DNA of 17,976 nucleotides from Escherichia coli. GTDB lineage: Bacteria; Pseudomonadota; Gammaproteobacteria; Enterobacterales; Enterobacteriaceae. This document shows, piece by piece, positions 1 to 17,976 of this stretch; the first letter of the stretch is position 1, and every line of letters starts with the position of its first letter. The position numbers and the translations under genes were made by a program. Below the pieces are notes generated by a model. That model did no database searches and had not been told where the DNA came from. It saw only the letters and a list, made by a program, of their open reading frames with translations. The DNA lies in NCBI RefSeq assembly GCF_003334385.1, contig NZ_QOWN01000062.1. The stretch is one strand, 5' to 3'.

Positions 1-775
1 AGAGAGCGTAGGCCAGTTCGTCATCCAGTGTTTTCCATGTCTGCTTGTATTCGCGATGAATGGCAGCAATGACCGGGCTGATTTTTCCTGTTGAATTTTC
101 AGTGTACTGTTGATTGGCTCTGGCGCGGGCGAGATCAACAACAGATGTGTATTTTCCGGTTTCCTTGCGTTCACCTTCGCGACGTTTTTTCCAGATGCGC
201 ATCTCTGCCTGAATTTCGGGCCATTTGGCACCAGGCGTACATTTATGCTTAACCCACCCGATGGCATGCAGCTTAAGCTCCGGATACATGGCGTTAACTT
301 CTGGCATTTTCATCAACGCTTCAACGATATGTCCGTCGAATGTTGCCATGTCTTCCTGCAACAATTCCTGCGCGCTAATAACCATATCAACGGTGATGTT
401 TTCACATGTGTCGAACTTAACCATGACAGCGTTCTGTACTTCAGGGGCCAGCTTGTCAAAAGTGACGTTCATCGGATCGGATTCAGTCTCAACCGGGACA
501 AAAGAAGCAGACTCCTCATCCCAGCGGTTTTCCTGCATATATTCAGCATCCCATGAATCGAGGGCAGGGCGGGGTATGCCAGGTTTATCCTCGCAGACAA
601 TAAATTTATAAGCGCAGTCCTGAGCAGCCGGATAATGTTCCAGGAACTGCCAGTGAAATTTTGCTCGAGCACGGCGTTCGTCGCCAGCTTCAATGGCTGT
701 GGCTACAGCCACAGCGCCTTCTTCCCTTGTTGCCAGTTCGTCAGGAATAGCGGCGCAAATAAAGACTTTACTCAT
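1..775 (-). CDS. ydfE: Qin-type prophage protein YdfE-like, N-terminal ~258 codons; ORF continues past the window start
   Basis: Minus-strand ATG at 775-773 with GAGG about 10 nt upstream. My manual translation is stop-free to the window edge (absent from the ORF track because no stop lies inside the window). N-terminus MSKVFICAAIPDELATREEGAVAVATAIEAG. Sits directly downstream of ydfD as in Qin. Name from memory. Confidence 0.55.
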   Translation of the reverse strand, partial: MSKVFICAAIPDELATREEGAVAVATAIEAGDERRARAKFHWQFLEHYPAAQDCAYKFIVCEDKPGIPRPALDSWDAEYMQENRWDEESASFVPVETESDPMNVTFDKLAPEVQNAVMVKFDTCENITVDMVISAQELLQEDMATFDGHIVEALMKMPEVNAMYPELKLHAIGWVKHKCTPGAKWPEIQAEMRIWKKRREGERKETGKYTSVVDLARARANQQYTENSTGKISPVIAAIHREYKQTWKTLDDELAYAL

Positions 776-868
776 TTTGTTTTAACCTCATGACAGATTT
801 AAGGATGAACAAATCCCTGCCATTGCTGGCATATAAGAATGAAACCGGATATTTATTACGGAACTGTT

Positions 869-1060
869 TTAAAGACCTGCCGGGATTTCGTTATTATCCT
901 GGTGAATAACTTTATCGACCGGGTAACAGTTACCGGGAATTTTCTGTTCGGTTGCTGCAGTCATACACTCCTGCATTGTCCTGTGAACACTGACTGCAAT
1001 ATCAACTGGCACTCCGGAAACAAGAAAAACTGTCAGAACAAGCGCAAATGCTGAATTCAT
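869..1060 (-). CDS. ydfD: YdfD-like small protein (63 aa) with hydrophobic N-terminus
   Basis: Internal Met of track ORF 869..1114 gives MNSAFALVLTVFLVSG...NNEIPAGL. Start ATG (1060-1058) overlaps the dicB stop in an ATGA arrangement. Confidence 0.75.
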   Translation of the reverse strand: MNSAFALVLTVFLVSGVPVDIAVSVHRTMQECMTAATEQKIPGNCYPVDKVIHQDNNEIPAGL

Positions 1061-1245
1061 TGTGCACATCCTTTTGGCATCAGACGTAAACGAGCCAGCA
1101 TTGAAACAATGCATATTTTATTTAATAGCTCCCGTTCTTGTTTTCTCTTGTTAATGGCATCTTCAGTAAATACAGGGTTACTGATAGTGACACCAATTTC
1201 AAAACAACCTTCAGACGTATTAACGTTTGGTAATAACGTTTTCAT
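1057..1245 (-). CDS. dicB: DicB cell-division inhibitor (62 aa)
   Basis: Internal Met of track ORF 1057..1350 gives MKTLLPNVNTSEGCFEIGVTISNPVFTEDAINKRKQERELLNKICIVSMLARLRLMPKGCAQ, which I recognise as DicB. GAGGA Shine-Dalgarno upstream of the ATG at 1245-1243. Confidence 0.9.
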   Translation of the reverse strand: MKTLLPNVNTSEGCFEIGVTISNPVFTEDAINKRKQERELLNKICIVSMLARLRLMPKGCAQ

Positions 1246-1414
1246 TATCGCGTCCTCAACAATGAATTTTGTGATGCAGTGCCTGGTGCCTCCAGGTGAC
1301 GTTAACCAGTTAACAATTAACGTCGGATACAGAGAATCCACCCATAACACTGTTTTTGGTTTTAACTGTTCCGCGTGCGCTTAGCCGTATTCACCGCATC
1401 ACAAAATTCACTTT

Positions 1415-1472
1415 AAAAAGGGCGGCAGAGCAGTCACGGAGTAAAACTGATACCGCCAAACGTCACCAGAAA
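1415..1472 (-). ncRNA. dicF: DicF small RNA (ftsZ-targeting antisense sRNA) with its 3' hairpin and U-run
   Basis: Reverse complement of 1415-1472 reads TTTCTGGTGACGTTTGGCGGTATCAGTTTTACTCCGTGACTGCTCTGCCGCCCTTTTT, matching DicF as I recall it, ending in a GC-rich hairpin (GGCGG...CCGCC) plus T-run. Lies between the ydfC position and dicB as in the dicB operon. Confidence 0.9.
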
Positions 1473-1503
1473 ATTGATAACAGAGGGCGTTGCAGCGGGG
1501 TTG

Positions 1504-1695
1504 TCACTTAAGCGTATGGTCAACCTGACAACCCGGTGTCCTCAACGGGGAAGGAATAACCCCGCCATACTTACCGCCGCGCCATTTTGCGGGTTGCCAC
1601 AACCGGAAGCGCACGGTCGAATTAAATTTAACGACACCGTACAGTGAGACGAACTTCGCCGTGCGCTTTCGTGTTGTGTGCCTGCTTTTAACCAC
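1504..1695 (-). CDS. Small ORF at the ydfC position (63 codons, GTG start); coding status doubtful
   Basis: Track ORF MVKSRHTTRKRTAKF... between the ydfB stop and the DicF 5' end. GC-rich and Arg/Lys-rich; could instead be structured precursor RNA for DicF. Confidence 0.2.
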   Translation of the reverse strand: MVKSRHTTRKRTAKFVSLYGVVKFNSTVRFRLWQPAKWRGGKYGGVIPSPLRTPGCQVDHTLK

Positions 1696-1731
1696 GTCAG
1701 GCGAGGTGGTATCCTTAAAATCACCACAGTT

Positions 1732-2307
1732 TTAAGGATTCATTAAGCAATGTCGCAACCACCAATAAATCCGCTTAAGAACATGAAAATTGATTACTGG
1801 TATAAAGCGCTTACAGTTGTTGGCGCTGCGTTGTTTGTCTTTAATGGAACGTCTTTTTTTGACAGATATCCCGTTGTTCCATTGGGTTTTTTGTCCTCCG
1901 GCATCTTTTTTATTGGTTTGGGGGAGTGGATTAATCACCCTCTCATAGTGAGATTTATTGGTCCTGGAGTTTGGACTCGTGGATATAATCGTTCTTCGTG
2001 CGCACTCGGTATCATCTTCGACATACTTGGTTGTTTCCTGATTGTTACAGGAGTCGTCAAGTTCTTCTGATGTAAAACCGCAAATGGGGCACGTAACGGG
2101 AATTTTGAAAAGCGTTTCTCCGGGTTCCAGAACAAAATTTTCTGCGGTCTGATTTTGCTTCTCATATTTGTGCTCCGCGTCATTGTGAGAGCACATTCTT
2201 ATTCTGAGTGCCTGTTTAAACTCACTGAAGCTGAGAGCTTCTTCGCCTTCGGCAAGGCCTTCGAAGTATTCTTCGTAAGCCTTTTCCATGATTGTGTCGA
2301 AATCCAT
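1732..2307 (-). CDS. ydfB: YdfB-like ORF; the first 42 codons match the short YdfB I remember, but here the frame stays open for 191 codons
   Basis: ATG at 2307-2305 with AGGTGAG Shine-Dalgarno, 1 nt after the ydfA stop. Begins MDFDTIMEKAYEEYFEGLAEGEEALSFSEFKQALRIRMCSHN, then continues DAEHKYEKQ...CPICGF. The C-terminal part is low-complexity and may be a shadow of the antisense ORF at 1750..2070. Confidence 0.4.
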   Translation of the reverse strand: MDFDTIMEKAYEEYFEGLAEGEEALSFSEFKQALRIRMCSHNDAEHKYEKQNQTAENFVLEPGETLFKIPVTCPICGFTSEELDDSCNNQETTKYVEDDTECARRTIISTSPNSRTNKSHYERVINPLPQTNKKDAGGQKTQWNNGISVKKRRSIKDKQRSANNCKRFIPVINFHVLKRIYWWLRHCLMNP

Positions 2308-2308
2308 A

Positions 2309-2464
2309 TCACTCACCTGAGTTTCTTTCCAGCCAGCGACGGGCACCATTTTCGGTTTTAAACGTTTTGCTTTTGGTATACGTCATCGCGGTGAACGTAC
2401 CGTCCTGGTTGGGGAACACGCCACATACCAGAGATTCGCTGTTGCCAAGATCGATAGTATCCAT
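2309..2464 (-). CDS. ydfA: YdfA (51 aa)
   Basis: Internal Met of track ORF 2309..2518 gives MDTIDLGNSESLVCGVFPNQDGTFTAMTYTKSKTFKTENGARRWLERNSGE. GAGGT Shine-Dalgarno upstream of the ATG at 2464-2462. Confidence 0.85.
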   Translation of the reverse strand: MDTIDLGNSESLVCGVFPNQDGTFTAMTYTKSKTFKTENGARRWLERNSGE

Positions 2465-2534
2465 GCTGACCTCATTTCCCCTTAACGCCGGGGTAGCGGA
2501 ACTGTTTGCTGAGAACACCGTGCGGTGTCTTGAT

Positions 2535-2570
2535 GGAGGTAATTTAGTTTTCTCATTATTTTCGTCAAGG
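2535..2570 (-). promoter_or_regulatory. Candidate sigma-70 promoter for the ydfA-dicB operon
   Basis: On the minus strand: TTGACG (rc of 2563-2568), 16-nt spacer, TAAATT (rc of 2541-2546), lying between the dicA-like stop and the ydfA start. Judged by eye only. Confidence 0.35.
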
Positions 2571-2655
2571 TTTTTTGATGAGAAAGCTCAAGTATTGGCG
2601 CAAGATAAAGCCAATACATTGAAATGTAAGGCTTTAAAATTTTGTGAAGGGATGA

Positions 2656-3063
2656 TTATTGATGCTTGTTGCGTTTGCGAGCCTCTAATAGCTCGGTGAA
2701 CAGGCGATTAAAATTCTCAACGCGGGCGCGGAGTTCGCTGAGTTGTGCTTGTTGCTCTGATTTAGGAAGTGCGCGATACAAACGCAGCATCTCTAACTCA
2801 TCTTCCGATAAGTCTAAGGCACTATCGAGTGAAACAGGGGGAGCTGGTGTTTTGTCCTCGTCGCCAAACAGTATCCAAGTTGGTGAACATTGCAATACCT
2901 CGGCGAGGCGATGCAAATTTTGCCCGCGCGGGGCTGTATGGTCACTTTCCCATAATGAAATTGATGAGCCAGATACGCCAGCAGCTTTGCTTAAACCGTT
3001 TTGACTTAAGCCTACCTGCTTACGTCTTTCTCTAATGCGTTGACCTAAAGTTTTCTCGTTCAT
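2656..3063 (-). CDS. dicA: DicA-like HTH (XRE-family) repressor, 135 aa
   Basis: Internal Met of track ORF 2656..3114 gives MNEKTLGQRIRERRKQVGLSQNGLSKAAGVSGSSISLWE...VLQCSPTWILFGDEDK...; the VLQCSPTWILFGDEDK block and C-terminus match DicA as I recall it. Divergent from the Cro-like gene. Confidence 0.85.
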   Translation of the reverse strand: MNEKTLGQRIRERRKQVGLSQNGLSKAAGVSGSSISLWESDHTAPRGQNLHRLAEVLQCSPTWILFGDEDKTPAPPVSLDSALDLSEDELEMLRLYRALPKSEQQAQLSELRARVENFNRLFTELLEARKRNKHQ

Positions 3064-3140
3064 ATTTAGATATCTTAATAACCCTTGACTTGAGATTCCT
3101 TGAGTGATTAGCATTGAGAAAACTCAATATTGGAGGTGCG
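3064..3140. promoter_or_regulatory. Divergent promoter/operator region between the dicA-like and dicC-like genes
   Basis: 77-bp intergenic region with three TTGAG motifs and a perfect palindrome ATTGAGAAAACTCAAT at 3113-3128 overlapping the dicC-like ribosome-binding region. Typical repressor/Cro switch geometry. Confidence 0.45.
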
Positions 3141-3368
3141 ATGTTTAAATCAGACGTAATTAATTTTTACGGTACGAAAGCCAAAGTAGCGAAAGCTGCT
3201 GGCGTTGACCCATCTGCTGTTTCTCAATGGCAAGAGCTGGTTCCTGAAGGTCGCGCGATGCGTCTACAGGAGGCATCTGGCGGCGAGCTTCTGTATGATC
3301 CCAAGGTTTATGACGAATATCGTAAGACGAAGCGGGCGGGGCGGTTGAACAATGAAAATCACTCCTGA
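3141..3368 (+). CDS. dicC: DicC-like (Cro-type) regulator, 75 aa
   Basis: ATG at 3141 with GGAGGTG Shine-Dalgarno. MFKSDVINFYGTKAKVAKAAGVDPSAVSQWQ...EGRAMRLQEASGGELLYDPKVYDEYRKTKRAGRLNNENHS resembles DicC. Divergent from the repressor. Confidence 0.8.
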   Translation: MFKSDVINFYGTKAKVAKAAGVDPSAVSQWQELVPEGRAMRLQEASGGELLYDPKVYDEYRKTKRAGRLNNENHS

Positions 3369-3873
3369 ACAGGCTCGTGAGGCTCTGGATGCCTGGATAT
3401 GTCGACCAGGAATGACACAGGAGCAGGCGACGATATTAATCACTGAAGCATTCTGGGCTTTGAAAGAGCGCCCGAACATCGATGTTCAGCGTGTCACATA
3501 TGAAGGTGGCGCGATTGATCAGCGAGCGCTTGGCGTTAATCGAGTGAAGATATTTGAACGCTGGAAGGCTATCGACACCAGGGATAAGCGTGAAAAGTTC
3601 ACGGCGCTAGTGCCTGCAATTATGGAGGCTATCCGGATTAATGATTTCAGGTTGTATCGTGAAATTACTGACGGAAAAAGCATCACGTGCATGATCGCCG
3701 GGTTAAACAAAGAATATGGCGATGTGGTGGAGTCCGGACTGCTTTTTGCTGATCCTGCCGTAGTGGATCGTGAAACTGACGAACTTATAGAAAAAGCAAT
3801 TGCTTTCAAACTTGCGTATCGACAGCAATACCAACAAAAAGCTGGATGGAATTATGAGCCTTCTTTTTGCTGA
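3352..3873 (+). CDS. Hypothetical 173-aa protein at the CII position (possibly YdaT-like); function not recognised
   Basis: Track ORF; ATG overlaps the dicC-like 3' end by 17 nt, suggesting translational coupling. Family assignment is a guess from gene position. Confidence 0.55.
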   Translation: MKITPEQAREALDAWICRPGMTQEQATILITEAFWALKERPNIDVQRVTYEGGAIDQRALGVNRVKIFERWKAIDTRDKREKFTALVPAIMEAIRINDFRLYREITDGKSITCMIAGLNKEYGDVVESGLLFADPAVVDRETDELIEKAIAFKLAYRQQYQQKAGWNYEPSFC

Positions 3874-4819
3874 ACGCCCACTGGTTATAAACACGCAGCT
3901 GGCAATGAAAATTGGCTTAAACGAAGCCATTGTTTTGCAACAACTGCACTACTGGTTGAGAGATACCAACTCCGGCATGGAATGTGATGGTGTTCGCTGG
4001 ATTTATAACACAACGGAACAATGGCTGGAACAGTTCCCATTCTGGTCAGAGTCAACGTTAAAGCGCGCGTTTGCAAGTCTGAAAACGCTGGGGCTTTTGC
4101 GTTGTGAAAAGCTCAATAAATCAAAGCGCGATATGACCAATTTCTACACGATCAACTATGGGTGCGAGCTTTTAGATGGTGGCAAATTGAGCGAATCCAT
4201 CGGTTCAAAATGCGCCGCTCCATCAGGTCAAAATGACACGATGGAAGAGGTCAAAATGAAACGCTCCATTGGTTCAAAACGACCCAATGTCATCGGGTCA
4301 AAATGGCCTGATGATCTTACAGAGAATACAACAGAGATTACTACAGAGAATAAAAACACTTTTCGTCCGGAAGCTTCGCAACCGGACCCGCAGACGACTG
4401 AACAGGATTTTTTAACCCGGAACTCCGACGCGGTTGTGTTTAGTGCGAAAAAACGCCAGTGGGGTAGCAGGGAGGATTTGGCGTGTGCGCAGTGGATCTG
4501 GGGGCGGATCGTGGGTCTCTACGAACAGGCAGCCAGTGATGATGGCGAGATCATGCGACCAAAAGAGCCTAACTGGACTGCCTGGGCCAATGACGTGCGC
4601 ACAATGCGGATGCTGGATGGCAGAAGCCACAGACAAATTTGCGAAATGTTTGGTCGGGTTCAGCGAGATCCATTCTGGGTAAAAAACATCATGAGCCCGT
4701 CAAAGCTCCGCGAAAAATGGGACGAACTGGTCATCCGCCTGGGACGTTCACCTGTACAGCGTTGTGTTAATCATATTTCTGAACCGGATACAGAAATTCC
4801 GCCTGGTTTCAGAGGATAA
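3854..4819 (+). CDS. Phage replication initiator / replisome-organizer protein (lambda O-like role), 321 aa from the ATG at 3854
   Basis: Track ORF 3800..4819; preferred start at 3854 (MSLLFAERPLVINTQLAMKIGLNEAIVLQQLHYWL, an HTH-like N-terminus). The gene contains five iteron repeats at 4196-4305, as ori-lambda lies inside O. Confidence 0.7.
   Translation: MSLLFAERPLVINTQLAMKIGLNEAIVLQQLHYWLRDTNSGMECDGVRWIYNTTEQWLEQFPFWSESTLKRAFASLKTLGLLRCEKLNKSKRDMTNFYTINYGCELLDGGKLSESIGSKCAAPSGQNDTMEEVKMKRSIGSKRPNVIGSKWPDDLTENTTEITTENKNTFRPEASQPDPQTTEQDFLTRNSDAVVFSAKKRQWGSREDLACAQWIWGRIVGLYEQAASDDGEIMRPKEPNWTAWANDVRTMRMLDGRSHRQICEMFGRVQRDPFWVKNIMSPSKLREKWDELVIRLGRSPVQRCVNHISEPDTEIPPGFRG
4196..4305 (+). repeat. 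Five direct iterons (core GGT(T)CAAAA(T/C)G) at 22-25 bp spacing inside the replication gene; candidate replication origin
   Basis: Core starts at 4202, 4226, 4249, 4271 and 4296, with flanks TCCATCGGTTCAAAATG, TCCATCAGGTCAAAATG, GAGGTCAAAATG, TCCATTGGTTCAAAACG and GTCATCGGGTCAAAATG. Followed at 4320-4356 by three ACAGAGA(A/T)TA repeats in an A-rich stretch. Confidence 0.6.
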
Positions 4820-4859
4820 GTGTTGATTTCAGGTCATGAGGTAATTTTAAGGGGGACTT

Positions 4860-5282
4860 GTGGCAAAAGTTTTTACACAAGAAGAGCGGGAAAAAATTAA
4901 ATGGCAGGTGGTGGAACTCGTGCGCCAGAGCGGCCGTGAGACGTTACGGCAACTGGAAGCTAAAACAGGTGCGACTAGATATCTGATGAGCGTTCTTGCC
5001 AGAGAGCTGGTAGCCAGTGGCGATGTATACAACTCCGGCTACGGGTTATTCCCCTCTGAACAGGCGCGTAAGGACTGGCAAAACGCCCGCAAAAAACTCT
5101 CGAGGGCAAAGGTGAAGAAACCTGCTTTGGTTGATCCGGACCTTATCTGGTCATCACCTGACGGAGAAATACGTCGCTACGACAGTCGCCTAAACATAAT
5201 CTGTCGCGAGTGCCGGAAGAGCGAAGTTATGCAGCGCATACTGGCTTTCTATCAGGGTAATTTTCAGGACGTGGCGCAGTGA
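4860..5282 (+). CDS. Hypothetical 140-aa protein (GTG start), downstream of the replication initiator
   Basis: Track ORF preceded by AAGGGGGA Shine-Dalgarno. Its stop overlaps the GTG start of the following methyltransferase ORF (GTGA). No recognisable motif. Confidence 0.5.
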   Translation: MAKVFTQEEREKIKWQVVELVRQSGRETLRQLEAKTGATRYLMSVLARELVASGDVYNSGYGLFPSEQARKDWQNARKKLSRAKVKKPALVDPDLIWSSPDGEIRRYDSRLNIICRECRKSEVMQRILAFYQGNFQDVAQ

Positions 5283-5725
5283 GTGCACCGGCAACCATTC
5301 TTGATATGTGCTGTGGCAGCCGCATGTTCTGGTTCGATAAGTCTGACGAACGGGCGATATTCAGCGATATCAGAAAAGAAGGATACACATTACGCAATGG
5401 GAGACGCTTGATTATCAGCCCTGACATTATCGCAGATTTTCGTGCATTATCATTTGCAGACGCATCTTTTTCGATGGTTGTATTAGACCCTCCGCATCTT
5501 GAGAGTGTTGGTGATAACGCCTGGATGGGAAAGAAATATGGACGGCTGAATAAAGATGCCTGGCGTGATGATTCGCGACAGAGATTTAAAGAAGCCTTTC
5601 GGGTGTTGAGGCCGCACGGCGTTCTGATTTTTTAATGGAATGAAACGCAAATACCGGTAAGCCAGATTCTGGCACTGACAGACAGAAAACCTGTTATCTG
5701 TCAACGAACAGGGAAAAAACGATAA
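5279..5725 (+). pseudogene. DNA amino-methyltransferase (motif I DMCCGS, motif IV DPPH) interrupted by an in-frame TAA at 5633-5635
   Basis: Track ORF 5279..5635 carries VVLDPPHLE, the D-P-P-[YFWH] catalytic motif of N6A/N4C methyltransferases, and a SAM-binding-like ILDMCCGS. The same frame continues after the TAA for 29 codons (WNETQIPVSQILALTDRKPVICQRTGKKR) to a TAA at 5723-5725. Confidence 0.5.
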
Positions 5726-5897
5726 AACCCACTGGATTATTTTTATGAAAGAGGCATCCAGTGAGTAGATTCGTAAGGCTACAGATACGTATATCTGAAT
5801 AATTAAATTCAGTTCTGTAAATAAAATTTAATCCTTAACCGGATGGATTTCTGCACCCTCAGAACATCAGGAGGCAGCCCGAAAGGGCGGTAGTGAA

Positions 5898-6080
5898 ATG
5901 CGAAAGTTCAAAATTATTATTGAAACGGGAATAGCTGGTGGAGATTTTGAGGATGTATTCGAAGTGGACGATGACGCAACACCTGAGGAAATTCATGACG
6001 GAGCATAAGAAATTTTCTTTAACTACTGCAATTACTCATACCACGAAATAAAAGACGATGAGGAAGAACAAAGTGGCTGA
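5898..6080 (+). pseudogene. Small acidic ORF (36 codons) with an in-frame TAA at 6006-6008 and a 23-codon in-frame continuation
   Basis: MRKFKIIIETGIAGGDFEDVFEVDDDATPEEIHDGA, stop, then EIFFNYCNYSYHEIKDDEEEQSG in the same frame. Manual translation. Confidence 0.3.
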
Positions 6081-6249
6081 TTTTTGTTCAGCTAAATATA
6101 ACATCAGTTTTGAAGAGCGGGATGAACTATTAATGGACTATGGTGAGTTACGCGGTGGAAGTGCTGCTGATGTCGAATCCTAGCGTGATGACTATGAAGC
6201 GGGAAAAACTCCGGTCGAAGCATATTGTGATGAGTGGGGCGATGAATGA
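6058..6249 (+). pseudogene. Small ORF (41 codons) with an in-frame TAG at 6181-6183 and a 21-codon acidic in-frame continuation
   Basis: MRKNKVADFCSAKYNISFEERDELLMDYGELRGGSAADVES, stop, then RDDYEAGKTPVEAYCDEWGDE. The terminal TGA overlaps the ATG of the next ORF (ATGA). Confidence 0.35.
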
Positions 6250-6533
6250 GCGAGATTAATTATCAGGAAGGGCATGAAACGGCGGGGCAAGCAAAACCAG
6301 TGGCATGGCGATATCGCTACGTGAAAAAAGGCGTTACGGACTTTCAGGGGAAGTAGTGGTCTGGTGACTGGAAATATGTACCGAAAAAAGAGGATTGTAA
6401 CGACAGGCCGAACTATCAAATTCAGGCCTTATTCACTGCCTCACCAGTCCCAGTTACATCAGAAGAACTGGTTAAAGCTGTGCACTTTTATGAACAACTA
6501 AAACGCGAAAATCCACCAACATCCGGCAACTAG
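6246..6533 (+). pseudogene. Small ORF (36 codons) with an in-frame TAG at 6354-6356 and a 58-codon in-frame continuation
   Basis: MSEINYQEGHETAGQAKPVAWRYRYVKKGVTDFQGK, stop, then WSGDWKYVPKKEDCNDRPNYQIQALFTASPVPVTSEELVKAVHFYEQLKRENPPTSGN in the same frame. Confidence 0.4.
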
Positions 6534-6787
6534 ATTAATGGATTAACTATGTCGGTTAAACGACCAGCCAACTGAAAAAGCGGAAACCTGATTACAGGTT
6601 GCCAGATAAGGCAATGAGCTACCTGGCGCGGAACGGACTGATAAGTATGGGGAATGTTTTACGATGAACCTTTAGACTAAAGAGTTTGTAACGCTATGTA
6701 AGTGATTTTTTCTGGTTTAGATATTTATATGTCCGGCCAAATTGAGGTGTGTTTAAATGTAATTGCACATTGATTGTAGGAGGAATA

Positions 6788-6967
6788 ATGAAAAACGCAT
6801 TGCAGTTTTTGTTTGTTGCGTTCTGGTTGTTCGCATCATGTATGCCCATCATCTTCACAGCAAGGTATATGGAAAAAGTTGATGTTTTGATATTAATATT
6901 TGGATATATAAATGCCCTTTTTTTAGGGGTGTTCATGGCGGTCATGTGCATTGAATACTGGCGGTAA
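6788..6967 (+). CDS. Small hydrophobic protein, 59 aa, two predicted transmembrane segments
   Basis: ATG at 6788 with AGGAGG at 6778-6783. MKNALQFLFVAFWLFASCMPIIFTARYMEKVDVLILIFGYINALFLGVFMAVMCIEYWR. No antisense gene explains it. Confidence 0.45.
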   Translation: MKNALQFLFVAFWLFASCMPIIFTARYMEKVDVLILIFGYINALFLGVFMAVMCIEYWR

Positions 6968-7301
6968 ATACAGCGAACTCCATTGGTTTAGTTGGATATT
7001 TACTGTGCTGGACAAAAACGGTTTGCGGGGAAATCTTAGTTAAGTAGAATGACTGCGGGTGCTTGAGGCTATCTGCCTCGGGCATGGACACCAACGGCAG
7101 ATAGAGAAAAGCCCCAGTTAACATTACGCGTCCTGCAAGACGCTTAACATTAATCTGAGGCCAATTTCATGCTAGACACATGTAGGTTAGCCTCTTACGT
7201 GCCGAAAGGCACGGAGAAGCAGGCTATTGTTAACACCAAGCTGTAATGTCCCCTTTGAACCATTCTAAAATGTCCCCAGACAATTCTCTGGGGGATTTTT
7301 C

Positions 7302-8615
7302 ATGATCAAAGAGACTGTTACGATGAGTCATAAGGAACTCCACCGACTTCAGATTATTCAGGAACAAGCTGCGGCACGCATTGGCATTTCTATTCGGCAG
7401 GTTAAACGTCTGGTGCAACGGTATAGAAATGAAGGGCCTTCTGGTCTGGTTTCCCACCGACGTGGAAAGCGTCCTAATAATTCCTTTTCTACTGAATTCA
7501 GAGCAACAGTAATTTCACTCCTCAAAGGCCGTTACGCTGATTTTGGACCTACGTTTGCGTGCGAAAAATTGCGCGAGATACACGGTTTATCTTTATCCGT
7601 TGAAACTCTCAGAAAGTGGATGATAGAAGAGGGGTTATGGCGTGAACGCCGTCGTAAAATTGCCCGTATATATCAACGCCGCATGCGACGACCATCTTAC
7701 GGTGAACTGATCCAGATTGATGGCTCACCTCATGACTGGTTTGAAAATCGAGGCCCCAGATGTACACTGATCGTTTTCATTGATGATGCCACCAGTGCGT
7801 TGATGGCGTTGCGTTTTGTGCCTGCTGAAACAACCCGGGCTTACATGGAAACCCTCCGGGGTTACCTTAATGATCATGGCGTACCGCTCGCTCTCTACTC
7901 TGATAGACACAGTATATTCAGGGTAAATAACCCAGAGCGGGAAGGTGAGCTGACCCAGTTCACTCGTGCGATAAAGACACTGGGCATCGAGCCAATCCAT
8001 GCCAACAGCCCGCAGGCAAAAGGGCGGGTAGAGCGCGCCAATCAGACACTACAGGACAGGCTGGTCAAAGAAATGCGGCTTCAGAATATCAGTGATATTG
8101 AAACAGCAAATGCATGGTTGCCGACCTTTATTGAAGCCTATAACAACCGGTTCGCTACGTCGCCTCGTACTACTGATAATGCTCATCTTGATGTGCACCA
8201 TTCTGAAGAGGAACTGGGTTATATCTTCAGCCTACAGGCGAAGCGCGTTCTGTCTAAAAATCTCACTTTCCAGTACAAAAGCAGTGCGTTTCAGGTACGC
8301 AGTGAGGGCCGGGGATATCGACTTAGGCATTCGGTTGTTACTGTATGCGAGAACTTTGACGGTGAAATTAACGTTCTGTATGACGGGAAAGCGCTGGGCT
8401 GGGAAAAGTATGTTGATGGCCCGGAGCCTATACCACTGGATGATGAAAAGAGTGTCCATGAACGAGTGGATAATGCCCGTATTGATTTACGCTCAAAATA
8501 CTATGTTAAACCTAAAGCTGACCATCCCTGGCTTACGCGCCGAACGCAAAGTCATCAGCAAGTTAAGCCCCCGAAGTTACCTAAAAAGAAGCCTGATCCC
8601 GATAAAAAAGATTGA
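7302..8615 (+). CDS. IS-element DDE transposase (integrase-core/rve type with N-terminal HTH), 437 aa; family uncertain (IS481-like or ISNCY-like)
   Basis: Track ORF with HTH-like N-terminus (IGISIRQVKRLVQRY) and candidate DDE residues in IQIDGSPHDW, IVFIDDATSA and GRVERANQTLQD. Ends of the element could not be defined. Confidence 0.8.
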   Translation: MIKETVTMSHKELHRLQIIQEQAAARIGISIRQVKRLVQRYRNEGPSGLVSHRRGKRPNNSFSTEFRATVISLLKGRYADFGPTFACEKLREIHGLSLSVETLRKWMIEEGLWRERRRKIARIYQRRMRRPSYGELIQIDGSPHDWFENRGPRCTLIVFIDDATSALMALRFVPAETTRAYMETLRGYLNDHGVPLALYSDRHSIFRVNNPEREGELTQFTRAIKTLGIEPIHANSPQAKGRVERANQTLQDRLVKEMRLQNISDIETANAWLPTFIEAYNNRFATSPRTTDNAHLDVHHSEEELGYIFSLQAKRVLSKNLTFQYKSSAFQVRSEGRGYRLRHSVVTVCENFDGEINVLYDGKALGWEKYVDGPEPIPLDDEKSVHERVDNARIDLRSKYYVKPKADHPWLTRRTQSHQQVKPPKLPKKKPDPDKKD

Positions 8616-9018
8616 AACCAAGATCGATTCGGTTGAGTGCATATCCATTCATAGGGTAGATTCTTAAGTCGCGTTTCTGGTGTTCATTTTCGGGTGGTTT
8701 GTTACTTGTTTTACCGGGGATATGCCAGAAACGCGCTGAGTCAGTCTGGGCGGTGCGCGTAATGAGGCGTTATGGTAAATAGCCTATGCTAATGTCCGCT
8801 AAGAGCAAGAAGCGGAAGTTGGCAGTTTTGTGGACTGTCCCCACAAAAGTGACTACAGAAATAGTTGCAATTCATAATTGATCATGGGTTGTCAGTTAAA
8901 CTCGTGGCGATTTAAATAGACTAATTGGGAGTGCGTCCATTACTTATATCTTGTAATGTTAACTATCAGAAATGATACAAAGATAATATGTCTTTAAAGA
9001 AAAGGCTGATGGCGAAAA

Positions 9019-9037
9019 GTGGCCCGATGAGGGCCAC
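9019..9037 (-). terminator. Candidate intrinsic terminator downstream of flxA
   Basis: Hairpin GTGGCCC-GATGA-GGGCCAC just 3' of the flxA stop; on the minus strand it is followed by a short T-rich tract (TTTTCGCC). Confidence 0.35.
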
Positions 9038-9051
9038 AATACGGCTGTCAC

Positions 9052-9384
9052 TTAGACGTAAATATCAATGGTGCCAGCGGTATTTGTATCGTCTTTTTTC
9101 TCTTCTTTTTTATCAGGCTGAACTGTCGCGTCTTCATTCTTTTTCTCTGCCTGCTGCCTTAACAACTGCTCCAGTTGAGCCCAGAGGCTTTCAATTTGCT
9201 TCTGTACCAATGCAGCCATTTCTTTTTTCTGCTGTGTCGTCATCCCCTCTTCCGATGAGATTTTCCCAAGCTTTTCAGTCAGCACCTGAATTTGTCTTGT
9301 GATTTTGGCTATTTCTGATGTTCCTTCCGGGGCGGAGTTGTTTGAAATAACGGTTGAGGTATTTCCCTGAATTGTGACAGACAT
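9052..9384 (-). CDS. flxA: FlxA (110 aa)
   Basis: Track ORF MSVTIQGNTSTVISNNSAPEGTSEIAKITRQIQVLTEKLG... matches FlxA as I recall it. AAGGAG Shine-Dalgarno and a sigma-28 promoter lie upstream. Confidence 0.85.
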   Translation of the reverse strand: MSVTIQGNTSTVISNNSAPEGTSEIAKITRQIQVLTEKLGKISSEEGMTTQQKKEMAALVQKQIESLWAQLEQLLRQQAEKKNEDATVQPDKKEEKKDDTNTAGTIDIYV

Positions 9385-9407
9385 AGATTTCTCCTTTTAA
9401 AAAAGCA

Positions 9408-9434
9408 CTATCGGCATGCACAAAAAAATCTTTA
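9408..9434 (-). promoter_or_regulatory. Sigma-28 (FliA) class promoter for flxA
   Basis: Minus strand reads TAAAGATT - 11 nt - GCCGATAG, against the consensus TAAAGTTT-N11-GCCGATAA, about 25 nt upstream of the flxA start. Confidence 0.6.
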
Positions 9435-9586
9435 ATCGTATTTCTTGTGTCATTAATTGTTTGATGTTCAGATTGTTTTCCTCGCGGGCTGGCGCGCCTC
9501 AGAAAGTAAAGCTTGTTGACAGGGGTAAACGTTCGGCAATAATTTTCTGCCGCATGCGGGTGTTGCATAAAACGTGTTACGTTCCT

Positions 9587-9892
9587 TTATCGACAGGTCA
9601 GGTCACCGCTCACCCGCCGACGAGAAAGCAACACTGACATGCTAAAGCAAAAAATAGATGAATAAGTTGAGTTGTGCATATGTAGCCTGACCGTCACAAA
9701 GTATATGGTGTCTGTACCAGTAAGATGATGGCCGGACTCTTTAAAAACGAGCTGACCTGCACAATACAGGATGGACTTAGCAATGGCTGCTCCTGGCACA
9801 AAGCGGACAGTGATCACCGTTCTTACGACTACTTTCTGACTTCCTTCGTGACTTGCCCTAAGCATGTTGTAGTGCGATACTTGTAATGACAT
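9587..9892 (-). CDS. ORF at the ydfV position (101 codons); coding status uncertain
   Basis: Track ORF MSLQVSHYNMLRASHEG... between flxA and relB; same length as ydfV in K-12 as I recall. No motif support. Confidence 0.2.
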   Translation of the reverse strand: MSLQVSHYNMLRASHEGSQKVVVRTVITVRFVPGAAIAKSILYCAGQLVFKESGHHLTGTDTIYFVTVRLHMHNSTYSSIFCFSMSVLLSRRRVSGDLTCR

Positions 9893-9905
9893 TTGTAATT
9901 ACAAG
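9881..9905 (+). promoter_or_regulatory. relO operator of the relBE promoter
   Basis: TTGTAATGACATTTGTAATTACAAG, with inverted TTGTAAT/ATTACAA repeats, directly upstream of the relB Shine-Dalgarno (GAGGTG) and ATG at 9917. Confidence 0.7.
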
Positions 9906-9916
9906 AGGTGTAAGAC

Positions 9917-10156
9917 ATGGGTAGCATTAACCTGCGTATTGACGATGAACTTAAAGCGCGTTCTTACGCCGCGCTTGAAAAAATGGGTGTAACTCCTTCT
10001 GAAGCGCTTCGTCTCATGCTCGAGTATATCGCTGACAATGAACGCTTGCCGTTCAAACAGACACTCCTGAGTGATGAAGATGCTGAACTTGTGGAGATAG
10101 TGAAAGAACGGCTTCGTAATCCTAAGCCAGTACGTGTGACGCTGGATGAACTCTGA
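9917..10156 (+). CDS. relB: RelB antitoxin (79 aa)
   Basis: MGSINLRIDDELKARSYAALEKMGVTPSEALRLMLEYIADNERLPFKQTLLSDEDAELVEIVKERLRNPKPVRVTLDEL; near-identical to RelB as I recall it. Confidence 0.92.
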   Translation: MGSINLRIDDELKARSYAALEKMGVTPSEALRLMLEYIADNERLPFKQTLLSDEDAELVEIVKERLRNPKPVRVTLDEL

Positions 10157-10443
10157 TGGCGTATTTTCTGGATTTTGACGAGCGGGCACTAAAGGAATGG
10201 CGAAAGCTGGGCTCGACGGTACGTGAACAGTTGAAAAAGAAGCTGGTTGAAGTACTTGAGTCACCCCGGATTGAAGCAAACAAGCTCCGTGGTATGCCTG
10301 ATTGTTACAAGATTAAGCTCCGGTCTTCAGGCTATCGCCTTGTATACCAGGTTATAGACGAGAAAGTTGTCGTTTTCGTGATTTCTGTTGGGAAAAGAGA
10401 ACGCTCGGAAGTATATAGCGAGGCGGTCAAACGCATTCTCTGA
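10156..10443 (+). CDS. relE: RelE mRNA-interferase toxin (95 aa)
   Basis: MAYFLDFDERALKEWRKLGSTVREQLKKKLVEVLESPRIEANKLRGMPDCYKIKLRSSGYRLVYQVIDEKVVVFVISVGKRERSEVYSEAVKRIL. ATG overlaps the relB stop (ATGA). Confidence 0.92.
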   Translation: MAYFLDFDERALKEWRKLGSTVREQLKKKLVEVLESPRIEANKLRGMPDCYKIKLRSSGYRLVYQVIDEKVVVFVISVGKRERSEVYSEAVKRIL

Positions 10444-10514
10444 ACCAAAGCATGACATCTCTGTTTCGCACCGAAGGTGACACTTCTGCTTTGCGTTGAC
10501 AGGAGAAGCAGGCT

Positions 10515-10670
10515 ATGAAGCAGCAAAAGGCGATGTTAATCGCCCTGATCGTCATCTGTTTAACCGTCATAGTGACGGCACTGGTAACGAGGAAAGACCT
10601 CTGCGAGGTACGAATCCGAACCGGCCAGACGGAGGTCGCTGTCTTCACAGCTTACGAACCTGAGGAGTAA
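10515..10670 (+). CDS. hokD: HokD (RelF) Hok-family membrane toxin, 51 aa
   Basis: Manual translation MKQQKAMLIALIVICLTVIVTALVTRKDLCEVRIRTGQTEVAVFTAYEPEE; GGAGAAG Shine-Dalgarno. Under 60 aa, so absent from the ORF track. Confidence 0.9.
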   Translation: MKQQKAMLIALIVICLTVIVTALVTRKDLCEVRIRTGQTEVAVFTAYEPEE

Positions 10671-10735
10671 GAGACCCGGCGGGGGAGAAATCCCTCGCCA
10701 CCTCTGATGTGGCAGGCATCCTCAACGCACCCGCA

Positions 10736-10768
10736 CTTAACCCGCTTCGGCGGGTTTTTGTTTTTATT
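10736..10768 (+). terminator. Intrinsic terminator after relBE-hokD
   Basis: CCCGC-TTCG-GCGGG hairpin followed by TTTTTGTTTTTATTTT. Confidence 0.6.
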
Positions 10769-10886
10769 TTCAACGCGTTTGAAGTTCTGGACGGTGCCGG
10801 AATAGAATCAAAAATACTTAAGTAGCGCGCAGGGATAAGAGGGATGGTCCCTTAAAGGGGAGAGCTAATTATCCGGAAGGATTCTG

Positions 10887-11192
10887 ATGATGAACATCGA
10901 AGAACTGCGTAAAATTTTTTGTGAAGATGGCCTCTATGCTGTGTGCGTTGAAAATGGAAATCTTGTTAGTCATTACCGCATTATGTGTTTGCGAAAGAAT
11001 GGGGCTGCGTTAATTAATTTTGTGGATGCTCGGGTCACGGACGGATTTATCTTGCGCGAAGGTGAGTTTGTCACTTCATTACAGGCATTGAAAGAGATCG
11101 GAATAAAAGCTGGCTTTTCTGCTTTTCTGGTAACAAAGTGCTGGCAGGAAGAAGCATACGCGGAAGCGCAATTGAGGAAGGTGACGAGATAA
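10887..11192 (+). CDS. rem: Rem-like small protein
   Basis: Track ORF MMNIEELRKIFCEDGLYAVCVENGNLVSHYRIMCLRKNGAALINFVDARVTDGFILREGEF... resembles Rem of Qin. The C-terminus may differ in length from K-12. Confidence 0.65.
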   Translation: MMNIEELRKIFCEDGLYAVCVENGNLVSHYRIMCLRKNGAALINFVDARVTDGFILREGEFVTSLQALKEIGIKAGFSAFLVTKCWQEEAYAEAQLRKVTR

Positions 11193-11299
11193 ATGATTTT
11201 TGCTGAAGATGGCGACATGATGTTTGCATTTTTCAAAAAATATGGATAAAATTTTTTCAACGATGGGCTTTGTATACCCGACGTTAAGAAAAAGTAGAA

Positions 11300-11324
11300 A
11301 ACCCGCTGATGAGCGGGTTTTGTG
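11300..11324 (+). terminator. Intrinsic terminator downstream of rem
   Basis: CCCGC-TGATGA-GCGGG hairpin followed by TTTTGTG. Confidence 0.5.
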
Positions 11325-11613
11325 CTTTAAATGGGGCAATGGTAATGTTGAATCTCATCCCGGGACTCATGTCTGTTAACTTATTATTTAGCTGGTGACT
11401 TGGTTATTTGCCTGATGTTTAAAATGTTTTCTTCCAGTACAATGTCCCTAAACACAATGAGTCTGCTTATTATATTATTAGCAGAGCTATTACGGCCAAA
11501 GTACAGCATAAGCTTTTAAAGCCAATCAACCAGTCATCAAGACAGACGGGGTTATTCATAAAAACTCTCCATGTGTGATCCGATGGGGCCTGAAATTAAA
11601 GCTTTAATATAGC

Positions 11614-11826
11614 TCATGAAAGGTAAACATTGGCAGCTGAAGGGCCACGCAGACCATTTATCCGGCAAAATTCCACGCGTAATCCGGTGGTAATTTCTTC
11701 TGCATCGCGGAGATTGAGCGCTGAAACATGAAGCTGGACATCGATACGACCATCGGATGGGGTGATAAGACCCTTGCCGCTTTTGCCGTCAAAGGTTTTG
11801 ACAATTCCTGTCATTTTACGGGACAA
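11614..11826 (-). CDS. cspF: CspF/CspH-like cold-shock-domain protein (70 aa, apparent TTG start)
   Basis: Track [73 protein letters not shown]. Divergent from cspB as in Qin. Confidence 0.75.
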
Positions 11827-12126
11827 AAAAATTCCTTAATACTGATAACTTGGCGCACTATACACACGTTCCTGAAGAAAGCTATAGTTTTTTGATGGGG
11901 TTGAAGATGGCTGGATGTCTAAAATAAACATTGCTTCATATGTTCAACTATGCGTTAATGATTGCGTCGGTTTGAAGAACAGACGATATACGAAGTAGTT
12001 TACTAAAGCAGTTCTCATTTCAGGTGTTATTCACTTATTCCTTCTTTGAGTCTCTCCAATTAAGTACGAAGTCGTTTCTGTTATGCAAACCATTTATGCC
12101 GAAAGGCTCAAGTTAAGGAATGTAGA

Positions 12127-12342
12127 ATGTCAAATAAAATGACTGGTTTAGTAAAATGGTTTAACGCTGATAAAGGTTTCGGCTTTATTTCTCCTGTTGA
12201 TGGTAGTAAAGATGTGTTTGTGCATTTTTCTGCGATTCAGAATGATAATTATCGAACCTTATTTGAAGGTCAAAAGGTTACCTTCTCTATAGAGAGTGGT
12301 GCTAAAGGTCCTGCAGCAGCAAATGTCATCATTACTGATTAA
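12127..12342 (+). CDS. cspB: Cold-shock protein CspB (71 aa)
   Basis: [71 protein letters not shown]. Long 5' UTR containing a TGCCGAAAGGC box, as in the csp family. Confidence 0.9.
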
Positions 12343-12624
12343 AATTCATCGCTCGTCTGTATACGATAACGAAGAAGGCTGATGCCTGAGTAGAGATACG
12401 GACAGAGTAGTGAATATTGGATCTCTTTAATAAAAAGTAAGGAGGTCCAATACATGAAACAATGGCCAGCATATTTGGCAAAATCTTAATCAGGAAAAGT
12501 ATGCTAACCATTGTGGTGAAGTGCAGGTTTGCTGCATGAATAGTTTTACAGCAGAAGCTAACTGCTGGCATGGCAAAACAAAGTGCGTAAGTGGATGACT
12601 CCCACAAAAAGCACCACAATCTCA

Positions 12625-12648
12625 AACCCGCTCAGGCGGGTTTTTTAT
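12625..12648 (+). terminator. Intrinsic terminator downstream of cspB
   Basis: CCCGC-TCAG-GCGGG hairpin followed by TTTTTTATT. Confidence 0.55.
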
Positions 12649-12705
12649 TATCTGCTTTAAATATATTATTAAAATATAAAAAATACTTGTTACTAATAAA
12701 ATCAA

Positions 12706-12927
12706 TCAGGCTACAGCTTTAAGATTTGTCTGGAATACTTTGTTGCAATGAGGGCAGATCAAAAGGGCACCTTTTTGTACTCTTGAAAAACTGTGTTCTG
12801 ACTCTTGGGTGCAGTTTGGGCAGGAACATTTAACGAGATAATTACGGCGTGATTTTGAGTTTTTACGTTCTGACATAGGCTTTTCCTGTATAAATGGCCG
12901 TATACAGTACACTAAATATGAAAACAT
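12706..12927 (-). CDS. Small zinc-ribbon protein (CxxC ... CxxC), possibly YdfK/YnaE-like
   Basis: Track ORF containing KCSCPNCTQESEHSFSRVQKGALLICPHCNKVF. The true start may be the internal MSERKNSKS. Name is tentative. Confidence 0.5.
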   Translation of the reverse strand: MFSYLVYCIRPFIQEKPMSERKNSKSRRNYLVKCSCPNCTQESEHSFSRVQKGALLICPHCNKVFQTNLKAVA

Positions 12928-13095
12928 TTCTCGTATTATTATTTTATATATGACTTTCTTTCAAAATAATTACCCACATTTTTAATGTGTATGTTTTTTT
13001 AGCGCCGTTGAGAACAACGTGTGCTGTCAAAACTACCCCGTAGACTCCGATCTTTTCAAACATATTGCACCATCCGTGTACATCGGGGTGAGGAT

Positions 13096-13311
13096 ATGAA
13101 ATCAATGGATAAGTTAACAACAGGTGTTGCCTATGGCACATCGGCGGGTAATGCTGGTTTCTGGGCATTGCAGTTACTCGATAAAGTAACTCCGTCACAG
13201 TGGGCTGCAATCGGTGTGCTGGGTAGCCTGGTTTTTGGCCTGCTGACGTATCTGACAAATCTTTATTTCAAGATTAAAGAAGACAGGCGTAAGGCTGCGA
13301 GAGGAGAGTAA
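13096..13311 (+). CDS. essQ: Phage-21-type pinholin S (71 aa) with a dual-start motif (MKSM)
   Basis: ATG at 13096 and a second ATG at 13105; GGGGTGAGGA Shine-Dalgarno. [71 protein letters not shown] resembles S21. Confidence 0.85.
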
Positions 13312-13315
13312 TCCA

Positions 13316-13623
13316 ATGACTCAAGACTATGAACTGGTTGTGAAAGGAGTCCGTAATTTTGAGAATAAAGTTACGGTAACTGTAGCCTTACAGGACAAAG
13401 AACGCTTTGACGGTGAAATTTTTGACCTGGATGTCGCCATGGACCGTGTTGAAGGAGCTGCGCTGGAGTTTTATGAGGCAGCAGCCAGAAGGAGCGTCCG
13501 GCAAGTCTTCCTGGAAGTAGCAGAAAAATTGTCAGAAAAAGTTGAGTCTTATCTGCAGCATCAGTACTCCTTTAAGATTGAAAATCCTGCCAATAAGCAC
13601 GAGCGTCCTCATCATAAATATCT

Positions 13624-13627
<4 letters not shown>
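13316..13627 (+). CDS. ydfR: YdfR-like protein (103 aa) between holin and endolysin
   Basis: Track ORF MTQDYELVVKGVRNFENKVTVTVALQDKERFDGEIFDLDVAMD... Same position and length as ydfR in Qin as I recall. Confidence 0.6.
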
Positions 13628-14651
<1,024 letters not shown>

Positions 14652-15013
14652 GGTAATATTAAATCGGAACATTTACATCGCGGAATGTAAAATTTAAATA
14701 AAAAGGACTCTTCCATGAGCCAAAATTCCTGAAATCTTAAGGGTAAGATAAAAGGTCTTAATCAGAATGACACGTTTTATTAATAAATAAAGCTATTCTT
14801 TCATTGCTGTGTTTTTCTTTACAAAAGTAATCCTTGCTATGGGTGGTTAATCATGCGTTAATGGTGTTCTGGTTTGTTACAAATTTATCTGAAGCAGTCA
14901 TTGTTATAATTTTATTATTTGTACCTCTTGAGATTTCCTTGTTGGTTTTTCTCTCTGATATTTTTTTTCGGACCATTCTGCCCAAGGGCTAATTTCTTCA
15001 AAAGGTAATAATT

Positions 15014-15226
15014 ATGTCTAACAAAATGACTGGTTTAGTGAAATGGTTTAACCCTGAAAAAGGTTTTGGTTTCATCACGCCGAAAGATGGCAGCAAAGAT
15101 GTGTTTGTCCATTTCTCAGCAATTCAGAGCAACGATTTCAAAACATTAACTGAGAATCAGGAAGTTGAATTTGGTATTGAGAACGGACCTAAAGGTCCTG
15201 CCGCTGTTCATGTAGTGGCGCTTTGA
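15014..15226 (+). CDS. cspI: Cold-shock protein CspI (70 aa)
   Basis: [70 protein letters not shown]. Confidence 0.88.
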
Positions 15227-15314
15227 GGTAGACAATATTACAAACCATATTCACTTTAGATGCCCGTGTTGTCATGGTTCCCAGTATAGAACATCATCTT
15301 TTGATGTTTCTGAC

Positions 15315-15425
15315 ATGAATCCTTTCGGGGCAAAATGTATCTTTTGTAAATCAATGATGATTACATTTGATAATATTTCACAATACTTAAATGCCAGCCG
15401 TCTGTCGTTGGATTTAAAAAAGTGA
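15315..15425 (+). CDS. YnfN-like small zinc-ribbon ORF; only the ATG-initiated C-terminal part is annotated
   Basis: The frame is open from 15216 and encodes ...RCPCCHGSQYRTSSFDVSDMNPFGAKCIFCKSMMITFDNISQYLNASRLSLDLKK, but the CPCC half of the zinc ribbon has no in-frame ATG/GTG/TTG upstream. An out-of-frame ATG at 15259 suggests a frameshift. Confidence 0.3.
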   Translation: MNPFGAKCIFCKSMMITFDNISQYLNASRLSLDLKK

Positions 15426-15432
15426 AAATGAA

Positions 15433-15453
15433 GGCTCCTTCGGGAGCTTTTTT
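15433..15453 (+). terminator. Intrinsic terminator after the cspI / ynfN-like region
   Basis: GGCTCC-TTCG-GGAGC hairpin followed by TTTTTTG. Confidence 0.6.
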
Positions 15454-15497
15454 GCTTGGTGTCTATTCGATGGATACTCACATACTACGGTAACATC

Positions 15498-15728
15498 ATG
15501 AAAAAAATCATAGTTTTTTTTAACTCTGAACCAGCAGTGGTAGTGCCAGCGATGACTGGAGTTAACACCATCATGCGTGAATATCCAAATGGCGAAAAAA
15601 CACACCTTACTGTAATGGCCGCAGGGTTTCCATCTCTGACCGGAGATCATAAAGTCATTTATGTAGCCGCGGATCGACATGTTACTTCAGAAGAAATTCT
15701 GGAAGCAGCAATAAGGCTCTTGAGTTGA
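15498..15728 (+). CDS. Hypothetical 76-aa protein
   Basis: Internal ATG of track ORF 15456..15728: MKKIIVFFNSEPAVVVPAMTGVNTIMREYPNGEKTHLTVMAAGFPSLTGDHKVIYVAADRHVTSEEILEAAIRLLS. Starts just after a terminator. I recall no gene at this position in K-12 Qin. Confidence 0.45.
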   Translation: MKKIIVFFNSEPAVVVPAMTGVNTIMREYPNGEKTHLTVMAAGFPSLTGDHKVIYVAADRHVTSEEILEAAIRLLS

Positions 15729-15896
15729 TTTGATGCTATTGCATTGATAATTCAGGAAAATTCTCTTTGTCTGTTTGTGTAAAATTTAGACTATCGTATG
15801 TTGATTATTGCGATGTTTCATCTTATCTTTTACACGTTTGCACCATATAATCGACTTACTGTGTAACTGGAAAGTCATAACAGACTAAAAGAGGAA

Positions 15897-16073
15897 ATGA
15901 TGAATATTGAAAACTTAAAAACAAAAGCAGAAGCAGATATTTCTGAATATATAACAAAAAAAATTATTGAACTTAAGAAAAAGACCGGGAAAGAAGTTAC
16001 CAGTATTCAGTTTACCGCACGGGAAAAAATGACGGGTCTTGAAAGCTATGATGTCAAGATTAATTTAATCTGA
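15897..16073 (+). CDS. gnsB: GnsB-like protein (58 aa)
   Basis: Manual translation MMNIENLKTKAEADISEYITKKIIELKKKTGKEVTSIQFTAREKMTGLESYDVKINLI; AGAGGA Shine-Dalgarno. Resembles GnsA/GnsB. Under 60 aa, so absent from the ORF track. Confidence 0.8.
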   Translation: MMNIENLKTKAEADISEYITKKIIELKKKTGKEVTSIQFTAREKMTGLESYDVKINLI

Positions 16074-16224
16074 TGTATTCAATAATAAAATTTATCCATA
16101 AACCTCGTTTTTACGGGGTTTTGTTATATTTGAATGGTTCCGAATATCTAAATCACAATTGTTGATGGTTTTTATTAAACCAATGCAGTCCGGCCCAGGA
16201 GTGAGAGAAGCCGGACGTTATGGT

Positions 16225-16635
16225 TTAGCGTGGTAAGATCTGTGTAGTTTTCTGGATGCTTTCAGTAAATAGTAATGAATTATCAAAGGTATAGTAATAT
16301 CTTTTTTGTTCGTGGATATTTGTAACCCACCGAAAAACTCCTGCTTTAGCAAGGTTTCTTCTGTATTCCTGAAATGTGATCTCTCTGGATTTCAGCTTAT
16401 TAGAGGTCGTTTCTATAAGATGCCTATCCTTTGAAAATTTGACAGACACAATGTTTTTTAGGCCCTTTAATAACACTGTATTATCATTTTTTAATACAAT
16501 ATGAACATTCTCTGTGGCTAAATAGTAAATGTAATGTGAGACATTGTGACGTTTTAGCTCAGAATAAAACCATTGATAGTTTAAATCGTTTCGAACTTTA
16601 TCAAATATTTGTTTAAAAATGACTACCTGATCCAT
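16225..16635 (-). CDS. ydfO: YdfO-like protein (136 aa from the ATG at 16635)
   Basis: Track ORF 16225..16650; internal Met with GGAAGG Shine-Dalgarno gives [49 protein letters not shown]..., recognised as YdfO. Confidence 0.8.
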
Positions 16636-16692
16636 AGATAAACCTTCCATGTGATATGAGGGGGCGTAGTCTGCACGATTATCTAAATTGCT

Positions 16693-16926
16693 TCAATCTG
16701 GTCTGACCTGTTTTCTGAGCAATTCAGTAATGTCACTCTTTTCTTTGTTTGCTTCAGAAGAAACTCTTTTTTCTGAGCACAGTCTCCGGCGGCAGGCTTC
16801 AATGACCCAGGCTGAGAAATTCCCGGACCCTTTTTGCTCAAGAGCGATGTTAATTTGTTCAATCATTTGGTTAGGAAAGCGGATGTTGCGGGTTGTTGTT
16901 CTGCGGGTTTTGTTCTTCGTTGACAT
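16693..16926 (-). CDS. Ribbon-helix-helix (Arc/CopG-like) DNA-binding protein, 77 aa (possibly ynfO)
   Basis: Track ORF with a basic N-terminus and an RHH-like segment TRNIRFPNQMIEQINIALEQKGSGNFSAWVIEACRRRL. Lies next to cos and nohA. Confidence 0.6.
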   Translation of the reverse strand: MSTKNKTRRTTTRNIRFPNQMIEQINIALEQKGSGNFSAWVIEACRRRLCSEKRVSSEANKEKSDITELLRKQVRPD

Positions 16927-17089
16927 GAGGTTGCCCCGTATTCAGTGTCGCTGATTTGTATTGTCTGAAGTTGTTTTTACGTTAAGTTGATGCAGATCAA
17001 TTAATACGATACCTGCGTCATAATTGATTATTTGACGTGGTTTGATGGCGTAGATGCACGTTGTGACATATAGATGATAATTATTATCA

Positions 17090-17314
17090 TTTTGCGGGTC
17101 CTTTCCGGCGATCCGACAGGTTACGGGGCGGCGACCTCGCGGGTTTTCGCTATTTATGAAAATTTTCCGGTTTAAGGCGTTTCCGTTCTTCTTTGCCGTA
17201 ACTTAATGTTTTTATTTAAAACACCCTCTGAAAAGAAAGGAAACGACAGGTGCTGAAAACGAGCTTTTTGGCCTCTGTCGTTTCCTTTCTCTGTTTTTGT
17301 CCGTGGAATGAACA
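17090..17314 (+). promoter_or_regulatory. Lambda-type cos site: cosQ, cosN (12-nt cohesive end GGGCGGCGACCT at 17126-17137) and cosB up to the Nu1 start
   Basis: ...CGGGTCCTTTCCGGCGATCCGACAGGTTACG | GGGCGGCGACCT | CGCGGGTTTTCGCTATTTATGAAAATTTTCC... matches the right and left ends of the phage lambda genome as I remember them, then runs into the Nu1 start. Confidence 0.8.
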
Positions 17315-17860
17315 ATGGAAGTCAACAAAAAGCAGCTGGCTGACATTTTCGGCGCGACTATCCGTACCATTCAGAACTGGCAGGAGCAGGGAATGCCCGT
17401 TCTGCGGGGTGGTGGCAAGGGTAATGAAGTGCTTTATGACTCTGCCGCCGCCATAAAATGGTATGCCGAAAGGGATGCTGAAATTGAGAACGAAAAGCTG
17501 CGCCGGGAAGTTGAAGAACTGCGGCAGGCCAGCGAGACAGATCTCCAGCCAGGGACTATTGAGTACGAACGCCATCGACTTACGCGTGCGCAGGCCGACG
17601 CACAGGAGCTGAAAAATGCCAGAGACTCCGCTGAAGTGGTGGAAACCGCATTCTGTACTTTCGTGCTGTCGCGGATCGCAGGTGAAATTGCCAGTATTCT
17701 CGACGGGATCCCCCTGTCGGTGCAGCGGCGTTTTCCGGAACTGGAAAACCGACATGTTGATTTCCTGAAACGGGATATCATCAAAGCCATGAACAAAGCA
17801 GCCGCGCTGGATGAACTGATACCGGGGTTGCTGAGTGAATATATCGAACAGTCAGGTTAA
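17315..17860 (+). CDS. nohA: Terminase small subunit Nu1 (NohA), 181 aa
   Basis: MEVNKKQLADIFGATIRTIQNWQEQGMPVLRGGGKGNEVLYDSAAAIKWYAERDAEIENEKLRREVEEL... is near-identical to lambda Nu1. Confidence 0.92.
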   Translation: MEVNKKQLADIFGATIRTIQNWQEQGMPVLRGGGKGNEVLYDSAAAIKWYAERDAEIENEKLRREVEELRQASETDLQPGTIEYERHRLTRAQADAQELKNARDSAEVVETAFCTFVLSRIAGEIASILDGIPLSVQRRFPELENRHVDFLKRDIIKAMNKAAALDELIPGLLSEYIEQSG

Positions 17861-17976
17861 CAGGCTGCGGCATTTTGTCCGCGCCGGGCTTCGCTCACTG
17901 TTCAGGCCGGAGCCACAGACCGCCGTTGAATGGGCGGATGCCAATTACTATCTCCCGAAAGAATCCGCATACCAGG
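17835..17976 (+). CDS. Terminase large subunit (gpA-like), N-terminal 47 codons; continues beyond the window; GTG start
   Basis: From GTG at 17835: (M/V)NISNSQVNRLRHFVRAGLRSLFRPEPQTAVEWADANYYLPKESAYQ matches the lambda gpA N-terminus. Overlaps the Nu1 3' end by 26 nt as in lambda. Confidence 0.8.
   Translation, partial: MNISNSQVNRLRHFVRAGLRSLFRPEPQTAVEWADANYYLPKESAYQ

Follow-up and report, generated by a model that had tools for sequence, protein, structure and literature searches.

RelBE and hok/sok are textbook type II and type I toxin–antitoxin systems. To our knowledge, the adjacency of relBE and the Hok-family gene hokD in E. coli K-12 has been a curiosity without explanation since the 1980s. 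The same adjacency is found in the window, that is, in the whole 17,976-nucleotide stretch of Escherichia coli DNA analysed here, and it raises a question left open by the original prediction: how is hokD restrained, if no mok- or sok-like antisense control element can be identified beside it? The answer proposed here is a structural one, namely that the control region was removed from hokD by the insertion of a transposon. hokD is very probably the 3′ toxin half of a lambdoid-prophage hok/sok locus which has been split by a 3.27-kb, relBE-bearing transposon of the IS1202 family.

The relBE–hokD operon

The arrangement had been described as relO, relB, relE and a hokD gene with its own Shine-Dalgarno sequence, forming one transcription unit which ends at a strong terminator. 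All of these parts are present between 9880 and 10765 and are 100% identical to K-12 relBEF; the interval 9800–10800 shows 100% identity to K-12 derivatives, where the annotation reads relB/relE/hokD. The features are as follows.

9853–9905, + strand: relBE promoter with relO; putative promoter TTGCCC-17-GATACT, read from the sequence and below the promoter-scanner threshold
9880–9891/9894–9905, + strand: relO operator palindrome, an inverted repeat with 12-nt arms, 92% complementary, with TTGTAAT hexads
9917–10156, + strand: relB antitoxin gene (NCBIfam NF008412, 133 bits, cut-off 96)
10156–10443, + strand: relE toxin gene (TIGR02385, 54.7 bits, cut-off 27.9)
10515–10670, + strand: hokD (relF), an intact ORF for a 51-aa Hok-family toxin
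10739–10765, + strand: hok terminator, now also ending the relBE transcript (intrinsic terminator 10739–10756 and T run)

The relBE pair has the organisation of a type II system, with a RelB/DinJ antitoxin followed by a RelE toxin, a gene overlap and a palindromic operator at the promoter. The overlap was first read as ATGA; it is in fact TGATG, with the stop codon at 10154–10156 and the start codon at 10156–10158 sharing one base. The Shine-Dalgarno sequence of hokD is the GGAG at 10502–10505. The hokD ORF scores 48.5 bits against the NCBIfam Hok family, under the curated cut-off of 73, and its product, RefSeq WP_000813254.1, is the same protein in occupied and uninterrupted loci. Over the hok 3′ end, Rfam gives a match to isrK which is below threshold.

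A terminator scan finds no second terminator between relO and 10739, and the unit ends at 10739–10756 and its T run, as claimed. Its co-transcription is documented: probes for relB, relE and relF(hokD) detect the same full-length mRNA, which is lost when PrelBEF is deleted, while the relF segment accumulates after toxin-induced cleavage and becomes the most abundant part of the relBEF mRNA (PMC3598666). Both the relB-relE-hokD operon and the absence of sok are already published. The description of hokD as a type I toxin system holds for the toxin ORF only; in place of a complete system, relBE is followed by the toxin ORF and the 3′ part of one.

Absence of sok, mok and tac beside hokD

No sok- or mok-like control element adjoins hokD, as searches with Rfam, for minus-strand promoters and for shared words were all negative. 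Between 9800 and 10900 there is no Rfam match to sok even at E ≤ 10, a scan of both strands gives no promoter-like site on the minus strand near hokD, and the hok leader and the relBEF transcript share no word longer than 8 nt. The sok/leader segment found elsewhere in the window (7057–7228) is without complementarity to relBEF RNA. A sok antisense gene overlapping the hokD leader, on whose absence the original prediction depended, was looked for and is absent, and this part of the claim stands. No start codon for mok, the upstream frame which drives translation of hok, adjoins hokD either; the ATG of mokD lies at 7169, beyond the insertion, and the truncated mokD frame reads into the left end of the inserted element (IRL). 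The tac/fbi pairing is likewise missing from the present transcript, as fbi is at 10720–10732 and its partner at 7057–7068 lies outside.

The upstream half of the split hok/sok locus

The other half of hok is found inside the window. It comprises a full leader, matched by Rfam RF01794 ('sok') at 7057–7228 with 104.1 bits (gathering threshold 59) over model positions 1–157 of 157. Its features, together with the 3′ element complementary to its 5′ end, are listed below.

7022–7050, + strand: putative hok promoter TTGCGG/TTTGCG, with the −10 TAGAAT at 7045–7050
7057–7227, + strand: 5′ half of the split hok mRNA, with tac (7057–7068), the Sok target, the mokD′ start (ATG 7169) and the Shine-Dalgarno region; Rfam RF01794, gapless against the uninterrupted locus L001
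7103–7177, − strand: predicted Sok antisense RNA gene, ~60–75 nt, placed by analogy with sokC; putative promoter GTGCCT-17-TAACCT at 7212–7184
7213–7227: left copy of the 15-bp target-site duplication GGAGAAGCAGGCTAT, an exact repeat of 10502–10516 which is single in the uninterrupted locus
10720–10732, + strand: fbi-like 3′ element CCTCAACGCACCC; its complement is the 5′ end (7057–7068)

In L001, an uninterrupted relative, this −10 belongs to a promoter-scanner match, TTGGCG-17-TAGAAT; the −35 in the window differs and scores under the scanner threshold because homology to L001 begins only at 7037. The predicted position of Sok is based on K-12 sokC, which begins 9 nt inside mokC. The candidate Sok RNA would fold into a long hairpin between a single-stranded 5′ tail and a U-rich end, and the −35 of its predicted promoter carries an A>C change which is also present in 42 of the occupied loci.

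Once the two halves are rejoined, mokD becomes a 70-aa ORF in frame with hokD, the same arrangement as mokC/hokC in K-12. The 5′–3′ pairing is seen only in the reconstructed mRNA, in its MFE and centroid folds (z = −7.85), and the two halves of the tac/fbi pairing have changed in a compensatory way (U>C / A>G) in L005, a locus of PndA type. K-12 is without window positions 3632–8430, and this deletion accounts for the half of the hok locus which is 'missing' there; the split locus is complete in, for instance, strain SCU-104.

The inserted element and its boundaries

The two halves are separated by a 3274-bp element with the following parts.

7228–10501, + strand: IS1202-family (ISEsa1-like) transposon with tnp, flxA, ydfV and relBE; TGT...ACA ends, 19/26 TIR, 15-bp TSD, clean empty site
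7228–7253, + strand: IRL TGTTAACACCAAGCTGTAATGTCCCC, matching the reverse complement of 10476–10501 at 19/26; further copies of the ATGTCCCC motif lie at 7246 and 7270
7273–7294, + strand: terminator-like hairpin just 5′ of the transposase start, an 8-bp stem followed by ATTTTTC
7302–8615, + strand: transposase gene, 437 aa (NCBIfam NF033594 ISNCY_2, 456 bits, cut-off 250, full profile)
9052–9384, − strand: flxA passenger gene (ORF, RefSeq annotation), within the element boundaries
9587–9892, − strand: ydfV passenger gene, divergent from relB (ORF, RefSeq annotation)
10476–10501, + strand: IRR, ending in GGTGACACTTCTGCTTTGCGTTGACA, 59 nt past the relE stop; identical in plasmid and prophage copies
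10502–10516: right copy of the target duplication, source of the hokD Shine-Dalgarno sequence (GGAG) and of the AT of its ATG

Deletion in silico of the element and one repeat copy gives a sequence with 470/475 identity to L001 and no gaps, and in other genomes hokD homology begins exactly at window position 10501. The outer ends, TGTTAAC...GTTGACA, are those of the IS1202 family, which is defined by 5′-TGT and ACA-3′ termini with imperfect TIRs of about 24–26 bp (PMC10132070), and no inverted repeat comparable to 7228–7253/10476–10501 adjoins the transposase gene. The hairpin at 7273–7294 may shield tnp from read-in from the hok promoter.

The transposase has a DDE motif with ERANQTLQ, placing a Q at E+7. 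A Q seven residues past the DDE glutamate, in a single transposase of 400–500 aa with HTH domains at its N-terminus, is the signature of the IS1202 family (PMC10132070), and RefSeq labels the protein an IS1202-like ISEsa1 family transposase. Relative to a 446-aa form, in which Pfam HTH_28/HTH_32 and rve_3 are found and which is encoded, for instance, by the 3301-bp element of pSA20064858.1, the window copy has a 9-aa in-frame deletion (ESINRHITQ) in the N-terminal HTH, and without these residues it may be inactive. K-12 'ydfW' corresponds to the final 49 codons of the transposase gene.

Recurrent insertion at hok start regions

Plasmids of Salmonella, Enterobacter and E. coli carry copies which are 99.8% identical to this element. 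Other elements, 2.3–12.8 kb long, share its ends and differ in cargo; prophages as well as IncI, IncF and IncHI2 plasmids contain them. Some variants carry nickel, chromate or cation-efflux genes, and a ydfV fragment lies beside relBE in every cargo variant examined. Species-representative genomes gave only 5 loci, viral and metagenome scans being more productive. When the listed left flanks were classified by hand, 26 of the 33 distinct ones proved to be hok start regions, with a single orientation throughout; the seven which are not hok-like include the complete element L015, with just a 6-bp repeat. In six more loci the Rfam sok model stops exactly at IRL, and in many plasmid records relE abuts a Hok toxin gene. 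Of 5426 complete E. coli genomes, 4036 contain uninterrupted prophage hok/sok loci of the HokD type.

Both flanks were verified in seven insertions, at HokD-, PndA-, R1-Hok- and IncHI2-Hok-type loci. The duplications are 14–16 bp long, mostly 15 bp, and fit the 15–17-bp class of the IS1202 family, in which target duplications of 3–6, 15–17 or 27–28 bp are distinguished. Near-identical copies at different sites with matching duplications suggest that the element has transposed, and hok starts may be recognised through GGCAA, at a fixed distance. No paper describing homing of relBE/ISEsa1-type elements to hok was found in the searchable literature, and the behaviour appears to be undescribed so far.

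On balance, it is more likely than not that a family of IS1202-type transposons (IRL–tnp–variable cargo–relBE–IRR, 2.3–12.8 kb) carries the relBE known from K-12 as a constant module at the right end, and that these transposons home in one orientation, at a fixed distance from GGCAA, into the hok translation start regions of prophages and conjugative plasmids. Each insertion would sever the type I control region, add a type II module and borrow a terminator, so that 'relBE-hok operons' arose repeatedly; ISEsa1 as now defined (1.6 kb, no TSD) would be the left arm only.

Proposed origin of the operon and restraint of hokD

In the proposed sequence of events, a lambdoid-prophage hok/sok locus was cut by the 3.27-kb ISEsa1-like transposon with relBE at its right end. 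The insertion would have been staggered over the 15 bp GGAGAAGCAGGCTAT, which follow immediately on the conserved GGCAA in the leader of hok; through the resulting duplication hokD keeps its Shine-Dalgarno sequence and ATG directly behind the right end of the transposon. As relBE brings no terminator of its own, transcripts starting at the promoter which RelB/RelE autorepress would exit through IRR, cross hokD and halt at the hok terminator, and it is this read-through which would give rise to the 'relBEF operon'. In the process hokD would have lost its promoter, 5′ tac, mok start and Sok target, all of which now lie at 7037–7227 and are deleted in K-12.

Three restraints would act on what remains: weak, autoregulated read-through transcription; poor translation in the absence of mok and tac; and a Tyr47 codon which awaits an A-to-I edit to Cys. 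Antisense RNA would play no part. A passage of PMC12214031 states that the genomic Tyr47 codon of hokD needs A-to-I editing to Cys and that ~6% of hokD mRNA is edited; the same passage lists hokD as inactivated by 'genomic rearrangement', citing Pedersen & Gerdes 1999. By analogy with R1 hok/mok, hokD is probably translationally silent. This reading rests on the analogy because the predicted folds of the relBEF tail give no clear picture: the Shine-Dalgarno sequence is unpaired with a mean probability of 0.50 when the tail is folded by itself and of 0.19 when the transcript is folded in full. Folding as proof that the hokD start is sequestered was dropped, since the outcome varied with the transcript boundaries. 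All in all, hokD is most likely a decapitated hok gene, passively transcribed from the autorepressed relBE promoter, although it may have retained a function, given its intact ORFs and the accumulation of relF RNA after cleavage.

Close to the original prediction is a reading in which relB-relE-hokD is a selected three-gene module and hokD a working second effector, released when amino-acid starvation or toxin cross-activation, for instance, induces relBE, and controlled in another way. The single transcript and the abundance of its relF segment after toxin-induced cleavage (PMC3598666) are in keeping with such a module, as are the hokD ORF, Shine-Dalgarno sequence and 3′ fold kept in occupied loci, an intact Hok peptide being encoded in 58 of the 61 flanks 3′ of an IRR, and the recurrence of the arrangement with different hok subfamilies. 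However, the elements for hok translation are physically removed from hokD, and the Cys-restoring edit affects only the small fraction of mRNA given in that passage of PMC12214031, which counts hokD as inactivated. The recurrence is accounted for by target-site specificity of the transposon, because the spacing between GGCAA and the junctions is constant and duplications are present there, and the intact ORFs may mean recent insertion, because copies of the element are 99.8% identical. A selected module is considered improbable.

Spread from one ancestral insertion beside one hok gene, by homologous recombination among hok sequences, would make the targeting an artefact. Recombination between copies does occur, since at locus L047 the left flank is of PndA type but the right flank of HokD type, and 60 of the 96 sampled loci are the same prophage insertion. 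Yet the duplications vary in sequence, and each agrees on both sides with the hok variant of its own locus (TGGAGGGGCTATGAT, GGAGAAGAAGGCCA, GGAGAAGAAGGCCAT, GGAGAAGAAGGCCATG and GGAGAAGCAGGCTAT(G); 14–16 bp), and this explanation is very hard to credit because recombination cannot make matched duplications which differ in sequence and length. Equally implausible is the landing of a plain 1.6-kb ISEsa1 5′ of an existing flxA-ydfV-relBE-hokD block, with relBE outside the mobile element: the ISfinder entry is 1609 bp (PMC10132070) and the segment common to all variants ends ~1.58–1.62 kb from IRL, but the duplication and IRR lie past relE, the whole tnp...relBE-IRR unit moves intact among unrelated replicons while its internal cargo varies, and the Hall laboratory saw no TSD for ISEsa1 as now delimited (PMC10132070), which fits a misplaced right end. 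A free-standing 1.6-kb ISEsa1 was considered and rejected, there being no inverted repeat or duplication at the conserved-arm boundary in 16 loci.

With relBE carried to hok start regions on a transposon, the relBE–hokD adjacency gains a concrete origin. If this reading is correct, hokD without sok and mok is explained, the IS1202 family has a second natural target after dif sites, plasmids and prophages provide a case of one addiction module physically displacing another's control region, and ISEsa1 has to be redefined as one part of larger transposons which carry metal resistance on IncF and IncHI2 plasmids. The element also provides a compact means of site-specific insertion by a single protein.

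Comparison with known systems

K-12 hok loci were reportedly found to be IS-inactivated by Pedersen and Gerdes in 1999, hokA by IS150 and both hokC and hokE by IS186. These, too, are chromosomal hok loci disabled by a mobile element; there the IS lies beside the locus, whereas here the element sits exactly between leader and ORF, adds a toxin–antitoxin module and brings the toxin gene under its own transcription. The relBEF region of the K-12 Qin prophage is identical in sequence over window positions 8431–11126, with the same genes, operator and terminator, but three things deleted in K-12 survive in the window: the transposon's left end, the transposase ORF in full length and the half of the hok locus with sok and mok.

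Uninterrupted HokD-type prophage loci (such as L001, from strain 2012EL-2448) have the same leader, Hok protein (WP_000813254.1), 3′ fold and terminator, while the window locus is broken between leader and ORF by 3274 bp. A working type I system is known in hokW-sokW of the Sakai prophage Sp5 (PMC8621323), and hokW, which encodes 51 aa in a lambdoid prophage, probably belongs to the same HokD-type subfamily.

Within the IS1202 family, the ISAjo2/ISAba32 subgroup shares with the window element its transposase family, TGT/ACA ends and imperfect ~25-bp TIRs, and its insertions, too, are specific for site and orientation and keep a constant spacing from a conserved motif. That subgroup targets dif/pdif (XerC/D) sites, and published surveys of the family report no targeting for the long-duplication subgroups (PMC10132070; bioRxiv 10.1101/2022.12.17.520857). 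The window element differs in targeting the hok translation start region rather than dif, in its duplication of 14–16 bp rather than 5 bp, and in having relBE at its right end and variable cargo of up to ~11 kb. Tn7, with its TnsB-type transposase and attTn7 site, has similar TGT...ACA ends and repeated subterminal motifs, and likewise shows insertion at a safe site in one orientation and tandem stacking. In contrast to Tn7, the window element has one transposase gene, with no TnsC/D/E homologues seen, and makes a long duplication.

The relBE–hokD operon

The region was originally predicted to carry relO, relB, relE and hokD as one transcription unit in which no mok or sok control of hokD could be identified (mok, an overlapping frame that drives hok translation; sok, an antisense RNA gene). 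This observation is confirmed, while its interpretation holds only in part. The operon comprises:

9880–9905, relO palindrome, with 12-nt arms (92% complementary) and TTGTAAT hexads
9917–10156, relB, exceeding the curated NCBIfam cut-off
10156–10443, relE, exceeding the curated NCBIfam cut-off
10515–10670, hokD, a Hok-family ORF of 51 aa, preceded by GGAG at 10502–10505
10739–10756, a single intrinsic terminator, followed by a T run

The operator upstream of relB, the downstream toxin gene with its own Shine–Dalgarno sequence (SD) and the closing terminator are all as predicted; relB and relE do overlap, but in TGATG, with one base in common, rather than in ATGA. The want of sok beside hokD also stands, a Rfam search of 9800–10900 having returned no sok match even at E ≤ 10, and no promoter-like sites were found on the minus strand near hokD. 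A sub-threshold isrK match at 10679–10760 (+) (25 bits, gathering score 50; E = 0.0045) covers the hok 3′ untranslated fold and the terminator. Between 9800 and 10800 the window is 100% identical to K-12 derivatives, in which relB, relE and hokD are annotated, and K-12 MG1655 is identical across 8431–11126.

A hok/sok locus divided by a transposon

Both the structure and the evolution of this region are very probably explained by a hok/sok locus that has been split by a transposon. A scan of the whole window gave a full-length Rfam match to the sok/hok-leader model at 7057–7228 (+) (104 bits, model positions 1–157). The left junction, at the end of this leader, reads ...GGCAC GGAGAAGCAGGCTAT / TGTTAACACC, and the right junction, at the start of hokD, reads ...GCGTTGACA / GGAGAAGCAGGCTAT G AAG. 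The segment 7228–10501 is therefore bracketed by an exact 15-bp direct repeat (7213–7227 and 10502–10516). Joining 7037–7227 to 10517–10800 restores a sequence identical at 470/475 positions, with zero gaps, to the uninterrupted hok/sok locus of E. coli 2012EL-2448; independently of this alignment, similarity of other genomes to the hokD region begins exactly at 10501.

The rebuilt 420-nt RNA folds far more stably than shuffled sequences (z = −7.85; 0/100 shuffles), with GGGUGCUUGAGG (7057–7068) at the 5′ end pairing with CCUCAACGCACCC (10720–10732) at the 3′ end. It regains a 70-aa mok frame in frame with hokD, the same arrangement as in K-12 mokC/hokC. Where the same element divides a PndA-type locus, a 5′ U>C change is compensated by a 3′ A>G change, indicating that both halves belong to one RNA. 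By its sequence and predicted fold, the rebuilt RNA matches what is expected of a hok mRNA.

The sole difference from uninterrupted loci near the junction is a plus-strand C at 7212 (GGCAA>GGCAC), which alters the −35 of the predicted sok promoter from TTGCCT to GTGCCT. The equivalent position is C in 42 occupied (split) loci and A in 18; sok may have decayed once the locus was split, or the change may have hitch-hiked.

The transposon and its relatives

The 3274-bp segment has TGT...ACA ends that match in inverted orientation at 19/26 positions (22/30 over a longer stretch). It contains:

7302–8615, transposase of 437 aa, matching NCBIfam ISNCY_2 over the whole profile (456 bits)
within 7228–10501, minus strand, flxA and ydfV
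59 nt from the right end, relO–relBE

RefSeq calls close copies of the transposase ‘IS1202-like element ISEsa1 family transposase’. The enzyme is of the DDE type with Q seven residues past the E; HTH and integrase-core domains are recognised in its 446-aa form. Hallmarks of the IS1202 family are TGT/ACA ends, terminal inverted repeats of ~25 bp, the Q signature and, in some members, passenger genes (PMC10132070; bioRxiv 10.1101/2022.12.17.520857). The window transposase lacks nine residues (ESINRHITQ) of the first HTH, and this copy of the element may be non-autonomous. The tip of the right inverted repeat (IRR; the left being IRL), TTGACA at 10496–10501, is a perfect −35 hexamer facing outward; on reading the hok flank and the IRR–15 nt–IRL junctions no matching −10 was found, and there is no sign of a hybrid or junction promoter.

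All variants share a left part of 1.58–1.62 kb (IRL and transposase gene) and a right module, ydfV′–relB–relE–IRR, between which the cargo varies. The window element carries flxA–ydfV, the IncF pMS7884B copy (12,843 bp) ~11 kb of genes for resistance to nickel/cobalt (ncr) and chromate (chr), and the copy on the IncHI2A plasmid pN20S0154 (6093 bp) IS110, cytochrome b and a CDF transporter; further variants measure 2.3, 4.2 and 4.6 kb. What is annotated as ‘ISEsa1’ on these two plasmids is the left arm of a larger transposon (12.8 and 6.1 kb, respectively) that ends in relBE–IRR beside a Hok gene. Neither an inverted repeat nor a duplication is present where the conserved left arm stops, which fits the report that ISEsa1, as bounded in ISfinder, has no target-site duplication (PMC10132070). 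The real right end would then be the IRR next to relE, and the limits of ISEsa1 in ISfinder should probably be redrawn.

Recurrent insertion at hok leaders

Plasmids of Salmonella, E. coli and several Enterobacter species carry the complete 3301-bp unit, with an intact transposase, at 99.8% identity. All exact matches to the initial 21 nt of IRL from species-representative genomes, IMG/VR and metagenomes, with plasmid loci added, gave 96 loci, whose 35-nt left flanks comprise 33 distinct sequences. Of these flanks, 22 are hok leaders (...GCCGnAAGGCAA / GGAG...), four are the hok SD 15-mer behind another element's end (tandem stacking) and seven fall in neither group. All hok-associated copies point the same way, IRL lying at the leader and relBE–IRR at the hok ORF. 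Both flanks were available for seven insertions, whose duplications match within each locus and differ in sequence and length between loci; GGCAA, or its local equivalent, always immediately precedes the upstream edge.

Duplications flanking seven insertions (locus; duplication; length in bp; context)
Window type; GGAGAAGCAGGCTAT; 15; HokD-type prophage
L078; GGAGAAGCAGGCTATG; 16; HokD-type
L005; TGGAGGGGCTATGAT; 15; IncI plasmid, PndA-type
L006; GGAGAAGAAGGCCA; 14; IncF plasmid
L075; GGAGAAGAAGGCCATG; 16; R1-Hok-type
L083; GGAGAAGAAGGCCATG; 16; R1-Hok-type
L119 (pN20S0154); GGAGAAGAAGGCCAT; 15; IncHI2A plasmid

At six further loci the Rfam leader model stops exactly at IRL. Intact HokD-, Hok(R1)- or PndA-type peptides are encoded downstream of IRR in 58/61 sequences, and in PLSDB relE–IRR adjoins an annotated Hok toxin in many plasmids (Klebsiella, Enterobacter, Citrobacter, Salmonella, Leclercia). 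Judged by these copies and junctions, the element is very probably mobile and hok-targeting. Selection for hok inactivation would fix neither its position to ~1 nt nor its orientation. Spread of one ancestral insertion by recombination cannot yield matched duplications that differ in sequence and length.

Tandem stacking occurs at hok sites. At two loci, L007 (2212–2228) and L089, a 15-nt hok SD segment separates relBE–IRR from the IRL of a second element behind it; at L100 and L107 the left neighbour adjoining the same 15-mer is a different IS, with the end ...GAACTTACACA and a 393-aa DDE transposase. One complete 3301-bp element (L015, 1345–4645) occupies a non-hok site near tRNA genes, where the repeat (CGCCTT) is just 6 bp long. 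Among the six other non-hok left flanks, G/C-C-A/G-A often stands right before the 15-nt position, a hint of a short core motif.

Restraint of hokD

In R1 hok/sok, dependence on mok translation and on a refolding pathway involving the 5′ tac element is established. The hokD gene has no promoter of its own, mok start, tac element or Sok target. Since hok-family genes need mok translation and tac refolding, hokD would be poorly translated, and RelB/RelE autorepression would limit its expression; this specific mechanism is rather probable. In predicted folds of the relBEF tail (hokD is also named relF), how far the hokD SD is unpaired varied with the transcript boundaries. Sok, if still made from the predicted gene at 7103–7177, could not pair with the relBEF transcript. 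The hokD transcript is the 3′ part of the relBEF mRNA made from PrelBEF, and is its most stable part (PMC3598666). A-to-I editing, needed to turn a Tyr codon into Cys, reaches only ~6% of hokD mRNA; this Cys is conserved among Hok homologues, with a role in toxicity demonstrated for HokB, and hokD is held to be inactivated through rearrangement (PMC12214031).

Speculatively, the transposon may benefit from hok sites as conserved, dispensable targets on mobile replicons, and the hok 3′ structure may provide a terminator and a stable 3′ end for relBE, which itself lacks a terminator.

Comparison with K-12 Qin and known systems

In K-12, hokD looks orphaned because a 4.8-kb deletion in Qin (window 3632–8430) took the hok leader/sok half, IRL and most of the transposase gene, together with replication-region genes. 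K-12 ydfX and ydfW are remnants at the edges of this deletion, ‘ydfW’ being the final 49 transposase codons. At 11126/11127 (ORF 10887–11192) the window is 2108 bp shorter than K-12: the first 80 codons of rem are fused in frame to the last 21 of ydfT and ydfU is gone; this deletion in one piece is absent from all best-matching complete genomes. The DicF sRNA (1420–1471, −; Rfam) and two cspA-type 5′ UTR thermoregulators belonging to csp paralogues (11966–12358 and 14868–15253, both +) are ordinary for a Qin-like prophage.

Among complete E. coli genomes, counts for uninterrupted junctions are 4036/5426, against 1162 for the relBE–hokD junction. Prophage hokW–sokW is a locus of the uninterrupted kind, and works as a toxin–antitoxin system (PMC8621323). 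Target specificity in the IS1202 family is known only for dif/pdif sites, and surveys report no targeting by its long-duplication subgroups (PMC10132070; bioRxiv 10.1101/2022.12.17.520857). A literature search, with ISfinder and TnCentral outside its scope, found no paper that connects hok or relBE with ISEsa1 or other IS1202 elements. The relBE–hokD operon and its want of sok are already known; the locus is therefore known, while its explanation by a relBE-ended, hok-homing transposon is, within the scope of that search, apparently new.

Follow-up and report, generated by a model that had tools for sequence, protein, structure and literature searches.

A single deletion of 2,108 bp has removed the antiterminator gene quuQ from the Qin-type prophage analyzed here; in what is very probably a case of ordinary prophage decay, this one event left the late promoter-terminator module (pR'-tR') and the late genes orphaned. 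The window, by which we mean the whole stretch of DNA analyzed (17,976 bp), is the complete contig QOWN01000062.1 of the Escherichia coli draft assembly GCA_003334385.1 and carries a lambdoid prophage, with both contig ends falling within phage genes (exonuclease and terminase); the 17,090 bp of the contig that were compared form an exact substring of the window. Our focus is the interval 11193-11613, which runs from the first base past the stop codon of the ORF at 10887..11192 to the last base before cspF. A first-pass annotation had read it as a non-coding spacer; it is instead native DNA found downstream of Q, comprising a pR'-like promoter, a pause element, a tR'-like terminator and the small gene ynfS. 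All of this belongs to systems already known, namely a Qin prophage and a lambda-type Q cassette, minus Q, and is no new kind of system. The result is mainly of value for annotation, as it explains the missing antiterminator of a Qin-like prophage, and it opens no new question, the one point of mild interest being whether prophages of the Qin type lose Q repeatedly under selection.

The best complete relative is found in strain SCU-104 (NZ_CP053284), which matches the entire window at 99.8% identity in two blocks that are 2,108 bp apart. Qin of K-12 MG1655 is 100% identical to the window over 8431-11126 and 99.5% identical over 11127-17843, synteny and near-identity extending from flxA/relBE through nohA. 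The common gene order is rem, ydfU, ydfT/quuQ, cspF, cspB, essQ/ydfR/rrrQ/rzpQ, cspI and nohA, and the RelBE, HokD, CspF, CspB, CspI and lysis proteins are identical in the two prophages. They differ in the 2,108 bp that the window lacks and in the left, immunity/replication arm (window ~1700-8430), which is only partly common to K-12 Qin and carries an ISNCY transposase in the window. Furthermore, K-12 Qin has lost its terminase, portal and capsid genes, whereas the lineage of the window has kept them, judging from SCU-104: beyond the window end, the SCU-104 prophage goes on to genes for terminase, portal, protease and capsid, and on the other side it has an integrase and an excisionase. The retention of these genes in SCU-104 suggests that the lineage of the window is less eroded than K-12 Qin.

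Alignment to K-12 Qin, which the first-pass annotation had proposed as a check, maps the breakpoints to the base. The blastn alignments to SCU-104 and K-12 both break at 11126|11127 (Table 1). Within the gap, K-12 and SCU-104 carry the last codons of rem, a 92-aa hypothetical ORF, ydfU (its product a DUF968 protein with the PHROG label 'HNH endonuclease') and ydfT, also called quuQ, which is annotated as antitermination protein Q. As the first-pass annotation had stated, quuQ and ydfU stand between rem and cspF in K-12 Qin; the K-12 annotation bears this out, and both genes are deleted here. Codons 1-229 of quuQ are gone, and codon 80 of rem is joined to codon 230 of quuQ. Compared with SCU-104 and K-12 the junction is blunt, with zero microhomology at either breakpoint, and we found no direct or inverted repeats flanking the breakpoints. 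These properties argue for an illegitimate, homology-free deletion; replication slippage or homologous recombination, considered as causes, are not indicated at breakpoints devoid of repeats and microhomology.

Table 1. Features of the window around the deletion junction and in the late region
Feature	Position	Strand	Description and basis
Rem(1-80)::QuuQ(230-250) fusion ORF	10887..11192	+	101 aa, in frame; WP_250112342.1
Deletion junction	11126..11127		Equals 17127|19236 of the SCU-104 locus (L002); missing segment L002 17128-19235
quuQ/ydfT 3' remnant	11127..11192	+	Codons 230-250 and stop; 100% identical to the ydfT end in K-12 and SCU-104
pR'-like late promoter (predicted)	11224..11252	+	TTGCAT, 17-nt spacer, TAAAAT; sequence evidence
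Inferred transcription start and sigma-dependent pause element (SDPE), AACGATGGG	11259..11267	+	Identical to lambda +1..+9
tR' hairpin	11298..11321		Terminator scan (minus strand) and RNA fold
ynfS, 29-aa small-protein gene	11470..11559	-	Pfam PF23697 YnfS; WP_120795389.1 in K-12 and SCU-104
cspF (moron)	11614..11826	-	Protein identical to K-12; annotated in K-12 and SCU-104
cspB with cspA-type 5'UTR thermoregulator	11966..12358 (CDS 12127-12342)	+	Rfam RF01766, 158.8 bits; protein identical to K-12
Intrinsic terminator after cspB (predicted)	12624..12643	+	Terminator scan: 8-bp stem, then TTTATTAT
Lysis cassette (essQ, ydfR, rrrQ, rzpQ/rzoQ)	13096..14651	+	Proteins identical to K-12 and SCU-104
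essQ	13096-13311	+	Lysis cassette
ydfR	13316-13627	+	Lysis cassette
rrrQ	13624-14157	+	Lysis cassette
rzpQ with embedded rzoQ	14154-14651	+	Lysis cassette
nohA (small terminase subunit)	17315..17860	+	PHROG 57, 266 bits; Pfam Phage_Nu1

The ORF ending just before the interval, formerly taken for rem, proves to be an in-frame fusion of rem to the last 21 codons and the stop codon of quuQ. Its two parts are matched without a mismatch by tblastn, residues 1-80 of Rem over 10887-11126 and residues 230-250 of QuuQ over 11127-11189, and comparison of the translations places its end at the quuQ stop codon. The fusion product carries the Pfam domain PF27490 Rem, while its last 21 amino acids match phrog_14186, a family of Q C-terminal fragments. 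The exact protein is present in NCBI under the name "hypothetical protein [Escherichia coli]". An ORF that can be read as plain rem is thereby identified as a Rem::QuuQ' fusion. Length variants in the Rem cluster (92, 96 and 82 aa) were considered as further Q fusions and rejected, since they reflect frameshifts or stop losses at the C terminus.

The protein that was lost is a member of the Q-lambda family. Q antiterminators have been assigned to PF03589 (Q-lambda), PF06530 (Q21) and PF06323 (Q82) (PMC9388147). QuuQ (250 aa) shows two matches to PF03589, 'Antiterm', together with a DnaJ-type CxxCxGxG region, and matches the Q-lambda structures 7UBM, 4MO1 and 7UBJ with E values from 4.6e-36 (7UBM) to 1.3e-20. 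With lambda Q itself it aligns from end to end at 33% identity (E 1e-40), apart from a 43-residue insertion in QuuQ that adds CxxC pairs. QuuQ of the relatives accordingly has the elements of a Q-lambda protein: an N-terminal torus-forming segment, a helix-turn-helix (HTH) body and a zinc-ribbon arm with CxxC pairs. The cysteine motifs and the HTH body all lie within the deleted part. We found no functional literature on quuQ.

Nothing of this architecture is left in the window, where the fusion ORF has no CxxC pair and, of QuuQ, just the 21 C-terminal residues; the earlier statement that no ORF has the zinc-finger organization of Q proteins is correct. A tblastn search of the window with QuuQ and lambda Q returns the 21-residue C-terminal remnant at 11127-11189 and no other match. 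Stop-to-stop segments of 70 aa or more from all six frames were also compared with PHROG profiles, a six-frame search suggested by the first-pass annotation, and the Q family phrog_127 is absent among the matches listed, which include a holin, an endolysin, a spanin, the small terminase, an O-like replication protein, a transposase and repressors. The positive controls reach 352 bits (QuuQ) and 279 bits (lambda Q) against phrog_127. For the first concatenated sequence, the PHROG matches are the best 25 of 66 families, and Q-like fragments below ~106 bits are covered there by tblastn, that is, for the Q-lambda type only. An NCBIfam search of ten otherwise unassigned ORFs yielded no antiterminator match. 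Likewise, no ORF of the Q21 (PF06530) or Q82 (PF06323) type appears among the PHROG matches listed or the NCBIfam matches of the ten ORFs; for these two types the result is based on PHROG (best 25 of 66 families for one half), NCBIfam and the annotation of SCU-104, in which ydfT is the sole antiterminator named by RefSeq in the 32 kb of the locus inspected. These searches confirm the original observation that the window contains no Q gene.

In every relative whose annotation was inspected, the segment equivalent to 11193 onward begins right after the Q stop codon. A quuQ-type gene is found in 2,419 of 5,426 complete E. coli genomes (2,904 places in 2,471 genomes, up to four per genome), with a median of one copy per genome having any. 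Both observations identify Q as the normal occupant of the DNA upstream of 11193.

A predicted pR'-like promoter starts 32 nt past the Q stop codon. This is the kind of late promoter that the first-pass annotation had proposed to look for upstream of 13096. A promoter scan reports the site at 11223-11252, shifted left by a base (TTTGCA, 18-nt spacer, TAAAAT). Taken over all its sites, the scan shows no enrichment relative to shuffled sequences (10 sites versus 6.2 +/- 2.9), and the promoter call therefore rests on homology and position. Aligned to lambda pR' without gaps and in the same register, from the start of the -35 hexamer to +26, the window shows 35 identities in 61 positions, concentrated almost entirely in the stretch from -35 to +9; counted from the spacer through +9, 28 of 38 positions are identical. 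Lambda and the window share an exact 11-mer, TCAACGATGGG, located at equal distance from the -10 hexamer and occurring once in the window, which puts the presumed start at A11259. The AACGAT at 11259-11264 corresponds to lambda +1..+6, the -10-like pause element. In the spacer, where a Q binding element (QBE) would be expected, 11 of 17 bases agree with lambda pR' by hand count and the sequence is nearly invariant in relatives; we consider it a candidate QuuQ site.

The RNA from 11259 to 11335 is predicted to form a 10-bp GC-cored stem followed by UUUUGUGCUUU (-30.4 kcal/mol, z = -6.0). The terminator scan flagged this hairpin in the minus orientation only; for the plus strand, termination is deduced from a tail rich in U and from conservation of the position. 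The hairpin would thus apparently act as a bidirectional intrinsic terminator, ending the transcripts of pR' in one direction (plus strand) and those of ynfS/cspF in the other (minus strand). The sequence of a terminator, about 290 bp of AT-rich DNA and then cspF, as first described, stands in part: a hairpin is present, and the 292 bp that follow it (37.5-42.5% GC) lead to cspF. The terminator is not that of rem, since it forms part of the pR'-tR' module, which stands behind Q in each of the relatives studied, and the DNA beyond it is not entirely non-coding, since it contains ynfS.

The module is conserved in relatives. In three diverged ones, the homologous segment starts right after the ydfT stop codon, and the -35 hexamer, spacer, -10 hexamer, SDPE and terminator stem are all conserved. 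The SDPE shows a single G-to-A change in one relative, and in an 83%-identical relative the stem of tR' is conserved and its loop variable. Strain PS2Canimalfeces3 (L008, 1248-2128) has a quuQ-type gene and shares only the 128 nt of pR'-tR' past it; further downstream lie an unrelated hypothetical ORF and a DNA methyltransferase gene. This distribution suggests that Q and pR'-tR' form one module exchanged among prophages.

A Q-dependent late cassette consists of the Q gene, PR', the QBE, the SDPE, a terminator and the late genes (PMC9388147). By sequence, the prophage has a sigma-70 pR' located directly after the place of the Q gene, an SDPE and an intrinsic terminator before the late genes; in the window itself, only codons 230-250 of quuQ, fused to rem, remain upstream of pR'. 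What had looked like a spacer is thus identified as an orphaned lambda-type pR'-SDPE-tR' module. The resemblance to the lambda cassette of Q, pR', qut (QBE and SDPE) and tR' includes the family of the lost protein, PF03589, the register of the -35 hexamer, 17-nt spacer, -10 hexamer and start, the identical nonamer at +1..+9, the terminator after the promoter and the lysis genes downstream. In contrast to lambda, the Q gene is gone from the window, tR' lies ~40-65 nt from the start rather than ~194 nt, and between tR' and the holin gene lie ~1.8 kb with morons (ynfS, cspF, cspB and ynfU) and a second terminator.

Downstream of the interval, ynfU lies on the minus strand between the cspB terminator and the lysis cassette. 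PHROG matches of this cassette are to a holin, an endolysin and an Rz-like spanin. The expected o-spanin, rzoQ, is an intact ORF embedded in the +1 frame of rzpQ (14329-14601, +) with a lipobox-like LTSC motif. The lysis cassette is followed by cspI, and a second cspA-type leader lies at 14868-15253 (+); the leaders of their own make the control regions of cspB and cspI independent of pR'. Next to nohA, the gene of the large terminase subunit starts at 17835, with its first 47 codons visible before the contig end. The late genes essQ, ydfR, rrrQ, rzpQ and nohA are intact ORFs on the plus strand. The earlier view of the lysis and packaging genes as apparently intact is thus well founded for lysis, the proteins being identical to those of K-12; for packaging, the part that can be seen is nohA and the 47 codons of the large subunit.

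In the absence of Q, transcription stops at the terminator downstream of PR' (PMC9388147). From the sequence we infer that pR' is active, that its transcripts end at tR' and that the late operon is silent. One illegitimate deletion, joining rem codon 80 to quuQ codon 230, has removed all functional parts of QuuQ, and 11193-11613 is the untouched distal half of a Q-dependent regulatory cassette. RNA polymerase starting at pR' would then produce a short RNA of ~65-70 nt ending at tR', with the terminator after cspB as a further obstacle on the way to the lysis genes. Deprived of their activator, the holin-endolysin-spanin cassette (1.8 kb downstream) and the genes for packaging should stay silent on induction unless a co-resident prophage supplies a QuuQ-type Q. 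The csp morons (cspF, cspB and cspI) and the relBE and hokD modules would be expressed from their own signals. The first-pass annotation had already described the late genes as cut off from their activator: the deletion of Q is now mapped, and the silencing itself would follow from the deletion together with the established mechanism of Q, PR' and terminator (PMC9388147). We very probably have here one more documented case of a prophage disabled at its late-gene switch, with toxin-antitoxin genes, cold-shock morons and lysis ORFs intact. The further idea of the first-pass annotation, that this cryptic prophage may have been retained for its morons, is an evolutionary conjecture.

The proviso about a co-resident prophage deserves attention, as the late operon would not be orphaned at all if a QuuQ-type Q from another lambdoid prophage, of the same qut specificity, were loaded in trans at pR' and the SDPE. 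We consider this unlikely, yet worth keeping in mind. The complete cis-acting site is kept and conserved, the Q and pR'-tR' module occurs in prophages with unrelated downstream genes, and quuQ-type genes are as common as noted above, with several copies in some genomes; the contig, moreover, ends in phage genes, as expected of a genome with several similar prophages. Against this, the median positive genome has a single quuQ-type copy, normally the Qin copy that is lost here. Our search for Q in the source strain covered this one contig.

Loss of Q by deletion, the reading we prefer, has a parallel in strain MLI104K2 (NZ_CP116925; L007, 3662-4594), where an independent in-frame deletion of ~881 bp has created a YdfU::QuuQ' fusion ending at the quuQ stop codon. 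As in the window, this Qin-like prophage has lost Q and kept pR'-tR', cspF/cspB and the lysis cassette; it differs in that the left breakpoint lies in ydfU (DUF968) and the right breakpoint ~28 nt upstream of that of the window, so that the fusion keeps the last ~94 nt of quuQ. In both cases the deletion reaches into the last 94 nt of quuQ, is in frame, and leaves the Q stop codon and all of pR'-tR' in place. We may hypothesize that Q loss in Qin-type prophages is recurrent and selected, disarming the lysis cassette, and in that event the short pR' RNA, the bidirectional terminator serving ynfS/cspF or the fusion proteins would be kept by selection. This we hold to be very doubtful, as two in-frame deletions may also reflect chance (~1 in 9 for both frames) and ascertainment, the MLI104K2 deletion having been found because it retains a Q fragment. 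Insertion sequences are also observed in this region: strain EC23 has an IS1 inside quuQ, five genomes carry an IS1A between quuQ and cspF, and four further strains have IS3, IS1A, IS5 or ISEc52, alongside ydfU and ydfT, in the span that matches window 9800-13400.

The deletion seen in the window is itself found in other assemblies. An identical junction is present in contig LYBI01000214.1 of GCA_002190145.1 (one mismatch in 1,358 bp) and in the Logan assembly ERR1948963 (100% identical), and the three contig sets with the junction, from NCBI and Logan, are listed as seen in 2, 2 and 6 samples. The junction is absent from all 5,426 complete E. coli genomes, in which the matches to 11100-11700 invariably begin at query base 28 (window 11127). 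An assembly artefact, that is, a collapsed or chimeric contig from a genome that really has ydfU-quuQ, might be suspected from this absence and from the source being a short-read draft assembly. Such an origin is highly improbable, and we reject an artificial or assembly origin of the deletion: three contig sets, each assembled separately, share the junction and the 101-aa fusion protein, and the junction lies in unique sequence, repeat-free at both breakpoints, where assemblers do not collapse. By its recurrence in separate assemblies and its absence from the complete genomes, the deletion is a rare natural allele.

That the prophage lineage never had Q at this position, its module architecture being different, finds some encouragement in the left arm that differs from K-12 Qin and is next to impossible, since 66 nt of the quuQ 3' end (21 codons and the stop), 100% identical, are left at the junction, SCU-104 with the same left arm and 99.8% identity has ydfU-ydfT, and Q directly precedes the pR' module in all inspected relatives; the quuQ remnant and the Q genes of these relatives contradict the suggestion, raised in the first-pass annotation as a possible refutation, that related prophages naturally lack Q.

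Several other elements were observed in the left arm and next to it. The small RNA DicF is found on the minus strand at 1420-1471 (76.7 bits). Between DicF and ydfA, the leftward early operon includes a 205-aa ORF (1732-2349, -) that matches phrog_35040, a family of unknown function, at 490 bits; it has no NCBIfam match and contains a single CPICG motif. From 5636 to 7300, only pseudogene fragments are present according to the SCU-104 annotation. Within this span, an Rfam match to the sok/CssrC antitoxin RNA (7057-7228, +; 104 bits) lies just 5' of the ISNCY transposase gene; no hok-like ORF was found near it, and it may be a remnant of a hok/sok locus. The ISNCY-family transposase ORF (7302-8615, +; 437 aa), inserted in a nin-like region, is intact in the window, whereas the gene is annotated as truncated in SCU-104.

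Follow-up and report, generated by a model that had tools for sequence, protein, structure and literature searches.

The window, a stretch of 17,976 nucleotides from Escherichia coli, is a Qin-type cryptic lambdoid prophage, and the segment of interest is its cspF-cspB-ynfU portion, which is already annotated in E. coli K-12 (Table 1). Positions 11400-13100 show 100% DNA identity to E. coli SCU-104, where cspF, cspB and ynfU are annotated, and the Qin prophage of K-12 MG1655 carries cspF, cspB, cspI and ynfU under the same names. Gene order and orientation also match K-12 Qin (cspF b1558, cspB b1557, ynfU b4776, essQ ... cspI b1552, ynfQ b4724, ynfR, ynfN, gnsB), with 99.6% identity across 11127-17843. 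The window differs from K-12 Qin by a 2108-bp deletion in which ydfU and most of ydfT (the Q antiterminator) are lost and rem becomes joined to the 3' end of ydfT, and by additional early-region DNA that is absent in K-12. The slot occupied by ynfU lies between Q and the holin gene in both K-12 and phage PhiR42_1. Because these genes are textbook or annotated K-12 content, the locus itself is not a discovery; what is new is a modest lead, the linkage of ynfU to cold-shock genes.

Table 1. Genes and regulatory features of the Qin-type prophage segment (positions in the window).
Feature	Position	Strand	Basis
ynfS, 29-aa small protein gene 3' of cspF	11470..11559	-	annotated in K-12 and SCU-104
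cspF, CspF/CspH-type cold-shock-domain protein, 70 aa, TTG start	11614..11826	-	annotated cspF
cspB 5' UTR, cold-box stem-loop, portion of cspA-type thermoregulator mRNA	11966..12126	+	Rfam RF01766
cspB, CspA-type cold-shock protein, 71 aa	12127..12342	+	annotated; NCBIfam CspA subfamily
Terminator-like hairpin and T-run between convergent cspB and ynfU	12624..12649	+	pattern match only
ynfU, 56-aa Cys4 zinc ribbon, putative zinc-binding protein YnfU	12706..12876	-	b4776 in K-12
Conserved ynfU leader / putative promoter-proximal element (GTGTAnnGT ... CAGGAR-N7-ATG)	12877..12925	-	function inferred
cspI 5' UTR, cspA-type thermoregulator	14868..15013	+	Rfam RF01766
cspI, CspA-type cold-shock protein, 70 aa	15014..15226	+	annotated cspI in SCU-104 and K-12
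ynfQ, 62-aa YmcF-like Cys4 protein, ATT start	15237..15425	+	K-12 ynfQ; SCU-104 ymcF
ynfR, 21-aa cold-induced small protein	15428..15493	+	annotated
ynfN, 51 aa in K-12, without cysteine	15573..15728	+	annotated in K-12; inside ORF 15456-15728
gnsB	15900..16073	+	annotated in K-12 and SCU-104

The first-pass annotation of this DNA described a divergent cspF-like/cspB pair and three CspA-family paralogs within 4 kb, and both descriptions hold: cspF and cspB are divergently oriented, and together with cspI they span 3.6 kb. All three products belong to the CspA family (cold-shock domain, PF00313). CspF (NCBIfam NF012007, 160.4 bits; cut-off 111) and CspB (NCBIfam CspA subfamily NF007679, 144.3 bits; cut-off 130) score above curated cut-offs, and CspI is assigned by annotation, its scores falling just under both the CspG cut-off (137.8 bits vs 144) and the CspA cut-off (127.5 vs 130). 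A check of the csp 5' UTRs for cold boxes was positive for cspB and cspI, both of which have cspA-type thermoregulators, but not for cspF. The RF01766 matches (gathering score 78) cover 11966-12358 for cspB, including the 5' UTR and coding region (158.8 bits), and 14868-15253 for cspI (112.8 bits); upstream of cspF no cspA-type leader was found, the partial RF01766 match there reaching 14.1 bits (E=0.76). Likewise, the upstream region of ynfU yielded no cspA-like leader or cold box. Elsewhere, the thermoregulator is present for the cspA-type neighbors of ynfU in 13 of 14 sampled loci. The hairpin between cspB and ynfU reads AAACCCGCTCAGGCGGGTTT followed by TTTATTATCT and has a predicted stem of 8 pairs, 5 of them GC. 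Among the smaller genes, the ynfS product has been detected as a small protein, and tagged YnfR rose strongly in abundance after cold shock (PMC6001520).

The small CxxC...CxxC open reading frame that had been placed convergent with cspB is indeed convergent and cysteine-rich, but it starts at 12876 rather than 12927. A 73-aa form beginning at the ATG at 12927 was rejected, as conservation and the position of the Shine-Dalgarno sequence favor the 56-aa protein from 12876. Most of 25 aligned homologues start at MS(E/G/Q)RK, and the longer ones are extended at the N terminus by dissimilar sequences. The ATG at 12876 has a CAGGAR Shine-Dalgarno sequence in front of it, beyond which the sequence diverges. 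A leader block of roughly 45 nt is common to the upstream regions of 62 homologues, in contexts that are otherwise unrelated. Upstream of the gene there is a sigma-70-like site (12964-12935, minus strand; pattern match). A palindrome resembling a LexA box (CTGTATA-N8-TATACAG), read by eye only, was rejected, being spaced differently from CTGT-N8-ACAG and showing no conservation in other genera.

YnfU in the window is K-12 YnfU with one substitution and matches its family over the full length (NCBIfam NF038384, 79.4 bits, cut-off 36, residues 1-51; Pfam PF23499, 107.1 bits, residues 1-49). The protein is a putative zinc binder, a Cys4 ribbon whose N-terminal tail is basic. The two CPxC knuckles (C19, P20, C22, C41, P42, C44) are invariant in 42 homologues; an SEHS motif is invariant as well, and nucleotide substitutions fall preferentially at third codon positions. 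A first AlphaFold2 model (pLDDT 58.7) was too poor for fold assignment; a second one, built from a deeper alignment (pLDDT 73.5), has four predicted β-strands in a zinc-ribbon arrangement. YnfU was previously detected by ribosome profiling and tagging in stationary-phase cells at normal temperature, where its level exceeded that of every other small protein newly identified in the study, and was described by Weaver et al. as a “pair of zinc knuckles” (10.1101/511675). Within the literature covered by our search, the papers that mention YnfU report no function for it, and neither cold regulation of ynfU nor a described link between ynfU and csp genes was found.

YnfU resembles generic small zinc ribbons (the PhnA/YjdM N-terminal ribbon, the DNL finger of Tim15/Hep1, ribosomal eL42/L44e and archaeal small zinc-finger proteins bound to the ribosome) in its CxxC-x18-CxxC spacing, in the S-x-H-S motif that follows its first knuckle and in its ribbon of four strands. 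The individual matches are weak (YjdM, E=3e-4; Tim15 in the PDB, E=0.012; L44e, E=0.028). A Foldseek search of the model against the PDB gave no significant match (best E=0.23), and superposition on the Methanosarcina acetivorans ribosome protein 9o17_AZ gave a TM-score of 0.46-0.50 over 35 residues. These resemblances reflect the appearance of the fold and not family membership. Assignment to the DNL-type zinc fingers (PF05180; Tim15/Hep1) in particular was rejected: the Pfam match (E=0.1) and the Tim15 match are marginal, and after CPHC YnfU reads NKVFQTNL and so lacks the D(N/H)L motif that DNL fingers carry there. As structure and sequence searches returned only non-significant resemblances, any molecular role for YnfU is a guess. 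No PHROG family was found for YnfU or YnfQ, and PADLOC defense models matched neither, CspB and CspF giving only generic cold-shock-domain (CSD) matches.

A second csp/zinc-ribbon pairing had been proposed at cspI, with ynfN as the partner. A Cys4 gene does adjoin cspI, but it is ynfQ; YnfN (MREYPNGEKTHL..., ORF 15456-15728) was rejected as a zinc ribbon because it has no cysteine at all. The second pairing is not convergent like the first, the cspI and ynfQ genes being co-directional and operon-like. The ATT start of ynfQ lies 10 nt past the cspI stop codon, with which its GAGGT Shine-Dalgarno sequence overlaps; an ATG-only reading yields just a 36-aa tail. YnfQ is a member of the YmcF-like family (Pfam PF23641, 111.8 bits) encoded, as at cspG-ymcF and in Mangrovibacter and Cronobacter, directly 3' of a cspA-type gene, and shares 65% identity with YmcF. 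It is a Cys4 protein unrelated to YnfU and positioned for translational coupling to cspI. A common origin of YnfU and YnfQ was rejected, with no BLASTP alignment and an hhalign probability of 4.2% over 8 columns, and by sequence comparison YnfU and YnfQ/YmcF represent unrelated families.

To determine whether the association extends beyond Qin, we compiled 62 ynfU loci from Enterobacteriaceae, one per different species. A CSD gene lies ≤1 kb from ynfU in 45 of them, in agreement with the co-occurrence that had been suggested, and likewise in 22 of the 29 distinct flank contexts. Within 1 kb of ynfU (121 kb in total) there are 67 csp ORFs, compared with 4 in the 463 kb of outer flanks of the same loci, a 64-fold difference in density (binomial P ~1e-45, computed on context groups). 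As every locus belongs to the Enterobacterales, the single order to which the YnfU family is confined, the underlying events are fewer than these counts suggest. An IMG/VR scan recovered 80 ynfU loci, all with cspB beside ynfU, which we did not count as independent evidence because each is a Qin-like prophage with 88% identity or more.

The prophage had been regarded as a vehicle for cold-shock morons, yet it is not the main one. Most of the loci are chromosomal: Qin-like phage genes occur in only ~8 of the 62, ~54 have none within 5 kb, and metabolic genes flank those sampled in Klebsiella and Enterobacter. YnfU is encoded in only 8 of 50,697 phage records. Phage PHB10 carries ynfN-ynfU-cspB-cspF adjoining integrase and umuDC genes, a position different from that in Qin. 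A related chromosomal arrangement is found in K-12 itself, where cspH-cspG-ymcF-ymcE-gnsA, like the window, combines a divergent CspF/H-type and CspA-type pair with a YmcF-like Cys4 gene right after the csp gene, and continues with a small gene and then gnsA/B; unlike the window, it lacks ynfU, a second cspA-type gene and a lysis cassette.

We consider it fairly probable (roughly 0.6) that the cspF-cspB-ynfU segment makes up half of a “cold-shock islet” conserved in Enterobacteriaceae and carried here in a Qin-type prophage, and that YnfU and YmcF/YnfQ share the low-temperature RNA or translation physiology of the Csp proteins. The ancestral islet would have had roughly the order gnsB < ynfN < (ynfR) < ynfQ < cspI-type < | ynfU > | cspB-type < cspF-type > ynfS; in Qin-type prophages the lysis cassette (essQ-ydfR-rrrQ-rzpQ) lies between cspI and ynfU. 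The ynfU gene, with a conserved leader of its own, is independently conserved, and it belongs to an islet that is shuffled yet persistent. YnfU, and also YmcF/YnfQ, may act alongside the Csp RNA chaperones in cold physiology, and the likeliest role for YnfU would be that of a small zinc-ribbon accessory binding nucleic acid or the ribosome, as opposed to a phage function. A functional partnership between ynfU and csp genes is plausible from gene neighborhood; the linkage is not obligatory, given that 17 of the 62 loci have no adjacent csp and the K-12 cspH-cspG cluster has no ynfU. Of the first-pass annotation, the co-occurrence, the divergence of cspF and cspB and the convergence of cspB and ynfU survive, while ynfN as partner, a shared zinc-ribbon family and the prophage as principal vehicle do not.

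More tentatively, YnfU (PF23499) and YmcF/YnfQ (PF23641) could be dedicated accessory factors of the enterobacterial Csp RNA chaperones, and the islet a cold-adaptation module captured by lambdoid prophages such as Qin; they might then tune Csp-RNA or ribosome interactions in the cold. For YnfU, a well-expressed y-ome protein, the strong and rearrangement-resistant linkage to CSD genes and YmcF/YnfQ in Enterobacteriaceae suggests studying it in the context of cold shift, RNA chaperoning and translation. This linkage also recasts the “cold-shock morons” of Qin as a pre-existing chromosomal islet aboard a prophage and not a phage invention.

The alternative that survives best, and to which we assign a lesser but real chance, is co-residence without partnership, in which unrelated small accessory genes (csp genes, ynfU, ynfQ, ynfN and gnsB) pile up in hypervariable islets or moron slots and move as blocks, so that their adjacency would stem from common mobility and closeness and not from a common function. 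The islet is certainly patchy: 11 loci have ynfU by itself, and K-12 has csp clusters that lack it; within one shared context, Kosakonia species have only ynfU where a relative has ynfU, cspB and cspF. Such patchiness, the spread over 29 flank groups in 62 species and the restriction of the family to Enterobacterales are all consistent with co-residence. In Klebsiella oxytoca, moreover, ynfU and the cspF-type gene have a terminator-like hairpin and a promoter-like site between them and are therefore probably transcribed separately; in Yokenella, ynfU follows a cspF-type gene by 33 nt with no terminator between them. However, block transfer alone would keep order as well as proximity, and the loci show at least 10 gene arrangements around ynfU with csp, including convergent, divergent and co-directional layouts and csp genes on either side of ynfU. 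Through many of these contexts and orders csp, ynfQ or ynfN remain its immediate neighbors (ynfN in 21 of the 62 loci). The adjacency also returns with distant YnfU relatives (~50% identity): in Mangrovibacter and Cronobacter a CSD and YmcF-like gene pair is adjacent to the relative or 1.9 kb away, and both share with cspG-ymcF the ynfQ layout, in which the YmcF-like gene lies directly 3' of the cspA-type gene. Five of seven sampled distant relatives lack a nearby csp.

Compared with the islet reading, it is quite unlikely that YnfU is an accessory of the phage late region or of lysis, with the holin adjacency meaningful and the csp genes unrelated morons. A holin gene does abut ynfU in Qin, in three of our loci (L006, L022 and L061) and in Klebsiella phage ST13-OXA48phi12.4, where csp is absent nearby, and a distant relative sits beside Rz and lysozyme genes in a Salmonella or Citrobacter prophage. 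Against this, most loci are free of Qin-like phage genes, the flanks include metabolic genes, the protein has no PHROG family and is rare among phage records, and ynfU lies antisense to the late operon. Finally, the convergent arrangement with a terminator-like hairpin in common and the cspB 3' region of ~280 nt might suggest that the ynfU ORF is incidental and that the working unit is an antisense or convergent transcript modulating the cspB 3' end, but we regard this as very improbable given the strong protein-level conservation (invariant Cys and SEHS residues, third-position bias), the retention of ynfU in orientations that are not antisense to any csp, and the detection of the tagged protein (10.1101/511675).

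The flagged segment belongs to an ordinary, already annotated locus. Over 11400-13100 the strain SCU-104 is 100% identical, and at least 80% of this segment is present in 1,618 genomes (megablast, 5,426 complete E. coli genomes). The gene order annotated in SCU-104 and K-12 MG1655 is ynfS, cspF, cspB, ynfU, essQ/essD and ydfR, followed by rrrQ, rzpQ, cspI, ynfQ (PGAP name ymcF), ynfR, ynfN and gnsB, all within the feature "cryptic prophage Qin", where ynfU is listed as "putative zinc-binding protein YnfU". K-12 Qin matches the window at 99.6% over 11127-17843, and thus the locus is a known one. The first-pass annotation described it mostly correctly, with three corrections: the start of ynfU, the identity of the cysteine-rich gene beside cspI (ynfQ rather than ynfN), and the existence of two unrelated zinc-ribbon families.

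Features of the cold-shock segment and of the surrounding Qin prophage (window coordinates)
Feature	Coordinates	Strand	Basis or remark
cspF, 70-aa ORF	11614-11826	-	ORF listing and sequence reading
cspB, 71-aa ORF	12127-12342	+	ORF listing and sequence reading
Cys-rich ORF as first listed	12706-12927	-	ORF listing and sequence reading
ynfU, 56 aa	12706-12876	-	start shared by most homologues
Conserved block upstream of ynfU	12877-12925	-	about 45 nt
cspA thermoregulator at cspB	11966-12358		Rfam, 158.8 bits
cspA thermoregulator at cspI	14868-15253		Rfam, 112.8 bits
11-codon ORF MKQWPAYLAKS	12438-12490	+	between cspB stop and terminator-like hairpin at 12624
ynfQ	15237-15425		Pfam PF23641, YmcF-like
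cspI stop/ynfQ start	15224-15239		ATT start, overlapping Shine-Dalgarno
DicF sRNA gene	1420-1471	-	76.7 bits; expected for Qin
sok antitoxin match	7057-7228	+	Rfam, 104 bits (strong)
hokD	10515-10670		3.3 kb from the sok match
Early-region DNA, about 4.8 kb	3632-8430		absent from K-12 Qin
Deletion junction	11126/11127		region 10887-11192

YnfU, translated from 12876 as MSERKNSKSRRNYLVKCSCPNCTQESEHSFSRVQKGALLICPHCNKVFQTNLKAVA, matches NF038384 (79 bits, cut-off 36) and Pfam PF23499 (107 bits). The 73-aa form that would begin at 12927 is unsupported, because most homologues begin at the methionine at 12876, which is preceded by a CAGGAR Shine-Dalgarno sequence, and the N-terminal extensions of longer homologues are dissimilar. 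Upstream of ynfU in loci L006-L067 of our comparison lies a block of the form GTGTAnnGT ... CC-T ... ATCAGGAR-N7-ATG, with AAGCAA or GAGCTA at about -60, which accompanies the gene in otherwise unrelated contexts and is probably its own promoter and leader. As a coding gene ynfU is conserved, and so is the leader that it carries. The protein was detected by initiation-complex ribosome profiling and tagging and described as having "a pair of zinc knuckles", with no function given (Weaver et al., 10.1101/511675); later papers merely repeat this account. The invariant residues are C19-P-x-C22, S26-E-H-S29, R32, K35-G36 and C41-P-x-C44. Some species have N, S or G in place of C17, with which the C-x-C-P-x-C motif begins, but the other four cysteines never vary; zinc is therefore probably coordinated by the two CPxC knuckles alone. 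Lys and Arg are abundant among the first 16 residues, and an AF2 model built from 42 sequences is a four-strand ribbon (pLDDT 73.5). A Foldseek search of this model against the PDB returned no significant match; the nearest, non-significant resemblances were archaeal ribosome-bound small zinc-ribbon proteins, the thioredoxin-2 zinc finger and Kti11. Marginal sequence-profile matches were to Tim15 (DNL finger, E=0.012; the DNL motif is absent from YnfU), L44e/eL42 (0.028) and PhnA/YjdM ribbons (3e-4). At most, these data fit a generic basic zinc ribbon that plausibly binds nucleic acid or the ribosome.

Two of the csp genes are confirmed by curated models, cspF by NF012007 (160 bits, cut-off 111) and cspB by the CspA subfamily model (144 bits, cut-off 130); cspI falls slightly below the CspG and CspA cut-offs but is annotated as CspI. 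Together the three span 3.6 kb. Thermosensor leaders that take in the 5'-end cold-box hairpin precede cspB and cspI, but a permissive search upstream of cspF gave only 14 bits (E=0.76). Within the E. coli CspA family, cspB and cspI are cold-inducible and cspF and cspH are not known to be, in agreement with this distribution of leaders. Downstream of cspB, the 11-codon ORF follows a perfect Shine-Dalgarno sequence, TAAGGAGGT, with a 7-nt spacing; phage PhiR42_1 has a copy that differs by a single substitution, and the other genera checked yielded no counterpart.

The pairing proposed to recur at cspI holds in part. A Cys4 gene does follow cspI, but it is ynfQ (ITNHIHFRCPCCHGSQYRTSSFDVSDMNPFGAKCIFCKS...) and not ynfN, whose product has no cysteine, and it is co-directional with cspI rather than convergent. 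The Shine-Dalgarno sequence of ynfQ, GAGGT, overlaps the stop codon of cspI, and the two genes look translationally coupled. YnfU and YnfQ/YmcF show no detectable relationship (no BLASTP match; hhalign 4%). An ATT start directly after a csp stop, with the Shine-Dalgarno sequence lying over the stop, is shared by ynfQ and its paralogue ymcF (locus L153, position 3185); the codon aligned with it in 15 relatives is ATT in 7, ATC in 2, ATG in 3 and ACT in 3. Speculatively, conservation of a non-AUG start codon within a cold-shock operon could tie translation of the gene to initiation-factor levels. ymcF and ynfQ follow cspG and cspI in transcriptomes (PMC11728337, PMC13058169), and ynfR is cold-induced (PMC6001520).

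Across genomes, ynfU is strongly linked to csp, ynfQ and ynfN genes, and this linkage tolerates rearrangement and is found in mainly chromosomal contexts. With the YnfU alignment as query, a GTDB set holding one genome for each species yielded 62 loci, nearly all in titled Enterobacteriaceae genera (among others Escherichia, Citrobacter, Klebsiella, Raoultella, Enterobacter, Kosakonia, Leclercia, Lelliottia, Kluyvera, Atlantibacter, Phytobacter and Yokenella), with a few metagenome-assembled genomes labelled otherwise. In 45 of the 62, ynfU has a cold-shock-domain gene no more than 1 kb away, and always within about 500 bp (tblastn and HMM scan, six-frame ORFs). The sequence up to 1 kb from ynfU, 121 kb in total, contains 67 csp ORFs versus 4 in 463 kb of outer flanks, a 64-fold enrichment. 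When loci sharing either outer flank were grouped together, csp adjoined ynfU in 22/29 context groups, and csp, ynfQ or ynfN did so in 24/29. K-12 carries nine csp genes in 4.64 Mb, which sets a null of ~0.5% per locus; against it P is about 1e-45, a value that ignores shared ancestry and so overstates independence. A lack of co-occurrence between the zinc-ribbon ORFs and csp genes would have refuted the first-pass annotation; co-occurrence is in fact strong. YnfN neighbours ynfU in 21/62 loci and YnfQ in 15/62, and of 14 loci sampled for the Rfam thermoregulator, 13 had it on the adjacent cspA-type gene. The arrangements include ynfU> <cspA-type cspF-type>; ynfU> cspF-type> (Klebsiella, Raoultella); <cspA-type ynfU> <cspA-type; cspA-type> ynfU>; <ynfN <ynfQ <cspA-type ynfU>; <ynfQ ynfU>; and cspF-type> ynfU> (Yokenella, a 33-nt gap with no terminator between). 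The family itself is tiny: an exhaustive HMM search found only 44 proteins at E<=1e-3 among 1.84 billion representatives, and every named member belongs to the Enterobacterales (Mangrovibacter, Cronobacter, Jejubacter, Salmonella/Citrobacter, Erwinia). Contexts were read for seven distant members: in Mangrovibacter a CSD gene and then a YmcF-like gene lie divergent from ynfU, in Cronobacter the same two lie at 1.9 kb, one member has a ynfN-like neighbour, and the remaining members have no csp.

From this linkage we infer that YnfU shares physiology with Csp proteins. Against a strict partnership, an adjacent csp is absent in 17/62 loci, Kosakonia keeps ynfU alone where a relative in the same context has a csp pair, the K-12 cspH-cspG-ymcF-ymcE-gnsA cluster lacks ynfU, and a terminator-like hairpin separates ynfU from the cspF-type gene in Klebsiella oxytoca. 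The main rival explanation is that these are small accessory genes co-resident and co-transferred in the same variable islets. For YnfU, an orphan small protein, the ynfU-csp linkage is a modest lead that apparently has not been reported before.

The suggestion that the prophage is a vehicle for csp genes fits the lambdoid prophages of E. coli and Citrobacter, but not the family as a whole, since other Qin-like phage genes occur within 5 kb of ynfU in only about 8/62 loci. In Klebsiella and Enterobacter examples the locus is flanked by metabolic and transport genes. Neither YnfU nor YnfQ matched a PHROG family, and YnfU is encoded by only 8 of 50,697 phage records: PhiR42_1 has the same layout as Qin, Escherichia phage PHB10 (L005, 3600-5150) carries ynfN-ynfU-cspB-cspF at a different position, and one Klebsiella phage has ynfU adjoining a holin gene without csp. 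The PHB10 module has umuDC on one side and an SOS-response peptidase plus integrase on the other, which places it at a prophage end and not in the late region. IMG/VR yielded 80 Qin-like prophage loci with cspB beside ynfU in all, near-identical and therefore not independent. Upstream of ynfU, at 270-460 bp, ten species have a divergent cspA-type gene in the place of Qin's lysis cassette. The islet would predate its prophage residence or, alternatively, the chromosomal copies would be prophage remnants stripped of lysis genes. In Citrobacter sp. On2M (L008, 3500-5700), which has no lysis cassette, gnsB, ynfN, ynfQ, a cspI-type gene and ynfU are contiguous, together with truncated cspB and cspF remnants and ynfS; this layout suggests that the two parts of the gene cluster seen in Qin are halves of one islet.

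The window's Qin copy differs from K-12 elsewhere. The early-region DNA absent from K-12 Qin is found in 327 complete E. coli genomes. Annotation of this stretch in matching records includes DUF977 and ISNCY transposase remnants, and an IS66-family element interrupts it in the three best-matching records. The sok match falls within this DNA and may mark a second hok/sok-type locus. Relative to K-12 and SCU-104, 2108 bp are missing. The gene ydfU is lost, as is most of ydfT, which encodes the Q antiterminator, so that this Qin copy lacks the late antiterminator. Where Rem (83 aa) would be encoded there is now a chimeric ORF of 101 aa, since rem runs on into the final ~66 nt of ydfT.

Follow-up and report, generated by a model that had tools for sequence, protein, structure and literature searches.

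Is a small reading frame that has no canonical start codon ahead of its first cysteine pair the remnant of a broken gene, or does its translation begin at a codon that a search for ATG passes over? The question is posed by a stretch of Escherichia coli DNA of 17,976 nucleotides (hereafter, the window), in which a frame encoding two cysteine pairs, CPCC and CIFC, lies directly behind a cold-shock gene. A first-pass annotation had described this frame as a ynfN-like zinc ribbon and had offered two explanations for its missing start: a frameshift that beheaded it or a noncanonical start. We read the frame as an unbroken gene, ynfQ (b4724), which the cryptic prophage Qin carries as the second cistron after cspI, with AUU as its initiation codon, and we assign this reading a probability of roughly 0.85. 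Because ynfQ and its ATT start already stand in the reference annotation, this part of the finding is known and ordinary.

Identity of the gene and its protein

Which gene is it? Segment 15000–15750 of the window is 100% identical in nucleotide comparison to the K-12 strain DH5alpha, and this 751-bp locus has matches in 2148 E. coli records, of which 1524 reach an identity of 99% or more. In the RefSeq annotation of DH5alpha and MG1655, the local gene order within Qin is rrrQ, rzpQ, cspI, ynfQ, ynfR, ynfN, gnsB, and the coding sequence of ynfQ, 62 aa from a first codon ATT, falls exactly on the frame in question (NZ_CP026085.1 for DH5alpha; NC_000913.3 for MG1655, where b4724 occupies 1638256–1638444). 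The label "ynfN-like" was therefore misplaced: ynfN (15498/15573–15728) is two genes downstream, with ynfR between it and ynfQ. The features of the window are collected in Table 1; the second thermoregulator, the sok antitoxin RNA, and the DicF sRNA are what is expected of Qin.

Table 1. Features of the window, in order of position
Feature	Position	Strand	Basis and remarks
DicF sRNA	1420–1471	−	Rfam, 76.7 bits
sok antitoxin RNA	7057–7228	+	Rfam, 104 bits
Second cspA-type thermoregulator	11966–12358	+	Rfam, 158.8 bits; covers a 71-aa ORF (12127–12342), presumably cspB
cspA-type thermoregulator leader of cspI	14868–15013	+	Rfam RF01766, 112.8 bits against a gathering score of 78; match spans 14868–15253, including the cspI CDS
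cspI, cold shock protein CspI, 70 aa	15014–15226	+	Stop TGA 15224–15226; ORF list; RefSeq annotation of the identical DH5alpha and MG1655 sequence
Shine–Dalgarno sequence GAGGT	15225–15229	+	Overlaps the cspI stop; 7 nt 5' of ATT
ATT (AUU) initiation codon of ynfQ	15237–15239	+	10 nt past the cspI stop; annotated CDS start in NC_000913.3 and NZ_CP026085.1
ynfQ CDS, 62 aa, YmcF-like	15237–15425	+	Stop TGA 15423–15425; Pfam PF23641; 131 homologs
Out-of-frame ATG	15260–15262	+	A of AGA (Arg) plus TG of TGC (Cys); reads MPVLSWFPSI, then a stop; accident of codon choice, not a start
First cysteine knuckle CPCC, residues 9–12	15261–15272	+	Invariant amino acids, synonymous codon changes
Internal Met27 codon ATG	15315–15317	+	Not a start; residue is K, R, G, S, Q, or N in homologs
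Second cysteine knuckle CIFC, residues 34–37	15336–15347	+	Sequence, translation, homolog alignment
ynfR, 21 aa	15428–15493	+	2 nt past the ynfQ stop; RefSeq annotation
Intrinsic-terminator-like hairpin, GGCUCC-UUCG-GGAGCU then U6	15434–15455	+	9 nt past the ynfQ stop, inside ynfR; sequence

The gene name has changed hands. The "ynfQ" of VanOrsdel et al. (2018) is not b4724, and the name has since been reassigned; in Table 1 of PMC6001520 it denotes a 37-aa protein, identical to YnaM, that is encoded between ydfJ and ydfK (1632890–1633003). Text searches for ynfQ consequently mix two genes.

The neighboring ynfN carries a frameshift polymorphism in a run of Ts at 15514–15521, within 15498–15728 of the window. 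With eight Ts, as in the window and in DH5alpha, a 76-aa ORF opens at ATG 15498, 4 nt past the ynfR stop. MG1655 has seven; there the annotation gives ynfN 51 aa, with its ATG at the counterpart of window position 15573. Among IMG/VR contigs the run is T8 in 47, T7 in 10, and T9 in 1. Going by these counts, the MG1655 ynfN may be a minority allele, truncated at its N terminus.

What kind of protein does ynfQ encode? It matches the Pfam model PF23641 (YmcF-like) over its whole length, residues 1–62 of 62 (hmmscan, E = 7.2e-32, 109.8 bits), which places it in that family. Both family motifs, F-R-C-P-C-C-H-G-S-Q-Y-R-T-S and N-P-x-G-A-K-C-I-F-C-K, are present with their four candidate metal-binding cysteines. 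Their columns are invariant or nearly so in alignments of 34–41 sequences; within CPCC, the proline and the third cysteine never vary, and the other two cysteines are kept in 90% of sequences or more. Homologs retrieved by database search number 131 and come from across the Enterobacteriaceae; most are 62 aa long and are named "cold shock small protein YmcF," and their N terminus reads M-T-x-H-I-H-F-R-C-P-C-C. Among available genomes, more than 200 relatives were detected.

An AlphaFold2 model built on a 34-sequence alignment, of moderate confidence (pLDDT 75), places the cysteine knuckles on two short strands that bring them together, followed by a C-terminal helix (residues 44–58). Foldseek comparison of this model with the PDB gave no match below E = 0.1, and a sequence-profile search of the PDB gave chance-level matches only. 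With a moderate model and no significant fold match, the function of the protein is a guess; our best one is a zinc-binding ribbon whose target during cold acclimation would be nucleic acid or the ribosome. A recent review models YnfQ as rubredoxin-like with Fe (PMC13348028).

Where translation of ynfQ begins

What do the letters themselves say? In the translation of 15213–15428, a TAG at 15213–15215 closes the ynfQ frame upstream, and 15216 begins the open stretch. No ATG, GTG, or TTG occurs in frame until the ATG at 15315, past CPCC; the 15 codons upstream of the cysteine codon at 15261 contain none. The first-pass annotation was right about the opening of the frame and about its first in-frame ATG. 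It had also pointed to an ATG one nucleotide out of frame beside CPCC, and this too is present, at 15260–15262 instead of 15259. By our own arithmetic, a run of 15 codons without a canonical start has a chance of about 0.47, or (58/61)^15. The absence of a start is thus unremarkable in itself and becomes meaningful because the 26 codons 5' of ATG 15315 are conserved as protein.

Is the frame then a decaying pseudogene, in which a frameshift near 15259–15263 severed the ribbon from an ancestral ATG? The thought arises naturally from an ATG that is one nucleotide out of frame and a CPCC that no canonical start precedes. Alignment with ymcF, the K-12 paralog, and with 35–75 loci from other species, however, shows no gap at 15259–15263, and not one indel separates the window from ymcF or from any of the 75 homologous loci. 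The out-of-frame ATG occurs only where the arginine codon before CPCC is AGA, as it is in 9 of 35 loci; elsewhere that codon is CGN or AGG, and ymcF reads CGCTGT there.

The peptide HIHFR|CPCC is conserved on both sides of 15260 with synonymous variation. Across 35 loci, codons 5–17 (H F R C P C C H G S Q Y R), together with the serine at codon 19, show no amino-acid change at all, while synonymous codons vary freely (AGA, CGC, CGT, CGG, and AGG for Arg; CAT and CAC for His; TGT and TGC for Cys). At codon 4, 30 loci have Ile and 5 have Leu, and codon 18 is variable. This codon-level conservation 5' of ATG 15315 means that the region is translated. Purifying selection thus acts on both sides of the supposed break where a frameshifted pseudogene would combine an indel with relaxed selection, and all 59 viral contigs (59 of 59) carry the identical sequence, in addition to the 1524 E. 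coli records with near-identical 751-bp copies. Taken with the full-length Pfam match, the gap-free alignments overturn the proposed frameshift. The pseudogene reading is in our view vanishingly improbable; ynfQ contains no frameshift and is not broken, and the ATGs at 15260 and 15315 are lineage-specific accidents.

Could translation start at ATG 15315 all the same? Mechanical ORF callers list this codon, the first canonical start in the frame. The product would be a 36-aa peptide with only the second cysteine pair, and the conservation upstream would have to be noncoding. That conservation, however, is where the strongest codon-level purifying selection in the gene is found, and the Pfam model requires residues 1–62. 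Moreover, Met27 is confined to the ynfQ lineage (the codon is CGA in ymcF), no Shine–Dalgarno sequence precedes it, and none of the homologs starts at the equivalent of 15315 without CPCC. We consider this start very unlikely.

The conserved region instead points to the ATT at 15237. Among the 35 loci that adjoin a csp gene, codon 0, which lies eight codons before the first cysteine, is ATT in 32 and ATC in 3, and all 59 IMG/VR contigs with the flanking bases of the window have ATT there. Conservation ends exactly here: codons 5' of ATT are unconserved and include stops in 7 of the 35 loci, so that the coding region is bounded at codon 0. No canonical start occurs in the open frame before CPCC in the window or in about 14 species loci, and in loci of the Kosakonia type the frame is open for only 11 codons before CPCC. 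A Shine–Dalgarno sequence stands at functional spacing with an invariant AGG core; the surrounding motif T[AG]AGG is found in 35 of 35 csp-coupled loci. A second ATT, at 15249 (Ile5), is about 20 nt from the Shine–Dalgarno sequence, and codons 1–4 are partly conserved; 15237 is preferred. With no canonical start that fits the conserved coding region and ATT or ATC at its boundary, ynfQ has the makings of an AUU-initiated gene of the infC type.

Might YnfQ need no start of its own and instead be made as a CspI–YnfQ fusion, by programmed +1 frameshifting or by stop-codon readthrough at the end of cspI? The ynfQ frame, open from 15216, does overlap the last three cspI codons, and in some species it is open for 37–77 codons back into csp. 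Yet the frame relation is not constant: the gap is mostly 10 nt (+1 frame), but in Kosakonia-type loci it is 9 nt, which is in frame and blocked by TAA. The codons between the csp stop and ATT are unconserved as protein, and the junction has an ideally spaced Shine–Dalgarno sequence and an ATY codon that never varies. A fusion therefore seems to us highly improbable.

Annotation and comparative evidence together indicate that ynfQ translation begins at AUU (ATT 15237), and the noncanonical start that the first-pass annotation had offered as its alternative is the correct one, as already annotated in MG1655 and DH5alpha. In the accessible literature, including Weaver 2019, Nakahigashi 2016, and VanOrsdel 2018, we found no direct mapping of the YnfQ start by a ribosome-profiling initiation peak or an N-terminal peptide. 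On this reading, K-12 has at least two AUU-initiated genes beyond infC, the example cited in the literature.

How is such a gene treated in annotation? Lambdoid phages 2H10 (both records; locus L085, 1191–1461), mEp460_ev081, PhiR42_1, and PhiR63_1 carry an intact ynfQ homolog after csp with no feature annotated under the match, and phage Tritos has its homolog annotated with an ATT start (L084, 1201–1389). Gene callers probably do not consider an ATT start. Other entries, from Citrobacter, Salmonella, and Caudoviricetes, are 70–71 aa long and begin at an in-frame ATG or TTG 16–17 codons upstream, inside csp (MLWRFKVTI...; P0006, P0008, P0011, P0014, and P0035; L003–L006 and similar). This extension lacks protein-level conservation and is probably an artifact of annotation. 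That standard gene callers miss ynfQ through its start codon is a warning for the annotation of prophages and phages.

Start codon and the adjacent csp gene

Is ynfQ expressed together with cspI? The thermoregulator leader ahead of cspI and the hairpin with its U6 tract after ynfQ make the pair look like a bicistronic cold-shock unit. The terminator scan reports this hairpin as a minus-strand site only, its plus-strand orientation and U tract being read from the sequence, and it places no terminator between cspI and ynfQ. The paralog has a counterpart, GGCTCCctcgtGGAGCC-T6, after ymcF. In RNA-seq, cspI, ynfQ, and ynfN respond in parallel, and a table in the same study lists ynfQ as "cold shock induced" (PMC11228462). 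The neighboring YnfR is a cold-induced protein, detected as YnfR-SPA after cold shock (PMC6001520). Since ynfR overlies the terminator-like hairpin, its translation needs transcripts that include or read through the terminator.

The junction has the spacing of a coupled pair: the distance from csp stop to start is 10 nt here and 9–10 nt in 35 of 35 loci, with a variable spacer sequence. Opening of a hairpin over the Shine–Dalgarno sequence is unsupported as a coupling device. The hairpin predicted from the window alone is not significant (z = −1.5), and RNAalifold found no conserved helix masking the Shine–Dalgarno sequence across 35 junctions.

Does the type of start codon depend on the neighboring csp gene? 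We classified 75 loci from different species by start codon and by whether an intact csp ends 9–10 nt upstream. All 35 loci with an intact adjacent csp start with ATT or ATC and none with ATG; of the 40 others, 36 start with ATG and 4 (L020, L024, L043, and L069) keep ATT. Parsimony puts the number of changes of start type at about eight, a rough count of independent events because the neighbor-joining tree rests on 132 nt of related loci. Individual lineages illustrate the pattern. Klebsiella and Raoultella loci combine a decayed C-terminal remnant of csp with ATG; in Atlantibacter, where a remnant of csp is likewise left, a new ATG stands at codon +1; and in Citrobacter sedlakii a frameshifted csp goes with ATG. 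Directly upstream of ATG-type loci in Enterobacter, Leclercia, and Klebsiella, Rfam finds no cspA-like leader. The covariation of start type with csp is a correlative, small observation that we did not find in the searchable literature.

Two of these loci have features of their own. In C. sedlakii (L012, 1157–1566), csp has lost its normal stop by the change of frame and reads in frame into the ymcF homolog; in the Citrobacter species closely related to it, csp is intact and the start is ATT. In Enterobacteriaceae bacterium UBA7338 (L020, 1482–1508), csp is absent and ATT is kept. Here an eight-codon mini-ORF (ATG AAA AAA GGA TAC TAT TAT TAC TAA, MKKGYYYY) contains an AAGGA Shine–Dalgarno sequence and ends 3 nt past the ATT codon. 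Judging by its position, this mini-ORF could be a substitute upstream ORF that preserves the termination–reinitiation arrangement.

What might hold a weak start codon in place beside csp? In reporters, AUU is six to eight times weaker than AUG, and where two cistrons lie close together, as at the infC-type junction UAA-GGU-AUU, reinitiation accounts for roughly half the translation of the second (PMC3592434). From these data and the covariation with csp, we infer that most initiation at AUU comes from ribosomes that finish csp. Either ribosomes fresh from termination on cspI or 30S subunits retained where stop and Shine–Dalgarno sequence meet would start at this weak codon. YnfQ would be made at a low level that follows Csp translation, and a lineage that lost csp would switch to AUG. 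Given the comparative correlation, we lean slightly toward a dependence of the AUU start on such translational coupling.

A different account would have AUU used independently of cspI translation, as a switch gated by IF3 or temperature like that of infC, although the two partly overlap. IF3, which discriminates against AUU, would reject it at 37 °C, and weaker proofreading in the cold would permit YnfQ synthesis. The position of ynfQ in a cold-shock unit suits this idea, as do the four loci that keep ATT without an adjacent csp and the temperature sensitivity of IF3 fidelity, which may explain infC translation in the cold (PMC5499595, discussion). Such a gate, however, does not explain why ATG is found in 36 of 40 uncoupled and 0 of 35 coupled loci. 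Moreover, the ratio of IF3 to ribosomes rises in cold stress, and AUU mRNAs performed worse in the cold in vitro, where they competed poorly at low temperature (PMC5499595). We regard a gate independent of csp as unlikely. Poor use of AUU in the cold would itself be an odd fit for a cold-shock gene; reinitiation or relaxed IF3 proofreading would have to make up for it.

Coupling to csp can be put more generally: selection would keep AUU or AUC in the YmcF family for as long as translation of the gene is coupled to that of an upstream csp, and no longer, and AUG would have arisen on each loss of csp, about eight times within the Enterobacteriaceae. From the pattern across loci, we hold this wider proposition to be evenly balanced between true and false. 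In the searchable literature we found no paper describing csp-dependent retention of AUU in this family. If the proposition is true, cspI–ynfQ and cspG–ymcF would be natural near-cognate starts served mainly by terminating or reinitiating ribosomes, and a zinc-ribbon protein would be made in a fixed, low proportion to a cold-shock RNA chaperone. The link between start type and csp offers a cheap, testable natural system for studying near-cognate starts in reinitiation and in the cold.

Comparison with known systems

How does ynfQ relate to systems already described? At the level of the protein, the top Foldseek matches are generic zinc ribbons (the N-terminal Zn domain of MqsA, eL43-type ribosomal proteins, and TFIIE-alpha), which resemble the AlphaFold2 model in having CxxC-type knuckles on short beta strands. 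These matches are nonsignificant (best E = 0.27, TM about 0.3–0.4), and the C-x-C-C spacing of CPCC and the HGSQYRTS and NPFGAKC motifs are specific to the YmcF-like family. The ECs_2282 family of putative zinc-binding proteins (NCBIfam NF047912), likewise small and prophage-borne with CxxC, gives a weak profile match to YnfQ residues 5–49. This is the sole NCBIfam match and falls below threshold, at 17.8 bits against a curated cut-off of 37, and we rejected ynfQ as a member.

At the level of initiation, the nearest parallel is infC, which encodes IF3 and follows thrS. As in ynfQ, an AUU or AUC start is conserved across species a few nucleotides past an upstream stop, with UAA-GG in the junction, and in a reporter of the infC-type junction reinitiation was about equal to de novo initiation (PMC3592434; PMC5499595). 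The two differ in spacing (3 nt in infC, 10 nt in ynfQ) and in purpose: the AUU of infC serves autoregulation by IF3, and for YnfQ feedback of that kind is neither known nor expected.

The closest system of all is ymcF (b4723), the K-12 paralog that follows cspG. It shares with ynfQ the csp gene upstream, the stop inside T[AG]AGG, and an annotated ATT start after a 10-nt gap (counted from the TAA of cspG). It likewise encodes a 62-aa CPCC...CIFC protein of PF23641, about 63% identical to YnfQ (P0044), and has a GC hairpin and T tract just past its stop. ymcF lies in a chromosomal island, cspH-cspG-ymcF-ymcE-gnsA, whereas ynfQ lies in a prophage, and ymcF is free of the accidental ATGs that ynfQ carries at 15260 and 15315.

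Follow-up and report, generated by a model that had tools for sequence, protein, structure and literature searches.

Lambda, its relatives and the Qin prophage

In phage lambda the cosB segment of the cos site has the architecture R3-I1-R2-R1 as described by the Feiss laboratory, bp 56, 58 and 59 are the recognition positions of R3, and the spacing between cosN and R3 is critical (PMC4669245). Residues 20 and 24 of the recognition helix of the small terminase subunit set the specificity for lambda versus phage 21, and N15, phage 21 and related phages have different cosB and R sequences and a different packaging specificity (PMC4669245). The I2 segment extends over approximately bp 18-50, and the 238-bp segment from lambda bp 48446 to 182 serves as a functional cos in plasmids (PMC4856287). 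The packaging module of the Qin-type prophages of Escherichia coli is already known, and its gene nohA is named as the homologue of the lambda small subunit Nu1. The Qin cos region itself has been known since the 1980s through lambda-Qin hybrid phages.

Here we analyzed a stretch of 17,976 nucleotides of E. coli DNA (contig NZ_QOWN01000062.1 of assembly GCF_003334385.1), which is called the window in its whole length. Its right end, positions 17069-17976, holds a complete cos of lambda specificity, the gene nohA (Nu1) and the first 47 codons of the terminase gene A. The lambda reference NC_001416 was taken as bp 1-3000 together with bp 46000-48502, and the joined junction of its right and left ends was aligned to the window; the alignment places lambda bp 1 at 17126, Nu1 (191-736) at 17315-17860 and the start of A (711) at 17835. 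The identity to lambda over the whole of this cos-Nu1-A' segment is 97.6%. By megablast against phage records, positions 17090-17976 matched 95 records, 79 of which cover at least 80% of the query; lambda-like phages match at 97-98.6% identity over the full length with an E-value of 0, lambda itself is found among them with the same 97.6%, and a match of this kind is far beyond chance.

As judged from sequence comparison, the region is very probably a standard lambda-specificity packaging module carried in a Qin-type lambdoid prophage of E. coli, with a GTG start of gene A that is native to it. An earlier note on this DNA had already suggested a lambda-type module within a Qin-like element, and this agrees with the identity to lambda and with the 99.5% identity of positions 11681-17843 to the Qin prophage of strain K-12. 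The same note had also supposed a change of the start codon of gene A away from that of lambda. The main outcome of the present work is the removal of this false lead, the supposed change being absent, and the point matters little.

Compared with lambda (NC_001416, 48446-48502 plus 1-853), the order, spacing and sequence of cosQ, cosN, I2, R3, I1, R2 and R1 are the same, along with the cohesive end, a Nu1 of 181 aa, the start of A by TGA and then GTG, the overlap of 26 nt and residues 1-47 of gpA. About 2.4% of the nucleotides differ, in spacers and at wobble positions, and there are four substitutions in Nu1. The R2-R1 interval is 1 bp shorter in the window, and the cos of the window is joined inside a prophage whereas that of lambda lies at the ends of the virion DNA.

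The cos site and the small subunit Nu1

The complete cos is present in its joined (prophage or concatemer) form at 17069-17305 on the plus strand, where it aligns with lambda bp 48446-182. The heptamer GGGTCCT at 17096-17102 (+) is identical to lambda 48473-48479, and from its coordinates and sequence we take it to be cosQ, the packaging-termination signal. In the work of Wieczorek and Feiss of 2001 cosQ is said to be the 7-bp GGGTCCT standing 17 bp from cosN, and in the window cosQ lies upstream of cosN at the same distance of 17 bp with one substitution in the spacer. Most viral contigs of IMG/VR, 88 of 106, carry this same substitution, T>C at lambda 48486. The 22-bp nicking site cosN at 17120-17141 (+) is identical to lambda 48497-16 and contains the 12-nt cohesive end GGGCGGCGACCT at 17126-17137 (+), identical to lambda bp 1-12. 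The base that corresponds to 17126 is the first one in the records of phages 2G7b and Perceval (query position 37 aligned to record position 1), which is consistent with 17126 as the position of the cohesive end.

Between cosN and cosB the AT-rich I2 is found at 17143-17175 (+) and is identical to lambda bp 18-50. It is followed by R3 at 17178-17193 (+), by homology a small-subunit binding site of cosB, which is identical to lambda bp 53-68 (approximate limits) and has its recognition positions at bp 56, 58 and 59 intact. From lambda bp 1 to 68 there is neither an indel nor a substitution in the window, and the cosN-R3 spacing is unchanged. The I1 region was located at 17199-17216 (-), lambda 74-91, by a consensus scan as the best IHF consensus matches between R3 and R2; these matches are the same in lambda and in the window, and the variants at lambda 69, 71, 73 and 97 lie outside them. 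R2, an inverted copy of the R element, stands at 17230-17245 (-), identical to lambda 105-120, and R1 at 17279-17294 (+), identical to lambda 155-170. The three R elements were also recovered de novo, as one direct and two inverted repeats, R1 being the direct repeat of R3.

All differences of the cos from lambda are located in spacers, namely at lambda 48486, at 69, 71, 73 and 97, at 134, and in a missing G at 138, and most of them are common alleles among the 106 IMG/VR contigs. The G of lambda bp 138, in the R2-R1 interval, is missing from the window (between 17262 and 17263) and from all 106 of these contigs; at this position it is the lambda reference that carries the outlier allele. Since the differences are limited to spacers and all named subsites are identical, the cos is not disrupted, and the integrity check by alignment to lambda that the earlier note had proposed comes out in favor of an intact site. 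The sequence features of a lambda-specificity cos are all found, namely the cohesive end within cosN, the spacing of cosQ, a complex cosB and the R3 positions.

The gene nohA (17315-17860, +) starts with ATG and encodes a Nu1 of 181 aa, identified by Pfam, by PHROG and by the lambda alignment. The Pfam match, to Phage_Nu1 (PF07471) with an E-value of 1.6e-100, spans the whole model (positions 1-164 of 164), and among the PHROGs the protein matches family 57, the terminase small subunit, with an E-value of 2.7e-76. NCBIfam returned a family for neither Nu1 nor the 47-aa gpA fragment, and Pfam and PHROGs named both. The nohA product is identical to lambda Nu1 at 177 of 181 residues; the four differences S15T, V46A, A75T and L132I are conservative, and both Q20 and E24 are retained. 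With these results the earlier description of cosQ, the 12-nt end, cosB and Nu1 as close to lambda is borne out.

By homology with lambda, dimers of Nu1 would bind the R elements and IHF would bend the DNA at I1, and gpA, thus positioned, would nick cosN at sites 12 nt apart and generate the cohesive end, with cosQ needed for the terminating cut. The comparisons show identity of sequence, conserved subsites and one and the same start codon in the lambda reference and in thousands of copies; that the cos and the terminase proteins of the window would function is inferred.

The GTG start of gene A

The 5' part of the terminase large-subunit gene A occupies 17835-17976 (+), 142 nt with 47 codons up to the end of the window. 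Its first codon is a GTG with an in-frame TGA immediately before it, and its reading frame, +1 to that of nohA, shares 26 nt with the end of nohA. Residues 1-47 of gpA are the same as those of lambda (47 of 47), the 47-aa fragment matches PHROG terminase large-subunit families, and the presence of a homologous N-terminal segment starting within the 3' end of the Nu1 gene agrees with an assignment to gpA.

The GTG itself was read correctly in the earlier note, which went on to suppose that lambda has ATG at this position and that Nu1 accordingly reads LNEY there. This is incorrect. The annotation of NC_001416 puts gene A at 711-2636 with GTG as bases 711-713, and the lambda Nu1 has the same C-terminus, LLSEYIEQSG, as that of the window; the alignment to the lambda reference, which the note itself had named as the deciding comparison, gives the GTG in lambda also and refutes the supposed change. 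The window is moreover identical to lambda over bp 585-817, a stretch that covers the whole translation initiation region of A, as read from the alignment by eye.

The occurrence of the codon was surveyed in two collections. A 31-mer with N at the first base of the codon was searched in IMG/VR and gave at least 120 contigs; among the matches listed the first base was G in 120 of 120, and forms of the 31-mer with A, C or T at this base were absent from the whole IMG/VR collection. The other collection was that of 5,426 complete E. coli genomes, where an exact copy of the native 61-mer centred on the GTG was present in 3,616 of 3,765 records that matched, and one of a synthetic 61-mer with ATG in none of 3,752. 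The invariance of the G was considered as a proof of selection and was rejected as such, since 96% of the matching records carry the entire 61-mer unchanged and so low a diversity is enough to explain the invariance.

More distant relatives were sampled by tblastn and the DNA at the start codon was then read. Phage phi80 has the same TGA-GTG arrangement as lambda and the window. In N15, phage 21, PhiR12_4 and Pseudomonas phage vB_Pae_U6 the homologous codon is ATG, and the small subunit of N15 reads LLNDY at the homologous position; the ATG and LNEY of the earlier note may derive from relatives such as N15. The lambda-like phages around N15 and phage 21 have homologous subunits with a large-subunit start that overlaps the end of the small-subunit gene, and N15 shares the arrangement of a TGA followed by the start, but in this group the start is ATG with an overlap of 29 nt, compared with GTG and 26 nt in the window. 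For annotators it is a small but useful point that all copies recovered with this surrounding sequence, from complete E. coli genomes and from IMG/VR alike, have GTG, and the more distant relatives ATG.

The proposal of the earlier note, that an ATG-to-GTG mutation at the start of A (with a change of N to S in Nu1) may lower the translation of the large subunit in this prophage, can draw on the ATG of these four phages and on the generally lower strength of GTG starts; in E. coli reporters the canonical non-AUG codons initiate at 10-100% of the AUG level (bioRxiv 10.1101/063800). Against it, the lambda reference has the same GTG and LSEY, phi80 likewise has GTG, the surrounding initiation region is identical to that of lambda, and an ATG copy in the same sequence context was absent both from the 5,426 E. 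coli genomes (approximately 3,750 matching records) and from IMG/VR. We consider that such a mutation has practically no probability left.

It may also be argued that the GTG is a convention of annotation, that the real start of gpA lies downstream, and that the 26-nt overlap is untranslated in the frame of A; the Shine-Dalgarno-like GGGG, situated 10-13 nt upstream of the GTG, is indeed weak. The GTG is, however, the first possible start after the in-frame TGA, and the next in-frame ATG occurs only at codon 61, as counted on the translation. In N15, phage 21, PhiR12_4 and the Pseudomonas phage the homologous codon is ATG and the next residues are conserved (M/V-N/I-I/T-S), and residues 1-47 show 100% conservation with lambda. 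In lambda gpA interacts with Nu1 through its extreme N-terminus, which also counts against a downstream start. We therefore regard this alternative as very improbable, and the ATG starts of the relatives at the homologous codon argue for the GTG of lambda as the true initiation codon and not an artefact of annotation.

GTG is an ordinary start in bacteria and is used by approximately 14% of E. coli genes (bioRxiv 10.1101/063800). A search of the open-access literature for the start codon of lambda A and for the control of terminase synthesis gave nothing usable, and the start is therefore taken from the RefSeq annotation and the sequence itself. Any effect of the GTG on the expression of gpA is one that we infer. 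The start of A at a GTG that follows a TGA and lies within nohA, 26 nt from its end, is native in lambda and phi80 and does not represent a mutation in the window; if the GTG and the overlap keep gpA modest or coupled to the translation of Nu1, the same would hold in lambda. Any dampening by the GTG would be common to the lambda/phi80 lineage as a whole and not peculiar to the copy in the window.

Two wider readings were also considered, to which we give together a rather low probability. In the first, the GTG is fixed in the lineage and may be kept in order to hold gpA below Nu1. The reported terminase protomer is 2:1, and a synthesis of the large subunit below that of the small one might match this ratio. 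In the second, the intact lambda-specificity cos of this Qin variant lacking Q could be cut in trans by lambda-type helper phages, and the adjacent DNA packaged or transduced by them. Both are general readings, neither specific to the window nor shown by it.

Rare alleles, the quuQ deletion and the Qin context

Two variants of the window are rare. Position 17194 has T in place of C at lambda bp 69, one base 3' of the R3 boundary as drawn here, and an exact copy of the haplotype with this T is present in 17 of the 2,946 E. coli records that match. The 61-mer with C at 17358, which gives S15T in Nu1, is exact in a single one of 1,571 matching E. coli records, that of strain A17, and T at residue 15 of Nu1 was found in 0 of 111 viral contigs. 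An artefact of the window was considered for both positions and rejected; both variants are present in A17, a strain from an otter, and are therefore real alleles. Residue 15 presumably stands at the start of the recognition helix. From the sequence, the bp 69 variant or S15T could weaken binding, and both appear to be conservative and to fall outside the positions known to matter.

Over 16900-17976 the window differs from the Qin prophage of E. coli SCU-104 at 14 positions, of which 13 are clustered in the 260 bp of 17194-17451 and the 14th is at 17957. In 17194-17451 the window matches copies of the 'nohD' type, for example that of O26:H11 str. 11368, and over 16900-17976 the 11368 copy has only three differences from the window, at 17194, 17196 and 17358. 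This copy sits in a prophage with genes of the DLP12 type (quuD, essD, rrrD). The pattern suggests that 17194-17451 is a patch of recombination between prophages.

Over its entire length the window aligns with Qin prophages, and most closely with that of SCU-104, at 99.8%. In SCU-104 the order is int/xis by rspB, dicB, relBE, hokD, cspB/F, essD (the annotated name)-rrrQ-rzpQ, cspI, gnsB, ydfO, ynfO and nohA, followed by an intact A gene of 1,926 bp (equivalent to 641 aa) and lambda-like head and tail genes, of which the tail gene at the position of lambda M is a pseudogene. By this annotation and by the identity to K-12 Qin over 6.2 kb, the window has the gene content and order of the Qin cryptic prophage. 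The K-12 Qin prophage (nohA, b1548) has the same order cspB-essQ-rrrQ-rzpQ-cspI-gnsB-ydfO-ynfO-cos-nohA, but the window keeps the native end of nohA and continues into A whereas K-12 is deleted from 9 nt into A, the homology ending at window 17843. The K-12 deletion fuses nohA to stfQ, and the resulting NohA has 189 aa with an altered C-terminus (…LLSEYNRADRQYAGGSRS). As the native nohA/A junction is kept in the window and lost in K-12, the window element is less decayed at this end.

At another place the window has lost DNA. Comparison with the SCU-104 Qin prophage places the junction of a 2,109-bp deletion at 11126-11127; the missing DNA comprises the 3' tip of rem, a small gene, ydfU and most of quuQ (ydfT), of which the last 22 codons, stop included, remain. 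The deletion creates an in-frame rem'-'quuQ fusion ORF of 101 aa at 10887-11192. No obvious repeat was seen at the 11126-11127 junction, and the rem'-'quuQ junction as one piece occurs in 0 of 5,426 complete E. coli genomes. K-12 Qin presumably retains ydfU and quuQ, so that the window differs from it in being without both, the direct comparison having been made with SCU-104 only. The routes of decay of this cryptic prophage thus differ between strains, the window having kept the nohA/A junction and lost the antiterminator.

The product of quuQ is the late antiterminator, which would normally drive the late operon that includes nohA and A. Judged by the way late genes are regulated in lambdoid phages, an element that lacks the Q antiterminator would probably not use its own late promoter to express the module, and with late expression unlikely the question of the efficiency of A translation in the window element becomes largely moot.

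The rare alleles and the loss of Q may also be taken together, as signs that the module is a decayed and non-functional remnant in which bp 69 and S15T disable the cos and NohA. The rarity of both variants, the deletion of the antiterminator gene and the pseudogene at the lambda M position in SCU-104, the closest genome, are in its favor. Several points speak against it. None of the defined subsites is altered, nor are the R3 positions 56, 58 and 59 or the distance from cosN to R3. The exchange S15T is a conservative one, and Nu1 still has its specificity residues Q20 and E24. The reading frame of nohA is open over its full length, and its product matches the Pfam model from end to end. Both rare variants, moreover, are shared with the natural strain A17. 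On balance we consider such decay unlikely, and prefer the standard lambda-specificity module proposed above.

Several further elements were observed along the window. The gene ynfO lies at 16693-16926, and its product YnfO of 77 aa matches NCBIfam NF041551. In lambda, at approximately 48109-48303 on the minus strand and just left of cosQ, there is a 64-codon ORF (MSTKNRTRRTTTRNIRFPNQMIEQINIALEQKG…) homologous to YlcI/YnfO, which is absent from the annotated features of NC_001416 in 46000-48502. At 7302-8615 (+) the window has an open ORF of 437 aa; in the annotation of SCU-104 the corresponding ISNCY-family transposase is a partial pseudogene, and the copy in the window may be intact. Rfam gave four matches above the gathering score, to the DicF sRNA at 1420-1471 (-), to a Sok antitoxin RNA at 7057-7228 (+), approximately 3.3 kb upstream of the inferred position of hokD, and to two 5' leaders of the cspA thermoregulator type at 11966-12358 (+) and 14868-15253 (+), upstream of cspB and cspI; these DicF, Sok and csp-leader matches are expected features of Qin.
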